Shown: one piece after another, positions 1 through 64,000 of the stretch
Numbering within the stretch: position 1 is the first letter of the stretch
Layout: the number at the start of each line of letters is the position of its first letter
From: a bacterium
GTDB lineage: Bacteria > Patescibacteriota > Patescibacteriia > JAACEG01 > JAGUWE01
Reading direction: 5' to 3'
Length of the DNA stretch: 64,000 nucleotides
Assembly (NCBI GenBank): GCA_043798995.1
Contig: JAZDOD010000011.1
Span: forward strand, 4,737 to 68,736
Notes under the pieces: generated by a model
Databases searched by the model: none
Seen by the model: only the letters and a program-made list of their open reading frames with translations
Told to the model about the DNA's origin: nothing
Made by a program: the position numbers and the translations under genes

Positions 1-342
1 GGCGTGATTCGGGAATGCCTTAATCAGGTTTTTGATAAAAAAATTAAACTGCGTTTTCGGCCTGGTTATTTTCCTTTTACTGAGCCGAGCTTGGAAATGG
101 ACTTGGATTGTTTGGTTTGCGGCGGCAAGGGTTGCCGGGTTTGTAAACATTCCGGCTGGCTGGAATTTATGGGCGCAGGGTTGGTTCATCCCAATGTTTT
201 GCGTTACGGCGGCATTGATAGCGAAGTTTATCAGGGTTTTGCTTTCGGTTTTGGTTTGACCCGCTTAGTTATGCTTAAATATCGCCTTGATGACATTCGG
301 CTTCTTCACGGCGGCGATTTAAGATTTTTAAAGCAATTTTAA
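1..342 (+). CDS. pheS: Phenylalanine--tRNA ligase alpha subunit, C-terminal fragment (open at window start)
   Basis: Class II aaRS core with [39 protein letters not shown]; frame open to position 1. Confidence 0.9.
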
Positions 343-347
343 CTTTT

Positions 348-1220
348 ATGGCAAAGAAATTTTATCCCTTTTTATTTTTACTGATTATATTTTTATTTCC
401 CGTCTTATCTTTAGCCCAAAATCAAAATGGCTTTTCTTACGACAAAAGCAAAGTTGAAATTTGGCTTAATCAAGATTCAACTGTTGATATTGAGGAACAG
501 GATTATTTTGTTTTAAATGGTGACTTAGAGAGATTAAGCCGTAAATTTAGCGGTAAAAAGTTTGATTATTTTGCTAAATTAGAAATTCTAAATCCGGCTG
601 ACAAACCCTTAGAAAGAAAAGATTATACTTTTGCCAATAAAGCCGAAAGCTCAATTGACTGGCTGATCCCTCAAGATACTTATGTCGGCCAGGGCGTAAA
701 ATATACTTTAAAATACAAAATTTACGGAGCAATTTCTTTTTTGGCTGACAAAGATGAGCTGGTTTGGAATTTGATTCCGGCTGGAAACCGTCTTAAAAAG
801 ACCGAGGCGGTTATTCATCTGCCTAACATTAATATCAAAAAAGAAGATATAAAGATTGATCTTTCGACCGATGCGATTAATGTTGCCAAAGATATTTATC
901 GCAACGACAAATCAGTTTATGAGATTGTCAATGGCAGTGAATTTACTCGGCCAGTGGCAGCTTATTATTTAGCCGATGACAACACGATCCACTTTATTGG
1001 CCAGAATTTAGAAAAAGGCACTAAATTTGATATTCAGGTTTCTTTGCCCAAGGGTATTATTCTTGAACCAAAAGTAACTTATGGCAAAATGATTAACTGG
1101 TTAATCGGCCTGGGTGTTCTAATAGTTTTCCTTGGTTATTTGATTTACTATCGTTTTTTTGGCAAAAAGAAATTGCAAAAAGTTGAGGAAGAAGAGGAGG
1201 GCAATAGGTTTAGAAATTAG
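348..1220 (+). CDS. Hypothetical secreted/membrane-anchored protein
   Basis: N-terminal signal peptide (FLFLLIIFLFPVLSLAQ), C-terminal TM helix and charged tail; no family recognised. Confidence 0.55.
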   Translation: MAKKFYPFLFLLIIFLFPVLSLAQNQNGFSYDKSKVEIWLNQDSTVDIEEQDYFVLNGDLERLSRKFSGKKFDYFAKLEILNPADKPLERKDYTFANKAESSIDWLIPQDTYVGQGVKYTLKYKIYGAISFLADKDELVWNLIPAGNRLKKTEAVIHLPNINIKKEDIKIDLSTDAINVAKDIYRNDKSVYEIVNGSEFTRPVAAYYLADDNTIHFIGQNLEKGTKFDIQVSLPKGIILEPKVTYGKMINWLIGLGVLIVFLGYLIYYRFFGKKKLQKVEEEEEGNRFRN

Positions 1221-1232
1221 TAATTTAATTTT

Positions 1233-3725
1233 ATGTTTCTTTCCTACAATTGGCTTAAAGAATTTATTGAAATAAAATTACCGGCGGAAAAATTGGCGGA
1301 GCTTTTGACAATGCACTCGTTTGAAATTGATAAGATAAGAAAAACCGAGACGCAGATAGAAGGCGTTATTGTCGGGCAGATTAAAAAAACAAGAAAACAC
1401 CCGGAGCTTTCTAAACTTCAAATAGTTTTAGTTAATGTAGGTAAAAAGAATTTGGAAATCGTTTGTGGAGCTGCCAATATCAAAGTTGGCCAAAAAGTGC
1501 CGGTGGCTCAAGCGGGGACAAAATTACCAAACAATATAGTTATCAGTGATAGAGTAATCGGTGGTGTTAAATCAGCCGGTACGCTTTGTACGGCTCGGGA
1601 ATTAAAATTAGGCGAAGATCATAGCGGTATTATGATTTTGAGCAATTCTCTTAAAGTCGGCGAGTCGCTTGGTCTGGTTTTAGGTTTGGAAGACGTAATT
1701 TTTGAAGTTGATAATAAATCTTTAACTCATAGGCCTGATCTTTGGGGCCATTATGGCGTGGCGCGAGAAATTGCCGCTCTGACTAAAGCTAAATTAAAGC
1801 CCTTAACTTTCAAAGCGAGAATCCCGACTAAAATTAAAATTGAGCCGGATAATCATAAGGATGTTTTGGATGTCGTGGTTGAGGATTTTAAACTTTGTCC
1901 GCGTTATTTAGGAGTTGCCCTGGATAACATCCGCGTTGAGCTTTCACCGCTTTGGCTTAGCCAACGTTTAGAATCACTCGGAGTCAGGCCGGTCAACAAT
2001 ATTGTTGATTTAACTAATTATGTGATGCTGGAGGTGGGTCAGCCGATGCATGCTTTTGATTTGAACAAAGTTCTTAATAAAAAATTATTTGAGTCAATTG
2101 CTAAAATTGTCGCGAGAAAGGCAAGGAGAGGGGAAAGAATCGTGACCTTGGATAAAAAAACCAGGATTTTGGAAAGCGAGATGTTAGTTATTGCTGACAG
2201 TGAATCACCAATTGCTCTAGCCGGTATTATGGGCGGAATTAATTCCGAAATTGATGAAAATTCCAAGGTGATTATTTTAGAATCGGCTAATTTTAATCCC
2301 CTAAATATCAGACAAACCTCGGCTAAACTGGGACTACGCACCGAGGCCTCGATGCGTTTTGAAAAAGGTTTGGATCCGAACTTAGCCGAAATTGCTTTGA
2401 AACGCGCTCTGATACTTCTTTTTAAACTTTTACCTCAAGCCAGAATTGTCAGTAAAATTAGGGACAAGTCCCGTAAGTTTAAAAACTTACGGGACAAGAA
2501 AAAATTTAGTTTAAATGTCAAACCGATTAAAATTGAGTCCCGAATAATCAATCAGAAAATCGGAGTTGAATTGAAAGAAAAAGAAATTAAAGAAAGCTTA
2601 GCGCGGCTTGGTTTTAAAGTCAGCCGCCGCGGCCGGCAATTAGCCGTGACACCGCCGACCTGGCGCGCTACCGGCGATATTGTTATTGCCGAAGATGTTA
2701 TAGAAGAAGTTGCCAGAATCTATGGTTATAATAAAATAAATAGTTTTTTGCCCGCCATTAAACTTGAGGTTCCTAAAATTAGTTCCAGTTTGCGATTTGA
2801 AAGGGAGGTCAAGGATATTTTATTTGAACGCTTGGGTATGAGTGAAGTTTCAAATTATTCTTTCTTCAGCGCCGAACAGATTGTTAAATTGGGTTATCGG
2901 CCCACGAAATTTTTGCGACTTGCCAATCCAGTTTCCAAAGAAGCTGAATATCTGCGATTCAATTTACTGGGTAATCTGCTTCTTAATATTAATTCAAATC
3001 TCAGATTTTCCAGTGAATTTAGAATTTTTGAAATCGGCTCAATTTTTAAAAAAGAAACAAGCAACTATTTGAGAAGCAAAACCAGCAAAAAAAGATTGCC
3101 CAAACAGATAAAAACGGTGGTGGCCGCGATAGTTGATGAAGCCTTAAACTCCAAAGGCGCGCCGCATTTTTATCAGGTCAAAGGCATGGCGGAATATCTT
3201 CTTAAACATTTTGGCATTAATGATTATCAATTGGATGAAAAAAAGGTAAATAAAGAATTTTGGCATCCCAGCCGCGCTCTTACGGTAATTATTAATAATG
3301 AAAAAGTCGGCACTTTTGGCGAAATTCATCCGAAAATTCTAGAGCGTTTTGATATTTATACCCGGGTCGGCGCTTTTGAATTAAATTTAGAAAAACTGAT
3401 TAAATTCCACCAAGAAGAAAAAAAATACGAGCCGTTTTCCCGTTTTCCGGCGATTGTCCGCGATTTGTCATTTATCATTGATAAGAAAATTTTGTATAAT
3501 GATATTATGGCAAGTATCCAGAAAAATAATCCTTTAATTAAAAAATTAATTCTTTTTGATGTCTACCAGAGCGCTAAGATTGGCGCTAACAAAAAGAGTT
3601 TAACTTTTCATTTTATTTACCAATCAAATGAGCGCACCCTCAAAGCCGAGGAAGTGGAAGAGATTCAACTCAAAGTAATTAAAATGCTCCGAGAAAAATT
3701 CGGTGCGGAAGTGAGAGTAAAATAG
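1233..3725 (+). CDS. pheT: Phenylalanine--tRNA ligase beta subunit
   Basis: Canonical PheT N-terminus MFLSYNWLKEFIEI, 830 aa, directly downstream of pheS. Confidence 0.9.
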   Translation: MFLSYNWLKEFIEIKLPAEKLAELLTMHSFEIDKIRKTETQIEGVIVGQIKKTRKHPELSKLQIVLVNVGKKNLEIVCGAANIKVGQKVPVAQAGTKLPNNIVISDRVIGGVKSAGTLCTARELKLGEDHSGIMILSNSLKVGESLGLVLGLEDVIFEVDNKSLTHRPDLWGHYGVAREIAALTKAKLKPLTFKARIPTKIKIEPDNHKDVLDVVVEDFKLCPRYLGVALDNIRVELSPLWLSQRLESLGVRPVNNIVDLTNYVMLEVGQPMHAFDLNKVLNKKLFESIAKIVARKARRGERIVTLDKKTRILESEMLVIADSESPIALAGIMGGINSEIDENSKVIILESANFNPLNIRQTSAKLGLRTEASMRFEKGLDPNLAEIALKRALILLFKLLPQARIVSKIRDKSRKFKNLRDKKKFSLNVKPIKIESRIINQKIGVELKEKEIKESLARLGFKVSRRGRQLAVTPPTWRATGDIVIAEDVIEEVARIYGYNKINSFLPAIKLEVPKISSSLRFEREVKDILFERLGMSEVSNYSFFSAEQIVKLGYRPTKFLRLANPVSKEAEYLRFNLLGNLLLNINSNLRFSSEFRIFEIGSIFKKETSNYLRSKTSKKRLPKQIKTVVAAIVDEALNSKGAPHFYQVKGMAEYLLKHFGINDYQLDEKKVNKEFWHPSRALTVIINNEKVGTFGEIHPKILERFDIYTRVGAFELNLEKLIKFHQEEKKYEPFSRFPAIVRDLSFIIDKKILYNDIMASIQKNNPLIKKLILFDVYQSAKIGANKKSLTFHFIYQSNERTLKAEEVEEIQLKVIKMLREKFGAEVRVK

Positions 3726-3802
3726 TTACAAATAACTTTTTATATTTTCCCGCCCTAGGCGGGATCCCGCTTTAGCGGTGATAATTTTTAACTTAATAAT
3801 TT

Positions 3803-4093
3803 ATGATCTACACTAGCAAGGACATTTTTTTTGTCGTTTTGTCTTTTTGCATTTTGCTTTTGACTTTTTTTACCTGCTGGATACTGTTTTATGTGGTTTC
3901 TATGTTTCGTCAGCTTAATCACGTTTTCGATGGCGTCAAAAGAAAAATGGATGCGGTTGATGATATTCTCAAAACCATTAAGGAAAAAATTGAACATTCT
4001 GCCTCGGCGGTTTTGCTTTTAGTCAAGGGTATTGAAGAGCTTATTTTCTTTTTAAAAGAAAGAAAAAGTAAGGGTAAAAAAGAAAAATCTTAA
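3803..4093 (+). CDS. Hypothetical small membrane protein (N-terminal TM helix, C-terminal coiled coil)
   Basis: Hydrophobic N-terminus FFVVLSFCILLLTFFTCWILFYVV then charged helical tail. Confidence 0.45.
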   Translation: MIYTSKDIFFVVLSFCILLLTFFTCWILFYVVSMFRQLNHVFDGVKRKMDAVDDILKTIKEKIEHSASAVLLLVKGIEELIFFLKERKSKGKKEKS

Positions 4094-4341
4094 TTTTTTA
4101 TATATTTTTTAAAAAGAACTATTCTTCTAATTTTCCAAGTGAATGGTTCTTTTTTAATTTACCCCCACACCCAAAAAGCCCCATCTTTTAAAACAGACGA
4201 CACAGGACATGAGAAAAATTAATTATTTAGAAAATCCTAGCTATTTATGGCTGGGTGTGGGGGTGTACTAATTATTGCCAAAGTGTTATACTATACTAAT
4301 ATTAAATTAAATAAAGGCGAAAAGTGAAAAAATAAAAGATT

Positions 4342-7300
4342 ATGAAATTTGTTCACCTGCATACCCATTCACATTATTCTTTACTTGATGGCTTAGCCAA
4401 GATTGATGAATTAATCAATAAGGCCAAGGAAGACTGTGCAGAAGCCTTGGCCTTGACTGATCACGGCGTAATGTATGGCGTGATTGAATTTTATCAGAAA
4501 GCTAAAGCCGCCGGTATTAAACCAATCATCGGCTGCGAGTCCTATATTGTGCCGCATTCCCGCCATCAGAAAGGGCCATTAGCCAACGAAGAGAGGCATC
4601 ATTTGATTTTATTGGCTAAAAATCAAGTAGGGTATCATAATCTGATTAGATTAACCACTTACGCTCATCTTGAAGGTTTTTATTACAAACCGCGGATTGA
4701 CTGGGAGCTTTTGGAAAAATATCACCAAGGGCTAATTGGTTTATCGGCTTGTCTTCAGGGTGAAATTCCCACTGCTATTTTAAGCGGTAATCTTAAAAAA
4801 ACAGAAGATGTTTTGGCTAAATATTTAAATCTTTTCGGCAGGGAAGATTTTTATTTAGAACTTCAGCATCACCCGACAATGCCGGAGCAAGCTCGGGTCA
4901 ATAAAGCGCTTTTGGATTTGGCAAAAAAATTCAAAGTCCAGGTAGTGGCAACTAATGACGTTCATTATTTAAACAAAGAAGACGCCGAAGCTCAGGATAT
5001 TTTACTTTGTTTACAGACCAAGAAAAAAAGAGAGGATAAGGATCGGATGAGTTTCTTGGGCGAGGATTTTTCTTTTAAATCACAGGAAGAAATGATTGCC
5101 AGTTTTCATGATTGCCCTGAAGCCATTCAAAATACCGTCAAAATTGCTGAAAGTTGCGATTTAGAAATAGAATTGGGCAAAGTAACTTTGCCGCACTTTG
5201 AGGTGCCAAGCGGTAAAACTGCCGATGAATTTTTACACGAGCTTTGTCTTGAGGGTTTGGCTTTGCGTTATGGCAAACGCTCCGGAGATGCGGAATATCT
5301 CGAGCGCCTTGATTATGAACTGAAAATTATTAAGAAAACCGGTTTTGCCTCATTTTTTTTGATTGTTCAGGATTTTGTCAATTGGGCAAAAAAACAAAAT
5401 ATTGTGGTGGGGCCGGGTCGCGGCAGTGCCGCCGGTAGTTTAGTTTCTTACGTTTTAAATATTACTGACATTGATCCTTTAATTTATGATTTGCTTTTTG
5501 AAAGATTTTTAAATCCAGAAAGAGTTTCCATGCCGGATTTTGATTTAGATTTTGCTGACATTAGGCGCGAGGAAGTTATTCGTTATGTTGAAGAAAAATA
5601 TGGCCGTGATCGGGTGGCGCAAATTATTACCTTTGGCACTATGGCTGCCCGAGCGGCAATCAGAGATGTCGGCCGGGTAATGGCGCTTTCTTACAGTTAT
5701 TGTGATAAAATTGCCAAAATGATTCCTTTTTTTTCCAGTTTATCTCAGGCACTTAACACCAATGTTGAATTAAGAGAATTGTATCTTAAAGATCCAAACG
5801 CCAAAGAATTACTTGAAACAGCGAAAAAATTGGAAGGTGTGGCTCGGCACGCTTCAACTCATGCCTGCGGCGTTTTAATCACGCGCGAGCCGCTTTATAA
5901 TTATGTACCTTTGCAATTTGCTTCAAGCGGCGACAAAACCATAGTTTCTCAATATTCTTTGCATCCGATTGAAGATTTGGGACTTTTAAAAATGGATTTT
6001 TTGGGCCTTAAAAATTTGACTTTAATTGAAAATGTGCACGAAATTGTCCAAAAAACCCGCGGAGAAGATATTAAAATAGAGAAAATTCCTTTGGATGATA
6101 AAAAAACTTATCGCTTGCTTCAGCGCGGCGAAACAACCGGCGTCTTCCAACTGGAATCAAGCGGCATGAGGAGATATCTTAAAATGCTCAAACCAACTGA
6201 ATTTGAAGACATTATCGCTATGGTTGCGCTTTATCGGCCGGGCCCGATGGAATGGATTCCTGATTTTATTGACCGAAAACACGGCCAAAAGAAAATTGTT
6301 TATCTTCATTCAAAACTGGAGCCGATTCTTAAAAAAACTTATGGCGTGGCTATTTATCAGGAGCAGGTGATGAAGATCGCTCGGGAGCTGGCCGGTTTTA
6401 CTTTAGGCGAGGCCGATATTTTAAGAAAAGCCGTTGGCAAAAAAATTCCTCATCTTTTGACCAAGCAAAAGAAAAAATTTATTGAAGGTTGTGTTAAAAA
6501 TAATGTTTCAGCCAAGTTAGCCGAGCAGGTTTTTTCTTTTATTGAGCCATTTGCCGGCTACGGCTTTAATAGGAGTCACGCGGCCTGCTATGCCATGATT
6601 GGTTATCAAACCGCTTATCTTAAAGCCAATTTTCCGGTTGAATTTGTGGCCGCGCTTCTGACTTCCGAAGAAGGCAGCACTGAAAAAATCAATCTTATTG
6701 TCCAGGAATGCCTGGCAATGGGTATTGAAGTTTTGCCTCCGGACATCAATGAGAGTTTTAAGCATTTTACAGTTTTGCCAAAAAGCGAAAAGCCTACCAT
6801 TCGCTTTGGCCTTTTGGCTATTAAAAATGTCGGTGAAAATGTCATCAATGTCATTGTTCATGAGCGAAAACAAAATGGTTCTTACCAAAATTTGGAAGAT
6901 TTTCTTAGCCGGATTAAATGCAAAGACCTAAATAAGAAATCATTGGAAAGTTTAATTAAAAGCGGAGCTTTGGATCGGTTTGGCGAACGGGCGCAAATGT
7001 TGTATAATATAGAAAAAATTTTATCCTTTATCAAAGAAATTCAGAAAAACAGCCAAGACAAACAAGCCAATTTATTTGGCGCTACTTCTTCTGGCCAGTT
7101 TGCCAAACTAAATTTGGAAAAATTTGAAACAGCTTCAGAAAAACAAAAATTGACCTGGGAAAAAGAACTTCTCGGCCTTTATATTTCAGCCCATCCTTTT
7201 AAAAGTTTTGAGCCATATTTAAAGGAAATAATGGTTAATTGTTACGAGATTAATAAATTAGCCCAAAAAGAGAATGATATTGAGTACGTTCCTGATGGCG

Positions 7301-7632
7301 AACAAAATCCGCCAAATTTAAACGGCCATAATCTAAAAGGTCTGATTAAGATGGCTGGGGTAATTACCAAAATTCAAAAAGTTTTTACTCGAAGCGGCGA
7401 GCCAATGATTTTTGCCAATCTGGAAGATACAACCGGCAAAATTGAGATTTTAGTTTTTCCGAGCACTTTGAACCAAACCAGCCACATTTGGCAGGAAGAA
7501 AAAATTGTTATTGTTTTGGGCAAACTTTCAGATAAAGAAGGAGTGCCGAAATTGCTTTGTCAGGGAGTTTGCGAAGTGACCCCGCTTAATGTGAAGGAAA
7601 TAGCGCAAAGATTAAAAAGAGAAAATCGCTAA
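4342..7632 (+). CDS. dnaE: DNA polymerase III alpha subunit
   Basis: PHP domain MKFVHLHTHSHYSLLDG, 1096 aa pol III alpha architecture. Confidence 0.95.
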   Translation: MKFVHLHTHSHYSLLDGLAKIDELINKAKEDCAEALALTDHGVMYGVIEFYQKAKAAGIKPIIGCESYIVPHSRHQKGPLANEERHHLILLAKNQVGYHNLIRLTTYAHLEGFYYKPRIDWELLEKYHQGLIGLSACLQGEIPTAILSGNLKKTEDVLAKYLNLFGREDFYLELQHHPTMPEQARVNKALLDLAKKFKVQVVATNDVHYLNKEDAEAQDILLCLQTKKKREDKDRMSFLGEDFSFKSQEEMIASFHDCPEAIQNTVKIAESCDLEIELGKVTLPHFEVPSGKTADEFLHELCLEGLALRYGKRSGDAEYLERLDYELKIIKKTGFASFFLIVQDFVNWAKKQNIVVGPGRGSAAGSLVSYVLNITDIDPLIYDLLFERFLNPERVSMPDFDLDFADIRREEVIRYVEEKYGRDRVAQIITFGTMAARAAIRDVGRVMALSYSYCDKIAKMIPFFSSLSQALNTNVELRELYLKDPNAKELLETAKKLEGVARHASTHACGVLITREPLYNYVPLQFASSGDKTIVSQYSLHPIEDLGLLKMDFLGLKNLTLIENVHEIVQKTRGEDIKIEKIPLDDKKTYRLLQRGETTGVFQLESSGMRRYLKMLKPTEFEDIIAMVALYRPGPMEWIPDFIDRKHGQKKIVYLHSKLEPILKKTYGVAIYQEQVMKIARELAGFTLGEADILRKAVGKKIPHLLTKQKKKFIEGCVKNNVSAKLAEQVFSFIEPFAGYGFNRSHAACYAMIGYQTAYLKANFPVEFVAALLTSEEGSTEKINLIVQECLAMGIEVLPPDINESFKHFTVLPKSEKPTIRFGLLAIKNVGENVINVIVHERKQNGSYQNLEDFLSRIKCKDLNKKSLESLIKSGALDRFGERAQMLYNIEKILSFIKEIQKNSQDKQANLFGATSSGQFAKLNLEKFETASEKQKLTWEKELLGLYISAHPFKSFEPYLKEIMVNCYEINKLAQKENDIEYVPDGEQNPPNLNGHNLKGLIKMAGVITKIQKVFTRSGEPMIFANLEDTTGKIEILVFPSTLNQTSHIWQEEKIVIVLGKLSDKEGVPKLLCQGVCEVTPLNVKEIAQRLKRENR

Positions 7633-7680
7633 AATAAAATTAAAATTTTAAAGATAGTTTTGCCTTTTTCGTTGTTATTT

Positions 7681-7745
7681 TTCCGCCCGAGGCGTGCGCC
7701 CGAGGCCCATCCGCCTCTGGCGGAGATCCGCCTTTGGCGGAAACT
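7681..7745. repeat. 64-bp palindromic MITE-like repeat (family B: TTCCGCC...CCGCCTTTGGCGGAA), intergenic copy
   Basis: Near-identical to copies at 13117-13180 and (reverse-complement) 46184-46245; terminal inverted repeat TTCCGCC/GGCGGAA. Confidence 0.7.
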
Positions 7746-7759
7746 TTTAAGTTTATTTT

Positions 7760-8920
7760 ATGTTTGATTACAAAAAAATCGCTTTTATTTATCTTGGTTT
7801 GTCAATTTTGATTTTAGGCGCGGTTTTATATTTTACTTTATATAAAGCAACGATTATTATTACTCCGGCGGTGGAAAAAATGAGTTTAAATTTTGATTTA
7901 GTTGTTAAGGAAGTGCCTTTTGTTTCGCCTGACGACACAACCACCATTCCTGGTAAAATTTTTTCCGAGGAAAAATCTCTAAACGAAACTTTTTCAGCTA
8001 CGGCCAGCCAGAAAGTTGAAGTTACAACCTCGCCTAAAGTCACTTTGATTAATACTACCAATCAGAATCAGACTTTAATCGCCACCACGCGGCTGCTGAC
8101 GCCGGAAAATCATCTTTTTCGGCTAAAAAACAGGGTGATAGTGCCGGCCCAAGGGCAGATAGAGGCTGAAGTTTATCCCGATGATTCTAAATTAGAGGTT
8201 AATTTAAATAAAACCCGCTTGACGATTCCGGGCTTAAACAAGGAACTTCAGCAAAGAATTTATGGGCAAGCTCAAGATCTTGTTACCGGCAAATCGCGCG
8301 AAGTAAAAGTGATAAATCAGGTTGATCTGGACCAAGCCAAAGGAGCTCTTACTCAGAAATTATATGAAGAAATTGTCTCCGGTTTTAAAAATCAGTTAGT
8401 TGAAGCCAGTAACGACAAATTAGCCGCTAACATTTATGCCGCCGATACTTTAAAGATAGTCGGCAGCCGTGAAGTTTTAGAATCTCAAACTGATAAAACC
8501 GCCGGTGATATTTCCGACTCATTTGAACAAAAATTAAAATTAAAAGTAGTGGCCGCTGTTTTTGACGAGGCGCGACTCTTGGATTTAGCCAAACGCAAAT
8601 TAAATTCCTCCATCCCCAGCGATAAACAATTAATTGATATTGATAAGAAAAGTTTTAACTACTCGGTTGAAAGCTACGATCTGGCAGCAAAATCCATTAA
8701 TTTAAAGGTTTATGTTGATGGCAAAATAGTTATATCAGAAAAAAGCGGTTTTTTGGATAAGAGTAAACTTACAGGCCTGACCAAAGAAGAAGTGAATAAA
8801 TATTTTACTCAGTCACCGGCCATTAAATCAGTGGAAATTAAATTTTTACCCTTTTGGCTAAAACGAGTGCCTGCTTCTGTTGAAAGAATCACGGTTATTA
8901 TCAATCAACCAGCCATTTAG
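7760..8920 (+). CDS. Hypothetical membrane-anchored protein
   Basis: N-terminal TM helix (IAFIYLGLSILILGAVLYFTLY), 386 aa, no family recognised. Confidence 0.55.
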   Translation: MFDYKKIAFIYLGLSILILGAVLYFTLYKATIIITPAVEKMSLNFDLVVKEVPFVSPDDTTTIPGKIFSEEKSLNETFSATASQKVEVTTSPKVTLINTTNQNQTLIATTRLLTPENHLFRLKNRVIVPAQGQIEAEVYPDDSKLEVNLNKTRLTIPGLNKELQQRIYGQAQDLVTGKSREVKVINQVDLDQAKGALTQKLYEEIVSGFKNQLVEASNDKLAANIYAADTLKIVGSREVLESQTDKTAGDISDSFEQKLKLKVVAAVFDEARLLDLAKRKLNSSIPSDKQLIDIDKKSFNYSVESYDLAAKSINLKVYVDGKIVISEKSGFLDKSKLTGLTKEEVNKYFTQSPAIKSVEIKFLPFWLKRVPASVERITVIINQPAI

Positions 8921-8923
8921 GAT

Positions 8924-8951
8924 TTGACAAGGAATTTGAAAATGCTATAAT
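8924..8951 (+). promoter_or_regulatory. Near-consensus sigma70 promoter with extended -10 (TTGACA-16-TGcTATAAT)
   Basis: TTGACA 8924-8929, TATAAT 8946-8951, TG at 8943-8944; no protein-coding ORF downstream. Confidence 0.5.
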
Positions 8952-8957
8952 TTTATT

Positions 8958-9141
8958 GTTTAAAGGTAATTGCTGTGGCTACCGACCATAGTGCTCCGTT
9001 AAGGGGTAGAGAGTTAGCTCTCCTAAGCCAATTATAAATCAAGCGCCTTGCCGACCTTAAAATTGGTAGGGAATTTGGGTGGAACCGCCCCACTAAGAAT
9101 GGGTCCCAAAAGTCATTTCGATTTTTGGGTTTTTATTTTTT
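8958..9141 (+). ncRNA. Candidate ~185-nt small RNA (unclassified)
   Basis: Runs from the strong promoter to a stem CCCAAAA/TTTTGGG plus U-run (9105-9141); only a non-protein-like 68-aa ORF overlaps. Confidence 0.25.
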
Positions 9142-9239
9142 GTATATTTTGTTCCGGCTTCCGAACCAGAATCCAGAACCTTAAAAAAATTGATTCCCGT
9201 TTCCGCGAGAATGACACATATTTTTTAACAAAAGAAAAA

Positions 9240-9288
9240 CCGTCTAAAATTTAAGTCACTTGACTTTATTTTAGACGGCTAGATTTTT
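9240..9288. terminator. Bidirectional intrinsic terminator
   Basis: Stem CCGTCTAAAAT/ATTTTAGACGG with T-runs on both strands; ends the convergent minus-strand Zn-ribbon genes. Confidence 0.5.
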
Positions 9289-9302
9289 GAGACAGGATTT
9301 GG

Positions 9303-9716
9303 CTATAAGTAGATTGGTTTTTCTTTTTTTCGCCTGGGATAATCCCATGGAGCGATTGACTGGAAGCCTTTGAAGCTTAAAATAGTGCCGCAACTTGAGC
9401 ATTTCGTTTCTCTGGCAATCTTTTCAATAAATTGGGTGCCGGCAATCTGTTCAAGCGATAATTGGACTTCAATTCTTTCAAGCTTTCTGCAACTTGGGCA
9501 GTGGATTTTAAGAACCTGGGACGATAAGGGAGTCAACGCGGTTTGGCAACCTCTGAAACTTATTTCCTGGCTGCAGTGAATACACCTCTTTTCCCTGATG
9601 ATCTTTTCAATATAAAGGGTTTTAGCGTCGCTTGAGGCCGAGACCTCAATCTCAAAATTGATTACCCGTTTACATTTGGTTCTGGTGCACCTGATGTTAA
9701 GAAATTCTATCGGCAT
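9303..9716 (-). CDS. Hypothetical double zinc-ribbon protein (internally repeated CxxC pairs)
   Basis: Four CxxC pairs in two repeated halves; strong SD AAGGAGGTGG upstream. Confidence 0.5.
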   Translation of the reverse strand: MPIEFLNIRCTRTKCKRVINFEIEVSASSDAKTLYIEKIIREKRCIHCSQEISFRGCQTALTPLSSQVLKIHCPSCRKLERIEVQLSLEQIAGTQFIEKIARETKCSSCGTILSFKGFQSIAPWDYPRRKKEKPIYL

Positions 9717-9732
9717 CTTCCACCTCCTTTAT

Positions 9733-9975
9733 TCATTTTATCCCTGCTTTTTGGCCAAAATAACCGCATTTTTTACATTCAACGCAAAGTTCCGCAACCG
9801 AGCCGGTCTTGGACTGGCCTTTTGTTTTCTTTAATTCTACATAACATTCCCCGCCGTTAAGAGCTGTTTCGCCGCATATAGGGCAACAGAAAGTGACCCC
9901 GCTCGGTAAAAATAATACCCGGGCAAAAGACGCGGTACCCATCAACGAACCAATACCTAATCTCGCTGTTTTCAT
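9733..9975 (-). CDS. Hypothetical zinc-ribbon protein
   Basis: CPICGE...CVECKKCG motifs; SD AAGGAGGG 7 nt upstream of ATG. Confidence 0.5.
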   Translation of the reverse strand: MKTARLGIGSLMGTASFARVLFLPSGVTFCCPICGETALNGGECYVELKKTKGQSKTGSVAELCVECKKCGYFGQKAGIK

Positions 9976-10047
9976 TAATCCCTCCTTTTTTGTTAAAGTT
10001 CAATTTATATTTATTTAATCATTATATTATTAATTATTTTTAAAATT

Positions 10048-11907
10048 ATGTCAAGCCAATCCACCTTCGCTAAAACTTCAGCCGACGTCAAAGCTTTGTC
10101 GGAAAAATCGGCGAACAAGAAAGATAAAAATCAATCTAAAGATAAACTTGAGATTATGCGCCATTCTTTGGCTCATCTTTTGGCCGCTGCGGTTTTAGAA
10201 ATTATTCCCGAGGCGAAATTTGCTATTGGTCCGGCGATTGAGAATGGCTTTTATTATGATTTTGATTTACCCGCCGAAGCCTTGGCGAAGGCGGGTCTGT
10301 CCAAAACTCTTACCCCCGAAGATTTGCCCAAAATTGAAAAAATAATGAGCCAGCTGATTAAAAAGAATCTAAAGTTTGAAAAAAAAGTTCTGCCAATCAA
10401 GGAAGCAATCGCGACTTTTAAGGAGTTGGGCCAGGATTATAAAGCGGAATTGTTGGCAGATTTAAAAAAAGAGGGAGAGAAAGAAGTCTCGGTTTATCAA
10501 ACCGGTAATTTTCTTGATCTTTGCCGCGGGCCGCACATTGACTTAAGCGGCAAAGTTGGCGCTTTTAAATTAACTCATCTGGCCGGCGCTTACTGGAAAG
10601 CTTCGGAGAAAAATAAGATGCTCACCCGGATTTATGGCCTGGCTTTTGCCACGCAAAAAGAATTAGACGATTATTTAAAAATGTTAGTTGAAGCTGAAAA
10701 ACGAGACCATCGCAAATTAGGGCAAGAATTGGATTTATTTAGTTTTGACGAGGAATTCGGCCAGGGCTTGCCGCTTTGGCATCCCAAGGGCGCTATTCTT
10801 CGTCAAGTAATGGAGGATTTTGTTTTGAAAGAATATTTAAAGCGCGGTTATCAGTTAGTCAGAACCCCGCATATTGCTAGTTTGGAAATTTTTAAAACTT
10901 CGGGTCACTGGAATTTTTACCGCGAGAGTATGTATAGCCCGATGAAGATTGAAAATGAAGATTATATTATTAAGCCGATGAATTGTCCGGGCCACATTAA
11001 AATTTACAAAACGCAACTGCGAAGTTACAGGGATCTCCCGATTCGTTATACCGAACTGGGCGCGGTTTATCGCTATGAAAAATCAGGCACTTTGCATGGC
11101 CTGACGCGCGTGCGCGGTTTTACCCAGGACGACGCGCACATTATCTGCGCCCCAGGCCAACTCAAACAGGAATTAATAGAAGTTATTAAATTAGCCAAAT
11201 ATATTTTAAAAACTTTTGGCTTTTCCAATTTTGAAGTTAATTTAAGCATCCGCGACCCGGAAAATAAAAATAAATATTTAGGCGATGACAAACATTGGCA
11301 ACTGGCAGAAAAATCTTTAGCCGAAGCGATGAAAGAGGAAGGATGGCAGTTTAAGATTGATGAAGGCGAAGCTGTGTTTTACGGACCAAAAATGGATATT
11401 AAAGTCAAAGATGCTATTGGTCGGCCTTGGCAGATTTCCACGCTTCAAGTTGACTTCAATCTGCCCGAGCGTTTTGATTTAACCTATATTGATGAAAAAG
11501 GTAAAAAGCAGCGCCCCATTATGCTTCACCAGGCGATTTTAGGGTCGCTTGAAAGATTTACCGGTCTTTTGATTGAACATTATGCCGGCGCTTTTCCAAC
11601 TTGGCTTTCGCCCGTGCAAATTAAAATTATTCCGGTTGGCAAAGACCATTTTAAATATTCAGAAAAATTAGCCGAGGAGTTTTTGGCTAATGATTTTCGT
11701 GTAGAAGTCGATAATTTAAATGAAACCGTGGGCTATAAAATCAGAAAAGCCGAAAAGCAAAAAGTGCCTTATATGTTAGTGATCGGCGACAAAGAAACAA
11801 AAGGCAAAACTCTGAATGTGCGCCACCGCGATGAAAAAGACATGGTCCGAATGACGATTAAGAAGTTTATTGAGAGGATTAAAAGAGAGGTTGAAGAGAA
11901 GAAATAA
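10048..11907 (+). CDS. thrS: Threonine--tRNA ligase
   Basis: Class II motifs HRKLGQELDLF and TPHIASLEIFKTSGHWNFYRESMY; N-terminal editing-domain HxxxH (MRHSLAHLL). Confidence 0.95.
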   Translation: MSSQSTFAKTSADVKALSEKSANKKDKNQSKDKLEIMRHSLAHLLAAAVLEIIPEAKFAIGPAIENGFYYDFDLPAEALAKAGLSKTLTPEDLPKIEKIMSQLIKKNLKFEKKVLPIKEAIATFKELGQDYKAELLADLKKEGEKEVSVYQTGNFLDLCRGPHIDLSGKVGAFKLTHLAGAYWKASEKNKMLTRIYGLAFATQKELDDYLKMLVEAEKRDHRKLGQELDLFSFDEEFGQGLPLWHPKGAILRQVMEDFVLKEYLKRGYQLVRTPHIASLEIFKTSGHWNFYRESMYSPMKIENEDYIIKPMNCPGHIKIYKTQLRSYRDLPIRYTELGAVYRYEKSGTLHGLTRVRGFTQDDAHIICAPGQLKQELIEVIKLAKYILKTFGFSNFEVNLSIRDPENKNKYLGDDKHWQLAEKSLAEAMKEEGWQFKIDEGEAVFYGPKMDIKVKDAIGRPWQISTLQVDFNLPERFDLTYIDEKGKKQRPIMLHQAILGSLERFTGLLIEHYAGAFPTWLSPVQIKIIPVGKDHFKYSEKLAEEFLANDFRVEVDNLNETVGYKIRKAEKQKVPYMLVIGDKETKGKTLNVRHRDEKDMVRMTIKKFIERIKREVEEKK

Positions 11908-11908
11908 T

Positions 11909-12075
11909 GTCATTGCGAGTCATGCCTTTGACAGGGTGTGGCAATCTCATACTTTTTTTGTCATCCTGAACGGAGTGAAGGATCTCACGGGAGGCCATAA
12001 GCCGACCCGTGTTTTTTTCGCGGGTCGCAAGCTCCCGCGAGATTCCTCGGGCTACACCCTCGGAATGACATTTAA
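11909..12075. repeat. Two adjacent MITE-like elements (TGTCATTGCGAG...GCAATCTC end, then a TGTCATCCTGA...GAATGACAT element with nested hairpins)
   Basis: First matches the left end of the GIY-YIG unit at 28841; second is paralogous to 17881-18025. Confidence 0.6.
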
Positions 12076-12123
12076 TCAAAATAAAAAAAAGGAGCTTTTA
12101 GCTCCTTTTAAGATCGTTTGATT

Positions 12124-12468
12124 TTAATAATAAGTTGCCTGCAGGATTCTGCTGATGTCGTTTAAGGTTTTTGAGATCTCATAGAGTGAACCGCCCCTGT
12201 TTCTGCAGTCAGCAATATTAATATCAATAGCCAGTAACTTTTTCTTAAGATCTCGCGGCGAGCAATATTCAATTGATTCAATACTTGAAAAGTCAATAAA
12301 TTGCGTGCCGCCGCTGACTTTGAGGCCTAGACCATTGACCTTATTGATCTCAGAAAATCTGCCGTAAAAAGAACCATCCTTTTTGGTATTAACCTTAAGA
12401 AAAGGTTTTTTAATTTTTCTTTCTTGGCAAATTTCAGCTATTTTCTCCGCCACTTTTTGTTTAGTCAT
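12124..12468 (-). CDS. Hypothetical protein
   Basis: 114 aa, SD AAGGAGGG upstream, likely co-transcribed with 12470-12700. Confidence 0.5.
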   Translation of the reverse strand: MTKQKVAEKIAEICQERKIKKPFLKVNTKKDGSFYGRFSEINKVNGLGLKVSGGTQFIDFSSIESIEYCSPRDLKKKLLAIDINIADCRNRGGSLYEISKTLNDISRILQATYY

Positions 12469-12469
12469 T

Positions 12470-12700
12470 TTATCCCTCCTTATAGTTTTTATAGAATTTC
12501 AATACTTGCCAAAGTGCCGCCAACCATACAAGAATAAGTAGAATAATTAATAAAATCATTACTAATAGTTCCAATAATGAGGTTGACCCTTTTATTATCA
12601 TTGATACCCACTTCGTTCCGGCAGTTCCAAACCAAAAGGGTATTACTATTAATGTCAATAACTCCACCCAATTTGATTTTATAATTTTTTTAATCCTCAT
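12470..12700 (-). CDS. Hypothetical small membrane protein (2 TM)
   Basis: Two hydrophobic helices; SD AAGGAGGG upstream. Confidence 0.45.
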   Translation of the reverse strand: MRIKKIIKSNWVELLTLIVIPFWFGTAGTKWVSMIIKGSTSLLELLVMILLIILLILVWLAALWQVLKFYKNYKEG

Positions 12701-12756
12701 TTTTCCCTCCTTGATTTTAGATTGTTTTTAAGGTATCCTGATTAAGACATATATTC

Positions 12757-12852
12757 TGTCATTCCTGCGGAAGCAGGAATCCAGAGAAGTTATTTTATCA
12801 ACCAATCCTGACAAATTAAAATCTAGATTCCGCATCAAGTGCGGAATGACAT
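12757..12852. repeat. MITE-like element, family A (TIR GTCATTCC/GGAATGAC enclosing two palindromic hairpins)
   Basis: TGTCATTCCTGCGGAAGCAGGAATCCAGA ... GATTCCGCATCAAGTGCGGAATGACAT; same ends as the GIY-YIG unit at 19161-19542. Confidence 0.65.
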
Positions 12853-12878
12853 CAATTTTCAATTTTCAATGAGCATTT

Positions 12879-14021
12879 ATGAAAAGTAACACAAAAAAGA
12901 ACTTAAGTCAAGGCACAAACAATCGATATCATATTATCACCCATGGTTGTCAGATGAATGTTTCTGACAGCGAAAAAATCGTCGGTCTTTTGGAAAGGCA
13001 GGGTTATCAGAAAGCTAAAGATGCTAAATCGGCCAATTTAGTAGTAATTAATGTTTGTTCGGTGCGCCAGTCGGCGATGGACCGCGTTTATAGTAAAATA
13101 AAAGAATTACGAATTTCCGCCCGAGGCGTGCGCCAGAGGTCCATCCGCCTTTGGCGGAGATCCGCCTTTGGCGGAAAGAATTTAAAATTATTCCCTGAGC
13201 AAAGTCGAAGGGTAAGAATAATTTTAGCGGGATGCCTTTTAGAGACAGATAAAAAGAAATTAAAAGATAAAGTTGATGAGATTTGGTATCCTGACAAATA
13301 TTTTAGCATGGCTTCTTGCCGTGAAAATAAAAATTTAGCTTACGTGCCGATTATGACGGGGTGTAATAATTTTTGCGCCTATTGCGTCGTGCCGTATACC
13401 AGAGGTAGGGAAAAATCAAGATCAGCGTTAGAGATTATTAAGGAAGTAAAAAGATTAATTAAAAGTGGCTATAAAGAAATTGTGTTGATAGGGCAGAATG
13501 TTAATAGCTATTCATGTAACATGGAACATGAAACCTGTAACACAATTAATTTTCCAAAATTATTGAAAATTATCAATGATTTGCCGGGTGATTTTTGGTT
13601 GCGATTTATGACGAGTCATCCTAAGGATATGTCGGATGAACTGATTGAGGCGGTGGCAAAATGCGGGAAAGTCAAAAAAGAAATTCACCTGCCAATCCAA
13701 AGCGGCGATGACGAAATTTTAAAAAAAATGAATCGTGGCTACACTGTGAAAAAATATAAAAATTTAATTAAAAAAATCCGTCAAAAAATACCCGGCGTTA
13801 AAATTTCTACTGACGTGATTGTCGGTTTTCCCGGCGAAACAAAAAAACAATTTCAAAATACAGCCAAGCTTTTCCGCCAAATTAAATTTAACAAGGCCTA
13901 CATTGCCAAATATTCTCCTCGTCATGGCACGGCTGCGGCTAAGCTCAAAGATGATGTTTCACCGCAGGAAAAGAAAAGACGCTGGCAGATTTTAGAAAAA
14001 ATAGCTAATCAAAAGAAATAA
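12879..14021 (+). CDS. miaB: tRNA methylthiotransferase (MiaB/RimO radical-SAM MTTase family) carrying an in-frame repeat insertion
   Basis: MTTase N-domain HGCQMNVSDSE, radical SAM CNNFCAYCVVPYTRG, TRAM region; in-frame foreign peptide from the repeat at 13117-13180. Confidence 0.85.
   Translation: MKSNTKKNLSQGTNNRYHIITHGCQMNVSDSEKIVGLLERQGYQKAKDAKSANLVVINVCSVRQSAMDRVYSKIKELRISARGVRQRSIRLWRRSAFGGKNLKLFPEQSRRVRIILAGCLLETDKKKLKDKVDEIWYPDKYFSMASCRENKNLAYVPIMTGCNNFCAYCVVPYTRGREKSRSALEIIKEVKRLIKSGYKEIVLIGQNVNSYSCNMEHETCNTINFPKLLKIINDLPGDFWLRFMTSHPKDMSDELIEAVAKCGKVKKEIHLPIQSGDDEILKKMNRGYTVKKYKNLIKKIRQKIPGVKISTDVIVGFPGETKKQFQNTAKLFRQIKFNKAYIAKYSPRHGTAAAKLKDDVSPQEKKRRWQILEKIANQKK
13117..13180. repeat. 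Family-B 64-bp palindromic repeat inserted in frame within miaB
   Basis: Near-identical to 7681-7745; encodes SARGVRQRSIRLWRRSAFGGK without stop codons. Confidence 0.7.
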
Positions 14022-14029
14022 ATAAAAAT

Positions 14030-15058
14030 ATGTCAACTCTTTCACTTAAACCACCAAAAATTATCGCTGTTTTAGGAACAACCGCTTCGGGCAAAACCAA
14101 GCTGGCAGTTAGATTAGCTTATCTGTTTAATGGTGAGATTGTCTCAGCTGACAGCCGACAGGTTTATCAAGGTATGGATATCGGGACAGGGAAAGATCTT
14201 GACGATTATATCATCAAAGTCAAAAGTCCCATGCCTACCGGCCCGCTTCGCCGTAGCTTCAGCGAGGCGAGCAGGCAGGAAAAGTCAAAAGTCAAAATTT
14301 TTGAAATTCCATATTATTTAATTGATGTGGTAAGCCCCAAAAAGCAGTTTAATCTGGCGGATTATCAACGTTTGGCTTATCAGGCAATTGATAAAATTTT
14401 AAAAAAAGGCAAACTGCCAATCTTAGCCGGCGGCAGCGGACTCTACCTTCAGGCCGCGGTTGATGGCTGGCTTTTATCAAAAGCAAGACCAGACAGAAAA
14501 TTACGCCAAGAATTAGAAAAGAAGAAAACGAGCTGGCTTTTTTCTTTTTTAAAGAAACTGGATAAAGATTTTGCTAAAAAAGTCAGTCAAAGTGATCAAA
14601 AAAATAAAAGGCGACTGATTAGATATATTGAAATAAAATTAGTCGAGACAAAGAGATTGCCACACTCCTTTCAATCGCTCGCAATGACAGGAGGTGGATA
14701 TGATACCTTACTTCTCGGCCTTACTTATCCCAAAGAAACTTTAAACCAAAGAATTGATAAAAGACTGGAGGAGCGGCTTGAACAAGGTCTGATTGAAGAA
14801 GTTAAAAGATTGCGTCAACAAGGTTTAAACTGGCAGCGTTTAGAGCAATTCGGCCTGGAGTATAAATTTGTGGCTTATTATCTGCAGGGCAAATTAGATT
14901 ATGAAGAAATGGCAGAAAAATTAAAAACAGCAATTCAGCAATTTGCTAAAAGGCAACTTACTTGGTTTCGGCGCTGGCAGAAAATGGGGGCTAAAATTCA
15001 TTGGATAAAAAGTGAAAATGAGGCCAAAAAATTGATTAAAAAATTTTTAAAAAGATAA
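14030..15058 (+). CDS. miaA: tRNA dimethylallyltransferase
   Basis: P-loop GTTASGKT, SADSRQVYQGMDIGT, LAGGSGLY; ~25 extra residues from repeat at 14226-14285. Confidence 0.9.
   Translation: MSTLSLKPPKIIAVLGTTASGKTKLAVRLAYLFNGEIVSADSRQVYQGMDIGTGKDLDDYIIKVKSPMPTGPLRRSFSEASRQEKSKVKIFEIPYYLIDVVSPKKQFNLADYQRLAYQAIDKILKKGKLPILAGGSGLYLQAAVDGWLLSKARPDRKLRQELEKKKTSWLFSFLKKLDKDFAKKVSQSDQKNKRRLIRYIEIKLVETKRLPHSFQSLAMTGGGYDTLLLGLTYPKETLNQRIDKRLEERLEQGLIEEVKRLRQQGLNWQRLEQFGLEYKFVAYYLQGKLDYEEMAEKLKTAIQQFAKRQLTWFRRWQKMGAKIHWIKSENEAKKLIKKFLKR
14226..14285. repeat. Palindromic repeat (family E) inserted in frame in miaA
   Basis: GGCCCGCTTCGCCGTAGCTTCAGCGAGGCGAGCAGGCAGG is the reverse complement of the repeat at 39950-40010; flanked by AAAGTCAAAAGTC direct repeats. 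Confidence 0.5.
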
Positions 15059-15081
15059 GGATAAAATAAGCAAAAAAAGAA

Positions 15082-15108
15082 GGAGAGGGATTTATCCTCT
15101 CCTTTTGA
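15082..15108. terminator. Bidirectional intrinsic terminator between convergent miaA and pyrB
   Basis: Stem GGAGAGGGAT/ATCCTCTCC followed by TTTT. Confidence 0.6.
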
Positions 15109-15116
15109 ATTGAAAG

Positions 15117-15236
15117 TTAAAATTGAAGGACCCACACTATATAGCCTTGTTTTACCCAATGATTAAGACATTCTGTTTTTACATAGTCGTAAATATGTTC
15201 TTGACCATTCCAAGCAAGGACTCTTGCCATTCCCAT
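15117..15236 (-). CDS. Possible 39-aa W-rich small ORF just downstream of pyrB (speculative)
   Basis: ATG with SD AAGGAAGTG 7 nt upstream; peptide MGMARVLAWNGQEHIYDYVKTECLNHWVKQGYIVWVLQF. Confidence 0.15.
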   Translation of the reverse strand: MGMARVLAWNGQEHIYDYVKTECLNHWVKQGYIVWVLQF

Positions 15237-15252
15237 CTTTGTTCACTTCCTT

Positions 15253-16233
15253 TTAATAACCGACGAGAATCATTTTAAGGAGAGCTGCACGGATAAACAA
15301 GCCATTTTGAGCTTGAATAAAATAAAAAGCTCTTCCATCCCGGTCAACTATAGTTGGCAATTCTCCATCTTTCGGATCACGCGGTAAAGGGTGCATAATA
15401 ATGGCATCTCGGGGAAGTTTTGCTAAGACCACATTACTGATGGAACATTTTTCTCTGATTTCTTCGTAAAAGAAAACTTTGTCGCCTAAACTTTCTTTCT
15501 GAATTCGAGTTTGATAAATAACATTGACTTTATTAGCAATTTCTCTTAGATCATCATTTTCAAAAAATTTAATGCCATGTCGTCTTAGATAGTCTTTGAT
15601 ATCTTTGCCTATTTCTAAGGTTGGCGGTGAGACAAAGTAAACGGTTATACCTTTGTATTTTCCTAAAAGGTAAGCTAATGACCTGATGGTTCGGCCCTTA
15701 GCTAAATCTCCAACCATAGCTATGGAAAGACCATCAATTTTTTTGAATCTTTTCCAAATGGTGTAGAGATCTAACAAAGCCTGAGTTGGGTGTTGACCCG
15801 TGCCGTCACCGGCATTGATAATTGGAACCCCTGATATGGTCGCTGCTCTTTTAGCCGCTCCGGTTTCAAAATGTCTCAAGACAATTACATCCGGAAAATA
15901 CAAATTTAAAACCCTGATTGTGTCTTCTAACGTTTCTCCTTTGGCCGCCGAAGAAAACTCGCTGGCGTTTTCTGTAGAAAAAATTACCTTGCCACCTAAA
16001 GTTCTCATAGCGATTTCAAAAGAAGCACGGGTACGAGTACTTGGCTGATAAAAGAAAGAAACCATCTTTTTACCCTTTAAGTAAGTTCTCATTTTTTCTT
16101 TTTCCACTCGAGAAAGTTTGTTTAGTCTTTCACTGACCAGTAACTCTTCGATTTCTTCAGCTAAACAGAAAAGATCAGCTAAAAATTCCAAATCAAACTG
16201 CTGTGTTTCTAAAATATGGTGTAATTTTTTCAT
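15253..16233 (-). CDS. pyrB: Aspartate carbamoyltransferase catalytic subunit
   Basis: STRTRASFE, HPTQALLD and C-terminal HPLPR motifs; 326 aa; SD AAAGGAGGAGGG. Confidence 0.85.
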   Translation of the reverse strand: MKKLHHILETQQFDLEFLADLFCLAEEIEELLVSERLNKLSRVEKEKMRTYLKGKKMVSFFYQPSTRTRASFEIAMRTLGGKVIFSTENASEFSSAAKGETLEDTIRVLNLYFPDVIVLRHFETGAAKRAATISGVPIINAGDGTGQHPTQALLDLYTIWKRFKKIDGLSIAMVGDLAKGRTIRSLAYLLGKYKGITVYFVSPPTLEIGKDIKDYLRRHGIKFFENDDLREIANKVNVIYQTRIQKESLGDKVFFYEEIREKCSISNVVLAKLPRDAIIMHPLPRDPKDGELPTIVDRDGRAFYFIQAQNGLFIRAALLKMILVGY

Positions 16234-16331
16234 CCCTCCTCCTTTTCAAAGTTCGTTTTTAAAAGTATTTCCTAAAAATACCTTTTTGTTTTATATTTTA
16301 GAGAACGATTTATTATAAAGTAAAATTTTTT

Positions 16332-17855
16332 TTATGTCAAGAGTTCAAGCAAGATTTTTTTCACTATTTCTGGATTGGCTTTGCCGCGACTTTCTTTCAT
16401 TACCTGTCCGATTAAAAATTGCAAAGCATTAACTTTGCCGGCTTTATATTGAGCAATCGGTTCGGGATTATTAGCGATTATTTTTTCAACAATATCAATT
16501 AATTCTTTTTCGTCGCTGACTTGCTCTAAGCCGCTTTCTTCCAAAAGAGACGAAGGATCGGCGCCTGTTTTAAGCATTTTTTCTAAAATAACCCGCGCCG
16601 TGGTGGTATTAATTTTATTCTGGTAAATTAAAGTAATAAATTCAGCAAAATTTTCCGGTGTGATTTTAAGAGTTGAGACGCTGATATTTTTAGCTTTCAT
16701 TAGCCCGCCTAATTTATTAATTAGCCAGCCGGAAACAAAATTAATTAATTTCTTTTTATTTTTTTTCCAAATTTTTTTTTCAGCACCCTCAACTTCCTGG
16801 AGAGAAACTAACCAGGCCTTGAGTTCAGAAACCACCTGTTCGGCATAATTAGCTAAAAGTTTGTCATTGGTTAAAATTATAGCGTCTTCCGCTGAAAATT
16901 CATATTGGCTGATAAATCTTTGGAATCTCGCTTGCGGCAACTCGCCAAGATCTGCTTTCATTTTTTCTTTTAATTCAACCAGATTAAGAGGCGGAATATC
17001 CGGCTCGGGAAAATAGCGATAATCATGAGCGAATTCCTTGCTGCGCTGATGATAGGTTACGCCTTGGACCTCGTCCCAGCCGCGGGTCTCCTGATGAAGT
17101 TTGCCGGCCTCTTTTAGAGCTTTTTCCTGCCGGCGAATTTCATAAACAATCGCTCGCTCTACAGCGCGAAAAGAGTTGATATTTTTAAGTTCAATTTTAG
17201 GATTTAATTTGTAATTGCCAACGGGTTTGATTTCGCCGTTTTCATAACGCCACTTGTCCGCTTCCTGGATTGAGACATTAGCTTCGCAGCGCATTTGCCC
17301 CTTTTCCATATCGGCGTCGGAAACTTCCAAATAACGAAGTATTTTTTGGTATTCCTGGCAGAATTTTTTAGCTTCTTGGGCAGATCCGATAACCGGTTCG
17401 GTGACCAATTCCATAAGTGGCGTTCCCGCTCGGTTATAATCAACCAAACTGTATTTAGCGCCAGTTGGATGAAGTAGCTTTCCCGTATCTTCTTCTAAAT
17501 GGATGCGGGTGATTTCAATTTTAGCGCCGTTAATTTCGAGCCATCCATCATGAGCAATTGGCAGGTCATATTGGGAAATTTGATAACCCTTGGGCAAATC
17601 AGGATAAAAATAGTTTTTGCGGTCAAATTTAGAGTAATCAGCAATTTGGCAATTTAAAGCCAGGCCTGTCAAAATTGTCCAGCGGATAGCTTGTTCATTA
17701 GGTACGGGCAAAGTCCCGGGCTGGCCGGTGCAAATAGGGCAAATCGTAGTATTTGGTGATTGGAGTTCGCCGGTATTATCGCAATTACAAAACATTTTAG
17801 CTTTGGTTTTTAGCTGAACATGTATTTCCAAGCCGATAATGGCGTCGTAGGACAT
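16332..17855 (-). CDS. gatB: Asp/Glu-tRNA amidotransferase subunit B
   Basis: MSYDAIIGLEIHVQLKT start, GatB catalytic domain and C-terminal YqeY-like domain; upstream 12 codons of the ORF overlap a MITE and are unlikely coding. Confidence 0.9.
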   Translation of the reverse strand: MSYDAIIGLEIHVQLKTKAKMFCNCDNTGELQSPNTTICPICTGQPGTLPVPNEQAIRWTILTGLALNCQIADYSKFDRKNYFYPDLPKGYQISQYDLPIAHDGWLEINGAKIEITRIHLEEDTGKLLHPTGAKYSLVDYNRAGTPLMELVTEPVIGSAQEAKKFCQEYQKILRYLEVSDADMEKGQMRCEANVSIQEADKWRYENGEIKPVGNYKLNPKIELKNINSFRAVERAIVYEIRRQEKALKEAGKLHQETRGWDEVQGVTYHQRSKEFAHDYRYFPEPDIPPLNLVELKEKMKADLGELPQARFQRFISQYEFSAEDAIILTNDKLLANYAEQVVSELKAWLVSLQEVEGAEKKIWKKNKKKLINFVSGWLINKLGGLMKAKNISVSTLKITPENFAEFITLIYQNKINTTTARVILEKMLKTGADPSSLLEESGLEQVSDEKELIDIVEKIIANNPEPIAQYKAGKVNALQFLIGQVMKESRGKANPEIVKKILLELLT

Positions 17856-17880
17856 AATTTTAAAAGTCAAAAGTAACAAT

Positions 17881-18025
17881 AGTGCTGTCATCCTGAGGAC
17901 GCCTTTGGCGGCCGAAGGATCTCACGGGAGGAGCGAAGCGACGACCCGTGTTCGCGGGTCGCTCATTCCGCTACACTTTATTCGCTCCCGCGAGATTCTT
18001 CACTTCGTTCAGAATGACATAATAA
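17881..18025. repeat. MITE-like element with nested hairpins (TGTCATCCTGA ... TTCAGAATGACAT), family D
   Basis: Paralogous to 11960-12075 (shared GAAGGATCTCACGGGAGG, CGCGGGTCGC, CTCCCGCGAGATTC). Confidence 0.6.
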
Positions 18026-18039
18026 CATTAAGTAAATTT

Positions 18040-18651
18040 TTATAAAACTTTCTTTACCTCTTGCCAGATTAATTCATGGATAGTATTTATTTTTTGATTA
18101 GCATTAATTATGCTCCAATTATATTTTTTGGCCAGATTAAGATGAATTTGTCTGACGCGAGCGGTTAAACTTTCATTTTCCTCGTGAATATGATTAATTT
18201 CAATCGCATCTTTAAAACGTTCTCCGTCTAAAAGTATAGCCAAGTCCTCTTTTAAAAGATGGGAGTTGATAAATTCTAAAAATTCTTCCGAGATACCAGC
18301 ACCAATTCCCCAAGCCAGGCCTGTGCCAACATAATCTTCAGCTATAATATTAATTTCAGAGTTCAATTTTTCTTTTAAAGTTAATTCAAATTGAGTTTTG
18401 TTTAAGACCTGTATTATTTGAAATTCTCTGGCTGATAAATCGTGGGGATTGCCCTTTCTTAAGTATTCTTCAAGTAAAATTCCCGAAGGGCTAATTTCAT
18501 AACGGCCGTATTTGAGATATTCAGCCTGACATCCTTTTTTGATTAGTTTTTCTGCCAAAAGCTTGGCTTGGGTGGTTTTACCCAAATTATTAATACCATA
18601 CAAAACAATAAACTTTCCCTTTCCATTTTTTTTATTAATAGTTTTCATCAT
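18040..18651 (-). CDS. tmk: Thymidylate kinase-like P-loop kinase
   Basis: P-loop YGINNLGKTTQ; operon context with folA and thyA. Confidence 0.6.
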   Translation of the reverse strand: MMKTINKKNGKGKFIVLYGINNLGKTTQAKLLAEKLIKKGCQAEYLKYGRYEISPSGILLEEYLRKGNPHDLSAREFQIIQVLNKTQFELTLKEKLNSEINIIAEDYVGTGLAWGIGAGISEEFLEFINSHLLKEDLAILLDGERFKDAIEINHIHEENESLTARVRQIHLNLAKKYNWSIINANQKINTIHELIWQEVKKVL

Positions 18652-18653
18652 AT

Positions 18654-19139
18654 TTATCGCGTTAGTTCTAAATAAGTAAATTCATATTTACCATTAGAAC
18701 TTTTTTCTTCACTCACAATATTTTTAAATTCAGAATAATCCGGAAAGAAAGTGTCGGCGTCGTAATCGCCCTCAACAACGGTTAAATAAAGTTTATCAGT
18801 CATTGGCAAAAATTGGCGGTAAATTGAGCCGCCGCCGATAATGAAAATTTCTTCTTTTTCAATTTCACGGGCTTTGTTCAATCCTTCCTCAAAGGAGCGG
18901 GTGACAACAACACCTCTGGGATTAAAAGAATAATCATCCGAAATTACCACATTAGTTCTATTGGGTAAGGGTTTGCCGATTGATTCGTAAGTTTTTTGCC
19001 CCATCAAAACCACATGGCCCGAGGTTATTTTTTTAAAATGTTTCAAATCTTCTGGAATTTGCCAAAGTAACTGGTTGTCTTTGCCAATGGCCCGGTTTTT
19101 GGCAATAGAAACAATGATGCTGATAATTGGTTTTTGCAT
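18654..19139 (-). CDS. folA: Dihydrofolate reductase
   Basis: ISIIVSIAKNRAIGKDNQLLWQIPEDLKHFKKITSGHVVLMGQKTYESIG; 161 aa. Confidence 0.9.
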   Translation of the reverse strand: MQKPIISIIVSIAKNRAIGKDNQLLWQIPEDLKHFKKITSGHVVLMGQKTYESIGKPLPNRTNVVISDDYSFNPRGVVVTRSFEEGLNKAREIEKEEIFIIGGGSIYRQFLPMTDKLYLTVVEGDYDADTFFPDYSEFKNIVSEEKSSNGKYEFTYLELTR

Positions 19140-19160
19140 AATAATTTAATTATTTTTTCT

Positions 19161-19542
19161 TGTCATTCCTGCGGAAGCAGGAATCCAGACGATTAAAGAT
19201 CATAATACAGATCTTGCCAGTTAGGATTTGATTTTTCAATTAATTCTAATTTCCATTTTCTCTTCCATTTTTTTAATCTTTTTTCACCCTCGATAGCACT
19301 TTCTATACTAGCCGTTTCTTCGTAATAAACTAAATTATGGATTTTATACTTTTTCGTAAAACCGGAAATTAAATCGTTTTTATGTTCGTAAATCCTCTTT
19401 TTTAAATTTGATGTCACTCCGATATATAGAGTACCATTTCTTTTACTTGCCAAGATATAAACGTAATAAGATTTCATTGTTTTCTGGATCCCGCATCCCG
19501 CCTGCATTAAAATTACGGCGGGCAGGCAAGTGCGGGATGACA
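19161..19542. mobile_element. ~382-bp GIY-YIG-encoding unit bounded by inverted hairpin ends (TGTCATTCCTGCGGAAGCAGGAATCCAGA ... TCTGGATCCCGCAT...GTGCGGGATGACAT)
   Basis: Both ends occur fused, without the gene, as the 61-bp MITE at 55868-55928. Confidence 0.6.
19193..19477 (-). CDS. GIY-YIG nuclease family small protein
   Basis: MKSYYVYILASKRNGTLYIGVTSNLKKRIYEH...; the first 22 codons of the listed ORF lie in the right hairpin end, so start moved to M23. Confidence 0.8.
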   Translation of the reverse strand: MKSYYVYILASKRNGTLYIGVTSNLKKRIYEHKNDLISGFTKKYKIHNLVYYEETASIESAIEGEKRLKKWKRKWKLELIEKSNPNWQDLYYDL

Positions 19543-19596
19543 TAGGGAGAATTAGTGTGGAATGACAAAATAAATATTGTTAGGATGACAGAAAAT

Positions 19597-20409
19597 TTAC
19601 ACCGCTACCGGCGCTTTGATGGCCGGATGAGGATCATAATTTTCTAAAGTAAAATCTTCGTAGTGGAAACCGAAAATATCTTTGACTTCGGGATTAATTT
19701 TCATAATGGGTAGAGCTCGCGGCTCGCGGCTGAGCTGGAGTTTGACTTGCTCAAAATGATTATTGTAAATATGGACATCTCCGAAAGTATGAACAAAATC
19801 GCCAGGTTCCGTGCCCGTAGTTTGCGCCATCATCATGGTAAGCAGCGCGTAAGAAGCAATGTTAAAAGGCACGCCTAAAAAAACATCGGCGCTTCGCTGG
19901 TAAAGCTGGCAGGAAAGTTTATTATTGGCGACATAAAACTGAAAAATCATATGGCAGGGCGGGGGAGCAGTTTTTTTGCCGGAAATAAGTTGCCGCAAAT
20001 CCCCGACATTCCAGCCGCTGACAATAATGCGGCGGCAGTCAGGATTTTTTCTTATCATCTCCTGCGCCTCGGCGATTTGATTTATTTTTGTGCCGTCAGT
20101 CGCTTCCCAGCGCGTCCATTGTTTGCCATAAATTGGGCCAAGTTCGCCATTCTCATCAGCCCAAGCGTCCCAGATAGTCACGCCATTGTCATTTAAATAT
20201 TTAACATTAGTATCACCGCGCAAAAACCATAAAAGTTCATAAATAATTGATTTAAGGTGCAATTTTTTAGTTGTGACCAGCGGAAATCCTTCGGCTAGAT
20301 TAAAGCGCATTTGATAGCCAAAAATACTTTTTGTGCCGGTTCCGGTGCGGTCAGATTTATCAACGCCTTTATCTAAAATAGTTTGGAGAAGCTCTAGATA
20401 TTGCTTCAT
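19597..20409 (-). CDS. thyA: Thymidylate synthase
   Basis: [11 protein letters not shown] with catalytic Cys, [20 protein letters not shown]. Confidence 0.95.
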
Positions 20410-20421
20410 AAATTATTTAAT

Positions 20422-20982
20422 TTATATTTTTATTATATTGCCTATTATTGCATCAACTTGATTGAACAAACTTTCAAAGGTGCCGGTGTTATCAATGTTA
20501 TAATCAGCCATAACAATCGGCCCGGCCTGGAAAAGATTTTCAATCTGGGCATAGTCTCGGCCTTGCGCTTCTTGGGGAGTTAATGGCCTTAAAAGGCGTT
20601 TGCCCAAGCGTTCATATCTTAACTTGGGCGAAGCATAAATGGCAATGGTAATAAAATCATCACCAAATTTTTCCCGAAAAAGAAGATATTCCTGCCAGTC
20701 ATAAAGACTTTCAACCAAGATCGGCGAATCGCCAGGCAGTTCCTCTATTTTTTTAATTATTTGGCTGGCGTAATAAAGCCGACCGTATTTATCCCGTAAG
20801 CCTTCACGGACCATTCGTTCATTTTTTTCATTTATTTCCAAACCTTGTTTTTTTGTTTCGTCAAAGGTTACATCGCCAAAATAAACTTTGGGCCAATTGT
20901 ATTTTCCTATCAAATAATTGATAACCTCGGTTTTACCGGAGCCGGGCAGTCCCAAAATGGCGACGATTTTTCTTTTGGTCAT
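20422..20982 (-). CDS. P-loop nucleotide kinase (dNMP-kinase-like; exact substrate unknown)
   Basis: Walker A GLPGSGKT; first gene of the thyA-folA-tmk operon. Confidence 0.45.
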   Translation of the reverse strand: MTKRKIVAILGLPGSGKTEVINYLIGKYNWPKVYFGDVTFDETKKQGLEINEKNERMVREGLRDKYGRLYYASQIIKKIEELPGDSPILVESLYDWQEYLLFREKFGDDFITIAIYASPKLRYERLGKRLLRPLTPQEAQGRDYAQIENLFQAGPIVMADYNIDNTGTFESLFNQVDAIIGNIIKI

Positions 20983-21040
20983 AATTATCTCTGATTAATA
21001 AGTTATTAAATTTTGTCTAATCCCTTTTGGTTGTTATCAA

Positions 21041-21117
21041 GAGAAAAAAGCAGGGGATGAGCCCCTCTTTTGTGGATAAATCGTTTTCATTATATCAAAT
21101 GATTTTTGATTTGGCAA
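21041..21117 (-). promoter_or_regulatory. Minus-strand consensus promoter (TTGCCA-17-TATAAT) followed by a DnaA box and a terminator-like hairpin, upstream of the thymidylate operon
   Basis: Plus-strand ATTATA 21089-21094, TGGCAA 21112-21117; TGTGGATAA 21071-21079; hairpin AGGGGATGAGCCCCT plus T-run. Confidence 0.35.
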
Positions 21118-21120
21118 AAA

Positions 21121-21154
21121 ACAAAAAATCCGCCTCTTCGGCGGATTTTTTGTT
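21121..21154. terminator. Bidirectional intrinsic terminator downstream of rplA
   Basis: AAAAAATCCGCC-TCTT-CGGCGGATTTTTT. Confidence 0.6.
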
Positions 21155-21207
21155 ATTAGAATCCCAATCATCTCAATTATCCTAACAATCCCAATAATCC
21201 CATTATT

Positions 21208-21888
21208 TTATACCTGCACTTTGATCCCCGGGCCCATAGTAGAACAGATAACAACATTTTTAAGAAAAATACCCTTGGAAGAAGTGGGCTTGGCTTTGCG
21301 AAGGGCCGCAGTAAAGGCCTCAAAATTTTCCAATAATTTTTTTGTTTCAAGCGAAACCTTGCCGATAGCCTGATGAATATTGCCGGTCTCATCGTTTTTA
21401 AAGTTGATTTTACCCTTTTTAATTTCCAAAATTGTTTTGGCAATATTGGTAGTGACAGTTTCGTTTTTTGGCGAAGGCATGAGTCCTTTAGGGCCTAAAA
21501 TTTTAGCAATTTGGGCTAAATTTTTCATCATCTCCGGCGTGGCAATGGCTACATCAAAATTAACTTTACTGCTTTTTTTGATTTCTTTAATTAAATCATC
21601 ACTGCCGACTAAATCAGCTCCGGCTTCTTTGGCCGTTTTAGCGTCTTTATCAGCCACAAAAGCGGCGATTTTTTTAGTTTTGCCGATCGGGTGAGGAAGT
21701 GTGGCTACCGTTCTGACTTGCTGATCGCTTTTTTTGGTATCAATGCCCAAACGGCAGTGGACTTCAACTGAAGCATCAAAGTGAGTGGTTGAAATTTTTT
21801 TTACCAACTCTATAGCTTCCTCCGGAGAGTAAGTTTTGTTTTTGTCAATAAGTTTTGTGATTTCCTGATAACGTTTGCTTCTTGGCAT
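21208..21888 (-). CDS. rplA: 50S ribosomal protein L1
   Basis: MPRSKRYQEITKLIDKNKTYSPEEAIELVK..., 226 aa. Confidence 0.95.
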   Translation of the reverse strand: MPRSKRYQEITKLIDKNKTYSPEEAIELVKKISTTHFDASVEVHCRLGIDTKKSDQQVRTVATLPHPIGKTKKIAAFVADKDAKTAKEAGADLVGSDDLIKEIKKSSKVNFDVAIATPEMMKNLAQIAKILGPKGLMPSPKNETVTTNIAKTILEIKKGKINFKNDETGNIHQAIGKVSLETKKLLENFEAFTAALRKAKPTSSKGIFLKNVVICSTMGPGIKVQV

Positions 21889-21913
21889 ACCTTAAAAATT
21901 TTAAATTTTAAAT

Positions 21914-22339
21914 TTAGTCTTTAACTTCTATCCCCATTTGTCGAGCCGTGCCTTCAATAATTTTCATTGCCGCTTCAACTGAATTAGCGTTTAAATCGGG
22001 TAGTTTTTTTTCGGCGATTTCTCTGATTTGCGCCTTGGTGACTTTGCCGACTTTTTCGGTCAGGGGTTTGCCAGAACCTTTTTGAATACTGGCTGCTTTT
22101 TTCAGAAGTTCGGCGGCCGGCGGAGTTTTAGTGATAAAAGCATAGGTTCTGTCTTCGTAAACGGTAATTTCCACCGGTGTAATTTCACCTAATTGTTTTT
22201 GAGTTAAGGCATTGAACTTAGAACAGAATTCAGCAATATTTAAGCCATGTTGGCCCAAGGCCGGACCAACCGGAGGAGCGGGCGTTGCTTGTCCGGCCGG
22301 AATTTGTAATTTGATAATTGTTTTAATCTTTTTAGCCAT
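21914..22339 (-). CDS. rplK: 50S ribosomal protein L11
   Basis: [34 protein letters not shown]; start trimmed from listed ORF. Confidence 0.95.
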
Positions 22340-22384
22340 ACTTTTCCAAAAAATTCGAAATTCGAAGCACGAAATTCGAAACAA

Positions 22385-22517
22385 TATTTAATTTTTTAAA
22401 TTCCAAACAATTTTGAATTTTGGAATTTATAATTTGTGATTTGTTTAGTATTTCGCCCCTATCATTCGATGGGGCGACCCGTCGGATGACTGGGTCGGAT
22501 TTGGGGTTTCGGATTTG
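22385..22517 (-). promoter_or_regulatory. Structured rplK-rplA leader (candidate L1 autoregulatory site)
   Basis: Hairpins GACCCAGTCATCCGACGGGTC and GCCCCATCGAATGATAGGGGC on the mRNA strand, tandem TTCGAA-containing repeats; not U-rich. Confidence 0.3.
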
Positions 22518-23063
22518 TTAGATTTTTTTCACCTGAAGGAAATCCAATTCCACCGGAGTTTCGCGGCCAAAGACAGAAACTAAAATCTTAACTTTGCCGC
22601 GCTCTTCATCAATTTCGGCGACCTTGCCTTCATAATTCTTAAACGGGCCGTCAATTATTCTGACCGGCATTCCCTCGGTAATATCAATCTTGAATTTTGG
22701 TTCTTCCACGCCCATTCGTTTTTGCAAGGCCTCAACTTCTTCTTTGGAAATCGGAATAGGAGTAGTGCCGGAGCCGATAAAACCCGTGACGTTGGGAGTG
22801 TTGCGAACCACATACCAAGAATCGTCGGTCACCAGCATTTCCACCAAAACATAACCAGGGAAAATTTTTTCGGTGACGACTTTCCTTTTGCTATTTTTAA
22901 TTTTAATCTTTTTCTCGGTGGGAATCAGAATATTGAAGATTTTGTCTTCCATACCCATTGATTCCACGCGCTGGCGCAAATTGTGAGCAACATTTTCTTC
23001 ATAGCCGGAGTAAGTGTGAATGACATACCATTGCCGCCCTCGGTCTATAATTTGCTTAGGCAT
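22518..23063 (-). CDS. nusG: Transcription termination/antitermination factor NusG
   Basis: NGN domain WYVIHTYSGYE, KOW motif GMPVRIIDGPFKNYEGKV. Confidence 0.9.
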   Translation of the reverse strand: MPKQIIDRGRQWYVIHTYSGYEENVAHNLRQRVESMGMEDKIFNILIPTEKKIKIKNSKRKVVTEKIFPGYVLVEMLVTDDSWYVVRNTPNVTGFIGSGTTPIPISKEEVEALQKRMGVEEPKFKIDITEGMPVRIIDGPFKNYEGKVAEIDEERGKVKILVSVFGRETPVELDFLQVKKI

Positions 23064-23072
23064 ATCTAGAGA

Positions 23073-23267
23073 TTATTTATTAATTACTAAATTGACAAGC
23101 AAGGTAAAACCATAGTCAAGAGTTCCTAAAAAAATCGCTAGTCCCAAACTAATGCCAATAACCAAAAAGGAGTGGTTAATAGTTTCCTGGCGAGAAGGCC
23201 AACTTACTTTTTTAAGCTCTTGACGCGAAGCCTTGACATAATTAATTAATTGATTAAAAAGTTTCAT
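23073..23267 (-). CDS. secE: Preprotein translocase subunit SecE
   Basis: 64 aa, single C-terminal TM; conserved secE-nusG-rplK-rplA order. Confidence 0.8.
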   Translation of the reverse strand: MKLFNQLINYVKASRQELKKVSWPSRQETINHSFLVIGISLGLAIFLGTLDYGFTLLVNLVINK

Positions 23268-23304
23268 AAATTAAGAAATAAAATCATTTAATTAAAACTC
23301 TATC

Positions 23305-23335
23305 TTAAAAAGACCCCCGGGGTCTTTGATTATTT
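23305..23335. terminator. Intrinsic terminator after gyrB
   Basis: Palindrome AAAGACCCCCGGGGTCTTT with flanking T/A runs. Confidence 0.5.
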
Positions 23336-23374
23336 TATAGTATAGCATAATTAAAAAATTTGGCAAGAGGAGGT

Positions 23375-25465
<2,091 letters not shown>

Positions 25466-25656
25466 TTACTTTCCTCGTTATTTTAGATAGTTTTATAATC
25501 AATATTTAAATTAAAAATTGGCTTCAATCAGCCAAAATTTGGCGTCTTTTTTTTATTCTTTTAACTATAATTATTTTAGCATATCGGGAAAAAAATGGCA
25601 AGGCCATTTTTTTTATTTTTTTTAAATTTATGGTATAATTCTAAATAATAAATCTT

Positions 25657-26502
25657 ATGCCTGTATCAAACAAACAAAAAACCAACGGACAGTTGAGTTT
25701 TGGTTATTGGTGGGTCAGTAACCACCTGCTTATCAAGAAAATATTGCTTTGGCTTTTCGTTGTTTTTGATGCTTTTCTAATTGGTTTGTCGGTTTATTTT
25801 ATTGTCAGTTTTTCCCTGGAAAAGCCGTTGACCTGGGTTTTTACGCCGATTCGTTATGCCCAGCCGCCTCAAGCGCTTGAAGTTTTGGAAACTCAAGTTT
25901 TATCCACTGGCATTAACCGCTATGATTTAATAGCCAGAGTTAAAAATCCTAACGCTGCTATTGCCGTGGCTTCATTTGATTATCGTTTTAAAAGCGGAAC
26001 TTTTGTCGGCGAATTTCGCCGCAGTTTTATTTTACCCAATGAGGAAAAATTTTTAGTTGAACTGGGAGTTGAAAGCCAAACCGCGCCTAATTTAGCCGAA
26101 ATTGAAATTGCCACTAATATCCACTGGCTGCGTCTTGGCAAAATTCTGCCACCAGGTGGGTATGATGATTTTCGGGAAAATCACCTTAATTTTGAAATCA
26201 AAAACAAGGCTTTTACTTCGGCCGCTGAGCTGAAAGTGAGCGAGAAAATACCGATTAATAAATCCAGCTTTACCATTACTAATCAAACCGCTTACAGTTA
26301 TTATGAAGTCGGGCTTTTTATCGGTCTTTATAATTATGAAAAGTTAGTAGCCATTAATTATCTAAAACTTAATAATTTTTTAGCCGGCGAAAGCCGCCAA
26401 GTAGATTTGAACTGGCTGCAGAATCTGCCGCGCGTTAGCGAAATCAAAGTTGAGCCGGAAGTTAATATTCTTGACGAAGAAGCGTATATTAGACCTTTGT
26501 AA
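25657..26502 (+). CDS. Hypothetical membrane protein
   Basis: N-terminal TM helix, 281 aa; extended -10 TGgTATAAT upstream. Confidence 0.5.
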   Translation: MPVSNKQKTNGQLSFGYWWVSNHLLIKKILLWLFVVFDAFLIGLSVYFIVSFSLEKPLTWVFTPIRYAQPPQALEVLETQVLSTGINRYDLIARVKNPNAAIAVASFDYRFKSGTFVGEFRRSFILPNEEKFLVELGVESQTAPNLAEIEIATNIHWLRLGKILPPGGYDDFRENHLNFEIKNKAFTSAAELKVSEKIPINKSSFTITNQTAYSYYEVGLFIGLYNYEKLVAINYLKLNNFLAGESRQVDLNWLQNLPRVSEIKVEPEVNILDEEAYIRPL

Positions 26503-26520
26503 TTTATAAAATTAGGTTAT

Positions 26521-27630
26521 ATGAAATTAAAATTAAGTTATGTCAAACAATTTGACCTGATTTTACTAGCTTGCGTCGGGCTCTTGGTTTCAATCAGTTT
26601 AGCTACTATTTACAGTCTGGATTTGGCCAAAGATAATCCAGATTTTTTAAATTTTAATAAGCAACTGGTTTTTGCGGTTTTGGGCCTGGCTTTTCTTCTT
26701 TTTTTTAGTTTTTTGGATTACCGGTTGCTGCGCAATTACAGCTTTCTAATTTACACTTCAGCGGTTATTTTTTTAATTTCAGTTCTGTTTTTAGGCAGTG
26801 AAATTCACGGCACCAAAGGATGGTTTTATATCCGAGGTTTTGGCATTCAGCCGGTGGAGTTGGCCAAGATTGCCCTGATTATTTATTTAGCCAGTTTTTT
26901 TGCCCGGCATTCGCGCGAATCGCGGCGTTTTAGTTTCATTGGCATTACCGGTGTTATCACTTTTGGTTTAATCGCTTTAGTTTTGCTTCAGCCGGATCTT
27001 GGCTCGGCCACCATTTTAGCTTTGATCTGGCTGGGGATTTTGCTGATTTCCGGCATCAAACGCAAACATCTTCTGATTCTTGTCAGCATTTTTTTAATCA
27101 TTTTTATTTTTGCCTGGTTTTTTTTGCTTAAAGATTATCAGAAAGCGAGAATTCAGACTTTTTTTAATCCTTCGCTTAATCCGCGCGGCAGCGGTTACAA
27201 TGTTACCCAATCAATCGTGGCTGTCGGTTCCGGTAAAACCATTGGCCGCGGTTTGGAATCAGGCAGTCAAAGCCAGCTTAAATTTTTACCGGCCGCTGAA
27301 ACCGATTTTATTTTTGCCGTCATCGCCGAAAAACTGGGGATGGCCGGCGCCGGTTTGGTTTTGATAATCTGGTTTGTCCTTTTTTACCGGGGCTATAATT
27401 TATTGCGTCGCGTTCATGATGAGTTTGCCTTGTTTTTAATTATCGGCGCGATGATTTATTTTTTTGCCCAGGTTTTTCTTAATGTCGGCATGAATATCGG
27501 CATTGCGCCGGTGATGGGTTTGCCCTTGCCATTTTTGTCCGCCGGCGGGAGCTCACTCCTCACCAGCTTGGCCATTATCGGGATTTTGGAAAGTATTAAT
27601 ATCCGTAATCCAAAATTCAGGTCAGCGTAG
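26521..27630 (+). CDS. SEDS family peptidoglycan glycosyltransferase (FtsW/RodA)
   Basis: ~10 TM helices, GSGKTIGRGL, FLPAAETDFIFAVIAEKLG, PFLSAGGSSLL. Confidence 0.85.
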   Translation: MKLKLSYVKQFDLILLACVGLLVSISLATIYSLDLAKDNPDFLNFNKQLVFAVLGLAFLLFFSFLDYRLLRNYSFLIYTSAVIFLISVLFLGSEIHGTKGWFYIRGFGIQPVELAKIALIIYLASFFARHSRESRRFSFIGITGVITFGLIALVLLQPDLGSATILALIWLGILLISGIKRKHLLILVSIFLIIFIFAWFFLLKDYQKARIQTFFNPSLNPRGSGYNVTQSIVAVGSGKTIGRGLESGSQSQLKFLPAAETDFIFAVIAEKLGMAGAGLVLIIWFVLFYRGYNLLRRVHDEFALFLIIGAMIYFFAQVFLNVGMNIGIAPVMGLPLPFLSAGGSSLLTSLAIIGILESINIRNPKFRSA

Positions 27631-27708
27631 AGATAAGTTAAAAGTTAAAATTCAAAAGTTTTCCCTCCTTTAAGAAAGGAGGGTTAGGGTGGATTTAAAA
27701 ATAAAAAC

Positions 27709-27740
27709 AAGGTCGGTTTTTAAGCCGACCTTTTGAGGTT
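27709..27740 (+). terminator. Intrinsic terminator after the SEDS gene
   Basis: Stem AAGGTCGG/CCGACCTT then U-rich; preceded by SD/anti-SD hairpin CCCTCCTTTAAGAAAGGAGGG. Confidence 0.5.
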
Positions 27741-27832
27741 TCTCAAAAAGTCAAGGTTTTTCTTTTTAAGGAAGTTGTGGTAAAATATAATTAGTTAGAT
27801 TTAGGATTTATGATTTAAGAATTAAGGAATTT

Positions 27833-28432
27833 ATGGTGAACCCAAGCGTTAAAATTTCAAACATTATAACTAAAGACAATTATTTCAACAAACGAACTGG
27901 TCTTACTCTTATTGAGTTATTGGTAGTGATTGCTATCGTTGGTATTTTGTCTACCTTAACTATCATCACAATTAACTCCGCTAAAGCCAAAGCCCGAGAT
28001 GCCAAAAGAATGCATGACACCCGTCAAATCATTATTGCCTTGTCAATGTATTATCAAGATTATGGCTATTATCCCAAATATACTTTTAATTGCGGTTTTT
28101 TGATGAACTTTGGTGCAGAATGCTCAGGGGCAGATCCTTCTAATTTTTTAAAGCCGTTGCAAGACGCTGGTTATTTTGCCCAGACACCCGTTGATCCACT
28201 TAATAACGGGGGCTATTTTTATTATTATTTAAGTTACGCATGTGAGTTAACATTGGGTGGTAGTAGTCCAAATTATAATTCCAATACCCCAACAAATTAC
28301 GTACTTTGGTGGCAATACGAAAAAGCAAACAGAACCTGTGATAGCATCATTTATAATTTATGCAAAGTACCTCCTAATCAAGTGGATATTACCGGGTGGA
28401 TGAGTCACGCTGCTTGCAATTATAGTCAATAA
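27833..28432 (+). CDS. Type IV pilin-like protein (class III signal peptide)
   Basis: Prepilin motif KRTG-LTLIELLVVIAIVGIL with Glu at +5. Confidence 0.75.
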   Translation: MVNPSVKISNIITKDNYFNKRTGLTLIELLVVIAIVGILSTLTIITINSAKAKARDAKRMHDTRQIIIALSMYYQDYGYYPKYTFNCGFLMNFGAECSGADPSNFLKPLQDAGYFAQTPVDPLNNGGYFYYYLSYACELTLGGSSPNYNSNTPTNYVLWWQYEKANRTCDSIIYNLCKVPPNQVDITGWMSHAACNYSQ

Positions 28433-28459
28433 TATTTGGTTTAAACATATAATTTTATT

Positions 28460-28828
28460 ATGTCTCAAAACCCCGCCACTCAAGCGCTAAAATTTGTCCT
28501 GGTTGATTTAATCGGGGATGTTTTGTATTTTCCAATTTGGTGGTATAACGAGGGGTTGAAGAAAACCACCAATTTTTGCTTAAACCAAATTCGCGATATG
28601 GAAAAGAGTTTGGCTCTTAGAGTATGGCTCGTTAATTTTTTTGTGCCGATGTACGGCCAATATGATTGGCAGGGCCGGCTCATCAGTGTTTTTATGCGTT
28701 TTGCCCAGATTATTTATCGGATAATTGTGATTATTTTCTGGTCAATTTTAATTGCTTTACTTTTTTTAATTTATTTGATTCTGCCGTTTTTTGTTTTGAT
28801 TCAGATTTTATTGGTGATTGTTTCGTAA
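28460..28828 (+). CDS. Hypothetical membrane protein
   Basis: Hydrophobic C-terminal half (IIFWSILIALLFLIYLILPFFVLIQILLVIV). Confidence 0.45.
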   Translation: MSQNPATQALKFVLVDLIGDVLYFPIWWYNEGLKKTTNFCLNQIRDMEKSLALRVWLVNFFVPMYGQYDWQGRLISVFMRFAQIIYRIIVIIFWSILIALLFLIYLILPFFVLIQILLVIVS

Positions 28829-28840
28829 GGAATTTTTTTC

Positions 28841-29230
28841 TGTCATTGCGATCCGCCAGCTGGCGGAGAAGCAATCTCTTCCTTAATTTATGAAACACAA
28901 AAAATACTATGTCTATATAATGACTAATAAAACTAACTCCACGCTTTATAGCGGTGTAACAAATAATCTTAAAGAGAGAGTCTATCAACATAAAGGCAAA
29001 TTAATCGAAGGATTTACTAAAAAGTATAACATTAATAAATTAGTTTATTATGAGGAGTTTAACAATGCTTACGATGCAATCGCTCGAGAGAAACAAATTA
29101 AAGCGGGTTCAAGGAAAAAGAAAATTGAACTAATTGAGAAAGAAAATAAAAATTGGAAGAATTTAAGCGAAGATTGGTAAAGTGAGATTGCCGCGTCGTC
29201 CTGCCTGCGGCGGGACTCCTCGCAATGACA
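28841..29230. mobile_element. ~390-bp GIY-YIG-encoding unit with symmetric ends (TGTCATTGCGA-hairpin-GCAATCTC ... GAGATTGC-hairpin-TCGCAATGACA)
   Basis: 11-bp TIR TGTCATTGCGA/TCGCAATGACA plus inner inverted pair GCAATCTC/GAGATTGC; isolated ends at 11909 and 50748. Confidence 0.6.
28890..29180 (+). CDS. GIY-YIG nuclease family small protein
   Basis: YYVYIMTNKTNSTLYSGVTNNLKERVYQHK; paralog of 19193-19477. Confidence 0.8.
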   Translation: MKHKKYYVYIMTNKTNSTLYSGVTNNLKERVYQHKGKLIEGFTKKYNINKLVYYEEFNNAYDAIAREKQIKAGSRKKKIELIEKENKNWKNLSEDW

Positions 29231-29244
29231 AAAACACAAACTCC

Positions 29245-32013
29245 ATGCCGGAAAATAAAAAAATAGAATCAACCCCGCAACTTATCAATTGCCCGACTTG
29301 TGCCGGCAGAGGCAAGGTTGAAGGAAAAACCTGTCCTTTTTGTTTAGGTTTGGGCCAGATGGCTTTCTTGGACGGCCAGTTTTTATATTGGGATAAAAAA
29401 ATCAGCTTTTTAGCTATTCTTCAGCGAAAAACCGAACAGACGGTCAAAAATATTTTGGAGTTTAGTTTGTTTTTCTTTGGCATTTTGGGTTTGACCGTCT
29501 TGGCTTGGGAAATTTGGCAAGTTGGCGCCGCCAATTTTTTTAACTGGGAATATTTTTTCCATCAGGAAAAAATCATGCTTATCTTCTGGTTGAGTATTCT
29601 GACCGATATGTATTTTTTTTATCGTAAAGACCGAGAATTTACCGCCAAAGAAAAAGTCAGAAAAAGAAAATATGGCGCAATAGAAATACCCTTGGTTTTA
29701 GAAGAAAATTACTGGCCGGATTTAGCTAAAATTGCCAAAGACAATAAAATTGAAGTTTCACAGGTGATGTCGCAGGAAGCATTGATTGCCGTTGAACAAT
29801 CCTGGCAGATGGCCCAGCGCCTAAAACTTAAAGAAGTTTTACCAATTCATCTTTTAGCTCATTTATTTTTTTCTGATAAAGTAAGAATTATTTTTGCCCG
29901 ATTAGGCATTAATGTTGAGGAAGTGCTGACTAAAATCAGGCATTTAATTGAAGGGGGGAATCACCCTCCGGAAGAAGCGCCCGGCATTTCTCCCGAGCTT
30001 AAGCAGATTTTTTTCTGGGCTTATCAACATGCCTTCCTCAGCCAGCGGAAGGAAGTTGATGTGGTGGAATTGCTTTTGGCCTTAAGCCAGAAAAATCCGA
30101 GTATCCAGGATTTATTTTTGGACTTGGAAATTGATCAGGATAAAATTAGAAATGTAGTTGAGTGGGTCAAGATTCAGGAAAGCTTAAGGCAGCGCTGGCT
30201 GCGCTTCAGGCATCGGGCTGCCTGGAAGCCCAAGGGCTCAATGGATCGGGCTATGACAGCTGTGGCCACGCCCTTTTTGGATTATTTCAGCCAGGACTTG
30301 ACATTATTAGCCAAAATGGGTTATTTAGATTTATGCGTTGGCCGGGAAAAAGAAATAGAAGAAATTTTTCGGGTCATTGAAGCCAATCGGCAGAGCGTGA
30401 TTCTGGTCGGCAATCCCGGCGTGGGCAAAACCACCATTATTGAAGGCATTGCCGGATTGATGGTTTCGGAAGATGTGCCGAATCTCATTCAGGACAAAAG
30501 GTTTGTCAGTTTAAGCGCGGCCAAATTAATTAGCGGCGCTTCTCCCTCCGAGGCCCAAGGCCGGCTTTTAAGCGTTATTGAAGAAATCCGACGCGCCGGC
30601 AATATTGTTTTGTTTATCAGCGATATCCAGGAAATGGTTGGCATTACCCCCGGCGGCGAAGAAAGTTTAGATTTGGCCGGAGTGCTTTTCCAAGCGCTGG
30701 CTAAAAATTATTTTTTCTGTTTTGCTACCACCACGCCGTCTGATTACACCCGTTATTTGGAAGCAGCTTCGGGTTTAAGTCAGGTTTTTCAGAAAATTGA
30801 GGTTGCCGAGCCGGATGTTAATCAGACGATTCAGATTTTGGAAGCTAAAAGCGCCCGCATTGAAGCGCAAAACCAAGTTTATTTTTCCTATAATGCCATA
30901 GAAAGAACGGTTCAGCTGGCTATCCGCTATATTCACGATAGATTCCTGCCGGAAAAAGCCATTCGCATTTTGGAACAGGTGGCAATTTATGCGCAAAAGA
31001 AAAAAGGCGCTAATACCATTGTTGGAGCTGAAGATGTGGCGGAAATAATTTCTCAAAAAACCAACATTCCGGTAACCAAAGTGACCGAAGAAGAATCGGA
31101 AAAACTTTTGACTCTGGAAGACAAAATTCACGAGAGAATAGTTGATCAAGAAGAAGCTGTTAAAATAGTGGCCTCGGCCTTGCGCCGGGCCAGAGCAGAA
31201 CTCAGAGACATTAAGCGGCCGATTGTTAATCTGCTTTTCTTGGGTCCGACCGGCGTTGGTAAAACCGAAGTTTCCAAAACCGTGGCTGAAGTCTACTTCG
31301 GCTCCGAAGAAAATATGATTCGTTTGGATATGAGCGAATATCAGGAGCAGACCAGCGTCTATCGGATGATTGGCTCGCCTCTGGGCAGGCAGCGAGAGCC
31401 CGGCTACTTAACCGAAGCGGTCAGAAATAATCCTTTTTCTTTGGTACTCCTAGATGAAGTTGAAAAAGCTCATCCGGATATTTTAAATTTATTTTTACAA
31501 GTAATGGATGATGGTCGTCTGACTGATAATTTAGGCCGGACTATTGATTTTACCAATGTCATTTTAATCGCCACTTCCAATGCCGGCACCGGTTTTATTC
31601 AGGAAAAAATGAAAGAAGGTTGGTCGGTTGAAAAAATTAAACAAGGATTAATTGAGATGGAAATTAAGCAATATTTTCGGCCGGAATTTCTCAACCGTTT
31701 TGACGGCATTGTGGTTTTTAAACCTTTGAGTATGACCGAAGTGGTAGAAATCGCTAAATTACTTTTAAAGAAAGTTGCCCAAAGATTAGTTGACAAAGGA
31801 ATTAATTTAGAAGTCAGTGATGAAGCCGTTTCAGAATTAGCCCAGGCCGGTTTTGACCCGCAATTTGGCGCGAGACCCTTGCGGCGTGTCATCCAAGAGC
31901 GAATTGACGACAGTTTAGCCCATTATTTACTGACTCAAAAACTTAGCCGTCGCGACACCATTGTTTTTCAAGCCGGGGGAGTGATTGAAGTGAAAAAAGC
32001 CAGGAAGTTGTAA
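29245..32013 (+). CDS. Membrane-anchored ClpA/ClpC-like double AAA+ ATPase with N-terminal DnaJ-type zinc finger
   Basis: CPTCAGRGKVEGKTCPFCLGLG, two TM helices, Clp-N repeats, Walker A GNPGVGKT and GPTGVGKT, TGF loop; start moved to M22 of listed ORF. Confidence 0.85.
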   Translation: MPENKKIESTPQLINCPTCAGRGKVEGKTCPFCLGLGQMAFLDGQFLYWDKKISFLAILQRKTEQTVKNILEFSLFFFGILGLTVLAWEIWQVGAANFFNWEYFFHQEKIMLIFWLSILTDMYFFYRKDREFTAKEKVRKRKYGAIEIPLVLEENYWPDLAKIAKDNKIEVSQVMSQEALIAVEQSWQMAQRLKLKEVLPIHLLAHLFFSDKVRIIFARLGINVEEVLTKIRHLIEGGNHPPEEAPGISPELKQIFFWAYQHAFLSQRKEVDVVELLLALSQKNPSIQDLFLDLEIDQDKIRNVVEWVKIQESLRQRWLRFRHRAAWKPKGSMDRAMTAVATPFLDYFSQDLTLLAKMGYLDLCVGREKEIEEIFRVIEANRQSVILVGNPGVGKTTIIEGIAGLMVSEDVPNLIQDKRFVSLSAAKLISGASPSEAQGRLLSVIEEIRRAGNIVLFISDIQEMVGITPGGEESLDLAGVLFQALAKNYFFCFATTTPSDYTRYLEAASGLSQVFQKIEVAEPDVNQTIQILEAKSARIEAQNQVYFSYNAIERTVQLAIRYIHDRFLPEKAIRILEQVAIYAQKKKGANTIVGAEDVAEIISQKTNIPVTKVTEEESEKLLTLEDKIHERIVDQEEAVKIVASALRRARAELRDIKRPIVNLLFLGPTGVGKTEVSKTVAEVYFGSEENMIRLDMSEYQEQTSVYRMIGSPLGRQREPGYLTEAVRNNPFSLVLLDEVEKAHPDILNLFLQVMDDGRLTDNLGRTIDFTNVILIATSNAGTGFIQEKMKEGWSVEKIKQGLIEMEIKQYFRPEFLNRFDGIVVFKPLSMTEVVEIAKLLLKKVAQRLVDKGINLEVSDEAVSELAQAGFDPQFGARPLRRVIQERIDDSLAHYLLTQKLSRRDTIVFQAGGVIEVKKARKL

Positions 32014-32023
32014 GAGATTTTTA

Positions 32024-32058
32024 AAATAAAAAAAAAGGGTTCTTTTAAAAAGGAACCC
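32024..32058. terminator. Bidirectional terminator between convergent Clp ATPase and purD
   Basis: AAGGGTTCTTTTAAAAAGGAACCCTTTT. Confidence 0.6.
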
Positions 32059-32073
32059 TTTTGATTTTGGTAA

Positions 32074-33366
32074 TTATTTTTTTTGGTATTTGAGAGATTT
32101 ATGGGCAATATCGGTTCGAAAATGTACTCCGGGCCAGGAAATTTTATAAACGGCGCTGTAAGTTTTAACAATAGCTTCCGCAATATTTTTACCCAAGCCG
32201 GTGACGCCCAGGACTCTGCCGCCGTTAGTAAGAAAAAAATTATTTGCCAGTTTTGTACCGGCATGAAAAATCATAATGTCGGGCAGTTTAAGCGCTTTTT
32301 CTATCCCCTGGATAGTCATTCCGGTTTGATATTTTTCCGGATACCCCGAAGAGGCCATTACCACGCAGACCGAGGATCTTTTGTCCCATTCAATTGGACA
32401 AGAGAGAATGTCCTGATCATGGCCCTCGGTACAAGCTAAAAGTATGGGTACAATATCGCTTTTCAGGCGAGCTAAAATTGGCTGGGTTTCGGGATCTCCT
32501 AAGCGAACATTAATCTCGAGCACATGTGGCTCGCCATCGCAGATCATCAGCCCTGCATAAAGTACGCCGCGGTAAGGAATGCCTTCCTTGCGCAAGCCAT
32601 TAACAATCGGCATGGTAATCTTTCCCAAAATTTTTTGCTGGAGTTTTTCAGTAATAAGAGGTACGGGTGAATAAGCGCCCATTCCGCCGGTATTGGAGCC
32701 TTGGTCATTGTCAAAGATCGTTTTATGATCTTGAGAGGTTGGCATGGGCAAAATATTTTTGCCGTCGCTAAAAACCATAAACGAGGCCTCCTCGCCGTCT
32801 AGAAATTGTTCAATCAGTATTCTTTTCCCGGCTTGATTCAAACTTTTTTCTATCATCAGTGTCTTAATGAAATTAAGCGCTTCTTTTTTTTCGTGGCATA
32901 CTTTAACGCCCTTGCCTCCGGCTAATCCATCGGCTTTAATGACAAAAGGAAATTCTTGCTTTTTCACAAAATTAATTGCGCGGCTTGGCTCGTGAAAGAT
33001 CGCATAAGAAGCAGTTGGTACATGGTATTTTTTCATTAATTTTTTGGCAAAGATTTTGCTTTTTTCAAGTTTAGCCGCCCTTTTTGTTGGTCCGAAAATC
33101 TTCAGTCCGATCTTGTTAAAAAAATCGACGATGCCTAAAGCCAGTGGTTTTTCTGGTCCAACTACAGTTAGGCCAATTTTTTCTTCTTTCGCAAATTTAG
33201 CCAGTTGTTTAATATCGCTTGATCCTATCGGGATTCTTATTGCTTCTTTCATGCCGTCGTTTCCCGGAGCGCAAAAAATTTCATCCACCAAGGAACTTTG
33301 CCTGATTTTCCAAACCAGGGCATGTTCTCGGCCGCCCTTGCCAATAACTAAAACCTTCATTCCCAT
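32074..33366 (-). CDS. purD: Phosphoribosylamine--glycine ligase
   Basis: MKVLVIGKGGREHALVWKI start, ATP-grasp; SD AAGGAGGT. Confidence 0.9.
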   Translation of the reverse strand: MGMKVLVIGKGGREHALVWKIRQSSLVDEIFCAPGNDGMKEAIRIPIGSSDIKQLAKFAKEEKIGLTVVGPEKPLALGIVDFFNKIGLKIFGPTKRAAKLEKSKIFAKKLMKKYHVPTASYAIFHEPSRAINFVKKQEFPFVIKADGLAGGKGVKVCHEKKEALNFIKTLMIEKSLNQAGKRILIEQFLDGEEASFMVFSDGKNILPMPTSQDHKTIFDNDQGSNTGGMGAYSPVPLITEKLQQKILGKITMPIVNGLRKEGIPYRGVLYAGLMICDGEPHVLEINVRLGDPETQPILARLKSDIVPILLACTEGHDQDILSCPIEWDKRSSVCVVMASSGYPEKYQTGMTIQGIEKALKLPDIMIFHAGTKLANNFFLTNGGRVLGVTGLGKNIAEAIVKTYSAVYKISWPGVHFRTDIAHKSLKYQKK

Positions 33367-33499
33367 TTGTTACCTCCTTTAATTGATTTTGTTAGGATCT
33401 ACTTTTAATTTTAAAGATCAGATTTTTCAATATCACTTATAAAGTAATATTATTTTATTTTAATATTAAATTTGCCAAAAGTCAACCCTTAGGTTAAAA

Positions 33500-33534
33500 T
33501 TGAAAAGCGCAAAAATTTTTGCTAAAGTAAAGCC
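33500..33534 (+). promoter_or_regulatory. cutA promoter (TTGAAA-17-TAAAGT) with a perfect 14-bp palindrome in the spacer; probably leaderless
   Basis: GCAAAAATTTTTGC at 33509-33522; -10 ends 7 nt before ATG at 33535. Confidence 0.4.
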
Positions 33535-33843
33535 ATGAACTTAATCCTTGTTTATATTACAAATCCTTCTAAGGCCGAAGCTAAAAAAATCGCTGAATAT
33601 TTACTTAAAAAGCGATTGGCGGCTTGCGTTAATATTTTTCCAATTGAAAGTATGTATCGCTGGCAGGGAAAAATTGTCGACGAAAAAGAATTTGTTTTAA
33701 TTGCTAAAACCAAAAAAGAAAATTTTAACAAGGTTAAAAAAGAAGTGGAAAAAATCCACTCTTATTCCATACCTTGTCTAATTCAAATTCCGGCCAAAGC
33801 TAATGAAAAATATTTTAAGTGGCTAAAAAGGGAAGTGAGTTAA
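33535..33843 (+). CDS. cutA: Divalent-cation tolerance protein CutA
   Basis: 102 aa, MNLILVYITNPSKAEAKKIAEYLLKKRLAACVNIFP...YRWQGKI. Confidence 0.8.
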   Translation: MNLILVYITNPSKAEAKKIAEYLLKKRLAACVNIFPIESMYRWQGKIVDEKEFVLIAKTKKENFNKVKKEVEKIHSYSIPCLIQIPAKANEKYFKWLKREVS

Positions 33844-33866
33844 TTTATTTAATTAAAATAAGCACT

Positions 33867-34364
33867 ATGATTACAGAACAATTTGAGTTGCGCGAAGAAG
33901 AATCAAGAGAAGAAAAAGAAATTGATACGGATGAAATTGTCAAAGAGTCCATTGAAAATTTACGAAAAGATCTGCAACAAGAAAAAGAAAAGGGAGCTGA
34001 TTCTCACTGGAAAGGCATAAACGTTCCGGAATTAACCATGGAAGATTTAATGATTTATGACAAATGGAAAAAGGGGACTCTGGTCCCCCAGGAATTTAAT
34101 AGCTATTCGGAAAGATTGAGGCAATATTTCAAAGAGCAAAAGCAACAGAAAGCCGAGGAAACAATTAATAATTTGAGGAAAAAATTAAAAGAAAAAGAAA
34201 TTACCTCTGAGGAATTTGATCAACAAGTAAGAGAAATGCTAAAAAAAGAAGATGTCAAAAGGTCTCTTAAGGGATTGGGATATATAAGCGATTCTTTCAA
34301 AGATTCCCGAGCTAATCTTCAAGCAATGATCCGTAACCAAATGATAAATCAAGGTCTATTATAA
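33867..34364 (+). CDS. Hypothetical highly charged coiled-coil protein
   Basis: E/K-rich 165 aa; start moved to first M after cutA stop. Confidence 0.45.
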   Translation: MITEQFELREEESREEKEIDTDEIVKESIENLRKDLQQEKEKGADSHWKGINVPELTMEDLMIYDKWKKGTLVPQEFNSYSERLRQYFKEQKQQKAEETINNLRKKLKEKEITSEEFDQQVREMLKKEDVKRSLKGLGYISDSFKDSRANLQAMIRNQMINQGLL

Positions 34365-34449
34365 ATTTTGGAAGGGTCGCATTGCGCCTCTTCGGCGCAT
34401 TTATGCGCCAAGTTGGCGCATCCGCCGTTGAGGCGGAAGTGGAAAATAT

Positions 34450-34710
34450 ATGTATTATTTTTATGTTTTACAATTTAAGAATAATAAAAAATTATATAAA
34501 GGAATTACAAATAATTTAAGAAAAAGAATAACAGATCATCGTTCTGGTCAGTCAAAATTTACTTCACGAAACGGCGATTTTAATTTAATTTTTTATGAAG
34601 CGTATTTAGATAAAAGAGATGCCATAGAGGCGGAAAGATATTTTAAGAGCGGTCACGGCAGAGAAGTATTGAGGCAAAAATTAAAATATTATTTTGGAAG
34701 GGTCGCATAG
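34450..34710 (+). CDS. GIY-YIG nuclease family small protein; C-terminus overlaps tRNA-Ser
   Basis: MYYFYVLQFKNNKKLYKGITNNLRKRITDH; stop codon TAG at 34708-34710 inside the tRNA. Confidence 0.8.
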   Translation: MYYFYVLQFKNNKKLYKGITNNLRKRITDHRSGQSKFTSRNGDFNLIFYEAYLDKRDAIEAERYFKSGHGREVLRQKLKYYFGRVA

Positions 34711-34780
34711 TGGTCTAGTGCGCCTGCTTGGAGAGCAGGTATGCCGCAAGGCATCGCGAGTTCAAATCTCGCCCCTTCCG
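34696..34780 (+). tRNA. tRNA-Ser (anticodon GGA)
   Basis: Hand-folded: acceptor GGAAGGG/CCCTTCC, 3-bp D stem, anticodon stem CCTGC/GCAGG loop TTGGAGA, long variable arm ATGCC-GCAA-GGCAT, T-loop TTCAAAT, discriminator G. Confidence 0.85.
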
Positions 34781-34848
34781 TTTGAGTTTTTTGCGGCAAA
34801 AATTATCAAAGCACTTGGCGTTTCTATTGAGGAGTTAATAAAATAACT

Positions 34849-35400
34849 ATGAACGAACATCTTTTGGTAGTTAATGAAAATGATGAAATAGTCAGATTGG
34901 ATACCAAAAAAAATTGTCATTCCGGCAATGGTATTTTACATCGTGCAATCACAATTTTTATTTTTAACGAAAAAAATGAAATCTTGCTGACAAAAAGAAG
35001 CTCTCTTAAAAAACTATGGCCTGAATTTTGGGACACATCTTGCTCTACCCATGTCCGGCCAGATGAAACATATGAACAGGCCGGCGAAAGACGATTATCA
35101 GAAGAGCTCGGTTTTTCGTGCAAGTTAAAATTTATTTTTAAATTTCAATATCAGGCCAATTTTCAAAATATCGGTTCCGAAAATGAAATTTGCGCTTTAC
35201 TGATTGGAAATTATGTAGGAGATATAAATCCGAATCTTAATGAAGTTTCAGAATATAAATGGATTGATTTTATAGAATTGAAAAGAGAAATCAATAGTCA
35301 AAATAATTATTCTCCATGGTTAAAAATTGCTGTTGAAAAATATTTAAAATCCGGCTCCGAATGTATGGGGAAAATAGCAGAAATTCTACCCCGGACTTGA
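34849..35400 (+). CDS. idi: NUDIX hydrolase, isopentenyl-diphosphate delta-isomerase type 1-like
   Basis: WDTSCSTHVRPDETYEQAGERRLSEELGF matches the Idi/NUDIX core. Confidence 0.7.
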   Translation: MNEHLLVVNENDEIVRLDTKKNCHSGNGILHRAITIFIFNEKNEILLTKRSSLKKLWPEFWDTSCSTHVRPDETYEQAGERRLSEELGFSCKLKFIFKFQYQANFQNIGSENEICALLIGNYVGDINPNLNEVSEYKWIDFIELKREINSQNNYSPWLKIAVEKYLKSGSECMGKIAEILPRT

Positions 35401-35471
35401 CATTTTTTATTTCTTGTGCTAAAATAATTTATCTGTTTTAAATCGCTCTTTCTAAAAATAAGGAGGATAAA

Positions 35472-35696
35472 ATGGTAGACATAAAAAAAATTATGCTAAT
35501 TACTTTTAGTTGTCAGAATTGTGGTTATATGATTGAACACTCGATAAGGAAAGATGCTGATTCAGTCAGAGAAGGTTTTCCCGTTCATTTTGTTAACAAT
35601 AAAGAACCGGAGGACGTAGTTATCTGTAAAAATTGTAAAGAAGAGTGGACGTTCCAACTCAGTATGCTTTTAGGCAAAAAGAACAATAAACGTTAA
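35472..35696 (+). CDS. Hypothetical zinc-ribbon small protein
   Basis: CQNCG...CKNCK; SD AAGGAGG; 5-prime UTR motif AATCGCTCTTT shared with the two cassettes downstream. Confidence 0.45.
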   Translation: MVDIKKIMLITFSCQNCGYMIEHSIRKDADSVREGFPVHFVNNKEPEDVVICKNCKEEWTFQLSMLLGKKNNKR

Positions 35697-35841
35697 AACC
35701 CTCAAATCCAATAGAAATATTCAGCGGCGGTTCGTAAGGGCCCCGCTTTTTTATTCCAAACCCAACCGCGCCGTAAGCCCGAGAAAAACTTTCCCTTGAC
35801 AAAAAAATTTCATTATGTTATTTTAATAAAAAGATAATAAT

Positions 35842-35988
35842 ATGAATAATTTTTCATTAAAGAAAATTAATTTATCAAATCTCTTAACCAATTTTTCTTT
35901 TGGTTGGTTTTTCTTTTTCTTTGCTTTTTTAAATTTGGTTAGGAGACCGTTAAAATATCAAATATTAAAAATAAAAAATCAAATATAA
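35842..35988 (+). CDS. Candidate 48-aa hydrophobic small peptide (cassette copy 1)
   Basis: MNNFSLKKINLSNLLTNFSFGWFFFFFAFLNLVRRPLKYQILKIKNQI; paralog at 36520-36663; followed by hairpin AAAGGCCTCC-TAATCAC-GGAGGCCTTT. Confidence 0.3.
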   Translation: MNNFSLKKINLSNLLTNFSFGWFFFFFAFLNLVRRPLKYQILKIKNQI

Positions 35989-36087
35989 GATAATTAGAAA
36001 TAAAAATAATAATATAAAGGCCTCCTAATCACGGAGGCCTTTAAAATTAGTTAATCGTTCTTTAATAAATTTTAAAAAGGAGGGGAG

Positions 36088-36399
36088 ATGACAAAAAAAT
36101 ATTTTACGTTTAGTGATGCCACTAAGGCAAATCAATCTTTGGAAGTAAAAAAGGTGGTGACTGCCTATCTTCAGGTTGAAAAAGGAGAGCCGGATCTCAT
36201 TCAACACATTTTAGAAAAAATGCGTGGGGACAGGTTAATAATTCATTTTCGCAAAAACGGATTTAAAGTAGAGGATGTCTTGAAAGATGTTACAGCAGAG
36301 TCGCTTTTTTTAGAAGGAGGAAAAGAAATACCAATTCAGAAGATAGCCAGGATTGAACGAGTTGAATTATTAGCCAAAGTGGAACTTTGGCTTTACTAA
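36088..36399 (+). CDS. Hypothetical protein (103 aa)
   Basis: Strong SD AAAGGAGGGGAG; downstream gene of cassette copy 1. Confidence 0.5.
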   Translation: MTKKYFTFSDATKANQSLEVKKVVTAYLQVEKGEPDLIQHILEKMRGDRLIIHFRKNGFKVEDVLKDVTAESLFLEGGKEIPIQKIARIERVELLAKVELWLY

Positions 36400-36519
36400 G
36401 AATTAAGAAGTCAAGAGGGCTTTTAGCCCTCTTTTTTCTTTTAAGTAATCACTAACTATTTTATTGGCTCTTGACTAATTTTTAAAAATAGCTATAATCA
36501 AAGAAATAATCAAAAAACA

Positions 36520-36663
36520 ATGAATAATCTTTTTTTAATCAAAGTTAATTTATTAAATCTCTTAACCAATCTTTCATTGGTTTTATTGCTCTTGCTTTTG
36601 AGCCGTTTTTTGGTTGGGAGACCATTAGAATGTCAAATATCAAATATCAAAAATAAAAAATAA
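36520..36663 (+). CDS. Candidate 47-aa hydrophobic small peptide (cassette copy 2)
   Basis: MNNLFLIKVNLLNLLTNLSLVLLLLLLSRFLVGRPLECQISNIKNKK; TTGACT-16-TATAAT promoter upstream; followed by hairpin AAAGCCTCCC-AACCAAAA-GGGGGGCTTT. Confidence 0.3.
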   Translation: MNNLFLIKVNLLNLLTNLSLVLLLLLLSRFLVGRPLECQISNIKNKK

Positions 36664-36779
36664 TTTAAGATAAATAACTAAAATTAGATAAAAGCCTCCC
36701 AACCAAAAGGGGGGCTTTAAATTTTATTTGAATCGTTCTTTTTAACAATTTTAAATCCAAAAAACCAAAGGAGGGTAAA

Positions 36780-36986
36780 ATGGAAATTATTTTAACAGAC
36801 GAACGAGACGATGAAGTTAAGAAAAAAATTTGGTTCTGCGACAAATGCGGAAAAATATTTAGAAACGGCGGTGATGAATTAACCAAGGCCGAAATAGCTA
36901 TCCTTAAAAAAGAGTTTTGCCAGGCAGGTGGTTGTCATTCAATAATTTATCGCGAGGTTTCGGTTAACCAAAAAATCGCACTTTAG
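36780..36986 (+). CDS. Hypothetical zinc-ribbon small protein (68 aa)
   Basis: CDKCG...CQAGGCH; SD AAAGGAGGG; downstream gene of cassette copy 2. Confidence 0.45.
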   Translation: MEIILTDERDDEVKKKIWFCDKCGKIFRNGGDELTKAEIAILKKEFCQAGGCHSIIYREVSVNQKIAL

Positions 36987-37099
36987 CATTTTGCTTAAAG
37001 GGTAGGCCAAGGCGTCTACCCTTATTTTTTATTTTGATTTATAATGAAAGTTAGCTAATCTCGGCCGTTTTTAGCAAAATAGCCAGATTTAATTTTATT

Positions 37100-37993
37100 T
37101 TGAATATGAAGATTTCAATTGGCATCATCGGCTTGCCCAATGTGGGCAAATCAACCTTATTTAAGCTCTTAACCAAGCAGGAAGCCAAAATTGCCAATTA
37201 TCCTTTTGTCACCATTGATCCCAATGTGGGCGTGGTCGCCATGCCTGATGAGCGCTTGGCGCAGGTGGCCAAAGCCATTGGTTCAAAAGCAATTTTTCCG
37301 GCGGTTTTTGAATTTGTTGATATCGCCGGTTTGGTCAAAGGCGCCCACGAGGGAGCGGGTTTGGGCAATCAATTTTTATCGCATATCCGCGAAGTTGACG
37401 CTATTGTCCATTTAGTCAGAATTTTTAAAGACAGCGATATTATCCAATTTGATGCCGCCAGTAATTCCGTTAGCGATTTTGAAACAATTTTAGAAGAATT
37501 AAAACTAAAAGATGAAGAGTCGCGCGAAAAAATCAATCTTTTAAGCGCCAAGCCGCAATTAGTGGTTTTAAACGGCCAAGCCGAGGAAATACCGCCCGAA
37601 TTAATTAATAAATTTAAATCATTAAATCAGCCCTATCTTCTGATTAATCTTAAGAATGAACTGGGCGAAGAAGATTTAAAAAAAATATTTGGCGAATTTC
37701 TTAAATTTCTTAAATTGATCACTTTTTTTACAGCCAATGAAAATGAAGCGCGCAGCTGGTTTGTCAAAGTTGGGACTAAAGCCCCGCTAGCAGCCGGCGT
37801 GATTCACACTGATTTTGAACAAAAGTTCATTAAAGCAGAAGTGATTAATTGGCAAATATTGATTGATATTGCCCGTTCGGCAAGCTCAGGGCAGGGCAAC
37901 TGGCAACAGGCCAAGCAAAAAGGTTTGGTCCGCCTGGAAGGTAAGGAATATATTGTTCAAGAAGGAGACGTGGTTTTAATAAAGCATGGTTAA
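37100..37993 (+). CDS. ychF: Ribosome-binding ATPase YchF (Obg-family GTPase fold)
   Basis: GIIGLPNVGKSTLF, ANYPFVTIDPNVG, FVDIAGLVKGAHEGAGLGNQFL; short C-terminal domain. Confidence 0.85.
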   Translation: MNMKISIGIIGLPNVGKSTLFKLLTKQEAKIANYPFVTIDPNVGVVAMPDERLAQVAKAIGSKAIFPAVFEFVDIAGLVKGAHEGAGLGNQFLSHIREVDAIVHLVRIFKDSDIIQFDAASNSVSDFETILEELKLKDEESREKINLLSAKPQLVVLNGQAEEIPPELINKFKSLNQPYLLINLKNELGEEDLKKIFGEFLKFLKLITFFTANENEARSWFVKVGTKAPLAAGVIHTDFEQKFIKAEVINWQILIDIARSASSGQGNWQQAKQKGLVRLEGKEYIVQEGDVVLIKHG

Positions 37994-38019
37994 AAATTTC
38001 TAATTTCTAATTTTTATTT

Positions 38020-39177
38020 ATGTATCGCGGAATCGCTACTTTTACTTTGGACTATGGCAAGTGCCCGCGTTGGCTTTTTGAGCGGATGGTTAAACTTGGC
38101 CGGGAAATGACAAGGGTTTTAATTGACGAGTATGGCCCGGATGAATTTATTAAAAGAATTGCCGATCCGGTTTGGTTTCAGTCCTTGGGCACGGTTTTGG
38201 CTTTTGACTGGAATGCCAGTGGCCTCACCACTATTTTAACCGCCGCGCTTAAAGAAGCCATTCGTGGCCAGGAAAAAGATTTAGGAATTTTTATCTGCGG
38301 CGGCAAAGGCAAAACTTCGCGCAAAACACCGGATGAGATTGCTCTTTGGGGCCAGAAATTATCGCTGCCCGAAGATAAAATCAATTCCTTAATTTATAAT
38401 TCCAAAATGGCGGCTAAAGTTGACAGCTCCCTGGTTCAGGACGGATTTCAAATTTATCATCACACCTTTTTCTTTAGTAAAAATGGAGGGTGGGCTGTGG
38501 TTCAGCAGGGGATGAATGCCCAAAATCAGACCGCCCGGCGTTATCATTGGTTTTCGGAAAATATCCAAGATTTAGTGGTGGAGCCGCATAGCGGCGTGGT
38601 TTCTGACAGCCGCGGTATAGTTTTAAACTTGGTGGCTAAAGAAAGCGATAAGACCCGAGAATTGTCCACCGAATTAGTCCAAAGCGGTTATAAAACATTA
38701 ATGAAAGATATTGAGCTTTTGCGCCGCCACAGTTCAAGTTTAAGCCGGATGCTGGCGCTTAAATTTAAAGGCGAAAAATTAACCTTTCTGGAATTAGCCA
38801 ATACCGAATTTAAAACTCATCCGGTTTTAGCTGAGGATTTTTCCAAGAGTTGTTATCTGGAAAAAATTTTAGCCAAAGTAACAGATGAAAAGCCAAAAAC
38901 CTACGAAGAACTTTTAGCCACTTCTGGCGTTGGTCCGAAAACTATGCGGGCTTTAGCATTGGTCGGCGAAGTAATTTACGGCGCCGAGCCGTCTTACGAG
39001 GATCCGGCACGCTATAGTTTTGCTCACGGCGGCAAAGATTGGACACCCTATCCGGTTGACCGCCCGACTTATGATTTTACCATCCAGACCATGCAGCGAT
39101 TGGTTGCCAAAACTAAAATCTCGCTTTTTGAAAAAAAGCGAATTGAAAAAAGATTATTAATTGAACATCCTTTTTAA
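38020..39177 (+). CDS. Conserved hypothetical protein with C-terminal helix-hairpin-helix-like motif (possibly DUF763-like; family from memory only)
   Basis: 385 aa; GVGPKTMRALALVGEVIYG resembles HhH. Confidence 0.5.
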   Translation: MYRGIATFTLDYGKCPRWLFERMVKLGREMTRVLIDEYGPDEFIKRIADPVWFQSLGTVLAFDWNASGLTTILTAALKEAIRGQEKDLGIFICGGKGKTSRKTPDEIALWGQKLSLPEDKINSLIYNSKMAAKVDSSLVQDGFQIYHHTFFFSKNGGWAVVQQGMNAQNQTARRYHWFSENIQDLVVEPHSGVVSDSRGIVLNLVAKESDKTRELSTELVQSGYKTLMKDIELLRRHSSSLSRMLALKFKGEKLTFLELANTEFKTHPVLAEDFSKSCYLEKILAKVTDEKPKTYEELLATSGVGPKTMRALALVGEVIYGAEPSYEDPARYSFAHGGKDWTPYPVDRPTYDFTIQTMQRLVAKTKISLFEKKRIEKRLLIEHPF

Positions 39178-39217
39178 ATAAATTTTCAATTTTTTAATTA
39201 AATAAAATAAGAATTTT

Positions 39218-39547
39218 ATGAATTTTGAAGAGTATCAAAAACTTTCGCGGCGGACTGCGTTTTATCCTAACAAAGACAATAATTTTGTTTATCCGACTCT
39301 GGGCTTAAGCGGGGAAACCGGGGAAGTGGCGGAAAAAATCAAAAAAGTTTTGCGTGACAAAAATGGGGTAGTTGACGAAGCCACCAAAGCCGATTTAGCC
39401 AAAGAATTGGGTGATGTTTTGTGGTATATGGCGCAAATTGCCACTGAACTCGGACTTTCACTTGATGAGATTGCTAAGAATAACATTGTCAAATTAGCCG
39501 ATAGGCAGAAGCGAGATATGCTTAAAGGCAATGGTGATAACAGATGA
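39218..39547 (+). CDS. MazG-like nucleoside triphosphate pyrophosphohydrolase
   Basis: YPTLGLSGETGEVAEKIKK...ELGDVLWYMAQIA...NNIVKLADRQKR. Confidence 0.75.
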   Translation: MNFEEYQKLSRRTAFYPNKDNNFVYPTLGLSGETGEVAEKIKKVLRDKNGVVDEATKADLAKELGDVLWYMAQIATELGLSLDEIAKNNIVKLADRQKRDMLKGNGDNR

Positions 39548-39680
39548 CCCCACTTAGTGGGGTCATCCCGAGTGCAGCTCCGTCTAACGGAGCGAAGTCG
39601 AGGGATCCCGTTTAATGAAATAAGAGATCCTCGCGTCGTCCCGCCTTTGGCGGGACTCCTCAGGATGACAAGAAAGTAAT

Positions 39681-39865
39681 CCCCCCTGTGGATAACTTTT
39701 AACAAAAGGACTTGACAAGTTTTTTTTAAAATAGTAAAGTAAAGGCACAATCAACAAACACCACACTCTATATCTATCAGCCATCGACGGCACCAAAAAC
39801 CCAAACAACCAACCCAACCCCACAAACAATCAAACCAAAACACATACTTTTTTTATTGGTAAAAA
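39681..39865 (+). repeat. 185-bp repeat copy 1: DnaA box + TTGACA promoter + CA-rich unstructured segment + U7 (candidate sRNA)
   Basis: TGTGGATAA at 39687-39695; ~95% identical to 40279-40463; (CAA/AAC)n-rich stretch ending CATACTTTTTTTATTGG. Confidence 0.5.
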
Positions 39866-40045
39866 ATTTTCCTTTGTCTTTCAGGGCTTATTAAAATGTC
39901 ATACTGAACTCGTTTCAGTATCTCACAGAGAATTCAAAAAGAGATCCCAAAACCCGCCTGCTCGCCTCGCTGAAGCTTATGACGAAGCGGGCCAACGAGG
40001 CAGGCAAATTCGGGACGACAACTTAAGAATAAGGAATAATAAGCC

Positions 40046-40135
40046 ATGAAAGGCGGGGGATTTTTTCCTTTAGTGTTGGCGGTAGCGCTCAATTCCTTAA
40101 AGTATGTGTTTTCCGGATGGTTAATTAAAATTTGA
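40046..40135 (+). CDS. Possible 29-aa small membrane peptide between the two CA-rich repeats (speculative)
   Basis: MKGGGFFPLVLAVALNSLKYVFSGWLIKI with AAGGA 10 nt upstream. Confidence 0.2.
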   Translation: MKGGGFFPLVLAVALNSLKYVFSGWLIKI

Positions 40136-40223
40136 CTGTCCGGCGCTTGTGGGAAAAAAATATATATAGTGTGGTGCTATATCAAAAATGATGCGCTACT
40201 GCCAGCACTAAAGGAAGAAATAA

Positions 40224-40256
40224 AGAGCGACTAAAAAACGCTCTTTTTATTTTTTA
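40224..40256 (+). terminator. Intrinsic terminator
   Basis: Stem AGAGCG/CGCTCT followed by TTTTTATTTTTT. Confidence 0.6.
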
Positions 40257-40278
40257 AGATCAATAAATGACGAAATCT

Positions 40279-40463
40279 CCCCTTGTGGATAACTTTTAGC
40301 AAAAGGACTTGACAGGCCTTTTTTAAAATAGTAAAGTAAAGGCACAATCAACAAACACCACACTCTATATCTATCAGCCATCGACGGCACCAAAAACCCA
40401 AACAACCAACCCAACCCCACAACCCAATCAAACCAAAACACATACTTTTTTTATTGGTAAAAA
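40279..40463 (+). repeat. 185-bp repeat copy 2 (DnaA box + promoter + CA-rich segment), followed by a terminator hairpin
   Basis: TGTGGATAA at 40285-40293; downstream GAACTCC-TCATC-GGAGTTTTTTT. Confidence 0.5.
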
Positions 40464-40701
40464 CAGAACTCCTCATCGGAGTTTTTTTATTCTCCTTCGC
40501 CAGAATACCTCACCGCTTGCGGCGAGGATGAATGGCGAGGAGAACCCTTCCGAAGCTCGAAGAGCGAAGGAGGGTTGGCTTCGGAAGAATTCCGATACCG
40601 CACCGCTTGCGGTGCGGTTCTTTATTTGGCTTTGTTACTAAAAATTGTTATTATGATATTAACTTAATCGCGTTTAATTTTTATTAGTAGAGTTAATTTT
40701 T

Positions 40702-42861
40702 ATGAGCAAAAGCGAAGATCATCACCATAAAAAAGAAATTAACAATCAAGAATTTAGCTGTCCCATGCATCCAGAGGTGAGACAATCGCAAGAGGGGATT
40801 TGTCCTCTTTGCGGTATGAAGCTTGTGCCAATCAAGAAAAAAACCGAAATTGAGGAAAAAGAATCTTCTGACAAGCATGCCGGCCACGCTTTAAGGAGTT
40901 TCGCCCGAAAATTTTGGCTAAGTTTAATTTTAACCATTCCGGTTATTTTCTTTTCCGAAATCGCCTATAAACTTTTTGGCCTACCCATCTCAATTTCGCC
41001 GGGTTCGCCATATCTGCGATTCATTTTTGGTTCTATTATCTTTTTTTACGGCGGCTGGGTTTTTATTCGGGGCGCCAAAAGAGAACTCCAGGCCAAATTG
41101 CCCGGCATGATGACGCTCATTGCTTTAGCAATTTCAGTTGCTTATTCTTACAGCGTAATCGTTACTTTTATAATTTCCGGCGAGGATCTTTTTTGGGAGT
41201 TAACAACTTTGATTACGATTATGCTTTTGGGGCATTGGTTGGAAATGAGAGCTGTTCAGGGAGCTCAACGCGCCTTACAGGAGCTTTCTAAACTTTTGCC
41301 AGAAACCGCTGAAATAATTGAAGGGACCGAAACAAAAATCATTTCTTTGAAAGAACTTAAAATCGGCGATTTAGTTTTAGTCAGACCCGGAGCTAAAATT
41401 CCGGCCGATGGGCAGGTTCGCGAGGGAGAATCGGAAGTTAATGAAGCCGTCATTACCGGCGAATCAAAGCCGGTTCGCAAACTTTCCGGCAGTGAAGTTA
41501 TCGCCGGCTCAATTAATGGCGACGGAGGGCTCAAAGTTGAAATTACTAAAATTGGGGAGAACACTTTTTTAGCCGGCGTGATGCGCTTGGTGGCCGAAGC
41601 TCAGGCCTCAAAATCCCGCCTGCAAACACTCTCGGATAAAGCAGCTTTTTATTTAACCATTATTGCTGTTTTGAGCGGTGCCTTAACTTTTTTGATTTGG
41701 CTTTTGGCCAGCGCAGGATTTAATTTTGCGCTTGAACGATTGGTGGCGGTTTTAGTGATCGCTTGCCCCCATGCTTTGGGCTTAGCCATTCCTTTAGTTG
41801 CTTCCATTTCCACTGCCTTAGCGGCTCGCAGCGGCTTTTTAGTCAGAGATCGTCTCTCTTTGGAAGCCGCGCGGAATGTCAATATTGTTCTCTTTGATAA
41901 GACCGGCACCTTGACCAAGGGCGAATTTGGCGTTCAGGAAATTATAATTAATAAAGAAGCAAAACTTCCCCGGGAAAATTTTGAAATTAATGAAAATACA
42001 ATTTTACAATGGGCCGCCTCGGCCGACAATCAGGCCGAACATTTTTTAGCCCAAGCCATTGTCAAGGAGGCGCAAAAAAGAAATTTAGAACTTTGGCCGG
42101 CCCAAAATTTTCAGGCCTTAAAAGGCAGAGGAGTAATTGCCAATGTTCAAGCTCAAGAAGTTTTAGTTGGAGGCGATATTTTATTCCGCGAAAAAAATCT
42201 GATTTTTTCCGGCCAATTTAAAGAAACGGCTGAATCCTTAGCCCAACAAGGCAAAACCATTATTTATCTTATTGTAAATAATGAAATTTTAGGCGCCATC
42301 GCTTTGGTTGATCTTATTCGGGATGAATCGCGAGAAGCGATTAAAGAGCTTAAAGAGATGGAAGTGAAAGTGGCTATGATTACCGGCGATTCAGAAGAAG
42401 TAGCCGAGTGGGTGGCAAAGGAATTAGAAATAGATGAGTATTTTGCCAGAGTCCTTCCTCAAGAAAAAGCAGAAAAAGTAAAATTGCTTCAAGGGAATGG
42501 TTATCGCGTCGCGATGGTCGGCGACGGCATTAATGATGCGCCGGCTTTGGTTGGGGCCGATGTGGGCATTGCCATTGGCGCCGGCACTAACGTCGCCATT
42601 GAATCAGCCGGCATTGTTTTAGTCCGAAATGATCCGCGAGACATTGCTAAAATCATCAAACTTTCGCGTCGCACTTACCGAAAAATGATTCAAAATCTTT
42701 TCTGGGCAACCGGCTATAATATTGTAGCTTTGCCTTTGGCGGCCGGTGTTTTAGCTTCGCACGGAATTTTGCTTCAGCCGGCTTTGGCAGCTGTTTTTAT
42801 GTCGCTAAGCACGGTGATTGTGGCAATTAATGCTATGGCACTAAGAAGAGTTCAGTTATAA
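40702..42861 (+). CDS. copA: Heavy-metal (copper-type) translocating P1B-type ATPase
   Basis: His-rich N-terminus, CPMHPE...CPLCGM metal-binding, CPH in TM6, DKTGTLT, GDGINDAP. Confidence 0.9.
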   Translation: MSKSEDHHHKKEINNQEFSCPMHPEVRQSQEGICPLCGMKLVPIKKKTEIEEKESSDKHAGHALRSFARKFWLSLILTIPVIFFSEIAYKLFGLPISISPGSPYLRFIFGSIIFFYGGWVFIRGAKRELQAKLPGMMTLIALAISVAYSYSVIVTFIISGEDLFWELTTLITIMLLGHWLEMRAVQGAQRALQELSKLLPETAEIIEGTETKIISLKELKIGDLVLVRPGAKIPADGQVREGESEVNEAVITGESKPVRKLSGSEVIAGSINGDGGLKVEITKIGENTFLAGVMRLVAEAQASKSRLQTLSDKAAFYLTIIAVLSGALTFLIWLLASAGFNFALERLVAVLVIACPHALGLAIPLVASISTALAARSGFLVRDRLSLEAARNVNIVLFDKTGTLTKGEFGVQEIIINKEAKLPRENFEINENTILQWAASADNQAEHFLAQAIVKEAQKRNLELWPAQNFQALKGRGVIANVQAQEVLVGGDILFREKNLIFSGQFKETAESLAQQGKTIIYLIVNNEILGAIALVDLIRDESREAIKELKEMEVKVAMITGDSEEVAEWVAKELEIDEYFARVLPQEKAEKVKLLQGNGYRVAMVGDGINDAPALVGADVGIAIGAGTNVAIESAGIVLVRNDPRDIAKIIKLSRRTYRKMIQNLFWATGYNIVALPLAAGVLASHGILLQPALAAVFMSLSTVIVAINAMALRRVQL

Positions 42862-42915
42862 TTTTTTTAATTTTCGCTTTTTGAAAACTAAATAATTCAA
42901 AGAAAGGAAAAAACA

Positions 42916-43146
42916 ATGGTTGAACAAGGAAGAAAACGAATAATTATCACCCATTATTGTGTGCCCGATGATTTTGAAGGAATTTTTAAATGTGAGAGGT
43001 GCGGCAAAGAAGCACCCTGGAAAAATGAAAATTATAAAACACGGCGTCGCGACGACCCTAAATGCAATGGCCGGATGCATTTGCAATTATTCAGAAAGAT
43101 AAAAAAGGAGGTAAAAACAAATAAAATTTTAGGATTAACCTCTTGA
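42916..43146 (+). CDS. Hypothetical Cys-rich small protein (76 aa)
   Basis: YCVPDD...CERCGKE...CNGRMH; SD AAAGGAAAAAACA. Confidence 0.45.
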   Translation: MVEQGRKRIIITHYCVPDDFEGIFKCERCGKEAPWKNENYKTRRRDDPKCNGRMHLQLFRKIKKEVKTNKILGLTS

Positions 43147-43168
43147 TTGCTCAAGAGGTTTTTTTTTA
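43138..43168 (+). terminator. Intrinsic terminator
   Basis: AACCTCTTGA-TTGC-TCAAGAGGTT followed by T8. Confidence 0.7.
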
Positions 43169-43181
43169 TTCTATTTAATCC

Positions 43182-43210
43182 TTGACAAAATCGGCTAAAT
43201 CTGTTATAAT
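43182..43210 (+). promoter_or_regulatory. Consensus sigma70 promoter (TTGACA-17-TATAAT)
   Basis: TTGACA 43182-43187, TATAAT 43205-43210. Confidence 0.55.
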
Positions 43211-43211
43211 A

Positions 43212-43350
43212 AAAGATCAAAAAGTAAATAAAATTTTGATAATGTTCTTTTCAAAAATTCAGAGGTCTAAGCGGCGGTTAGCTGGTGATCCAGATAATTG
43301 CCACCTAGCTCTTTGAGTAAACATCTTTTAAAAAAGAAGGAGGAAAGAAG
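43212..43350 (+). promoter_or_regulatory. ~140-nt structured leader (candidate cis-regulatory RNA, unclassified)
   Basis: Possible 3-way junction: P1 UCAGAGG/CUCUUUGA enclosing hairpins CUAA-GCGGCGG-UUAG and GCUGGUG...CACCUAGC, ending at SD AAGGAGG. Confidence 0.25.
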
Positions 43351-43539
43351 ATGTATTATATTGACGGTGATATTGTAGATGTAGAAACTTATGTAGAATT
43401 TTTGGAAAGAATAATAATTTATGCAAAAGAGGTAATAGAAGGTAAATATGATAACATTAAAGAACACAAGATTTTACCAATTGAAGCGGTTGTAAAAGAT
43501 ATTGAAAGAAATAGAGAAAGGAGGAAAATGCTAAAATAA
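43351..43539 (+). CDS. Hypothetical small protein (62 aa)
   Basis: Strong SD AAGGAGGAAAGAAG; two downstream hairpins plus T-run. Confidence 0.45.
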   Translation: MYYIDGDIVDVETYVEFLERIIIYAKEVIEGKYDNIKEHKILPIEAVVKDIERNRERRKMLK

Positions 43540-43673
43540 ATTAAGCAAAACATAGGTTGGTGGCAAAACCCTTAAAACTTAAGCCACCGGGAGAGGAATG
43601 TTGCAAAATTTTCTCTCCTTTTGTTTTTTAAAATATTTTGTTAAGATAAGGAAATATCTATTTAATTTAAAAT

Positions 43674-44561
43674 ATGAAAAAATATTTTTTAATCGTTCTA
43701 ATAATTATTATTAGTTTTTTTGTTTTTCTGCCTAAGATTTTGCCGGCTAAAAATGAAAATCAGACAAAAGAAAACTATCAGCCGACAAAGAAAGAAGAGG
43801 CCGTGTTTGCTATCCAAGTAGAATCAAAAACTGTTTTTAACCAAAGAGCCGAGGCGCCGATCTTTCTTTTTCATCATATCAGGCCGTTTGATAAAAATTT
43901 AAGCCCGGCCGAGTTTGATTTAACCGTTTGGCAGAACATTTTTGAAGAGCAGCTTAAGTTTTTTAACCAGCAGGATTTTCATTCAATTAGTTTGCAAGAA
44001 CTCAATAATTATTTCTATCAAGGAAAATCATTGCCAGCCAAACCCTATATTTTAACTTTTGATGACGGCTATGAAGATTTTTATAAATCTGTCTGGCCGC
44101 TTCTTGAGAAATATCAAACTAAAGCCACAATTTTTGTTATTACCGGTTTGGTCAATCAACCCGGCTATTTGACCTGGCCGCAGATTGAAGAGCTGGCTAA
44201 AAGCGATTTGATTGAGTTTGGCGCTCACACCATTGATCATAAATATTTATCATTAGCGCCGCCTTCGCTTACTTTTTATCGTTTAAGCCAAGAAATTTTT
44301 GGACCAAAAACAGAGCTCGAAAAAAGGACCGGCCGCCGCGTTGAATTTTTTTCCTATCCCTATGGTTTTTATAATCAGCAGATTTTAGACCTAGTCAAAG
44401 AAGCTAAATACGCCGGAGCAGTGACAACCGATGGGGGAGTTTGGCAAGAAGCGGAAAAAATTTATGAATTAAAGCGGCTCCGGCTTTCCAATAGCGACAC
44501 GGCCGGTAATTTAGATTATAGATTAAAAGGTTTGCTTTCAAAAAATTATTTTTCAAACTGA
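43674..44561 (+). CDS. Polysaccharide deacetylase (NodB-homology domain), membrane-anchored
   Basis: N-terminal TM; YILTFDDGYEDFY, GAHTIDHKYL, FFSYPYGFYN. Confidence 0.85.
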   Translation: MKKYFLIVLIIIISFFVFLPKILPAKNENQTKENYQPTKKEEAVFAIQVESKTVFNQRAEAPIFLFHHIRPFDKNLSPAEFDLTVWQNIFEEQLKFFNQQDFHSISLQELNNYFYQGKSLPAKPYILTFDDGYEDFYKSVWPLLEKYQTKATIFVITGLVNQPGYLTWPQIEELAKSDLIEFGAHTIDHKYLSLAPPSLTFYRLSQEIFGPKTELEKRTGRRVEFFSYPYGFYNQQILDLVKEAKYAGAVTTDGGVWQEAEKIYELKRLRLSNSDTAGNLDYRLKGLLSKNYFSN

Positions 44562-44626
44562 AGCGTTGACATTTTTTAAAAATTAACTTAAAATTTAAAT
44601 GTAAAAATTCAAGTCAAGGAGGAGAA

Positions 44627-44893
44627 ATGAGAGATTTAAAACTCTCGCAATTGGGCATTGATGGTTTGATAAATTTTATTCAACAAAATCCTCGACCCGG
44701 GGAGATTGAGGGGGTTAAAACCGGTTCAAAAATAAGACACTGGATGATAGTAGAAATTTTATGCAGGCTAAAAGATTTAACTAAAGAGAACAAAGAATTA
44801 AAAAAGAGAATTAAGATTTTAGAAGAAAGTGTTAAAGTTTGCAAGAAAATTTCTGAAAAGATTTCTAAATTTGATCGCAAGCAAGGAAGGTAA
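44627..44893 (+). CDS. Hypothetical small coiled-coil protein
   Basis: Promoter TTGACA-17-TAAAAT at 44566; SD AAGGAGGAG; terminator GGAAGG/CCTTCC plus T-run. Confidence 0.4.
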   Translation: MRDLKLSQLGIDGLINFIQQNPRPGEIEGVKTGSKIRHWMIVEILCRLKDLTKENKELKKRIKILEESVKVCKKISEKISKFDRKQGR

Positions 44894-44940
44894 TACCCTT
44901 CCTTTTTTCTTGCCCATACATTAATATAATAATTACATTT

Positions 44941-46050
44941 ATGATAAAAACCAAAAAAATTTGTCCTGAGCACTTCGATTTCACTCAGTGTAAACTTCGT
45001 CAAAGGGTTTTAGTGGCCATGTCCGGCGGAGTTGATTCGTCGGTGGCGGCTTGGCTTTTAAAAAAACAAGGATTTGAGGTTAGGGGAGTTTTTTTGAATT
45101 TAGGGCAAGTTAAATATAAAGAATCAGTTGTGGCAACTAAAAGAGTAGCTAAAAAGATAGGCATTCCCTTTCGAGTTATTGATATAAGAAAAGAATTTGA
45201 AAAGGAAGTGGTTGATTATTTCTTGCAAAGTTATTTCCATGGCCTGACACCTAATCCTTGTGTAGTTTGCAACCAGAAAATTAAGTTTGAGACCCTTCTT
45301 AAATTGGCTAAAAAATATAGGGCCGATTTTGTGGCAACGGGTCATTATGCCCGGCTCCGCCGTAGCCGACAGCCGACAGCCGACAGCCGACATCTCTTAA
45401 TCCTTTGGCAAGCCAAAGACGAAAAAAAGGATCAGTCGTATTTTTTATATACTTTGAAGCAAAAACAATTGGCCAAAATATTATTCCCCCTGGGCAATTT
45501 AACCAAAGAGGAAGTAAAAAAAATAGCGGACAAAAATTATTTACCTTATTTCAAAAAAGAAAGTCAGGATATTTGTTTTTTATTTTGTGAAACTTCTGAA
45601 TTTTTAAAACAAAATCTTAAACTAAAGCCCGGGCCGATTGTCACAACAGCGGGCAAACTCATTGGCCGACACGAGGGCTTGCCGCTTTATACTTTAGGCC
45701 AGCGCCGAGCAGTTAAAATCGGCGGCATCGGGCCTTTTTATGTGGTCGGCCGCGATTTTAAAAAAAATCAATTAATTGTCACGGGCAAATTTGACGATTC
45801 GGTTTTGTATTCAGATAAACTTTTAGCCGGTCAAGTTAACTGGCTTGCTGGCGAAAGCCCAAAATTGCCTTTGAAATGTCGGGCGCGAGTCCGTTACCAA
45901 CAGCCATTGGTTGATTGCTTGGTCAGCAAAAAAGGCAAAAACTATCTGGTTAAATTCAAGCAAAAACTGCGCGCTATCACACCGGGACAGTCGGTGGTTT
46001 TCTATAAAAATAAAGAGATATTAGGCGGGGGAGTTATCGTTGACGAATAG
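44941..46050 (+). CDS. mnmA: tRNA-specific 2-thiouridylase
   Basis: PP-loop VAMSGGVDSSVAA, ATGHYARL, DQSYFLY; contains heptanucleotide repeat. Confidence 0.9.
   Translation: MIKTKKICPEHFDFTQCKLRQRVLVAMSGGVDSSVAAWLLKKQGFEVRGVFLNLGQVKYKESVVATKRVAKKIGIPFRVIDIRKEFEKEVVDYFLQSYFHGLTPNPCVVCNQKIKFETLLKLAKKYRADFVATGHYARLRRSRQPTADSRHLLILWQAKDEKKDQSYFLYTLKQKQLAKILFPLGNLTKEEVKKIADKNYLPYFKKESQDICFLFCETSEFLKQNLKLKPGPIVTTAGKLIGRHEGLPLYTLGQRRAVKIGGIGPFYVVGRDFKKNQLIVTGKFDDSVLYSDKLLAGQVNWLAGESPKLPLKCRARVRYQQPLVDCLVSKKGKNYLVKFKQKLRAITPGQSVVFYKNKEILGGGVIVDE
45364..45391 (+). repeat. Tandem heptanucleotide repeat (AGCCGAC)x4 inside mnmA
   Basis: Four perfect tandem 7-nt units translated as SRQPTADSR. Confidence 0.8.
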
Positions 46051-46142
46051 GCCAAAATCTTGTAATCTTTAACTTGTAACCCGCAACTTATTTTTTTGGT
46101 ATTTATGTTATAAGTTACAAGTTTTAAGTTTCAATAATTTAT

Positions 46143-48095
46143 ATGACAGCTAAAGAAGTCCGCGAAAAATTTTTAGATTTTTTTTCCGCCAAAGGCGGAT
46201 CTCCGCCAAAGGCGGATGGACCTCTGGCGCACGCCTCGGGCGGAAAAGGTCATACCATTATCCCTTCGGCGCCGCTTGTTCCAGAAAACGATCCAACGGT
46301 GCTTTTTACTACGGCCGGTATGCATCCTTTGGTGCCTTATCTTCTGGGCGAAGACCATCCGGGTGGGAAAAGGGTGGCCAATGTTCAGATTTGCCTAAGA
46401 ACCGATGATATTGAAGAAATCGGCGACAATCGGCATTTGACTTTTTTTGAAATGCTGGGCAATTGGAGTTTCGGAGACTATTTTAAGCGCGAGGCGATTG
46501 AGTGGAGTTTTGAATTATTAACCTCTAAGGATAAAGGTTTTGCTTTGGATCCGAAACGATTATACGTCACAGTTTTTGGCGGCGTTAAAGAATTAGGTTT
46601 AGAGCGAGACGAAAAGTCAATTAAAATCTGGCAAGAAGTTTTTGCCAAAGCTGGTTTAAAAGCTGAAGTTGCCGACGAAGGTAATATTTGGAAAAATAAA
46701 AATATAAGAATTTTTCCTTTGGGCATGAAAGATAATTTTTGGGGACCGGTTGGAGAGATTGGTCCTTGCGGTCCTTGCACCGAAATGTATTATGATCTCC
46801 ACCCAAAAAAAAAACACAGCAAAGTATCATTTGATGATTTGATTGATCAGTTTAGATTTTTGGAAATTTGGAATGATGTTTTTATGGAATTTAATAAACT
46901 GTCCGATGATAAATATGAATTGTTAAAGCAAAAAAACGTTGATACGGGTATGGGCGTGGAACGAATGTTAGCCGTCTTAAATAATAAAGAGAATATTTTT
47001 GACATAGAACTTTTTAGCGCAGTTTTTGAAAGTATAAAAAAATTGTCGGATAAAAATTATAATAATTGTCAAAAGGAATTTAGAATTATAGCCGACCACT
47101 TAAAAGCCGCGGTTTTTATCTTGGCGGAAAACATTGAACCGTCTAACGTTGATCGCGGCTATGTGCTTCGCCGTCTTATTCGCCGGGCCATTCGTTGCGG
47201 CAAACAAATCGGCATTAAAACTCCTTTCACCCATAAAATCGCCGAAGTTATCATTAATCTTTATCAAGATCCGTATTTGCATCTAAAGAAAAATCAGGAT
47301 TTTATTATTGAGCAACTGGTCAGAGAAGAAGAAAAGTTTGGCGAAACCCTGGAAAAAGGTTTAAAACAATTTAAATTTTTAATCAGGCGTAAATTAATAA
47401 TTACTCCCGTTGAACCGGGATCGCCAACCACCGATATAAAAGATAAAATGAAAATTACTGGCAGAGAAGCGTTTGATTTATATCAGACCTACGGTTTCCC
47501 CTTAGAGTTAATAAAAGAATTGGCAAGAGAAAATAGATTTACAGTTGATGAAGATGGTTTTAATGAGGAAATGAAACACCATCAAGAGCTTTCGCGCACT
47601 GCCGCGGCCGGTATGTTCAAGGGCGGTCTTTCAGACCATTCGGAAATTGCTACCCGCTATCATACGGCCACGCATTTGCTTTTGGCGAGCTTACGGAAAG
47701 TTTTGGGCGAACACGTTTTTCAGCGCGGCTCAAATATTACGGCCGAAAGATTGCGTTTTGATTTTTCCCATTCGGAAAAGTTGACGCCCGAGCAGATTAA
47801 ACAGGTTGAAGATTTGGTTAATCAAAAAATTCAAGAAGGTCTGCCGGTCAAGGTTGAAGAAATGACGGTTAACGAAGCCAAAGCCCAAGGCGCTATCGGC
47901 GTTTTTGAGCAAAAATACGGCGAGCGAGTTAAGGTTTATACGATTGGCCTCTCGACAAGCTCGGGGTCTATTTTCAGTCAGGAAATTTGCGGCGGACCGC
48001 ATATTAAAAATACCCGACAGCTTGGTAAATTTAAGATTATTAGAGAAGAGGCTAGCTCTGCTGGTGTAAGGAGAATAAAAGCGGTATTGGAGTGA
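46143..48095 (+). CDS. alaS: Alanine--tRNA ligase (short form lacking C-terminal domain) with in-frame repeat insertion
   Basis: FLDFFSAKG...HTIIPSAPLVPENDPTVLFTTAGM, editing-domain HTATHLL, CGGPH; 650 aa. Confidence 0.9.
   Translation: MTAKEVREKFLDFFSAKGGSPPKADGPLAHASGGKGHTIIPSAPLVPENDPTVLFTTAGMHPLVPYLLGEDHPGGKRVANVQICLRTDDIEEIGDNRHLTFFEMLGNWSFGDYFKREAIEWSFELLTSKDKGFALDPKRLYVTVFGGVKELGLERDEKSIKIWQEVFAKAGLKAEVADEGNIWKNKNIRIFPLGMKDNFWGPVGEIGPCGPCTEMYYDLHPKKKHSKVSFDDLIDQFRFLEIWNDVFMEFNKLSDDKYELLKQKNVDTGMGVERMLAVLNNKENIFDIELFSAVFESIKKLSDKNYNNCQKEFRIIADHLKAAVFILAENIEPSNVDRGYVLRRLIRRAIRCGKQIGIKTPFTHKIAEVIINLYQDPYLHLKKNQDFIIEQLVREEEKFGETLEKGLKQFKFLIRRKLIITPVEPGSPTTDIKDKMKITGREAFDLYQTYGFPLELIKELARENRFTVDEDGFNEEMKHHQELSRTAAAGMFKGGLSDHSEIATRYHTATHLLLASLRKVLGEHVFQRGSNITAERLRFDFSHSEKLTPEQIKQVEDLVNQKIQEGLPVKVEEMTVNEAKAQGAIGVFEQKYGERVKVYTIGLSTSSGSIFSQEICGGPHIKNTRQLGKFKIIREEASSAGVRRIKAVLE
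46184..46245. repeat. Family-B 64-bp palindromic repeat (reverse orientation) in frame within alaS codons ~15-35
   Basis: Reverse complement matches 13117-13180; encodes GSPPKADGPLAHASGGKG between conserved FFSAKG and HTII. Confidence 0.7.
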
Positions 48096-48122
48096 ATAGA
48101 AATTAGTGATTAGAATTTTTCT

Positions 48123-48191
48123 TGCGGGATCGTTTCTAACGGCCCGCCAAAGGCGGGTAAATAAGACAGCGGCCGGCGCTTGTCCCGCACA
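48123..48191 (+). other. tRNA-Gln-like remnant (acceptor arms retained, interior replaced by hairpins)
   Basis: Begins TGCGGGATCGT and ends GTCCCGCA like tRNA-Gln at 48549; interior CCCGCCAAAGGCGGG. Confidence 0.35.
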
Positions 48192-48196
48192 AAACT

Positions 48197-48230
48197 GGGG
48201 GGTCGTCTAATGGTAGGACACCAGCCTTTT
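48197..48230 (+). other. Diverged duplicate of tRNA-Gln 5-prime half, ending in the anticodon loop
   Basis: GGGGGGTCGTCTAATGGTAGGACACCAGCCTTTT vs TGCGGGATCGTCTAATGGTAGGACCGCGGCCTTTG. Confidence 0.45.
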
Positions 48231-48306
48231 CCGCCGGAGGCGGACTCGCCTTTTCCGCCAAAGGCGGATCTGCCTTGGGCATGAGGCGAGGAAGCCGAAA
48301 ATAAAA

Positions 48307-48645
48307 ATGTATTACACTTATATATTAAAAAGCAAAAAAGACGGAATTCGTTATGTTGGTAGCGGTGAAGATGTATTAGAAAGATTACGTCGGCATAATA
48401 AAGGTGACCATCAATTTACAAAAGGGCACCGACCTTGGGAATTAATTTATCAAGAAAAATATAGCACAAGATCAGAAGCTATGAGGCGTGAAAAATTTTT
48501 AAAATCAGGTCAAGGAAGAAAAATTTTAGATGAGGTTCTCGGCAAGGCTGCGGGATCGTCTAATGGTAGGACCGCGGCCTTTGAAGCCGTTAATCATGGT
48601 TCGAATCCATGTCCCGCAGCCTTGCCGAGAAATAGTAAAGAGTAG
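48307..48645 (+). CDS. GIY-YIG nuclease family small protein; reading frame runs through tRNA-Gln
   Basis: MYYTYILKSKKDGIRYVGSGEDVLERLRRHNKG; last ~30 codons overlap the tRNA, true C-terminus uncertain. Confidence 0.7.
   Translation: MYYTYILKSKKDGIRYVGSGEDVLERLRRHNKGDHQFTKGHRPWELIYQEKYSTRSEAMRREKFLKSGQGRKILDEVLGKAAGSSNGRTAAFEAVNHGSNPCPAALPRNSKE
48549..48619 (+). tRNA. tRNA-Gln (anticodon TTG)
   Basis: Hand-folded: acceptor TGCGGGA/TCCCGCA with U1-A72, D stem GTCT/GGAC, anticodon stem GCGGC/GCCGT loop CTTTGAA, T stem CATGG/CCATG loop TTCGAAT, discriminator G. Confidence 0.85.
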
Positions 48646-48720
48646 GAGAGACGGCCTTTTCCACTGGGGGCGGACTTGCTTGTCCCGCCTTGGCGGGGCG
48701 GCCTCCTTGCCCCGCTATAG

Positions 48721-48760
48721 GCGGGGTGAAGAGCCGTTAATCATGGCCCGCCCCGCACCA
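48721..48760 (+). other. tRNA-Gln 3-prime-half-like fragment ending in CCA
   Basis: TGAAGAGCCGTTAATCATGG matches the tRNA from anticodon loop through T stem, then CCCGCCCCGCACCA. Confidence 0.35.
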
Positions 48761-48840
48761 ATCCTAAGTAAAATTTTCCTAATTTTTCCATTTGTGCTAA
48801 AATTAAGTTAAAAGATATTTAACATTAATTTTTTAATTTT

Positions 48841-49869
48841 ATGGAAGAAGTTAACCCCGCAAAAAAAGACGAAGTTTTAGACAAAACCATCCTTCAGCCG
48901 CCCCAAAAGATGGAAAATTCTTACGGGGCAAGAAAAACCGGGCCGCGAGATGTTTTTTTGCACCTTCTGGCCATTATCACGCTTTATTTCAGCGCCGTTA
49001 ATGTGGGAATCTTGCTTTTTCAGTATATTAATCTGGCTTGGCCCGATCCTTTGTGGGATCCTTTTTTTCGGCTTGACGCCGCTCGGCGCTTGATTCGTTG
49101 GGCCATCTCCGCTTTGGTAGTAGTTTTCCCTGTTTATGTCTGGGTCAATTATTTTTTAAACAAGGAATTAATCCGGCTTCCGGAAAAGAAAGAACTGCGC
49201 ACCCGCAAGTGGCTGCTTAATTTCACTTTATTTGTGGCGGCTTTGGTTATTATCGGCGGTTTGGTTTCTTTAATTTATAATTATCTTGGCGGTGAAATTT
49301 CACTTCGTTTTATTCTTAAAATTTTAGTTGTGTTTTTGATTGCCGTCGCAGTTTTTGCCTATTATCTTTGGCAGTTAAGACGCGAGCAACTGGCTAAATG
49401 GGATAAAATAATGAAATTTTTTCCCCGGTCAATCGTTGCTCTAGTGGCGCTTATTATTATCAGCGGTTTTTTTATGGCCGGCTCGCCGCAAGCGGAGCGC
49501 CTGCGCCGTTTTGACGACAGGCGAGTGGGAGATCTTCAGGGGATCCAACGTCAAATCGTCTTTTTTTGGCAGCAAAAAAATAATCTGCCGCAAAATCTTG
49601 ATGAATTGATAGACAATATTTCCGGCTATCTGCCGCCCGTTGATCCGGAAACCAACCAGCCGTATGAATACCGCGCCACCGGTGATTTAGGGTTTGAGCT
49701 TTGCGCCAATTTTAAAACCAAAGGCACGGGGATAGAAGGACAATCTATGCCACAACCGGTTGAAGGGCCGAAAATTTACTCCGATACTTTTAACAATTGG
49801 CAGCACGAAACCGGCCGAGTTTGTTTCCAGAGAAAAATTGATCCGGAGCTGTATAAGAAATTAAAATAA
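48841..49869 (+). CDS. Hypothetical polytopic membrane protein
   Basis: At least 5 TM helices, 342 aa. Confidence 0.55.
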   Translation: MEEVNPAKKDEVLDKTILQPPQKMENSYGARKTGPRDVFLHLLAIITLYFSAVNVGILLFQYINLAWPDPLWDPFFRLDAARRLIRWAISALVVVFPVYVWVNYFLNKELIRLPEKKELRTRKWLLNFTLFVAALVIIGGLVSLIYNYLGGEISLRFILKILVVFLIAVAVFAYYLWQLRREQLAKWDKIMKFFPRSIVALVALIIISGFFMAGSPQAERLRRFDDRRVGDLQGIQRQIVFFWQQKNNLPQNLDELIDNISGYLPPVDPETNQPYEYRATGDLGFELCANFKTKGTGIEGQSMPQPVEGPKIYSDTFNNWQHETGRVCFQRKIDPELYKKLK

Positions 49870-49888
49870 TTAAATTAAAACAAAGCTT

Positions 49889-50140
49889 ATGAAAAAGTTT
49901 TTTGCCATTTTTTGTGTTTTGTCGCTTATGCTTTTCGTAAGCGGCTGTGTCATGCAGCAGCCAAGCAAAGGTCCGGCAGCAACTCCCAAAACCCCGGCTT
50001 TAAATCAGAATCAAGCCGAACCCTATCCCGATTCTGATGAGTTAGTACCCGAAGAGGAGGAAATGGACGAGAGTAGTTCAACGGAAGAGGAGGTAGACGA
50101 AAATTTTTTAAACGGTGATTCTTCAGACGAAGAAGAATAA
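49889..50140 (+). CDS. Putative small lipoprotein with acidic C-terminus
   Basis: Lipobox LFVSGC after hydrophobic signal; D/E-rich tail. Confidence 0.5.
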   Translation: MKKFFAIFCVLSLMLFVSGCVMQQPSKGPAATPKTPALNQNQAEPYPDSDELVPEEEEMDESSSTEEEVDENFLNGDSSDEEE

Positions 50141-50324
50141 TTTTCAGACGACGAGGATTTTTAAAATAAGGTTTTTTTTAAGCCTTTTTGTCGAAAGCTA
50201 AAAAAACTTTGCGGTAATGAGACATACCGACAAGTATTTTGTTTGGTGATTAACTGTTTTTCGCAAAGGATAATATTGTTCTGGGCTTACGCAGTGGCCA
50301 TCTACAGATGACCAATGCCAGCCG

Positions 50325-50429
50325 ATGTTGGATGTGGCAATTTGTATAAATTGTCCCGATGGTCAATGCGGACCCGGTGAAAATAAATGCAATTGTCCGA
50401 ATGATTGCCAAGAAAAAACTGTAGAATAA
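50325..50429 (+). CDS. Possible 34-aa cysteine-rich peptide (speculative)
   Basis: MLDVAICINCPDGQCGPGENKCNCPNDCQEKTVE; six Cys; immediately before a strong terminator. Confidence 0.2.
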   Translation: MLDVAICINCPDGQCGPGENKCNCPNDCQEKTVE

Positions 50430-50454
50430 ATTAATATAGTGATAAATTAGATTG

Positions 50455-50490
50455 AAGCCCCCCGCTTTTAAAAGCGGGGGGCTTTTTGTT
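50455..50490 (+). terminator. Strong intrinsic terminator
   Basis: GCCCCCCGCTTTT/AAAAGCGGGGGGC then TTTTTG. Confidence 0.7.
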
Positions 50491-50674
50491 TATTTGTCTA
50501 AATTTTAAGTTCAATAATATATGTTATTCCTGTGAAAACAGGAATCCAGACCATTGAACCGGAATCTAGAGCTCGGATCAAGTCCGAGGTGACAATAAGG
50601 AATTTTGGTGGCGGGGTAAATACAGTCTAAATTTTCAATCCTGCCAAGGCGGGAGAAAAAATTTAGACAAATAA
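50489..50674. repeat. ~186-bp element bounded by perfect 18-bp inverted repeats TTTATTTGTCTAAATTTT, containing MITE hairpins
   Basis: Left IR 50489-50506, right IR 50657-50674; same end sequence after T-runs at 59758 and 60150. Confidence 0.5.
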
Positions 50675-50771
50675 ATAATCCGCCGTCTCCGCCATCCACC
50701 AACTGGCGGAGGCGGAAACAGCGGATCAAACTTCGGCAGATTGCCTATAATGTCATTGCGAGATTAAACAT

Positions 50772-50800
50772 TGTGGAAACCTTGACAATTTTTCCAACCT
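50772..50800 (+). promoter_or_regulatory. Sigma70 promoter TTGACA-17-TATACT
   Basis: TTGACA 50772-50777, TATACT 50795-50800. Confidence 0.5.
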
Positions 50801-50846
50801 TTGCTATACTACTATATTAGTTGAAAAAGAAAAAAGGAGGTGAAAA

Positions 50847-50981
50847 ATGGAAGCACTGCTCAAAATAAAGCAACAGATACAAAAATGCAATTCTCTCGGT
50901 CCGAGTCATTTTTGCAAATATTGCGAGGGGAGGCTCCTTTGCTGGAAATTGGCCATTGATAAAATCATCAATGCCACTTAG
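50847..50981 (+). CDS. Hypothetical 44-aa Cys-containing small protein
   Basis: SD AAAAGGAGGTG; MEALLKIKQQIQKCNSLGPSHFCKYCEGRLLCWKLAIDKIINAT; own promoter and terminator. Confidence 0.3.
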   Translation: MEALLKIKQQIQKCNSLGPSHFCKYCEGRLLCWKLAIDKIINAT

Positions 50982-50995
50982 TTAAAAAAACACAT

Positions 50996-51031
50996 AAAGC
51001 AGTAAGATTTACTTACTGCTTTCTTTTTTTA
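50996..51031 (+). terminator. Intrinsic terminator
   Basis: AAAGCAGTAAG-ATTT-CTTACTGCTTT plus T-run. Confidence 0.7.
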
Positions 51032-51040
51032 TCCTTTAAT

Positions 51041-51074
51041 AAAAAAAACTCATTTTGGCGCCAAAATGAGTTTT
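51041..51074 (-). terminator. Intrinsic terminator for minus-strand gene 51080-51469
   Basis: AACTCATTTTGGCG/CGCCAAAATGAGTT with U-run on minus strand. Confidence 0.6.
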
Positions 51075-51079
51075 GATGC

Positions 51080-51469
51080 TTAGCGGTTGAATTCCGCTTC
51101 GCTTATGGACTGGGTGTCATAATTTCCGCCAACGATCGGGTGAAGAGTGATATTGGCAACTGCATAGTAAGGATCAAAGGCCTTTAGTTCAAAGTACTCG
51201 CCTTTGATGTAGCGGCAATGGCCCGGGGTGCCATAGCGGACTTTGACGTGGTAGGTGTCGTTGCCAAGGTTATAGATAGTTTCTTTTGAGCCGTTGGGAA
51301 CGGTAATTTTTTGCGCTTCGCCCGCCGAAGAAATTAATTTAACCAAAGCGTCTTCGCCTGATTGATTGTCAAAAGTTACGCTGTTGTCCTGGGCCAAAGC
51401 CAGGATCGGATTGATCAGGAAAAGAATTAAAAATAAGAAAAACAAAGACCAAAGAACTCCTCTTCTCAT
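51080..51469 (-). CDS. Hypothetical secreted protein
   Basis: Signal peptide LWSLFFLFLILFLINPILALAQD; 129 aa. Confidence 0.55.
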   Translation of the reverse strand: MRRGVLWSLFFLFLILFLINPILALAQDNSVTFDNQSGEDALVKLISSAGEAQKITVPNGSKETIYNLGNDTYHVKVRYGTPGHCRYIKGEYFELKAFDPYYAVANITLHPIVGGNYDTQSISEAEFNR

Positions 51470-51654
51470 CTCGTCCTCCTTTTTAAAAGATTTAGTTTAA
51501 ATTTTAATTGCAAAACAAAAATTTGTCAAGATTTTTACGGCATTTATTAAATTCATTAGGTTAAAATAAGCCGGCTTGAATCCGGCGTCTTGTTACGCGA
51601 CTTGACAAATCATATGATTTTATAGTAACTTTAATTATCTATTAATATAAAAAT

Positions 51655-53409
51655 TTGTTTATGATTAGCTTTTTTACTAAAAGTAGAAATCATGCCGAAC
51701 TCGGCGAAATACTCAAAAAAGAAGGCCTCTTAACCAAAGAGCAGTTTGAAACAATTGTCCGCCAGGCCGAAAAGGCAGGCCGCCATTTGACAGAGATTAT
51801 TTTTGAGGACAGCTCATTGCCCGAGGAAAAAACTTTGGCGCTACTTTGCCAGTTTTATGATTTACCGCCTGTTTTTCTAAGAAAGAAAGTAATTTCTCCG
51901 TTGGTGATCAATCTTATTCCCAAAGAAGTTGCCGAACAGCACAATGTTATAATTTTTAAAAAAATCAAAGATGTAATTCATGTTGCCATCACCAACCCGG
52001 AGAATTATCAAATTTTGGAATTTATTAAAAAGAAAACCGAATTGGAACCGATACCCCATCTGACCACGCCCAAGGATATCAATGTCGCTTTAAGAAAATA
52101 TAATACCCAGATCGGCGAAGATCTGGCCCAAATCATTGATTATAGCGTTAAGGAAGCGGCAGCTTTGAATGTTTCTCCGGAACAGGCCGCTCGCTTTCTT
52201 CCTGTTATAAAAATGGTTAATGGAATTATTGAAAAAGCCCTTGGCAAAGGAGCATCCGATATTCACGTGGAGCCGACTTTAGACAAAATTATTATCCGTT
52301 ACCGAATCGACGGCATGTTGAATAGGGTAGCGGAATTGCCGAAAGAAGCTTTGCCCCTTTTTATAACCAGAATTAAGATCTTGGCCAATCTTAAAATTGA
52401 TGAACACATGATACCTCAGGACGGTCGTTTTCATTTTAAATATCAGGATCAGGAAATTGCTATCAGAGTTTCAATTATTCCAACACTCCACGGCCCCAAA
52501 GCAGCCCTGCGGCTTTTGGAAATGCAACAGAAAGTTTTTACCCTGAGGAAGCTCGGCCTGAATCAAAATCACTATGGTTTGCTCAAAAATGAAATCAAAG
52601 CCAATCAGGGCATGATTTTGGTTACCGGCCCTACCGGCAGCGGCAAAACTACCACTCTTTATACGCTTATGCGCATGCTCAACCGAGAAGATGTTAATAT
52701 CTGCACCATTGAAGATCCGATTGAATATAGCATTGACAATATTAATCAAATGCAAGTTAAGCCCCAAGTCGGCCTGACCTTTGCTTCGGGGCTGCGGTCG
52801 CTTCTCCGCCAGGACCCCAATATCATAATGGTTGGAGAAATAAGAGACGAGGAAACGGCCAGTATGGCGGCCAATTCTGCCATGACCGGCCATTTAGTTT
52901 TATCAACTTTGCATACCAATAACGCCTTTTTTGTTGTTCAAAGGTTATATGAAATGGGCATTCAGCCCTATCTTTTGGCTTCGGTTATCAATTTGGTTAT
53001 CGGCCAACGCTTAGTCAGAAGAATTTGTTCTAATTGCCGCGGTCGGGGACGTTTTCCGGAAAAAATTATCGCCAATTACCAGCCATTTTTAAAAATTAAA
53101 GAAACAATAACAAAATTAAAAAAACAGGATCTTTTGCCCAAGGACATTAAAGTCCAAGAATTTCGGCTACTTCACGGGAGAGGTTGCGCCAAATGCAATT
53201 ACACCGGCTATCAGGGCAGAGTAGGAATTTACGAAATATTAAAAATAGACAGAAAAATGCGAAAATTAATTCTGAGCGACAACAGCGAAGAGGCAATTAG
53301 AAGATATGCCGCCTCACAAAATATTTTGACCATGGCCGAAGACGGCATTCTAAAAGTTCTAAACGGCGTCACTACTTTTGACGAAGTTTTAAGGGTAACC
53401 AAAGAATAA
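51655..53409 (+). CDS. pilB: Type IV pilus assembly ATPase (GspE/PilB family)
   Basis: T2SSE_N-like N-domain, Walker A LVTGPTGSGKTTTLY, Asp box, GEIRDEETA, tetracysteine motif. Confidence 0.9.
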   Translation: MFMISFFTKSRNHAELGEILKKEGLLTKEQFETIVRQAEKAGRHLTEIIFEDSSLPEEKTLALLCQFYDLPPVFLRKKVISPLVINLIPKEVAEQHNVIIFKKIKDVIHVAITNPENYQILEFIKKKTELEPIPHLTTPKDINVALRKYNTQIGEDLAQIIDYSVKEAAALNVSPEQAARFLPVIKMVNGIIEKALGKGASDIHVEPTLDKIIIRYRIDGMLNRVAELPKEALPLFITRIKILANLKIDEHMIPQDGRFHFKYQDQEIAIRVSIIPTLHGPKAALRLLEMQQKVFTLRKLGLNQNHYGLLKNEIKANQGMILVTGPTGSGKTTTLYTLMRMLNREDVNICTIEDPIEYSIDNINQMQVKPQVGLTFASGLRSLLRQDPNIIMVGEIRDEETASMAANSAMTGHLVLSTLHTNNAFFVVQRLYEMGIQPYLLASVINLVIGQRLVRRICSNCRGRGRFPEKIIANYQPFLKIKETITKLKKQDLLPKDIKVQEFRLLHGRGCAKCNYTGYQGRVGIYEILKIDRKMRKLILSDNSEEAIRRYAASQNILTMAEDGILKVLNGVTTFDEVLRVTKE

Positions 53410-53415
53410 AATAAT

Positions 53416-54624
53416 ATGCCAATCTATACTTTTAGCGCGCTCAAAGAAGACAATTCTTATATAAAAGGAAAGGTAAAGGCGCGCAGTCAGAAAAAAGCTA
53501 TAAAGATATTAGAAAAAGAGAAATTGTTGACGGTAAATATAAAAAAGGAAAAAAAGTTTGTCTGGGATAAAGTTTTAGCTTTTTCCACCGTCAGCCGGAT
53601 TGATAAGATTAATTTTACCAGGCATTTGGAGGCTTATCTTGAAGCAGGGGTTAATTTGGGCGAAGCGGTTAAAATCGCCGCCGAGCAAACCACCAATAAA
53701 AAATTGCAAGGAATTCTTGATGATATACACAAGAAAATTATGGGCGGCCAGAGTTTAAATGGCGCGCTTTCCCAGCACAGTAAATATTTTTCAAAATATT
53801 TTATTCGCCTGATAAGGGTAGGGGAAGAAAGCGGCTCCTTGGATAAAATACTGCGGCAGCTTTTAGAGCAGCAGGAAAAAGAATACGAATTAATAGGGAC
53901 CGTTCGCCGCTCTTTAACCTATCCGATTATCATAATCTTGGCTGCGATCGCGGTGGTAGTTTTTATGATGACTTTTGTCATCCCGACCGTTGCCAAAGTT
54001 TTGATTGATTACGGCGGCAAGCTGCCTTTGGCCACCAAAATCCTCATTACCGTAAGTAATTTTTTGGTTAATTTTGGCCTCTTGATGGCGCTGCTGATAA
54101 TTGTTATCGTTGTTTTTCTGCGGATTATAATCAAAAGAACTCCTTGGGGCAAATGGTATTTTGAATCTTTTCTCTTTTCCGTACCTATTCTCAAGAGAAT
54201 TATCATTGAATACAACATTGCTCATTTCACCACTTCAATGAGCGCGCCTCTTATGAGCGGCATACCCATAGACAAAGCTCTTGAATTAGCGGCAGAATCC
54301 TATCCTAACAGCCATTACCGGAAAACCATCAAAGAAAGCATAATTTTTATCCATCGCGGAGTTTCGCTTTCCGAGGTTTTGCGGGCGCACCCCAAGCTTT
54401 ATCCGCCGAATGTAATCCGCATAATCGAGATCGGCGAGCGAACCGGCCGGATTGACAATATGTTTTCCCACCTGGCTAATTTTTATCAAAAGTCGGTGAC
54501 CAACACCCTTAGCAATCTATCAACCGTTATTGAGCCGTTTTTATTAATTGCCATCGGTTTGACGGTTTGCTTTATTGCCGTTTCAATCCTCACGCCGATT
54601 TGGAGTTTTGCCGAAACCGTTTAA
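53416..54624 (+). CDS. pilC: Type IV pilus inner-membrane platform protein (GspF/PilC family)
   Basis: Two GspF repeats with 3 TM helices, 402 aa, follows pilB. Confidence 0.9.
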   Translation: MPIYTFSALKEDNSYIKGKVKARSQKKAIKILEKEKLLTVNIKKEKKFVWDKVLAFSTVSRIDKINFTRHLEAYLEAGVNLGEAVKIAAEQTTNKKLQGILDDIHKKIMGGQSLNGALSQHSKYFSKYFIRLIRVGEESGSLDKILRQLLEQQEKEYELIGTVRRSLTYPIIIILAAIAVVVFMMTFVIPTVAKVLIDYGGKLPLATKILITVSNFLVNFGLLMALLIIVIVVFLRIIIKRTPWGKWYFESFLFSVPILKRIIIEYNIAHFTTSMSAPLMSGIPIDKALELAAESYPNSHYRKTIKESIIFIHRGVSLSEVLRAHPKLYPPNVIRIIEIGERTGRIDNMFSHLANFYQKSVTNTLSNLSTVIEPFLLIAIGLTVCFIAVSILTPIWSFAETV

Positions 54625-54667
54625 CTTGATAATTCATTGTTGTCTTGCCGCAGAGTTGCCTTCGTCT

Positions 54668-54790
54668 GTCATTCCCGCGGAAGCGGGAATCCAGACGCCG
54701 TTCCTGCGAAAGCAGGGAGCCAGGGGATGTGGATTCCCGTTTTCACGGGAATGACAAAAAAAGAAAAAGTGCGGGATGACAAATAGAACG
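54668..54790. repeat. Compound MITE-like hairpin repeats (family A variants)
   Basis: TGTCATTCCCGCGGAAGCGGGAATCCAGA ... GGATTCCCGTTTTCACGGGAATGACA ... GTGCGGGATGACA. Confidence 0.6.
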
Positions 54791-54807
54791 CAAAAACTTC
54801 AACTTTT

Positions 54808-55257
54808 ATGAAAAATAAATTTAAAAGCAAGGGAGGTTTTACCTTAATTGAGATGCTTGTAGTAATGGCGGCTTTCGGTTTTATTTTAGCCATTACTGTT
54901 TTGTCTTACAATAATATCAGAAACAACATTGTCTTAAACAATAACGGTTTTGAGATAGCAAACGCCCTAAGAGAAGCGCAAAGCCGGTCCATCGTTTCTA
55001 AAAATAACCAAGTGCACGGCGTTCATTTTAATTCTGCCGATTATATTTTATATGACGGTCATTGGCCGGACATTACTTCTCAAACTGCTTATTCTTTTTC
55101 CCAAGGCATAAATATTTATAGCGGCGAAGGCATTAGCGTGGAATTTATGCGTCTCACCGGAGGAGCCGTCCAAGCAGAAGAAATTGTCATTGGCACAACC
55201 TCGGGCAACCAGAAGACAATCAGAATTGCCGCTAGCGGAAGAATTTCCATTGAATAA
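54808..55257 (+). CDS. Type IV pilin / pseudopilin
   Basis: Class III signal KSKGG-FTLIEMLVVMAAFGFIL, Glu+5. Confidence 0.8.
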   Translation: MKNKFKSKGGFTLIEMLVVMAAFGFILAITVLSYNNIRNNIVLNNNGFEIANALREAQSRSIVSKNNQVHGVHFNSADYILYDGHWPDITSQTAYSFSQGINIYSGEGISVEFMRLTGGAVQAEEIVIGTTSGNQKTIRIAASGRISIE

Positions 55258-55261
55258 ATAT

Positions 55262-55855
55262 ATGAAAAAACATCCTAAGGGATATATTATATTGGAAGTC
55301 ATTTTAGTTATCGGTATGGTATCATTGATTGTTCTTAGCGTCGGTAAAATTTTAGACACGCTTATAAGGTTAAATAAAATCAGCGAATCGCAAAGCAAAG
55401 CCCTAAGCTTTGCCCAAGAATCTTTGGAGATAATGAATGCCATAGGGCCGGCGAACTTTGTCTGCAGCTGCAACTTGGGCGATAGTTGCTCTTCTGGTAC
55501 CTGCACCAGGGCAAGCGATAGCCAACCTTGCAGTTTGTTTGCCGGCTACACCAGTTGCTGGACAGCTTATCCAAAAGATTTTGTCGGGCAAACAAATTTT
55601 TATTTGGAAAAAGTTGGCACAGAGTGGCAACTGCGCGTCTTAAGCACTCCGAGTGAAACCATTGCCGCGGATACTCATTTTACCAGAAAGTTAACCATTG
55701 AAAATGCCTTGCGTGATGCCGATGGCAACATTGCTTCAGCCGGCACGCCTGACTCCAATACCAAAAAAATAACGGTTAAGGTTTGGTACAGTGAGCGCAG
55801 CGTAGTCCATGAAGTTGCTTTGAAAACAATTCTGACTGCTTGGAAGAATTATTAA
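55262..55855 (+). CDS. Minor pilin-like protein (Cys-rich)
   Basis: MKKHPKG-YIILEVILVIGMVSLIVL with Glu+5; start trimmed to ATG 55262. Confidence 0.6.
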   Translation: MKKHPKGYIILEVILVIGMVSLIVLSVGKILDTLIRLNKISESQSKALSFAQESLEIMNAIGPANFVCSCNLGDSCSSGTCTRASDSQPCSLFAGYTSCWTAYPKDFVGQTNFYLEKVGTEWQLRVLSTPSETIAADTHFTRKLTIENALRDADGNIASAGTPDSNTKKITVKVWYSERSVVHEVALKTILTAWKNY

Positions 55856-55867
55856 AACAAATCTGTC

Positions 55868-55960
55868 ATTTTGACTTCTTCTCTTTGTCATTCCTGCGGA
55901 AGCAGGAATCCAGAGCTGGATCCCGCATCAAGTGCGGGATGACATAGATGAGGCACAGGA
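55868..55960. repeat. MITE: fused left and right ends of the GIY-YIG unit (gene deleted) plus extra hairpin
   Basis: TGTCATTCCTGCGGAAGCAGGAATCCAGAGCTGGATCCCGCATCAAGTGCGGGATGACAT. Confidence 0.7.
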
Positions 55961-55992
55961 ATGACAAAGAGAATATAAAATAAATTATAGAT

Positions 55993-56535
55993 ATGAAAAA
56001 TAATTTTAAAAATCAAGCCGGGCCTGCCCTCACACAAAAATTTGTTGTGACCCTGCGAAACAGGGGAGGGTTTACCATGATCGAGTTGCTTATTTATCTT
56101 GCCTTGACTACCGTGATTATTACGATTTTTACCGCTTTTATGGCCGAGGCCCTAAAAAGCCAGAGAAAAACAATTAACTCTCAAGCGGTTCAGCAGGAAA
56201 GCCGTTTTATTATTTCCCGCATCACCCAAGAGGTAAAAACTGCCCGGGAAGTTACCAGCGTTGAGCCCCAAAGATTAACCCTGAAAAATCCGGACAATCA
56301 AACAATCCAACTTTATCTAAATAGCATCGATGGCCTGGTTTATTTTGACAACAGCGTCCAAACCTCGCCTCTTTCCAGCCAAGACATTAAAATAACCCAA
56401 CTTAATTTTTCCCAAGAAGGTGATATTATTTATATCAATCTTACGGCCGAGAAAGATGAAACGCCCGACCAGCCAGGAGGCATATACTCACTTAGCTCGT
56501 CTTCGCTGGTGGTTCCCCGGGAGAAAATATATTAA
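55993..56535 (+). CDS. Pilin-like protein with long leader
   Basis: RNRGG-FTMIELLIYLALTTVIITIF with Glu+5. Confidence 0.65.
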   Translation: MKNNFKNQAGPALTQKFVVTLRNRGGFTMIELLIYLALTTVIITIFTAFMAEALKSQRKTINSQAVQQESRFIISRITQEVKTAREVTSVEPQRLTLKNPDNQTIQLYLNSIDGLVYFDNSVQTSPLSSQDIKITQLNFSQEGDIIYINLTAEKDETPDQPGGIYSLSSSSLVVPREKIY

Positions 56536-56550
56536 GAGAAAAACCTTATT

Positions 56551-56700
56551 TTTTTACCCTGTCATTCCGGACTCCCTTCTGTCATTCCTGCGAAACTTGT
56601 CCTCGAGAAATCGGGGAGCAGGAATCCAGGAGAATTGATATGGTTCCCCGTTTTCACGGGGACGGAGTCTGGATCCCGTATCTAGTACGGGATGACAAAG
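56551..56700. repeat. Cluster of MITE-like hairpin repeats (family A variants)
   Basis: GTCATTCCGG..., TGTCATTCCTGCGAAAC...GCAGGAATCCAGG, GGTTCCCCGTTTTCACGGGGACGG, GGATCCCGTATCTAGTACGGGATGACA. Confidence 0.6.
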
Positions 56701-56713
56701 AAAGAAGCGCAGG

Positions 56714-58096
56714 ATGGTATTCAATAATTCTATAATTATGAATTTTAAATATCAAAAACCAGAAGGGATGATTGCAGTGCTTACTTTGTTCGGCGTTACG
56801 GCCGTGACCTTGGCTATTGCCTCAACTTTGGTTTCGCTTTCAATCGGCGATCTTAAAATGAGCCGGGCAGGAGGATCTTTAGAACAGGCCTTTTATTCGG
56901 CCGAGTCAGGTCTTAACGAAGCGCTTTATCGGCTGATTAAAAATCCCGTTCCGGGAAATTATTCAATTAATCTTGACGGCACCAGTATTGCCATTTCCGT
57001 TTCAACTAATCCCGCCGATCATTACCAGCGAATCATTCAGTCGCAAGCTACAGACCCAACAGGTAAAATCCGCACCGTTAGAATTATTGCCAATACTTCT
57101 TCTTTCGCCGGCGGTTTTGATTATGCCGTTCAGGGCGGCAATGGCGGCATTCATATGGATAATAACAGCGAGGTAGCAGGCGGTGTTTATTCCAACAGCA
57201 GCATTTTACCAGCCGGCGCTTGTCCCGGGGGCGAATCAGCCAAGCCCCTTATTAACGGTAATGTCTGGGTGGCTAATAGTAATCTTTTAGATTGCGTTAA
57301 AGTAGGCGGCGAGGTCCGCTCCAATACTATTCATCGTTCAATTATCAGCAGCAATGCTTATTATCAGACAATTGACGGGTCAACAAAAGTTGGCGGCACG
57401 CCTTGTCCTAACGGCCATTGCTTTCCCTCATCACCCGATCCTTTGCCTAAGCCCATGCCGATTAATGATGACGATGTTAATACTTGGAAAACCGAGATTA
57501 TAAATGCAGGCAATCCTGTTTTACTGCCCAACACAGCTGATTGCCCGATTGATGCCCTCGGCAATCATCTTCCCAATACTTATTGTATAATGGCAGATAC
57601 AACCTTGGGTTTGCAAAAAATAGAAGCCGATATTTATATTGACAATGGCGTTACCCTTACTTTACTTGGCAATATTTGGGCAACGGGGAAAATTATTTTA
57701 CAGAATAACGGTCTTATCAAAATTGATCCGTCTTTGGGCTGGGGCAGCGCGGTGATTATTACCGATGACATTGTTGATGTTGGTGAAAATTTCAGTATTT
57801 CCGGCTCGGGCGATCCGCGCAGTTTTGTTTTGATTCTTTCAACCAGCACCAGCGTTGATCCGGCTCTGCCTGCAGTTTATGCTTCCAATAATTCGGCTTC
57901 CATCGTCTTTGCCGCTATCCACGGCCTGCTAAAGGTTAAAAATAATGGCGCGCTTAATGCCGCAGCCGCAGAAGAGCTTTGGCTTGAGCCCAACAGTCGG
58001 GTAACCTACAATCCGCTTTTGGCAGCTTTTTCCGTGCCCGGCGGCGGTGGCGGCGACGAAGTCGGTACTGCCCTGGGAACTTGGGAAGAGAAATAA
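56714..58096 (+). CDS. Type IV pilus-associated protein with PilX_N-like N-terminus
   Basis: MIAVLTLFGVTAVTLAIASTLVSLSIGDLKMSRAGGSLEQAFYSAESGLNEAL; 460 aa. Confidence 0.6.
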   Translation: MVFNNSIIMNFKYQKPEGMIAVLTLFGVTAVTLAIASTLVSLSIGDLKMSRAGGSLEQAFYSAESGLNEALYRLIKNPVPGNYSINLDGTSIAISVSTNPADHYQRIIQSQATDPTGKIRTVRIIANTSSFAGGFDYAVQGGNGGIHMDNNSEVAGGVYSNSSILPAGACPGGESAKPLINGNVWVANSNLLDCVKVGGEVRSNTIHRSIISSNAYYQTIDGSTKVGGTPCPNGHCFPSSPDPLPKPMPINDDDVNTWKTEIINAGNPVLLPNTADCPIDALGNHLPNTYCIMADTTLGLQKIEADIYIDNGVTLTLLGNIWATGKIILQNNGLIKIDPSLGWGSAVIITDDIVDVGENFSISGSGDPRSFVLILSTSTSVDPALPAVYASNNSASIVFAAIHGLLKVKNNGALNAAAAEELWLEPNSRVTYNPLLAAFSVPGGGGGDEVGTALGTWEEK

Positions 58097-58118
58097 TTAT
58101 AACTGCAAATTCGGTAAA

Positions 58119-58150
58119 AATAAAAAAGTCCTGTTTCAGACTTTTTTATT
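58119..58150. terminator. Bidirectional intrinsic terminator
   Basis: AAAAAAGTC-CTGTTTCA-GACTTTTTT. Confidence 0.6.
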
Positions 58151-58166
58151 AATTTTTTAAAACAAT

Positions 58167-58466
58167 TTAATATTCTAATTTGACGCCAAGTTTTTCAGCT
58201 AATAGCTGAATCCATTTTTCATGGCGATCTAATTTAGAATTTATAAATACATATTCTTGGCTAAGATTTTCAACGGTTTTGGTTAATTTATCAACAGAAA
58301 TAATTAAGTTCTCAATAGCCATCCTGAGACTATCAAACTTTTCGTCTGCATCTTCTCTGAATTCAGCAAATTCTTTTTGGGTAACTAACTGAGTAACCAA
58401 GTTAGTTACATCATCTTTGGTCGCGACTATTTCACTAAGTTTTTGAATATCCTCATTAGTCAACAT
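58167..58466 (-). CDS. Hypothetical coiled-coil protein (99 aa; start MLTNEDIQ)
   Basis: Start trimmed to sit downstream of the consensus minus-strand promoter; likely leaderless. Confidence 0.45.
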   Translation of the reverse strand: MLTNEDIQKLSEIVATKDDVTNLVTQLVTQKEFAEFREDADEKFDSLRMAIENLIISVDKLTKTVENLSQEYVFINSKLDRHEKWIQLLAEKLGVKLEY

Positions 58467-58496
58467 ATTTGGAAAATTATTTAATTTATTAGCTAT

Positions 58497-58525
58497 ATTA
58501 TAACTTGTTGCCAGAAGGGTGTCAA
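58497..58525 (-). promoter_or_regulatory. Perfect-consensus sigma70 promoter on minus strand (TTGACA-17-TATAAT), with DnaA box 58563-58571 just upstream
   Basis: Plus-strand ATTATA 58497-58502 and TGTCAA 58520-58525; TTATCCACA at 58563. Confidence 0.5.
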
Positions 58526-58795
58526 ATTTTGCTTTTCCCCGTTTTTTGAATAGGTGGGGGATTATCCACAAACCCTTCCCCAATTTATCAACTATTTATC
58601 AACTTTTAACCCTTGACAAAACTGGCCAAAGATTTAAGATGACAAAACCATTAAAAATAATAAAACAAAATTGTCAAGCTGAATTTGCCTGCTTGCTTGC
58701 TGCGCCAAGATTCGGGTTTCAGGATTTTTTAGTTCTGGGGTCCGTCTATCAAGGCGACTGGAAGGCAGGTGAATTCAGTTTGAGAATTTAAAAAT

Positions 58796-59029
58796 TTATT
58801 TCTTTAAAAATTTAATGAGTTCGTCGGGTGAAATTTCTATTTCTCTTAAAATTTGTCTTAGGAGTCCCCGGCCAATATCTTCTCCGCAGTGAAAGGGAAC
58901 TAAAGTTGTTCTTCCGTCTTGATGCTTAAAAAAAATATGCGATCCTTTTTGTCGCACTGAATAAAAGCCAAGTTCTTTTAAAATTTTTATTAATTCTTGA
59001 GCTTTGAGAGTTGGCAGTTTTGGACTCAT
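58796..59029 (-). CDS. hicA: HicA-family mRNA interferase toxin
   Basis: KGSHIFFKH...TLVPFHCGEDIGRGLLRQILREIEI; 77 aa; overlaps hicB by 4 nt. Confidence 0.8.
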   Translation of the reverse strand: MSPKLPTLKAQELIKILKELGFYSVRQKGSHIFFKHQDGRTTLVPFHCGEDIGRGLLRQILREIEISPDELIKFLKK

Positions 59030-59274
59030 ACATTGACAGTTTGAAGACCGATAAAGGTGGGCTCATAGCTTAGGTGTTTAATCTTTTTTCTGTATTGAGG
59101 GTCTTCTTTTGCCACTTCAAGACAAAGCAGAATTGCTTCTCTAATTCTTTTATTAAGTTCATTAAGGGTTTTGGCTTGAGTACAGCAGCCCGGTAAAGCC
59201 GGCACAGAAGCAACAAAAAAACCATCCTCATCTTGCTCAATAATGACTCTAAATTGTCTTTGAACTTTCGCCAT
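59026..59274 (-). CDS. hicB: HicB-family antitoxin
   Basis: EQDEDGFFVASVPALPGCCTQAKTLNELNKRIREAI (UPF0150 fold). Confidence 0.8.
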   Translation of the reverse strand: MAKVQRQFRVIIEQDEDGFFVASVPALPGCCTQAKTLNELNKRIREAILLCLEVAKEDPQYRKKIKHLSYEPTFIGLQTVNV

Positions 59275-59391
59275 ATTTTTAGATAGATAGATTTTAAAAC
59301 TATTTTTAGTTTATATTTAATCAAAACGAATGTCAAGGTAAGGTTTAAAAAGGAGATTGTCGCGCCAAAGGCGGGACGTGGCAATCTCTTT

Positions 59392-59460
59392 TTCTCTTTG
59401 TCATCCCGCACTTGATGCGGGATCCAGCTCTGGATTCCTGGTCAAGCCAGGAATGACAGA
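59392..59460. repeat. MITE (reverse orientation of the fused-end element, variant hairpin)
   Basis: TGTCATCCCGCACTTGATGCGGGATCCAGCTCTGGATTCCTGGTCAAGCCAGGAATGACAGA. Confidence 0.65.
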
Positions 59461-59534
59461 AAGGAGCCAGGCAATGATGGAAAAGCGAGTGGGGGGAGTT
59501 TCCCCCACCTATTAGAGTTATCCCCAGCTTAAAA

Positions 59535-59563
59535 AAAATCGGCTTGACACGAATTTTTAAAAA
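59535..59563 (+). promoter_or_regulatory. Sigma70 promoter TTGACA-17-TAAGAT
   Basis: TTGACA 59535-59540, TAAGAT 59558-59563. Confidence 0.4.
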
Positions 59564-59569
59564 TCATAA

Positions 59570-59755
59570 GATGATTTAATGTCTAATTGATATTGTAGAT
59601 AAACGACCCCGTGCCTCGATATGGGGCAAGTCTCGTACTTTGCGGGGTAAACCAATAAACTAAATCCGAAACTTTTTAAAAATAAGGAAGGCACCCCGAA
59701 AATTAAACTTCGTTTAATAACGGGGCAAAGGGAGGAAAAAGTTATTGGTTTTTTT
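59570..59755 (+). ncRNA. Candidate ~185-nt structured small RNA (unclassified)
   Basis: No ORF; hairpins CCCC.../GGGG, CACCCCG...CGGGG with nested CGAA/TTCG; closing stem CCAATAAAC/GTTATTGG then U7. Confidence 0.25.
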
Positions 59756-59757
59756 GT

Positions 59758-59900
59758 TTATTTGTTTAAATTTTCGATTCCATTAATATATGTCATTCCT
59801 GTGAAAACAGGAATCCAGAGCTGGATCCCGCATCTACCGCCTTTGGCGGGACAAGCAAGTGCGGGATGACAATAAGAGAAATTCAGGATGACATTGAAAA
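59758..59900. repeat. Compound repeat: TTTGTTTATTTGTTTAAATTTT end plus family-A MITE hairpins
   Basis: Shares terminus with 50489 and 60150; contains ATTCCTGTGAAAACAGGAAT and CCGCCTTTGGCGGG. Confidence 0.55.
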
Positions 59901-60149
59901 ATAATCCCGCATAGATTTTTGGACTAGGCCTATTTGCTGTCACGAGATTAAAAGTGGTTAAAACAGCTTAGGTTGTTTCTTAACTGCCTTCCTCGAGATG
60001 CCCTTAGGTGCGTCCAAAAATTTGTGCAGGATATATATTAAGTAATTAAAAAAGTATGACCTACACAGCAAGAGAAATTCATTTCCCAAACTTTTGTTTT
60101 TGTTGGAAAAAAATAAATTTAAATATTATAAAATCTCAAGTTTAGCTTG

Positions 60150-60270
60150 AGATTTTTTGTTTATTTGTTTAAATTTTCAATCACGCCAAAGTCGAGAGCA
60201 GGAAATTTAGCAACAAATAAACATCCTGCCGTATCCGCCTACTGGCGGAGAAGGCGGATAAAAGGTTAGT
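60150..60270. repeat. Repeat with TTTGTTTATTTGTTTAAATTTT end and CCGCC...GGCGG hairpin
   Basis: Inserted after the T-run of hairpin CTCAAGTTTAGCTTGAG. Confidence 0.5.
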
Positions 60271-60300
60271 CAATTTAAGAACTAATAAATAATAAATAAT

Positions 60301-63300
60301 CAAAACCATATGGACAACAAAACATTCAAAGTCAAAATGCTGGTTGTTTTTGCCATCACGGCAATTACTTTGCAACTTGGCATTTTTAGTATTCAAGCTT
60401 TTGCTCAAGAAGCAGATGCGCCAACCGAAGCGGTTGAGGCCGCAACGGAACCGGCTGTAGAGCCAGCACCCGCCACCGAAGGTGTCGAGGCGATGCCCGC
60501 CACCGAAGGTGTCGAGGCAACGCCGGCTATAGAAGAAACTGCCTTGGCAGCCGAAGAGGCTGCTCCGACAGAAGAACCCGCCTCCGATGGAGTCGAGGCA
60601 GGGCTTAATTATTGTCCGGTAAATCCTGAAATCACTACTGCCGCTGCCAGCGAACCAGCTCCCGCTCCGGTTTTAACAACTGACAAAGCTGATTACGCTC
60701 CTACAGAAAAAGTCACCATTTTCGGCAGACTATTTCAAGCTTTGCAAAATTTAATTTTAAGAATTGTCGGCGGCTTTCCAGATGGGAGCCAGCAAGTGAC
60801 CCATGAAGACACGGTTACTACCGACGACCAAGGCGCTTTTACTTATGAATACCAACTGGACGGCACCTACCGCCCGGATTATACCGTTACCGCCAGCAGC
60901 GAAGCCGGCGAAGAATTGGCGAGAACGACCTTTACGGATCCTCCCGCCGGATTTAATCCTTCAGTTTCAATTGATCAATGTGCAAACGGTGGTATCGGTA
61001 ATACTCCCGAAAGCTGTGCAACCAAACCGCCTCTTTCAAATGCCACTTATCAATCAGGTAATGTTAATGGGCAAAAAGCTCATTGGCAAGAAGGAGATGT
61101 ATTGCCGTATAGAGCTGTTTTAAAAGATTTAGCCGCTGGGATTAACAGAGTAACTTTTAGTTTTGATACTGCTAAAGGTAGCGAAATGAAACATGCAATA
61201 GATTATCTTGCTAGTTTTGATTATACCGAAACAACAGGCCCAGCAACGCCAAATCATGCAAATCAGAATAATCCTTGTGCCGATACAATCGTCGGATGCA
61301 ATCCGGCAGCTCCGACCGCGACAGCAAATATAAATGTTCCAAGTTATTTTACAACAGGATATCCAATAGCATGTGCTAATGGAGCTTGGGCTGGTGGTAA
61401 TCCAATTGCTAATCAGCAAATCAAAGCCTGGGGTAATATAGATTCTTCAATGATTCTCACTTATCCTGATGGCGGGATTCCAACTTCCGGTGATTGTTCT
61501 CCAAGATTCACAATTGAGTTTAATGTAACAGTCGCGCATTCAGATGTAGTTATCGCTTGGGGCGGACACGTAGCGGCAAATCAAGATCCCGGAGCCGGAG
61601 GTTATTGGGGTACAGGAAATGCCGTACCAACTGGATCACCTTATCATATGCATGCAGGGTTTCCCCAGGAAAGTCCTAGCGGGACATTTTATCAAGTAGG
61701 CAATCAAGATTTACAGCTTGCCTCTTCTGCCATATCCGCACCTGGTTCAATCGTCATTATTAAAAATACTGTAGGCGGTGATAATACATTTAATTATACG
61801 GCAACTGGTGGAGGAATAACTTCGCCTTTTTCTATCACGACTAGCGGCGGAGCTAATAGCGTAACTTTTGGCAGTTTAGCAACCGGAGCCGCTGGCGGAA
61901 GTCGTAGCATTACAGAAAATACTCAACCAAGCGGTTGGGGATTTACAAGTCTTTCATGCCAGGTTACGGTCGCAGGTGATGGAACAACAGCATATTCTAT
62001 AACAGGACCGACCGTTAACGTAACAAATTTAGGAGGCGGCGCTTCTTTAACCTGTACTTATACTAACACACTTCAAACAGGTCATGTTATTATCGTCAAA
62101 GATGCAATTCCTAATGATGCCCAAAATTTTGCATTCGCGAATAACTTCGGAAATGGAAATCCAGCATCATTTAATTTAGATGATGATGCCGACGGCACTT
62201 TGTCTAACTCCAGAGATTCCGAAGTCTTAGCTGGTACTTATGCCGTTTCCGAAACCGTTCCATCCGGCTGGGATCTTACTTCTGCCACTTGTGATCATGG
62301 CACAATTGGAGCTATACAAGTTTTAGCCGGACAGACAACTACCTGCACTTTTACCAACACCAAGCGTGGTTCAATTACTATTATCAAAAATACAATTGGT
62401 GGTGACGGAACATTTAATTACACCAGTAATTTTGGTGTAAGTTCGTTAACTACCAGTGGCGGCACTGCTTCGCAAACTGTTAATGATTTAGTTCCAGGAA
62501 GCGGTTATAGTATTTCAGAAACCGTTCCAGCTGGTTGGGATCTAACCAGCGCAACCTGCGATCACGGTACGATTGGCGCTATACAAGTTTTAGCCGGACA
62601 AACAACTACCTGTACCTTCACCAATACCAAACGCGGACATATTATTGTTGATAAAGTAACCGATCCGTCTGGCGATCCGCAAAGCTTTGCCTTTACCACA
62701 ACCGGTTCTGGCTATAACGGTTTTTCATTAACTGATGCCGCAGCCCCGAACAACCAAGAAGTTGCACCAGGCGCTTATTCGGTTGCCGAATCTGTTCCTG
62801 CCGGCTGGGATCTGACTTCTGCCACTTGCGATATGGGCGAGACGCCCGCGAGTTTAGATGTCGAGCCTGGCGAAACAGTAACTTGTACCTTTACCAACCA
62901 AAAAGACGCCATTATAATTATTGAAAAGCAGACCTTGCCAGATGGTGATTCACAAGTTTTTGACTTTGACTTAAGTTACGGGGATGGCGATGCTGACTTG
63001 TCTGACGGCCAAACTGATAACTCCGGTGATTTAGATCCGGGTACCTATTCGGCTTGGGAAAACGTTCCTGCCGGTTGGGACTTTACTTCCGCTGTTTGCA
63101 GCGATCAAAGCCCCGTAGGAGCTATATCTTTACAGGCCGGTGAAACAGTCACTTGTGTCTTCACCAACACCAAGCGCGGACATATTATCGTTGATAAAGT
63201 AACCATTGGCGGAGATGCCACTTTCTCGTTTGACGCCAGCGGCGGAACAGATCCAGCTTATGCTAATTTCACTCTTACCGGCGCACAAACGCCTAATAAT

Positions 63301-64000
63301 CAAGAATTAAAACCAGGATCTTATTCCGTATCCGAAGGCGCATTGGCCGGTTGGGATTTAACTAACACAGTTTGCGTCAGTTCAATTGGCGACACGGAAA
63401 CCGCCGGCAGCTTAGAATTAGACGCTGGCGAGACCGTTACCTATACCTTCACTAATACCAAGAAACCAACCTTAACAGTAAATAAAGTTTTAGTTCCCTC
63501 AAGTGATAATGGTTTATTCAATTTACAAATAGATAGTTCTACTGCCGGTACCGGCGCAAATGTCGGTGATGGTGGAACAACCGGAGCGGTAGAAGTGACA
63601 ATCGGCGCTCACACCGTTGGCGAAACCGCCGGCACCGGTACTGATTTATCACACTATGTAACCGTAATCAGTGGTGACTGTGCCGCTGACGGAACCGTAA
63701 GTTTAGCTGCCGGTGAAAACAAGACCTGCACTATTACCAATACTAGAAAAGGCAGCATCACAATTAAGAAGGTCACAGTTGGCGGTGATGCCAGCTTTAC
63801 CTTTACCGGTGATGTGGCCGGTTCATTAAGTAATAATCAAACAGCTACAGCTCAAGTTGTGCCCGGTACTTATCATTCAACTGAAACCGTACTTACTGGC
63901 TGGGATTTAACGAATATTACTTGCAACGATTCTGACAGTTCTGGCGTAATTAGTACTGGCGTTGCTACCTTTAATGTGGCAGCCGGTGAGGATGTCACGT
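60301..64000 (+). CDS. Giant cell-surface adhesin-like protein with tandem SpaA/CnaB-type (prealbumin-fold) domains; open at window end
   Basis: Signal peptide; A/P/E-rich linker; >=9 ~100-aa repeats with GxYxxxExxxAGWDLTxxxC ... TCTFTNTKRG; frame checked codon by codon, no stop through 64000. Confidence 0.8.

Follow-up and report, generated by a model that had tools for sequence, protein, structure and literature searches.

A GC-rich array of four hairpins in frame in alaS, probably one of a family of small palindromic mobile elements in Patescibacteria

The alaS gene of the window, the stretch of 64,000 nucleotides analysed here, contains near its 5' end a 20-codon segment that probably belongs to a family of small palindromic mobile elements found in genomes of Patescibacteria (CPR), which are of the hairpin-array type and tolerated in frame. 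The 60-nt core of this copy (TCCGCC...GGCGGA) is located at 46185-46244 on the minus strand, within a gene of 650 amino acids (46143-48095, plus strand). It starts 42 nt into the gene (46185-46143), hence on a codon boundary, and it is inserted after Phe14 and before the KGH motif, yielding the stop-free translation FLDFF-SAKGGSPPKADGPLAHASGG-KGHTIIPSAPLVP. As compared to orthologs, which exhibit FFxxKGH, the net gain is 18 residues: precisely, the 20-codon core stands in place of two codons. This agrees with the addition of about 18 residues without any stop described in an earlier note, made from the sequence of this DNA.

A copy whose sequence is exactly reverse-complementary to the alaS core is located at 13116-13175 (plus strand); it lies in the opposite orientation, in frame, in miaB (12879-14021, plus strand, 380 amino acids). 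It is read there as SARGVRQRSIRLWRRSAFGG, at a place where the orthologs possess a short loop. A repeat search of the window returned the two arms as 13114-13180 and 46180-46246, 67 nt long and 99% complementary, while shuffles gave an expectation of 0 chance matches for such a pair. The earlier note had described this relationship as a reverse-complement repeat of 64 bp. The exact complementarity holds for the 60-nt core; the repeat is real, but the inserted unit is this core, formed of four local hairpins. The miaB and alaS copies display 100% identity in unrelated flanks, and they share private variants that are absent from the third copy of the window. The latter, at 7682-7741 (plus strand), is intergenic, with dnaE on one side and the next ORF on the other. 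It is a family-consensus variant with 3 differences from the two others (~95% identity), and it scores 97.8 bits with the covariance model, the alaS copy (46184-46247) scoring 92.9 bits.

The core assembles four tandem GC-rich hairpins of 13-17 nt each, whose 6-bp inverted repeats are perfect and whose spacing is fixed at 3 nt; shorter versions with one hairpin (15 nt) or two hairpins (30 nt) are known. The ends of the element, TTYTCCGCC and GGCGGARAA, are inverted repeats and at the same time serve as arms in the terminal hairpins. With the four-local-hairpin model, 99% of the cells are paired and four pairs display compensatory changes, a result reached by 0-2 of 500 shuffles. A model with a single long hairpin, in which 90% are paired, is no better than controls and was rejected on covariation. 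The element has a GC content of 66-70%, against 39% for the genome, and a fold energy of -38 to -42 kcal/mol (z = -4 to -6). The encoded residues vary exactly at the loop positions, and the difference in variability between loops and stems is not significant (p = 0.13). Rfam, searched in gathering and E-value modes, provides no family for the element and no intron or ribozyme match. Neither of the tetranucleotide tags GTAG and CGTC occurs in the element consensus.

All six frames of the element are open, which goes beyond the suggestion that it is stop-free in at least one frame on each strand. Six-frame openness is found in only 3.4% of the versions obtained by mononucleotide shuffling of the element and in 0.02% of random 64-mers at genome composition; for DNA so GC-rich it is only mildly unusual (p about 0.03). 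Tolerance within ORFs itself is supported by the six-frame translation, the AlaRS alignment and the copy census.

In the ortholog alignment, 116 of 120 close AlaRS homologs have no insert at all at this site. The nearest relative, at 85% identity, exhibits a clean empty site (GAT TTT TTC CAA GAA AAA AAG CAC), and relatives do not carry the segment natively. The insert falls between a helix (residues 3-14) and a strand (residues 37-39), and the alignment of the window AlaRS to that of A. aeolicus (PDB ID 1RIQ) picks up again at GKGH. In the AlphaFold2 model, the mean pLDDT is 86.6, while residues 18-32 are below 50 and possess no secondary structure. The insert is thus predicted to be a disordered surface loop at the helix-to-strand junction. 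The predicted tryptic peptides are ADGPLAHASGGK, which spans the junction, and the shorter GGSPPK.

Four-hairpin copies are present in alaS of the window, of L001 (67% amino-acid identity) and of L010 (47%, an outgroup to all 120 homologs), while P0012 and P0014, which belong to separate clades, harbor two-hairpin versions. By lineage, the junctions read FF|60|KGH, FF|60|EKKGH, FF|30|KSMGH and FF|30|RPEGH. The conservation of the element is well above that of the host genes. Between the window and L001, 59 of 60 element positions are identical, against 74% gene-wide and 57% at third positions (P = 3e-7); between the window and L010, this is the case for 33 of the 37 element positions that are free of the search pattern, against a gene-wide nucleotide identity of 54.5% (P = 7e-6). 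The same element at the same alaS codon junction in such distant relatives looks like Rickettsia-style selfish DNA in protein genes.

The census of copies relied mostly on an exact 25-nt core pattern with 23 fixed positions, and diversity is thereby hidden. The window contains 3 copies in 64 kb, and 16 stretches match the core across all genome and metagenome scans. The further copies found by these exact-core scans are few, all of them in Patescibacteria-type genomes and groundwater metagenomes. According to the count of genic and intergenic copies proposed in the earlier note, about 10 of the 13 independent loci have the element in frame in a gene with Pfam support, and intergenic copies exist next to them. 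The hosts are alaS (three lineages, one junction), miaB, valS (three copies in one gene), transketolase, HAD, MBL-fold, M14 peptidase, GH1 and GatC. Every genic copy keeps the frame without stops, and a single codon phase is used by 10 of 11 in-frame copies (P = 1e-4). The copies of genome CAYIWX01 have their own variants in common, and each alaS copy is most similar to the other copies of its own genome, not to alaS copies elsewhere. A six-frame peptide profile run against 5.8 billion proteins gave 7 weak matches, GatC (P0246) being the useful one, and is unfit as a census. A 30-residue peptide query of a representative protein library returned a single, low-complexity and false match, and nothing was found in viral contigs scanned with the core and two-hairpin patterns. 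The literature searched for palindromic elements, MITEs and in-frame repeats of CPR/Patescibacteria yielded no earlier description, which is not proof of novelty.

The flanks of the copies share the consensus TTY|RAA, with T at position -2 in 14 of 15 copies and A at +2 in all 15. The longest direct match between the flanks of these 15 copies is 0-1 nt, hence no target-site duplication, and neither clean excision nor insertion polymorphism was seen; the mobility of the element is accordingly one that we infer from comparison. Insertion would be non-homologous, would leave no target-site duplication and would take place where a T-run meets an A-run (TTY|RAA); in alaS, this would be the point that separates the second Phe codon of FLDFF from the Lys or Glu codon ahead of KGH. 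Module lengths that are multiples of three, six open frames and small flexible residues (S-A-x-G-G per hairpin in the phase in use) would allow the ribosome to read through. The essential AlaRS would remain functional because the peptide forms a disordered surface loop, while out-of-phase or disruptive insertions would be purged by selection, leaving the in-frame survivors. The element would be kept and copied as DNA (or RNA) hairpins, and not as protein. The preference for one codon phase, expected only if the segment is translated, argues for its translation.

Related hairpins are found in tRNA genes of the window. A degenerate hairpin array at 48230-48290 (plus strand), starting with TCCGCCGGAGGCGGA and matching the covariance model over 48227-48301 (32 bits), interrupts the anticodon loop of a truncated tRNA-Gln just after CTTT, as seen by alignment to the intact tRNA-Gln of L002. 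A second hairpin insertion, read directly from the sequence at 48660-48727 (plus strand), occupies the same CTTT|GAAG position of another degenerate tRNA-Gln-like copy; the TTT|GAA junction occurs therefore in two tRNA-Gln anticodon loops. The first array sits immediately 5' of a small GIY-YIG ORF (48307-48645, plus strand; Pfam PF01541, E = 2e-16), a putative trans-acting partner of the element. The window encodes four such small ORFs in compact cassettes, all with hairpins like those of the element, whose hairpin unit lies at the 5' side; cassettes and element do not have both ends in common. Two cassettes are inserted in tRNA genes, the 5' end of the tRNA being directly repeated over 17-19 nt. 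On the 5' side of a cassette inserted in tRNA-Ser, an array of three tandem hairpins (34383-34437, plus strand; TGCGCC-N5-GGCGCA twice, then TCCGCC-N5-GGCGGA) displays the stem types of the 60-nt element. Three of five further TCCGCC-N-GGCGGA loci precede the start of a GIY-YIG ORF by 12-77 nt (P about 4e-4). A second cassette type, with ends TGTCAT...ATGACA, is accompanied in the window by at least eight miniature ORF-less copies.

A Pfam scan of 40 window ORFs identified no transposase, integrase or Y1/RAYT protein, and NCBIfam assigns no specific name to the GIY-YIG ORFs. The small GIY-YIG cassettes of the same genome are the leading candidate and may move the element, to which they are linked by co-location only; about 120 kb of loci from other element-bearing genomes contain no GIY-YIG ORF. 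To our knowledge, no GIY-YIG enzyme transposes ORF-less repeats. A more ambitious proposal is made tentatively: the element might represent an undescribed class of mobile hairpin arrays of Patescibacteria, built of 15-nt (five-codon) palindromic modules and inserting without duplication at TTY|RAA. Such arrays would have hit repeatedly one alaS junction and the tRNA-Gln anticodon loop, in lineages below 50% protein identity, would reside mostly in essential genes and in one phase, and would be the ORF-less partners of compact tRNA-targeting GIY-YIG nuclease cassettes.

Other explanations of the alaS segment have to be weighed. It is possible, if doubtful, that the element is gained and lost in alaS mainly by homologous recombination of 5' segments from relatives, an allele exchange and nuclease-free drive of a homing-like kind in place of repeated transposition into the site. 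CPR bacteria are believed to be capable of DNA uptake. The window alaS is 92-100% identical to that of L002 over most of the gene, against 40-50% in the promoter and the first ~100 nt, where it is nearer to that of L001. The window and L001 also share an odd junction with two codons missing and, together with the mosaic 5' end, this suggests that the alaS pattern may partly be due to allele exchange and not to fresh insertion. This identity profile, taken in sliding windows of 60 nt, is noisy, however, and exchange explains neither L010, with its different junction and its 54.5% gene-wide nucleotide identity, nor the copies with unrelated flanks in miaB, valS and other genes. A single ancient entry into alaS is unlikely. 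It would have been followed by vertical inheritance for a function of the hairpins or peptide (alaS regulation, or a protein or nucleic-acid binding patch) and by loss in most lineages. The identical site, orientation and phase in three lineages would fit such a history, as would the conserved stems with compensatory changes, and functional selection predicts also a conservation above that of the host gene. Yet, in a neighbor-joining (NJ) tree, the carriers are scattered among the 116 insert-free homologs, with sisters devoid of insert, and an ancient entry with many losses is unparsimonious. The junctions differ between lineages, the alaS copies resemble those of their own genome and not each other, the stems of the P0012 copy have decayed, and residue variation is found exactly at the loops. 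Moreover, the same element resides in unrelated genes and in intergenic DNA.

It is improbable that the array is a host DNA or RNA signal, such as sites for nucleoid, uptake or regulatory proteins, accumulating at any site that tolerates it, comparable to uptake sequences in coding DNA. The perfect 6-bp inverted repeats at a fixed 3-nt spacing, their conservation across distant lineages and the hairpin unit just 5' of GIY-YIG starts are compatible with a signal, but the copies are very few (3 per 64 kb; 16 stretches in all scans for this core), they travel as a whole 60-nt unit, and no binding partner has been identified. Very little speaks for an untranslated segment, excised from the mRNA or skipped during translation in the manner of the GC-rich "byp" elements known from yeast mitochondria, for which segment the frame would be irrelevant. 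Bypass elements derived from GC clusters occur in Magnusiomyces mitochondria, and the RNA forms a highly stable fold (-38 to -42 kcal/mol). Conversely, every genic copy keeps the frame without stops, the module lengths are divisible by three, one codon phase is strongly preferred, and Rfam provides no intron or ribozyme match. The frame and phase bias, the size of the insert (20 residues), the lack of intein blocks and the lack of an Rfam match likewise argue against an intein, intron or bypass element. It is hardly credible that the insertion arose during assembly from a 64-nt repeat common to two loci. A single contig of a metagenome-assembled genome does contain two identical copies, but alaS and miaB both continue correctly, intact and in frame, on either side. 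The same alaS insertion is present in independent assemblies of related organisms (L001/L007, and L010 vs L021), and other copies of the family recur across assemblies (L011 vs L016, L012 vs L018; co-assembly MAG vs single-sample replicates).

The proposed mobile hairpin array resembles most of all the Rickettsia palindromic elements (RPEs). Both are short palindromic repeats of small AT-rich genomes, found between genes and as in-frame fusions within conserved housekeeping genes, where they are tolerated as extra surface peptides; both hit RNA genes too, and for both the mobilising enzyme and a clear target duplication are not known. RPEs are 105-146 bp long and form one long stem-loop with terminal inverted repeats of about 12 bp (Ogata et al. 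2000, reviewed in PMC2229807). In contrast, the element is 60-64 nt long, GC-rich and modular (1, 2 or 4 hairpins), folds as four independent hairpins, and recurs at one alaS codon junction in Patescibacteria; it is set apart from RPEs by description, not by sequence. Bacterial MITEs such as ERIC, the 107-bp Correia element and YPAL are also non-autonomous, with inverted ends, stable RNA folds and sometimes in-frame fusions, but they span about 100-200 bp and usually possess a TA target duplication and a long terminal stem (PMC2229807, PMC10969869). The element, which does have terminal inverted repeats, is about half that size and has neither target duplication nor a known parent IS. REP/BIME sequences are, like the element, short GC-rich imperfect palindromes in arrays, without target duplication, whose hairpins would suit a single-strand DNA transposase; they are extragenic and marked at one end by the tetranucleotide GTAG or CGTC, and are associated with RAYT transposases (PMC3733652). 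The element lacks the tag and is mostly intragenic, and no Y1/RAYT gene was found among the 40 window ORFs scanned.

Hairpin modules of mitochondria offer another likeness. Double-hairpin elements of fungal mitochondria, reportedly described by Paquin and colleagues in 2000, are likened to the element alongside the GC clusters of yeast. In these clusters, GC-rich hairpin modules proliferate in an AT-rich genome, with conserved stems and variable loops, and merge into composites (PMC4478555). They are organellar, mostly intergenic and associated with an AG target duplication (PMC4478555), whereas the element resides, as a rule, in frame within essential genes. Finally, the GIY-YIG homing-endonuclease cassettes of the window carry the same kind of hairpins, but the 60-nt element encodes nothing, and co-location is what links the two.

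The textbook cases of selfish repeats surviving in essential protein genes come mainly from Rickettsia. A smaller, modular and GC-rich analogue in CPR bacteria would make the phenomenon broader than this genus and would explain a part of the odd short insertions of CPR housekeeping proteins, warning annotators and structural modellers that such loops may be repeat-derived. The recurrent alaS junction and the hits in tRNA-Gln anticodon loops point to a defined target, TTY|RAA, which, together with a candidate nuclease partner, would open the insertion mechanism to experiment.

The window has a GC content of 39% and carries housekeeping genes typical of CPR bacteria (pheT, dnaE, thrS, miaB, miaA, gatB, thyA, rplA/K, nusG, gyrB, clpB, purD, mnmA, alaS and type IV pilus genes); the top matches of its AlaRS and MiaB are Parcubacteria-group MAGs. 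Inside alaS (46143-48095), the GC-rich segment 46180-46246 (66%) is the reverse complement of 13114-13180 in miaB (12879-14021), with 99% identity over 67 nt. The match is exact over a 60-nt core (46185-46244 and 13116-13175), and a third copy, in the gap between dnaE and the ORF after it (7682-7741), has three differences. Comparable repeat matches are absent from the shuffled-sequence control. In alaS, the core begins at a codon boundary and is read without a stop as FLDFF-SAKGGSPPKADGPLAHASGG-KGH; in miaB, the opposite strand is the one read, as SARGVRQRSIRLWRRSAFGG. The earlier note had described a reverse-oriented, in-frame repeat in alaS, stop-free in at least one frame on each strand, and this is borne out, all six frames of the element being open. 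Openness of this kind is found in 3.4% of composition-matched shuffles and in 0.02% of random 64-mers with the base composition of the genome.

The site is empty in 116 of the 120 closest AlaRS homologs, where the consensus is FFxxKGH. Among these is the nearest relative, P0002 (85% identity), whose gene at locus L002 reads GAT TTT TTC CAA GAA AAA AAG CAC; most relatives thus lack the segment, in line with the insertion proposed in the earlier note. Alignment with the A. aeolicus AlaRS of solved structure picks up again exactly at GKGH. In an AlphaFold2 model, confident as a whole (mean pLDDT 86.6), helix 3-14 and strand 37-39 enclose residues 18-32, which score below 50 in pLDDT and are given no secondary structure; a disordered excursion at this helix-to-strand junction is therefore predicted for the insert. 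The MiaB of the window is ~31 residues longer than its orthologs at a loop that is short in them (…KVNKFY-KTKKIIL…), the extra residues coming from the element and a second, unrelated GC-rich insert, FPEQSRRV.

The same alaS junction is occupied in several lineages. Four-hairpin elements follow the FF codons, in identical orientation and phase, in the window and at two pairs of loci from other genomes or metagenomes, L001/L007 (67% AlaRS identity) and L010/L021 (47%, outside all 120 homologs in the NJ tree). The homologs P0012 and P0014 harbor two-hairpin versions there; they fall in separate clades, and their sister sequences have no insert. The right-hand junctions vary (FF-60-KGH, FF-60-EKKGH, FF-30-KSMGH, FF-30-RPEGH). 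The element is far more conserved than its host gene: window and L001 share 59 of 60 element positions, against 74% nucleotide identity across alaS and 57% at third positions (P = 3e-7), and between window and L010, 33 of the 37 element positions left free by the search pattern agree, compared with 54.5% across the gene (P = 7e-6). Each alaS copy shares the variants that characterise the remaining copies of its genome. Several independent insertions into a preferred, tolerant site make the most economical reading. Around the element, the window-L002 identity drops from 92-100% to 40-50% and the window resembles L001, so allele exchange at the alaS 5' end probably also contributes. To note, the promoter and 5' end (46011-46360) are nearer L001 while most of the gene is much nearer L002, a mosaic that suggests a short recombination tract.

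The core is formed by four tandem hairpins: TCCGCC-CGA-GGCGTG, (TG)CGCC-AGA-GGTCCA, TCCGCC-TTT-GGCGGA and, after a GA spacer, TCCGCC-TTT-GGCGGA. Across 15 copies from different loci, 99% of cells are paired in this model, four pairs exhibit compensatory double changes (CCGCC/GGCGG to CCTCC/GGAGG, CAGCC/GGCTG or CTGTC/GACAG), and just 0-2 of 500 shuffles equal the score. Taken alone, a copy folds at minimum energy into one long hairpin (-38 to -42 kcal/mol, z = -4 to -6); over the 15 copies, this alternative is 90% paired, which does not exceed its controls, and is broken by the same compensatory changes. No matching family was found in Rfam. The peptide varies exactly at the residues encoded by the loops, which points to a constraint acting on the nucleic acid and not on the protein.

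With an exact 25-27-nt core pattern, a census of 185,579 species-representative genomes gave seven stretches, spread over three MAGs: two carry the label Saccharibacteria, and the third is a deep-mine Patescibacteria MAG. A further nine came from the metagenome collection, where Hainich samples (contigs Hain-H43/H51) account for five, and the viral contigs scanned yielded none. A covariance model built from the copies revealed additional, diverged members in the collected loci. About 10 of ~13 independent loci lie in frame within long ORFs, genuine genes by Pfam, so genic copies predominate, consistent with the earlier note's reading. The hosts are AlaRS (three lineages), one ValRS with three family members (residues 54-75, 411-433 and 777-789), a transketolase (linker), a HAD hydrolase, an MBL-fold protein, an M14/AstE-type peptidase, and, at their C-termini, a GH1 glycosidase and GatC. 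The codon phase TCC GCC … GGC GGA, on either strand, is kept in 10 of 11 in-frame copies (P = 1e-4); eight use the Gly/Ser/Pro/Ala-rich frame of alaS and three the Arg-rich frame of miaB. Shorter in-frame versions keep this phase, with two hairpins (30 nt, SAKGGSASGG) or one (15 nt, SAKGG).

Three family members lie in the valS of locus L012 (1369-4080; same sequence in L018): a pair of oppositely oriented four-hairpin copies and a two-hairpin copy. AT-rich flanking sequence of ~12 nt is common to the first and third members on both sides, and the repeated unit there therefore exceeds the hairpins. The homologous MBL-fold genes of L013, L014 and L015 (element at L014 408-471 and L015 2970-3033) are alike on one side of the element and unrelated on the other, a one-sided similarity suggesting that the element marks a rearrangement or recombination breakpoint.

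The flanks of 15 copies are devoid of target duplication and carry a T at -2 (14/15) and an A at +2 (15/15), with the consensus TTY-core-RAA. At L010, the inserted DNA is exactly the 60-nt core, between TTT TTT and GAA AAA. Downstream of alaS, this TTT/GAA junction recurs in two sequences that resemble tRNA-Gln. In the first, the window is identical to the intact tRNA-Gln of L002 up to …CCAGCCTTT; TCCGCCGGAGGCGGA… then intervenes (48230-48290), and GAAGCCG comes next. The second is degenerate, and its CTTT and GAAG are separated by 68 nt of hairpins. Since the miaB and alaS copies are identical and their flanks unrelated, some moves at least must be non-homologous. The tRNA-Gln locus itself (window 48120-48765; L002 3420-3640) is a nested-insertion mosaic. 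In the window, a truncated copy of the tRNA-Gln intact in L002 is followed by a GIY-YIG ORF, whose reading frame extends across a second tRNA-Gln, itself intact (48549-48621), and then by a third, degenerate copy; in L002, the two tRNA-Gln types swap roles and the GIY-YIG gene is different.

No transposase was found in the window, which contains four small GIY-YIG ORFs, all of them in compact cassettes rich in hairpins. Two, of ~385 nt (19161-19542 and 28841-29230), have TGTCAT…ATGACA inverted ends. The same ends delimit at least eight shorter copies (59-163 nt) that lack an ORF (11908-12070, 12757-12851, 17886-18019, 54667-54756, 55886-55944, 56580-56697, 59399-59458 and 59791-59871). This second repeat family, exclusively intergenic, looks like an autonomous-plus-miniature pair around a GIY-YIG nuclease. 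The other two cassettes are housed in tRNA genes. One comes after the array inserted in tRNA-Gln; the other, at the 5' end of tRNA-Ser(GGA) (34366-34781, ORF 34450-34710), lies between 17-nt direct repeats of the tRNA 5' end, TTTTGGAAGGGTCGCAT (34366-34382 and 34692-34708). It starts with three tandem hairpins with TGCGCC and TCCGCC stems as in the element (34383-34437), and the final codons of its ORF overlap the tRNA. When the three full copies are set aside, there are five TCCGCC-N3-5-GGCGGA loci, and three of these are followed, 12-77 nt downstream, by a GIY-YIG start (P about 4e-4). The cassettes are a lead as candidate partner of the element; against it, GIY-YIG ORFs are absent from ~120 kb of loci from other element-bearing genomes, and no GIY-YIG enzyme is known to transpose repeats.

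Further short, GC-rich, hairpin-forming in-frame segments occur in thrS (10268-10302), miaB (13191-13214), miaA (14224-14279), the clpB ORF (29182-29229 and 30187-30239), ychF (37871-37900) and alaS (47946-47975), with peptides such as PAEALAKAG, FPEQSRRV, ARSASSGQ and GLSTSSGSIF. Other CPR AlaRS and MiaB homologs display similar lineage-specific inserts (PSTSSG, PAESLAKAGP, PSLNLRGGEE). The tRNA 2-thiouridylase gene mnmA bears an in-frame tandem heptamer, CAGCCGA x4 (45333-45394, …RSRQPTADSRH…). A long ORF running from ~61400 past the window end (64000), with 267-270-nt tandem repeats at 62221-63927 (~90 residues each, motif …GWDLTSATCD…), probably encodes a repetitive surface protein.

Functionally, the closest system is that of the Rickettsia palindromic elements (RPEs), palindromes of 105-146 bp that lie in frame in 19 conserved genes and also occur in tmRNA and RNase P RNA; an RPE-containing guanylate kinase is enzymatically active (PMC2229807). 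The element also resembles MITEs with ORFs, and has three traits in common with yeast mitochondrial GC clusters: the hairpins are GC-rich while the genome is AT-rich, the stems are constrained, and modules merge (PMC4478555). It is nevertheless not a member of the RPE, MITE or REP families. It is half the size of RPEs and MITEs or smaller, has four local hairpins instead of the one long stem of RPEs, and resides in a different phylum from theirs. It lacks the target duplication of MITEs and the GTAG/CGTC tag of REPs; unlike REPs, it is mostly intragenic. In the literature searched, such elements are not described for CPR or Patescibacteria.

The interpretation of the earlier note, a repeat tolerated inside ORFs and inserted in alaS, therefore holds. 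The best explanation of the element is a small palindromic repeat, modular and mobile, that essential genes tolerate in frame. We infer that the insert is translated, that the element is currently mobile and that an enzyme mobilises it. What makes this element notable is its recurrent strike on one alaS codon junction, its codon-phased modularity and its possible link to GIY-YIG enzymes.

Follow-up and report, generated by a model that had tools for sequence, protein, structure and literature searches.

The closest described partnership between a GIY-YIG nuclease and a tRNA gene is that of SegB from phages T4 and T6. This free-standing GIY-YIG homing endonuclease has a 27-bp site that includes 11 bp of the T-psi-C stem-loop (PMC2330249), and it drives amplification of segments carrying segB together with tRNA genes (PMC13096335). 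In T4, segB is followed on the same strand by tRNA-Arg after a gap of 5 nt. Integrase-driven islands and prophages also insert into tRNA genes, rebuild them and leave a partial tRNA repeat at the far end. No account of small GIY-YIG genes associated with tRNA genes in bacteria was found in the literature searched. Such a gene is described here at a tRNA-Gln locus of the window (the whole 64,000-nucleotide stretch of DNA that was analysed, from a bacterium of the Patescibacteriota). The locus is composed of the following features:

46143–48095, + strand: alanyl-tRNA synthetase (AlaRS) gene taken from the ORF list, left neighbour and synteny anchor
48096–48122, + strand: native spacer between AlaRS and the original tRNA-Gln, ATAGAAATTAGTGATTAGAATTTTTCT (in the close relative L086, ATAGAAATTAGTAATTAGAAATTTTT)
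48123–48191, + strand: "shell", a defunct copy of tRNA-Gln with the cassette-type allele, showing exact matches of 11 nt and 9 nt to the ends of the intact tRNA
48196–48229, + strand: 5' half of the resident tRNA-Gln(UUG), nt 1–35 in canonical numbering, 34/34 identical to L086:1585–1618
48230–48290, + strand: left hairpin module H, with hairpin 1 TCCGCC-gga-GGCGGA (48230–48244) and hairpin 2 CTCGCC...GGCGAG (48245–48250 / 48285–48290)
48291–48297, + strand: resumption of the tRNA, GAAGCCG (nt 36–42, cassette allele), followed by a 9-nt leader
48307–48645, + strand: GIY-YIG nuclease ORF of 112 codons; the domain occupies codons 1 to ~80 (48307–48546), the rest is stem and tRNA read-through
48536–48631, + strand: 20-bp perfect inverted repeat around the tRNA, a 13-bp extension plus the 7-bp acceptor stem
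48549–48619, + strand: intact tRNA-Gln(UUG), the cassette-borne replacement copy, with G48620 as the discriminator base
48653–48726, + strand: right-hand junction copy, GGCCTTT (nt 29–35, cassette allele) and then a degenerate expanded hairpin module (repeat copy, 81%)
48727–48760, + strand: 3' pseudo-fragment formed by nt 36–52 (GAAGaGCCGTTAATCATGG), a short GC insert, and the acceptor 3' strand with CCA

The state of the locus without the insert is seen in a close relative. Homologues of the C-terminal 250 amino acids of AlaRS were found (the nearest, P0121, has 82% identity) and three relatives were fetched; the closest of them, L086 (from SRR32194795), retains tRNA-Gln after AlaRS, and L087 and L088 do not. 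In L086 the same AlaRS 3' end and spacer are followed by an uninterrupted tRNA-Gln (60.4 bits). Its first 34 nt coincide with the window at all 34 positions of 48196–48229, a piece ending with ...CCTTT, that is, at T35 by manual count in canonical numbering. This shows that the resident tRNA-Gln(UUG) was cut after T35, and the cassette stands between this nucleotide and G36 in the anticodon loop. The insert (~530 bp as a whole) consists of the double hairpin H, a few nucleotides of tRNA, an 80-codon nuclease, a foreign tRNA-Gln enclosed in the 20-bp stem, and a degenerate H with a 3' tRNA remnant. The sequence of L086 stops 7 nt past the tRNA, so a nuclease gene farther downstream is not excluded there. 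Searching metagenomes with the membrane-protein gene that lies downstream yielded 5 loci; none has a tRNA, nuclease or AlaRS nearby, so they offered no usable synteny.

The intact tRNA-Gln(UUG) is found by ARAGORN at 48549–48621 and by the Rfam tRNA model at 48549–48619 with 62.7 bits (gathering threshold 29), its anticodon being UUG. The full cloverleaf and the Gln anticodon fit a functional bacterial tRNA, the expression and charging of which are inferred. When it is aligned with the resident allele, only 57 of 74 positions agree, the mismatches being mostly in stems; in particular, it differs from the resident 5' half at 6 stem positions, and the surrounding segments 48190–48236 and 48543–48589 form a repeat with 79% identity. 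This foreign tRNA-Gln now provides the function of the destroyed gene, again with expression and charging inferred. A further Rfam tRNA match at 48196–48261 (21 bits, threshold 29) was rejected as merely the 5' half plus hairpins.

The other tRNA pieces within the insert carry the cassette allele. The GAAGCCG at 48291–48297 is the sequence of the intact tRNA, whereas the resident allele has GAAGCTG; a resumption analogous to it is present in nearly all loci of the survey described below. The right-hand junction copy is collinear with the right H of L001, L005 and L010. The 15-mer AGCCGTTAATCATGG occurs exactly both at 48585 in the intact tRNA and at 48732 in the 3' fragment, and comparison with the 3' half of L086 assigns this fragment to the cassette allele and not to the resident one. 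It starts with G36, ends with CCA and lacks the T-loop, hence it is no full half. The 5' strand of the 20-bp stem falls in the final codons of the GIY-YIG domain. The RNA fold of 48536–48631 has −60.1 kcal/mol (z=−6.9), and stem extensions of at least 8 bp accompany 12 of the 67 tRNAs adjacent to GIY genes and 1 of 1340 controls with random flanks, their sequences differing from locus to locus.

The shell begins with exactly the first 11 nt of the tRNA, continues with a hairpin insertion in the D-loop (48143–48157), nt ~22–32 and an internal deletion, and finishes with the 3' acceptor strand, TGTCCCGCA. The site of its D-loop hairpin recurs in L008, L010, L011, L012 and L013. The shell is absent from the empty site of L086, and its origin is not accounted for by the cassette-insertion model.

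Several of these features had been proposed in a sequence-only reading of the locus. The intact tRNA-Gln at 48549–48619 held (ARAGORN and Rfam), as did a GIY-YIG ORF at 48307–48645 free of stops through the tRNA (in frame to 48643–48645) and a tRNA-Gln-like shell at 48123–48191 with replaced interior, this interior being the D-loop hairpin insertion plus the deletion. A 5' half placed at 48197–48230 held with the exact half one base to the left, and a 3'-half-like fragment at 48727–48760 starting at the anticodon loop and ending with CCA held except that, without the T-loop, it is not a full half. The tRNA model search proposed at that time confirms the intact copy and gives only 21 bits for the region of the 5' half. 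A single junction in the anticodon loop held as well: L086 has an uninterrupted tRNA, and the junction CCTTT/G (here and below the slash marks the junction) recurs in the nuclease clade of tRNA-Gln(UUG), at 18 loci or more. The implied pairing of the two pseudo-halves failed here, the 5' half being the resident allele and the 3' fragment a decayed cassette-type copy. The label "family-B-like" for the hairpins was corrected, since they constitute a conserved oriented junction module (48230–48290 and 48660–48726).

The GIY-YIG domain is recognised by Pfam PF01541 with E=2.1e-16 and 60.4 bits (cut-off 22.6) over amino acids 1–67. The first stop of the ORF is at 48643–48645, so that codons ~82–105 are translated tRNA, and homologues share the read-through tail AGSSNGRT..GSNP.PA. 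Across 42 homologues including the window protein Tyr5, Tyr16, Arg26, His30 and Glu62, which we take to be the GIY-YIG catalytic residues, are invariant. The gene is under purifying selection (pN 0.16–0.24 vs pS 0.71–0.95). Together with the invariant residues, this is the reason for considering the nuclease a functional protein, although its activity is inferred. The nearest solved structures are the UPF0213 proteins 1zg2 (E=5.5e-10) and 1ywl (E=5.6e-9), followed by SLX1 (2e-5). The nuclease belongs to the UPF0213 / prokaryotic Slx1-like branch of single-domain proteins of ~80 amino acids: it is a catalytic domain only, with a 31-aa tail of translated tRNA and without a DNA-binding domain. 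There was no match in NCBIfam, an exact look-up of the 112-aa protein returned nothing, and the phage and plasmid collections contained only distant YazA-type homologues (at most 44% identity), so no vector was found.

The hairpin module H is conserved, oriented and near-palindromic, and it marks the junction in all nuclease clades. By strict criteria its type, orientation and position are kept in 48 of 95 GIY copies. The identity of H with its own reverse complement is 71%, and the orientation is fixed by the loops (purine content of 2.73/3 in loop 1 and 0.19/3 in loop 2). The module stands 8–31 nt ahead of the nuclease ATG; this spacing and the fixed orientation indicate that H is an integral part of the element. 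At the present locus the loop of hairpin 2 holds a second, nested H-like insertion (48251–48284), preceded by the target-like CGCCTTT. Other double hairpins of the window (7702–7741, 13144–13175 and 46185–46216, the last in frame inside the AlaRS gene span) are solo hairpins of a different subtype: two identical hairpins with the flank GAGGTCCA, as opposed to one purine-rich and one pyrimidine-rich loop in the junction H. In a comparison with MITE/REP-like repeats the junction type was seen only at nuclease/tRNA loci, the dispersed related hairpins being of the other subtype.

A scan with one genome per species gave 384 confirmed chromosomal loci with a relative of the nuclease; the best-scoring 80 were examined and the proportions below are from those. 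About 75 of the 80 are linked to a tRNA, and the 80 span several phyla of uncultured bacteria (Patescibacteria, Omnitrophota, Ignavibacteriales and others). At 60 loci a same-strand tRNA starts between −30 and +150 nt after the nuclease gene; ~15 further loci are linked otherwise, including 8 in mirror order, and 4 loci have a tRNA-Asn with a group I intron, hence overlooked by ARAGORN. The common order is a 5' tRNA copy ending at a fixed site, then H, and the nuclease gene 8–31 nt on. The nuclease clades follow the junction sequence rather than the identity of the tRNA: their junctions are CCTTT/GAAGC, GGTTC/GAATCC (found on Gln, Tyr, Ser, Lys and Asn) and CAGTT/GGCT, the last being situated in the D-loop of Pro, Val and Phe and in the anticodon stem of Asn. 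The site classes are thus D-loop, anticodon loop or stem, and T-loop. Tandem arrays occur in L036, L022, L066 and L075, and the four identical 326-nt units of L036 point to recent activity; nested remnants exist among the loci as well.

The window itself contains a second cassette, ~14 kb from the first one, in a tRNA-Ser:

34370–34781, + strand: second cassette, tRNA-Ser
34370–34382, + strand: tRNA-Ser nt 1–13
34383–34437, + strand: three hairpins
34438–34442, + strand: tRNA-Ser nt 14–18
34450–34710, + strand: GIY-YIG ORF, terminating within the tRNA-Ser
34695–34781, + strand: intact tRNA-Ser(GGA)

The claim of a second GIY-YIG/tRNA association in the window, also made previously, therefore held. 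As for the proposed check in relatives, the ancestral arrangement is seen in L086, and the tRNA-associated relatives are the ~75 of 80 loci given above. That reading would have been refuted if the tRNA-like pieces were chance low-complexity matches; this is excluded because of the 34/34 syntenic match and because about 75 of 80 homologous loci are built alike. Its idea that the nuclease cuts tRNA-Gln DNA at the junction has indirect support from the clades tracking the junctions, the cleavage being inferred only.

The evidence tips, by a modest margin, towards a homing-type site-specific GIY-YIG cassette, which replaces or rebuilds the tRNA gene that it destroys; the insertion is shown and the cleavage inferred. 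The variable presence typical of homing genes is seen at this conserved site, L086 being empty and the window filled, with the nuclease gene at the break point of its presumed target. L089 contains the nuclease (79% identity) together with the tRNA type and extension stem seen here, all within a resident tRNA-Gln that is very different and is again cut after GGCCTTT/. There, and likewise in L001 and L010, the two outer pieces base-pair as the 5' and 3' halves of one old tRNA that is distinct from the inner intact one; in L001 and L010 they do not pair with the inner tRNA. The different resident gene of L089 and the pairing of the outer halves in L001 and L010 imply that the cassette brings its own tRNA.

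According to this model, the nuclease would recognise about 12 bp of tRNA gene DNA (GCCTTT/GAAGC) and break it at or near the junction. The break would be repaired by copying the donor cassette with the tRNA halves as homology arms, a homing process as in T4 SegB. H would mark the disrupted, and so uncuttable, copy of the site, and it may also bind a nuclease dimer as an element end or operator. The cassette, inferred to have no promoter of its own, would be transcribed from that of the resident tRNA, giving one RNA with the 5' half, H, the nuclease mRNA and the tRNA. If the tRNA is then excised by RNase P/Z, and perhaps by RNase III at the long stem, the nuclease mRNA would be left without a stop codon, and this would hold the nuclease level low. 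Later recombination among the repeated tRNA parts may produce the simpler forms, namely pseudo-5' part, H, nuclease and tRNA, the mirror form and the tandem arrays. The TAGAAT box in the spacer 48096–48122 is a possible −10 element of the tRNA promoter; it is inferred and was not called by the promoter scan. The sigma-70 scan of 47900–48900 gave zero sites at its threshold, and for this reason co-transcription from the tRNA promoter remains an inference.

Several observations weigh against homing or remain outside it. Without a DNA-binding domain the reading of a 12-bp site by the nuclease lacks explanation, and cleavage is undemonstrated. The cassette's own tRNA retains the presumed target GCCTTTGAAGC and there is no consistent resistant allele (the inner allele of L001 is the outer allele of L005), which leaves self-immunity unexplained; immunity of the cassette tRNA through a resistant variant was dropped, as inner and outer alleles swap roles between L001 and L005. 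The pseudo-copy upstream does not differ from the intact tRNA in many loci, and for these duplication in situ or gene conversion fits as well as import. Elements of the T-loop clade on different tRNAs are similar only in H and the nuclease gene, hence the tRNA is not always part of the moving unit. The duplication of the target's own 5' part in this clade lacks explanation in the homing model. Simple target-site-duplication and Campbell-type integration models each explain only some of the forms, and the products do not discriminate between them.

The alternative that survives best, though unlikely, is that an Slx1-like structure-specific GIY-YIG dimer acts on H and not on the tRNA sequence, cutting the extruded double hairpin. 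The cassette bracketed by two H copies would then move by recombination or cut-and-paste between them, transposon-like and not by classical homing, possibly as a small circle in which one H has about 6 nt of target to either side; H copies standing alone would be explained as footprints or non-autonomous derivatives. In favour of it, complete cassettes are bracketed by H direct repeats with short inner flanks (X+1..X+k and X−k'..X), as expected for integration of a circle at an H-bearing site, and the repeat unit of L036 is the predicted circle. Also favourable are the 71% identity of H with its reverse complement at fixed orientation, the SLX1 structure-specific nucleases among the closest solved relatives, and the H-like unit nested at 48251–48284 after the target-like CGCCTTT. 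Against it, the fidelity of clades to junction sequences, with CAGTT/GGCT at two structural positions, points to the target sequence being read, and the empty site of L086 has no H, so the first insertion needs no prior H. In addition, zero circular junctions were observed, and GIY-YIG enzymes, which are hydrolytic nucleases, are not known to perform strand transfer.

A bolder form of this alternative regards the cassettes as an unrecognised class of prokaryotic mobile element and not as classical homing genes, which we consider improbable. In it the minimal Slx1-like dimer would use H as element end and landing pad and cut the bases of the hairpins or cruciform, and the element would insert at short tRNA motifs, carrying or rebuilding the broken tRNA. 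If the bolder reading were true, horizontal replacement of tRNA genes would be driven across Patescibacteria and other phyla. The 35/36 group I introns in Patescibacteria tRNA-Asn may then persist by splitting the target near the junction (CAGTT/GGCTGT^) and so immunising the functional copy.

A host feature without mobility is very unlikely. Here a small GIY-YIG protein of tRNA/RNA metabolism or repair would be co-transcribed with tRNAs, and the pseudo-pieces would result from tandem duplication and decay of tRNA genes with unrelated hairpin repeats landed within. The strong purifying selection on the nuclease, the strict same-strand linkage to tRNAs and the presence of similar GC hairpins at other places in the window, even in frame within AlaRS, speak for it, as does the report of a TrmH-type tRNA methyltransferase with a fused Slx1-like domain in bacteria (PMC1564403). 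Against it stand the presence or absence at an otherwise identical site in the close relative L086, the foreign allele of the functional tRNA in the window, the same cassette within unrelated resident tRNA-Gln genes, the nested remnants and identical tandem units, the difference of junction hairpins from solo ones, and two different cassettes in two tRNAs less than 14 kb apart.

A group I intron with a GIY-YIG homing endonuclease in the tRNA-Gln anticodon loop, as in Patescibacteria and cyanobacteria, is practically ruled out. The junction 35/36 is the reported position of Patescibacteria tRNA-Asn/Asp group I introns (PMC13011429) and the interruption contains a GIY-YIG ORF; against this, the insert includes a whole tRNA, and the outer 3' piece has no T-loop, hence splicing would give no functional tRNA. 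Intron_gpI (RF00028) has no match in the window at the gathering threshold, nor at E<=10 over 47900–49000, and the same search detects the introns of L032, L045, L057 and L058, which serve as positive controls. An integrase-mediated tRNA island was rejected, the insert 48230–48726 encoding only the 112-aa ORF and the tRNA with no recombinase, and the duplicated part starting at tRNA nt 1.

The homing-type cassette gives a testable role, site-specific attack on tRNA genes (with the cleavage inferred), to at least one large clade of minimal UPF0213/Slx1-like proteins, and extends the SegB-style partnership of GIY-YIG nuclease and tRNA beyond phages. The cassettes explain tRNA pseudo-halves, tandem nuclease/tRNA arrays and ORFs running through tRNA genes in genomes of uncultured bacteria, structures which otherwise are annotation puzzles. 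The locus also documents a selfish element causing a foreign allele to take the place of an essential tRNA gene. If cleavage is true, an 80-residue enzyme with apparently programmable short-site specificity and a 30-bp palindromic module would be of enzymological interest.

The cassettes resemble SegB in having a GIY-YIG gene directly upstream of a same-strand tRNA, in the co-inheritance of the nuclease gene with neighbouring tRNA genes, and in tRNA gene DNA as the target (the SegB cleavage motif is RAWTSGAAC, the junction of one cassette clade GGTTC/GAATCC); the SegB-dependent tandem amplification of segB with tRNAs resembles the arrays of L036, L022, L066 and L075. In contrast, the homology is only at the level of the fold (hhalign probability 3.7% with 19 N-terminal columns aligned), and the cassette nuclease is no member of the Seg family. 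SegB has 221 amino acids and is found in phages, whereas the cassette nuclease has 80, lacks a DNA-binding domain and resides in bacterial chromosomes. Unlike segB, the cassette splits a tRNA gene from within, the function being regained through a duplicated or imported tRNA, and it possesses a conserved palindromic hairpin boundary and several site classes.

The 35/36 class of group I introns in Patescibacteria (PMC13011429) likewise interrupts the tRNA at 35/36, is enriched in Patescibacteria and in some cases contains homing endonuclease genes. These encode HNH, LAGLIDADG or PD-(D/E)XK enzymes, not GIY-YIG, and the cassette has no ribozyme; tRNA function is recovered through a second copy in the DNA and not by RNA splicing. 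The UPF0213/Slx1-like proteins BH0048 (1zg2), EF2693 (1ywl) and B. subtilis YazA (PMC1564403) are of the same size and single-domain organisation. No function or tRNA linkage is given for them in the literature examined, whereas the cassette clade is tied to tRNA genes and hairpin modules.

Integrase islands share with the cassette the insertion into a tRNA gene, the carriage of a partial tRNA copy and the retention of a functional gene. The cassette differs from them in its small size (~530 bp) and absence of an integrase, in that the 5' portion or the entire tRNA is rebuilt or duplicated instead of the 3' end, and in junctions at internal sites specific to the nuclease clade. Finally, in "fractured genes" (PMC2677866) a host gene is also halved by an inserted free-standing homing endonuclease gene; there the product is restored at the protein level by split inteins, and in the cassette by a spare copy of the gene.

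The tRNA-Gln locus of the window (G+C 39%) harbors a resident tRNA-Gln gene interrupted at position 35/36 by a cassette, which is formed by a near-palindromic double-hairpin module (H), a small GIY-YIG nuclease gene and a complete foreign tRNA. Two tRNAs, tRNA-Ser(GGA) and tRNA-Gln(UUG), were found in the window by ARAGORN and Rfam, and the Rfam search of the window revealed neither a group I intron nor any other family besides tRNAs. The features are as follows.

Features of the window
34695-34781, + strand: tRNA-Ser(GGA) (ARAGORN; Rfam, 57.1 bits)
48123-48191, + strand: shell, a dead tRNA-Gln-like copy with exact matches to the tRNA of 11 nt at the 5' end and 9 nt at the 3' end
5' half of the tRNA: 79% identity across 47 nt to the intact tRNA-Gln
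48230-48290: left H, with a nested H-like insert that follows CGCCTTT in the loop of hairpin 2
48307-48645, + strand: GIY-YIG ORF, 112 aa (Pfam GIY-YIG match at residues 1-67, E=2e-16)
48536-48555 / 48612-48631: perfect 20-bp inverted repeat around tRNA-Gln (7-bp acceptor stem and 13-bp extension)
48549-48619/21, + strand: intact tRNA-Gln(UUG) (ARAGORN; Rfam, 62.7 bits)
48660-48726: right H, degenerate
48727-48760: 3' fragment of the cassette allele, T-loop missing
48732-48746: 3'-half piece, an exact 15-mer of the tRNA 3' half
7702-7741, 13144-13175, 46185-46216: solo double hairpins of a subtype different from H

All items listed by the sequence-only reading (the tRNA-Gln, the ORF, the pseudo-pieces and the hairpins) are present within 1 nt. 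The first stop of the ORF is at 48643; its final ~30 codons therefore come from translation of the tRNA and its flanks. The last nuclease residues are encoded by the 5' strand of the 13-bp stem extension, and the 20-bp stem together with the tRNA folds as RNA at -60.1 kcal/mol (z=-6.9). GCCTTTTCC-hairpin units occur in three copies, and the CGCCTTT preceding the nested H-like insert resembles the target sequence. The shell belongs to the cassette allele and has a D-loop hairpin, as do pseudo-copies at other loci. It fills the position directly after the native spacer and immediately before nt 1 of the resident 5' half; L086, the contig of a close relative, has no such copy.

The insertion site is demonstrated by this relative. 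The left neighbour of the locus encodes alanyl-tRNA synthetase (AlaRS, ORF 46143-48095, + strand), and its closest database relative, P0121 on contig L086, is 82% identical over the C-terminal part. In L086 the AlaRS stop is followed by a nearly identical 26–27-nt spacer and then directly by an uninterrupted tRNA-Gln(UUG) (60.4 bits). The first 34 nt of this tRNA, TGGGGGGTCGTCTAATGGTAGGACACCAGCCTTT, are identical to 48196-48229 of the window, whereas beyond them the window has a hairpin and L086 has GAAGC. The 5' pseudo-half thus stems from the resident gene, whose 5' half it represents, the cut lying between T35 and G36 (canonical numbering as counted by us; with a D-loop shorter by one nt, the raw index is 34 rather than 35). 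The L086 contig stops 7 nt past its tRNA, and the empty-site comparison reaches no further downstream. Between the intact tRNA of the window and the resident allele, only 57 of 74 aligned positions agree, and the differences are mostly in stems; the intact tRNA is a different, foreign allele which replaces the resident one. GAAGCCG after the left hairpins also comes from the foreign and not from the resident allele. The proposal of a GIY-YIG gene reading through the tRNA, with both pseudo-halves broken at one anticodon-loop junction, is thus supported; the 3' fragment, however, being of the cassette allele and without T-loop, is not the partner of the resident 5' half here.

A separate irregularity is seen in L086 at 1439-1513, where the AlaRS gene call ends early at TAA and a ~75-nt stretch with a CCCGCC..GGCGGG hairpin follows, past which the frame and sequence homologous to the window AlaRS C-terminus resume. 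This could reflect an assembly artefact or a stretch inserted into the coding region.

Homologues of the nuclease number in the hundreds, chiefly in Patescibacteria. Many are of ~80 aa; some of ~110 aa carry the tail AGSSNGRT..GSNP.PA, i.e. tRNA read-through as in the window, and N-terminal extensions of some are translated tRNA 5' halves and hairpins. A scan with one genome per species gave 384 confirmed loci, the best 80 of which were examined. A same-strand tRNA begins -30 to +150 nt after the nuclease gene in 60 of the 80; eight show the mirror order (tRNA, then nuclease), and in four the next gene is tRNA-Asn, overlooked by ARAGORN because of a group I intron inside (Rfam 59–82 bits). The remainder are mostly arrays, contig ends or N-runs. 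Alignment of the tRNA to the flanks shows an upstream copy running from tRNA nt 1 to a fixed internal point X. The general plan of the loci inspected is tRNA[1..X], H, tRNA[X+1..X+5-16], a short leader, ATG of the nuclease and the intact tRNA; complete copies add a spacer, tRNA[X-6..X], H and tRNA[X+1..end]. The window and loci L001, L005 and L010 are collinear along the entire plan.

In the four tRNA-Asn loci (L032, L045, L057 and L058; e.g. L045:1406-1648) a nuclease gene of the tRNA-Asn clade precedes the intron-split tRNA. The intron (Rfam 59–82 bits) is inserted after GGCTGT (35/36), 5 nt from the junction of this clade, CAGTT|GGCTGT, so that in the functional copy the presumed target of the nuclease would be interrupted.

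Other loci also show a cassette tRNA distinct from the resident one. The outer pieces of L001, one 5' (acceptor TGGGAGG, anticodon stem TGAGC) and one 3' (GCTCA ... CCTCCCA), are mutually complementary and differ from the inner tRNA (TGCGGGA/TCCCGCA); L010 is alike. In L089 a nuclease 79% identical to that of the window is inserted after GGCCTTT; the inner tRNA is of the same type as in the window, with a 14-bp extension stem, and the resident tRNA-Gln has a very different D-arm, with its 3' end (..CTCCCCAGC) downstream. L090 combines a Gln(CUG) inner tRNA with a resident Gln(UUG) gene broken at CCTTT|; two nested 3' remnants follow, and L004 likewise has two. Tandem arrays occur in L022, L066 and L075, and L036 contains four identical 326-nt units, [1..21, H, 22..30, leader, nuclease]. 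Such nested remnants, arrays and units are the outcome to be expected of repeated invasion or break-induced amplification.

The units of L036 (440-1832, an Ignavibacteriales genome) comprise tRNA-Ser nt 1–21, H, nt 22–30, leader and nuclease and precede an intact tRNA-Ser(GGA); in the inner units the ORF runs on across the pseudo-tRNA and H that come next and closes at a TAATG stop/start overlap. The split tRNA-Gln and cassette of L090 are immediately preceded by a gene (961-1344) whose product has a 23S rRNA intervening-sequence protein domain (PF05635). Genes of such proteins are often found in compact cassettes.

H consists of two adjoining 6-bp GC hairpins of the form NNNGCC-loop-GGCNNN. 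Loop 1 is purine-rich (AAA/AGA; 2.73 purines of 3) and loop 2 pyrimidine-rich (TCT/TCC; 0.19 of 3), therefore H is 71% identical to its own reverse complement. Under strict criteria it is present in 48 of 95 copies, its end being 8–31 nt upstream of the ATG in most cases. H is thus conserved and oriented; its stem sequences seem to vary by nuclease clade, as judged by inspection only.

The solo double hairpin at 46185-46216 (TCCGCCAAAGGCGGA-TC-TCCGCCAAAGGCGGA and TGGACCTC) lies in frame near the AlaRS N-terminus and encodes an odd peptide, ..AKGGSPPKADGPLAHASGGKGHT.., where AlaRS normally runs straight through. It has the look of an in-frame repeat insertion comparable to Rickettsia palindromic elements. 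Copies of the same subtype at 13144-13175 (within ORF 12879-14021, the second case inside a long ORF) and 7702-7741 (intergenic) have the opposite orientation and a GAGGTCCA flank.

In a neighbour-joining tree the nuclease proteins group by junction sequence and not by tRNA identity. The tree is rough (~80 residues, two Lys loci misplaced).

Junction sequences of the nuclease clades
CCTTT|GAAGC: Gln-UUG
GGTTC|GAATCC: T-loops of Gln-CUG, one Gln-UUG, Tyr, Ser, Lys and Asn
GGTTT|AACTGG: Ser-GGA
CAGTT|GGCT: D-loop in Pro, Val and Phe; anticodon stem in Asn

Nuclease clade thus correlates with the target junction. T-loop-clade elements on Gln and Tyr genes of one genome share DNA similarity only from H to the nuclease stop codon. 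The nuclease is under strong purifying selection (pN 0.16–0.24 vs pS 0.71–0.95), with Tyr5, Tyr16, Arg26, His30 and Glu62 invariant, which we take to be the catalytic residues.

We infer that the nuclease would break the DNA of tRNA genes at X or close to it, with site recognition by an 80-aa domain left unexplained, and that the cassette would be copied during repair of the break, the homology arms being supplied by the tRNA halves. H would mark a disrupted, uncuttable copy of the site; it may also be a dimer-binding element end or an operator. The model gives no reason why the inner tRNA, which retains GCCTTTGAAGC, escapes cutting, nor does it explain duplication of the target's own 5' part where elements share only H and the nuclease gene; the origin of the shell would lie outside the proposed steps. 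The cassette presumably depends on the promoter of the resident tRNA for its transcription. Both spacers (window and L086) contain a conserved TAGAAT box; the promoter scan called no promoter at the locus, this box included. Excision of the tRNA would take away the nuclease stop codon; in 20 of 67 loci the stop is within the tRNA or beyond it. The extended acceptor stem may direct tRNA processing: an extension of >=8 bp is found in 12 of 67 loci vs 1 of 1340 controls, and the differences from locus to locus are compensatory. Among tRNAs of loci L001-L080 not directly downstream of the nuclease gene, 4 of 36 also have an extension of >=8 bp, so that long leader/trailer pairing could be more widespread among the tRNA genes of these genomes.

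Two further small GIY-YIG genes of the window, 28890-29180 (region 28841-29230, + strand) and 19193-19543 (region 19150-19590, - strand), are ~31–42% identical to the tRNA-linked ones and have no adjoining tRNA. Nested inverted repeats enclose the former (TGTCATTGCGA..GCAATCTC, gene, GAGATTGC..TCGCAATGACA), and the latter is flanked by TGTCATTCC / GGAATGACA and GC hairpins; they appear to represent a different small cassette family. Short hairpin repeats that have TGTCAT(T)...(A)ATGACA at their ends, contain a AATCCAGA motif and lack a gene recur in the window (~12756-12852, 19160-19190, 54665-54760, 55885-55945, 59397-59460); they could be non-autonomous relatives of the TGTCATT-ended GIY-YIG cassettes.

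No description of chromosomal GIY-YIG/tRNA cassettes was found in the literature searched. Among known systems, phage SegB comes closest: this GIY-YIG homing endonuclease has a 27-bp site that takes in 11 bp of the T-psi-C stem-loop (PMC2330249). SegB has the cleavage motif RAWTSGAAC, is found alongside tRNAs in phages and causes segB and tRNA segments to be amplified in a recombination-dependent manner (PMC13096335); T4 segB is 5 nt upstream of tRNA-Arg. The cassette nucleases fall outside the Seg family (hhalign probability 3.7%), their nearest solved relatives being UPF0213 proteins and SLX1, so that by analogy they would work like SegB without belonging to its family, cleavage itself being inferred. 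Group I introns of Patescibacteria tRNAs at 35/36 (PMC13011429) have the site in common and a different mechanism; integrase islands share the logic of rebuilding the tRNA, but the cassette has no integrase. On balance, we lean towards regarding the cassettes as free-standing, tRNA-targeting GIY-YIG homing elements, with cleavage still an inference. Compared with known homing elements, they are unusual in their minimal Slx1-like nuclease, palindromic hairpin module and replacement tRNA, as well as in their several target classes and wide distribution in uncultured bacteria.

Follow-up and report, generated by a model that had tools for sequence, protein, structure and literature searches.

The DNA analyzed here, a window of 64 kb, carries an operon of six pilus genes on its forward strand. 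The first gene (51655-53409) encodes a PilB-like assembly ATPase (Pfam T2SSE, E=2e-124; NCBIfam PilB, E=2.5e-154, under the curated cutoff) and is followed by a gene for a PilC/GspF-like platform protein (53416-54624; Pfam T2SSF, E=9.5e-47), the ortholog of which is 89% identical in L088, the closest relative compared. Further downstream are encoded minor pilin 1, with a prepilin N-methylation motif (54808-55257; Pfam N_methyl, E=9e-7), pilin-like protein 2 (55262-55855), which shows a weak ComGE-like match and has an 86% identical ortholog in L088, minor pilin 3 (55993-56535; Pfam N_methyl), and a PilX-like protein (56738-58096; weak PilX_N match, 85% identical to L088). The open reading frame of the last gene opens at 56714, although a comparison with its orthologs suggests that 56738 is the likelier start. 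Profile matches give the pilus genes ComG-like affinities. A motif search detected only two prepilin motifs in the window, where no silent pilin copies were seen, and no competence genes were found among the large neighboring ORFs. An exact-protein look-up retrieved no record for pilin 3.

The pilB-pilC and pilin1-pilin2 junctions measure 6 nt and 4 nt, respectively. The remaining three junctions are occupied by hairpin repeats: gap 1 separates the end of PilC (54624) from the start of pilin 1 (54808), gap 2 the end of pilin 2 (55855) from the start of pilin 3 (55993), and gap 3 the end of pilin 3 (56535) from the start of the PilX-like ORF (56714). These are the positions given in an earlier note on this DNA, and both repeat strings quoted there were recovered, ATTCCTGCGGAAGCAGGAAT at 55890-55909 and GGATCCCGCATCAAGTGCGGGATGACA at 55918-55944. 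The note's statement that every gap of the cluster is filled applies to the three PilC-to-PilX junctions; it does not extend to the two junctions of 6 and 4 nt or to the gaps bordering the cluster (51470-51654 and 58097-58166), neither of which contains a hairpin unit. Units cover 115 of 183 nt in gap 1, 104 of 137 nt in gap 2 and 138 of 178 nt in gap 3, that is 63-78%, so that the hairpins fill most of each gap and the wording "almost entirely" was a mild overstatement.

Each unit is composed of a (T/C)GTC tag, an 8-bp stem beginning with AT, a short loop and a CCAG tail, and the units are paired as inverted doublets with their tags facing outward. Units were located with a detector of our own (GTC, stem and C) and with a covariance model, R1, both of which were built because the published SRM pattern recovers only 4 of about 15 units. 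By these means two complete units, together with degenerate or half units, were found in every pilin gap. The complete forward unit of gap 1, TGTCATTCCCGCGGAAGCGGGAATCCAGA (54667-54695, plus strand; R1 49.4 bits, E=2.7e-13), corresponds to the Neisseria NTS consensus with 2 mismatches and is followed by a degenerate forward unit that has lost its tag (54696-54724, plus strand; R1 17.9 bits, E=0.004). The complete reverse unit, which reads TGTCATTCCCGTGAAAACGGGAATCCA on the minus strand (54730-54756; R1 36.5 bits), fits the published SRM pattern, and a half reverse unit consisting of the 3' half, AAGTGCGGGATGACA (54767-54781, minus strand), recurs as an identical 15-mer at 19528-19542 and 55930-55944.

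Gap 2 begins with a half forward unit, CTGTCATTTTGAC (55863-55875, plus strand), which L088 has at the corresponding position of the alignment. The complete forward unit (55886-55914, plus strand; R1 48.6 bits) is 100% identical to 12757-12785 and to 19161-19189, a unit flanking the presumed nuclease gene ssn described below (blastn 30/30; R1 48.6 bits at all three sites). Its reverse counterpart (55916-55944, minus strand), recognized by the SRM pattern and by R1, shares its stem with the unit on the opposite flank of ssn and lies within a 42-nt stretch that is identical, in inverted orientation, to 59399-59440. A half reverse unit (55956-55966, minus strand) belongs to 55956-55973, which forms with 55879-55896 a perfect 18-bp inverted repeat that was identified by a repeat search and encloses the gap 2 doublet. 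In gap 3, a half forward unit read directly from the sequence (56560-56571, plus strand) precedes a forward unit whose 8-bp stem closes an enlarged loop of 26 nt (56580-56629, plus strand; detector, partial R1 match), a degenerate reverse unit with a mutated tag (56641-56667, minus strand; R1 16.2 bits, E=0.015) and a complete reverse unit that fits the published SRM pattern (56668-56697, minus strand; R1 24.9 bits).

In the 64-kb window as a whole, 15 complete units were counted, compared with 1.7 +/- 1.2 expected and a maximum of 4 in 60 dinucleotide-preserving shuffles. All 15 lie outside ORFs, and R1 E-values range from 3e-13 to 4e-3 at 13 sites. The tag TGTC and the opening AT of the 8-bp stem are present in 15/15 units and the CCAG tail in 12/15; loops comprise 4 or 5 nt in 11 units and 26-35 nt, holding a second hairpin, in the other four. 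Forward-then-reverse order was observed at all eight sites, giving doublets of 60-140 nt made of inverted units and devoid of coding capacity, and identical (100%) copies of 30-42 nt occur at distant sites of the window. Only 9 of the 49 gaps of at least 40 nt contain detector units. Besides the pilin gaps these are six gaps at 12.7, 19.1, 19.5, 39.9 and 59.3-60.2 kb, to which R1 adds a unit at 50.5 kb. Examples include a gene-less doublet of a forward and a reverse unit at 12757-12851, a doublet of the same composition adjoining hicAB at 59399-59458 and another at 59791-59871 (all three found by both the detector and R1), as well as a forward unit accompanied by a degenerate reverse unit, recognized from the sequence, at 50522-50594, about 1 kb upstream of pilB (R1 37.6 bits for 50522-50550). 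The hairpin family is thus not confined to the pilin genes. The cluster is genuinely, if modestly, enriched in units by post hoc tests: the probability that at least three of eight clusters fall within these 498 nt of non-ORF sequence is P=0.0075, and that of any run of three consecutive occupied gaps is P=0.13.

The three pilin gaps fold far better than shuffled sequences on either strand (z between -4.5 and -7.2; z=-6.3 for gap 2 folded as DNA). Among 68 units selected by tag and tail only, 99.4% of the cells are paired and both sides have changed in 5 of the 8 pairs, a result reached by none of 500 shuffles; this covariation, which preserves pairing, indicates that the hairpin stem is under selection. 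G-U type cells account for only 3 of the 544 in these units, and since G-U pairs are nearly absent, a structure at the DNA level fits better than one at the RNA level. A terminator scan of 54625-54807, 55856-55992 and 56536-56737 revealed no T-run after any hairpin on the sense strand. Rfam at gathering thresholds returned two tRNAs only for the whole window, and a permissive Rfam scan of the locus gave nothing but sub-threshold matches to eukaryotic miRNA precursors, as expected of generic long hairpins. Peptides translated from the repeats, VIPAKAGIQ among them, had no match in the literature.

By their anatomy, the hairpins can be assigned to the already described and very widespread CGTC-tagged REP, NTS or SRM repeats. 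CGTC-tagged REPs have a CGTC or TGTC tag, a stem of 8-9 bp in which the first pairs are A-T and T-A, a loop of 4-5 nt and a CCA tail; they are mainly extragenic, occur mostly as inverted dimers, and take in Neisseria dRS3 as well as Rickettsia RPE-4 and RPE-6 (Di Nocera 2013, BMC Genomics 14:522, PMC3733652). The window units share the tag, stem, loop, tail and inverted dimers, and also occasional intragenic copies. Unlike that family, the window commonly shows units with a long loop that holds a second, nested hairpin, and whereas Di Nocera 2013 found no dedicated enzyme, the window units flank a GIY-YIG gene. The latter arrangement is the one reported by Chenal 2025 (Nat Commun 16:2388, PMC11893778), according to which the GIY-YIG protein SsnA, of 94 aa, binds and cuts NTS/SRM repeats only when they are single-stranded DNA. 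The Neisseria and Wolbachia proteins nick about 3 nt 5' of the tag and only on the tag-bearing strand; they act neither on the reverse strand nor on RNA or double-stranded DNA, and SsnA does not bind RNA (PMC11893778). The roles demonstrated for Ssn are the cutting of single-stranded DNA and the restriction of transformation, not mobilization, and an NTS-ssn-NTS arrangement was likened, as a suggestion, to an insertion sequence (PMC11893778). One window unit agrees with the NTS consensus with 2 mismatches when 0 are expected by chance, and four agree with the published SRM pattern when 0.06 are expected. The others fail this pattern because they carry a compensated T:A at a stem position where the pattern requires S.

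An intact unit-ssn-unit cassette is inserted between thyA and folA at 19161-19545. Its gene, ssn-1 (19193-19477, minus strand), encodes a predicted single-domain GIY-YIG nuclease of 94 aa (Pfam GIY-YIG, E=3.8e-16). A unit at 19161-19189 (plus strand; R1 48.6 bits) flanks the 3' end of the gene, and a long-loop unit found by the detector at 19487-19545 (minus strand) flanks its 5' end, with two further half units at 19559-19590. A second paralog, ssn-2 (28890-29180), is flanked by its own hairpin subtype, so that the window holds two ssn paralogs, each with a matching subtype. The ssn-1 protein is presumed to be the partner of the repeats. It has more than 7,900 homologs, the best 120 of which are 71-81% identical and named from many phyla; among solved structures it is matched only by distant UPF0213 proteins (E about 1e-3), none of them an Ssn structure, and NCBIfam contains no specific model for it. 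A literature search joining GIY-YIG with MITE yielded nothing relevant.

To this cassette we compared ssn loci elsewhere. In 73 loci from diverse phyla with enough flanking sequence, repeats were found upstream in 56, downstream in 57, on both sides in 47 (64%) and on at least one side in 66, at a median unit-ssn distance of 21 nt; oppositely oriented units are found at just 11 and 18 of the 73. TGTCAT and CGTCAT are the dominant unit starts across 80 ssn loci, and 173 of the 234 units of ssn loci have the CCAG tail. A general link between ssn and pilin genes was considered and rejected, as prepilin genes adjoin only one of the 80 loci.

The pilus locus was compared in seven relatives, namely L088 (PilC 89% identical) and the more distant L081, L082, L089, L090, L094 and L095 (PilC 50-58%). 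The gene order pilB-pilC-pilin1-pilin2-pilin3 is kept in all seven, followed by pilX wherever the contig reaches it. In the six distant relatives the junctions are short or overlapping (no more than 77 nt within pilC-pilin3, about 140 nt at most ahead of pilX) and contain no units. In L088, the sole close relative compared, units are missing from two of the three junctions, and the remaining one holds different units: its pilin3-PilX junction measures 5 nt in the alignment versus about 190 nt of repeats in the window, and its PilC-pilin1 spacer is an unrelated, hairpin-free sequence. Each of the six pilus proteins has its ortholog in L088, with 74-92% identity and no swapped segment, while the nucleotide alignments break exactly at the gaps, the junctions being the most divergent parts of the locus. 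Judged from these alignments, the units in the pilin gaps are lineage-specific insertions whose presence or absence differs between relatives, and probably recent ones, in an operon that is nearly gapless in the more distant relatives.

Comparable states were seen between thyA and folA, where the junction is 38 nt long and empty in L091, which lacks the whole unit-ssn-unit block, is occupied by a gene-less doublet of a different subtype in L092 and contains the complete cassette in the window. At three filled/empty comparisons no convincing target-site duplication was found, the edges being ambiguous within A/T runs, and the edges of the pilin3-PilX insertion do not coincide with the outermost tags, since the units are bordered by an additional 24 nt and 28 nt. 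In view of the absent duplication and the unclean edges, the units may also have been gained by recombination or slippage. The designation of the repeats as MITE hairpins holds in part: they are REP-type inverted doublets of MITE- or REPIN-like appearance and show insertion polymorphism, but the target-site duplication was not seen.

Taken together, the hairpins in the pilin gaps are probably Ssn-associated, REPIN/MITE-like insertions of CGTC/TGTC-tagged REPs rather than a built-in regulator of the pilins. By analogy with the proteins studied by Chenal 2025, the units would act at the DNA level, forming hairpins in single-stranded DNA that are bound by Ssn, which would nick only the strand bearing the tag, about 3 nt 5' of it. 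The gene-less doublets may represent non-autonomous copies of the unit-ssn-unit cassette, comparable to REPINs or MITEs, or else its landing sites, and they would accumulate at junctions that tolerate insertion. Three such insertions could have opened an otherwise compact pilB-pilC-pilin-pilin-pilin-pilX operon. Because the tags of a doublet point away from each other, single-stranded DNA entering the cell, whichever its strand, would be cut at the doublet edges beside the pilin genes. As in Neisseria, alleles of the flanked genes might then be replaced less often by transformation.

The elements partly resemble two other classes. With the REPIN-RAYT system the window elements share inverted REP doublets able to fold into one long composite hairpin, a protein gene in one or a few copies flanked by matching repeats, and recognition that is probably on single-stranded DNA; the tag, in contrast, is GTAG there and TGTC here, the enzyme is an HUH/Y1 transposase of the IS200/IS605 type there and a GIY-YIG nuclease here, and mobilization, which RAYT carries out for REPINs, is hypothetical for the window elements. 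With MITEs such as the Neisseria Correia element they have in common that they are small, non-coding and multi-copy, possess terminal inverted repeats, are located at gene junctions and vary among relatives. They differ from MITEs in lacking a visible target-site duplication, in having hairpins as "terminal repeats", and in that no classical transposase partner is known, the cassette with the same ends encoding the putative nuclease Ssn. A bolder version of the insertion reading, which we regard as doubtful, is that the cassette and the gene-less doublets constitute an active mobile family in which Ssn, nicking single-stranded DNA at the tag, plays a RAYT-like role as the "missing" CGTC-REP enzyme, and that this family recently colonized every usable junction of a DNA-uptake-type pilus operon, so that each pilin gene became bracketed by cut sites.

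The doublets might alternatively be kept for the benefit of the host, because Ssn would cut incoming DNA there and so lower the replacement of pilus or uptake genes, as has been proposed for NTS-flanked genes of N. meningitidis. The window encodes the presumed nuclease along with its cognate sites, the geometry of the outward tags would place cuts at the doublet edges on either strand, the pilus genes have ComG-like affinities, and the 50-60 kb region is enriched in units. CPR bacteria are thought to depend on DNA uptake, and such reliance would be in keeping with insulation of these genes. Nevertheless, the layout is not kept among the relatives, pilin genes adjoin a single one of the 80 ssn loci and the enrichment is modest, and we consider this explanation unlikely.

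One suggestion of the earlier note was a function in mRNA, where the hairpins would direct transcript processing or stability, give the individual pilin transcripts different levels and thereby tune pilin stoichiometry. REP elements of E. coli have been reported to influence 3' ends and decay, which provides a precedent, and the reading also draws on the location of the three gaps within an operon that is single and co-directional in the relatives and on their very stable sense-strand folding (z about -5 to -6). A built-in tuner would be expected to be conserved, yet the same operon is without repeats in six relatives and at two of three junctions of the closest one, so that tuning is not a conserved function. 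Moreover, there is no terminator-like site on the sense strand, unrelated loci (thyA-folA, beside hicAB and others) carry identical units, G-U pairs are almost unused, no Rfam family matches, and SsnA, the family's only characterized protein partner, does not bind RNA (PMC11893778). We accordingly give the stoichiometry proposal little credence; an incidental effect of the hairpins on mRNA stability or processing is possible, and any such effect on pilin mRNA would be a by-product of the insertions.

We consider it equally unlikely that the repeats are recombination hotspots at which rearrangement or cassette exchange diversifies the pilins, a second suggestion of the earlier note. Its precedent is sound, as dRS3/NTS repeats in Neisseria are concentrated near genes for surface proteins and their neighboring genes show higher variability, and the divergence of the junctions, where the alignments with L088 break, would agree with it. 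No rearrangement or cassette exchange was found, however: the seven relatives agree in gene order and content as far as their contigs extend, the six proteins match their L088 orthologs at 74-92% identity with no segment exchanged, and silent pilin copies were not seen in the window. The comparison of pilin loci thus largely returned what the note had itself named as the contrary outcome, an identical locus structure without repeats in close relatives, apart from the different units of L088 at one junction. Chance palindromes or ordinary intrinsic terminators have a probability of practically nil: GC-rich stems in AT-rich intergenic DNA can resemble terminators, but 15 units were found where 1.7 were expected, tag and tail are conserved across phyla, copies of up to 42 nt are 100% identical and the stems have no T-runs behind them, the lack of a T-run on the transcribed strand having led us to reject the terminator reading.

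The reading as Ssn-associated insertions places an intergenic pattern that looked unexplained within the characterized system of the Ssn nuclease and NTS/SRM hairpins, and extends this system to a CPR/Patescibacteria genome, a group whose name, "Patescibacteria", was not found in the main text of Chenal 2025. The correspondence includes the unit itself (CGTCATTCCCGCGMAVGCGGGAATCYRG in Chenal 2025 versus TGTCATTCCCGCGGAAGCGGGAATCCAG in the window), a 94-aa single-domain GIY-YIG gene bracketed as repeat-gene-repeat, and extragenic, clustered repeats near surface or pilus genes. Differences are that most window units, with their compensated T:A, fall outside the published search pattern, that the window has two ssn paralogs with their subtypes and repeats inside an operon, and that nuclease activity and any effect on transformation are predictions in this case. 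The filled and empty junctions at pilin3-PilX and thyA-folA, together with the two paralogs and their matched subtypes, supply comparative evidence for the likeness to an insertion sequence that the published work lacked.

Two observations concern the reading frames themselves. The leader of pilin 3 contains an in-frame 48-nt insertion (about 56021-56068) that is missing in the L088 alignment; it was rejected as a repeat unit, as it has no second copy in the window and receives no R1 score. Finally, spurious ORFs run through units at 54669-54893 and 56554-56724 and in the 5' extension of the frame at 19193-19543, and units can give rise to a false N-terminal extension, e.g. at 29182; annotators of CPR genomes should mask the hairpin units.

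The type IV pilus cluster of the window is co-directional and encodes a PilB-like ATPase (51655-53409), a PilC/GspF-like platform protein (53416-54624; best named match 'Patescibacteria group'), three prepilin-type proteins (54808-55257, 55262-55855 and 55993-56535) and a PilX-like protein (PilX_N matched weakly; the ORF opens at 56714, and translation probably starts at 56738). Between pilB and pilC lie 6 nt, and between pilin1 and pilin2 4 nt; the PilC-pilin1, pilin2-pilin3 and pilin3-PilX gaps are 183, 137 and 178 nt long. An earlier note, which had described these three gaps as filled with hairpin repeats, gave their positions and lengths correctly, and the strings it quoted are present in the sequence. 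REP-type hairpin units take up 63%, 76% and 78% of these gaps, respectively, each containing two complete units plus degenerate or half units. In all three the forward unit precedes the reverse unit, so that the tags of each doublet face outward, to the flanking genes, and the gaps fold into long composite hairpins on either strand (z -4.5 to -7.2; G+C of the window, 39%).

A unit (e.g. TGTCATTCCTGCGGAAGCAGGAATCCAGA) consists of a (T)GTC tag, an 8-bp stem always opening A-T, T-A, a loop of 4-5 nt, the second arm and CCAG. A detector requiring only GTC, a stem and C found 15 units in the 64 kb, compared to 1.7 ± 1.2 in dinucleotide-preserving shuffles, and all 15 lie outside ORFs. The covariance model, built from 68 units picked by tag and tail only, returned 13 window sites at E <= 0.004 and added 50522-50550 to the detector set. 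Among the 68 units, 99.4% of stem cells are paired, with changes on both sides in five of the eight pairs; neither shuffles (0/500) nor slid registers approached this pairing. The near-absence of wobble-type pairs (3/544 stem cells) hints at a structure that counts at the level of DNA and not of RNA.

These hairpins very likely belong to the known CGTC-REP/SRM family. 'CGTC-tagged REPs', as defined by Di Nocera et al. 2013 (PMC3733652), carry a CGTC or TGTC tag, an AT-first stem of 8-9 bp, a loop of 4-5 nt and a CCA tail, and occur mostly as inverted dimers; that study regarded Neisseria dRS3 and Rickettsia RPE-4/-6 as the same repeats, and judged the family to lack a dedicated enzyme. The 28-nt Neisseria version, NTS (CGTCATTCCCGCGMAVGCGGGAATCYRG), was widened to 'Ssn-related motifs' (SRM) by Chenal et al. 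2025 (PMC11893778). Unit 54667-54694 shows two mismatches to the NTS consensus, and four window units fit the published SRM pattern (0.06 expected); the remaining units fail solely at a stem position with a compensated T:A where the pattern wants C or G. No Rfam family matched the units. The unit at 39897-39925, followed by a degenerate long-loop partner at about 39945-40020, has a distinct stem (TGTCATACTGAACTCGTTTCAGTATCTCA) resembling the 'NTSvar' type of Neisseria wadsworthii (CGTCATACTCGGG…CCCGAGTATC).

According to Chenal et al., an NTS-ssnA-NTS layout, likened by them to an insertion sequence, occurs across phyla, ssnA being a 94-aa single-domain GIY-YIG gene (PMC11893778). SsnA binds the hairpin as single-stranded DNA only and cleaves it on the 5' side of the tag, a few nucleotides away, with no activity on double-stranded DNA, on RNA or on the reverse strand; in N. 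meningitidis it lowers transformation by NTS-bearing DNA about five-fold, and NTS clusters adjoin membrane and host-interaction genes (PMC11893778). Our literature search found no later paper on the Ssn system. The window encodes a putative counterpart, ssn-1 (19193-19477(-); 94 aa; GIY-YIG, Pfam E = 3.8e-16; no close solved structure), bracketed by a forward and a reverse unit (19161-19545) and placed between thyA and folA (best named DHFR match, Moranbacteria). The left one of these units recurs at 100% identity as the forward unit of the pilin2-pilin3 gap and at 12757-12785; the right one shares its stem with the reverse unit of that gap. Homologues of ssn-1 number more than 7,900, and the best 120 listed (71-81% identical) include Flavobacterium, Gribaldobacteria, Deltaproteobacteria, Dehalococcoidales, Kiritimatiellia and Omnitrophica. 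We surveyed 80 loci encoding relatives, one genome per species, 12 of them from CPR (Saccharibacteria, Kerfeldbacteria, Moraniibacteriota, Daviesbacteria, Parcubacteria and 'Patescibacteria group'). Among the 73 with enough flank, a tag-outward unit lay just upstream of ssn in 56 and just downstream in 57, on both sides in 47 and on at least one in 66, at a median distance of 21 nt; opposite-orientation units were much rarer (11 and 18 loci). One Thermodesulfobacteriota MAG carries its cassette immediately upstream of two prepilin genes (L074, 1840-2400); it is the sole case among the 80 loci, so that ssn and pilin genes are not generally linked.

A paralogue, ssn-2 (28890-29180, 96 aa), shares 59% identity with ssn-1 and lies between units of a hairpin subtype of its own, TGTCATTGCGATCCGCCAGCTGGCGGAGAAGCAATCTC at 28841-28878(+) and an inverted partner at 29184-29230(-); half units of this subtype occur at 11909 and 50752. 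The opening codons of the adjacent ClpB-like AAA ORF (29182-32013) are this reverse unit, and its true start probably lies further downstream. Two further small GIY-YIG ORFs, 34450-34710 and 48307-48645 (42% and 36% identical to ssn-1), stand directly 5' of tRNA-Ser (34695-34781) and tRNA-Gln (48549-48621), respectively. A second copy of the opening 13 nt of tRNA-Ser (GGAAGGGTCGCAT) lies at 34366, a tRNA-like 5' fragment at 48196-48230 and a 3'-like fragment ending GCACCA near 48728-48760. The impression is of endonuclease genes that have entered tRNA genes or their immediate surroundings, and a tRNA may have been interrupted.

Comparison with relatives, whose pilus loci were found via PilC, indicates that the units are likely lineage-specific insertions into a normally compact operon. 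Six distant relatives (L081, L082, L089, L090, L094, L095; PilC 50-58% identical) all keep the order pilB-pilC-pilin-pilin-pilin, then pilX where the contig reaches. Most of their junctions overlap or measure 4-36 nt; the longest reach 77 nt within pilC-pilin3 and about 140 nt ahead of pilX, and no units were found in these six operons. The closest locus, L088, is collinear with the window operon (PilB 92%, PilC 89%, pilin1 86%, pilin2 86% and PilX 85% identical; pilin3 74%, leader insertion counted), and the nucleotide alignment (84-90% identity) is broken exactly at the gaps. Between pilin3 and PilX, L088 has 5 nt, compared to a clean insertion of about 191 nt in the window, right after the stop codon; its PilC-pilin1 gap holds about 150 nt of unrelated sequence without hairpins, and its pilin2-pilin3 gap shares the first half unit, then carries different units (stem ATTCTGA, long loop). 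Across 85 kb of loci from relatives, the covariance model scored no unit as significant, versus the 13 of the 64-kb window. The thyA-folA junction exists in three states: L091 (DHFR 83% identical) is empty, with 38 nt, L092 (DHFR 86% identical) carries a gene-less doublet of the ssn-2 subtype (GTCATTGCGA), and the window has unit-ssn-unit. No target-site duplication was seen when filled and empty junctions were compared, and the pilin3-PilX insertion extends 24 and 28 nt beyond its outermost tags, so that the units may have been gained by transposition or by recombination or slippage.

Beyond the pilus cluster, units occur at 12757-12851, 19161-19590, 39897-39925, 50522-50594, 59399-59458 and 59791-59871. 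Among the 49 non-ORF gaps measuring 40 nt or more, only 9 hold detector units, three of these being the consecutive pilin gaps. The length-weighted probability of at least three of eight clusters falling within the 498 nt of pilin gaps is P = 0.0075, and that of any run of three occupied gaps P = 0.13; these post hoc statistics lend modest support to a local hot spot. Three sites (12757, 19160 and 55885) share a 30-nt unit at 100% identity, and a 42-nt stretch is likewise 100% identical, in inverted orientation, between two sites 3.5 kb apart (55903-55944 and 59399-59440). Such identity, in contrast to the 10-16% divergence of the nearest relative, suggests very recent copying or gene conversion.

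We propose that Ssn-associated units spread as tag-outward doublets, REPIN/MITE-like, which would be either deletion derivatives of a unit-ssn-unit cassette or landing pads for it, and that doublets recently colonised tolerant junctions, three of them in the pilus operon. That this spread depends on Ssn is a tentative proposal. The units would act as hairpins in single-stranded DNA: if Ssn nicks the tag-bearing strand 5' of each outward tag, single-stranded DNA entering the cell would be cleaved at the doublet edges, beside the pilin genes, whichever of the two strands it represents. In Neisseria such cutting reduces allelic replacement of flanked genes (PMC11893778); by analogy the same may hold here, and an adaptive insulating role appears unlikely. 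The earlier note was right in its observation and in its REP/MITE-like label, and its proposed functions found no support. Against conserved tuning of pilin stoichiometry speak relatives that run the same operon without repeats, identical units at unrelated loci, the absence of a sense-strand terminator-like site and the indifference of the known protein partner, SsnA, to RNA; an incidental effect on the pilin transcript is possible. Of recombination-driven pilin variation there was no sign, with neither rearrangement nor mosaic genes at the available divergence; the junction sequences themselves turn over fast. New here are a probable CPR host, placed there by the best named PilC and DHFR matches, a pair of ssn paralogues that each go with a hairpin subtype of their own, and the filled and empty junctions, which bear on whether the Ssn system is mobile.

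The reverse-unit outward tag (ATGACA) and AT-rich DNA just upstream of pilin3 form a sigma-70-like -35/-10 match (55961-55988, 9/12), and inserted units might provide outward promoters; the match is single and the lineage's own promoters may differ. Compared to L088, the pilin3 leader peptide has a 48-nt in-frame insertion (56021-56068, AGPALTQKFVVTLRNRGG region) directly before the G|F prepilin cleavage site; it holds a small hairpin (CCCTGCGAAACAGGG) recalling the repeat stem, has no second copy in the window and received no covariance-model score. Mechanical ORFs run through units at 54669-54893(-), 54575-54754(+), 56420-56638(+), 56554-56724(-), 59357-59515(+), 59758-59943(-) and 19478-19543(-), yielding recurrent pseudo-peptides (VIPAEAGIQ, CHPALDAGS, WIPVFTGMT and similar); these amount to spurious genes or falsely extended N-termini, which annotation pipelines are likely to call. 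Inside a miaA-like ORF (14030-15058), a half unit of the GTCATTGCGA subtype (…CTCGCAATGACA) at 14650-14716, then GGAGG-N5-ATG, could be an intragenic unit or mark a mis-joined ORF. A separate small intergenic hairpin, CCGCC-N3-5-GGCGG (e.g. CCGCCAAAGGCGG), occurs at 34420, 48150, 48236, 48258, 48690, 50680, 59366 and 60232 and also makes up the enlarged loops of some long-loop units. Finally, TTTTTGTTTATTTGT(C/T)TAAATTTT is present three times (50484-50520, 59752-59790 and 60157-60185), two copies directly preceding a hairpin doublet.
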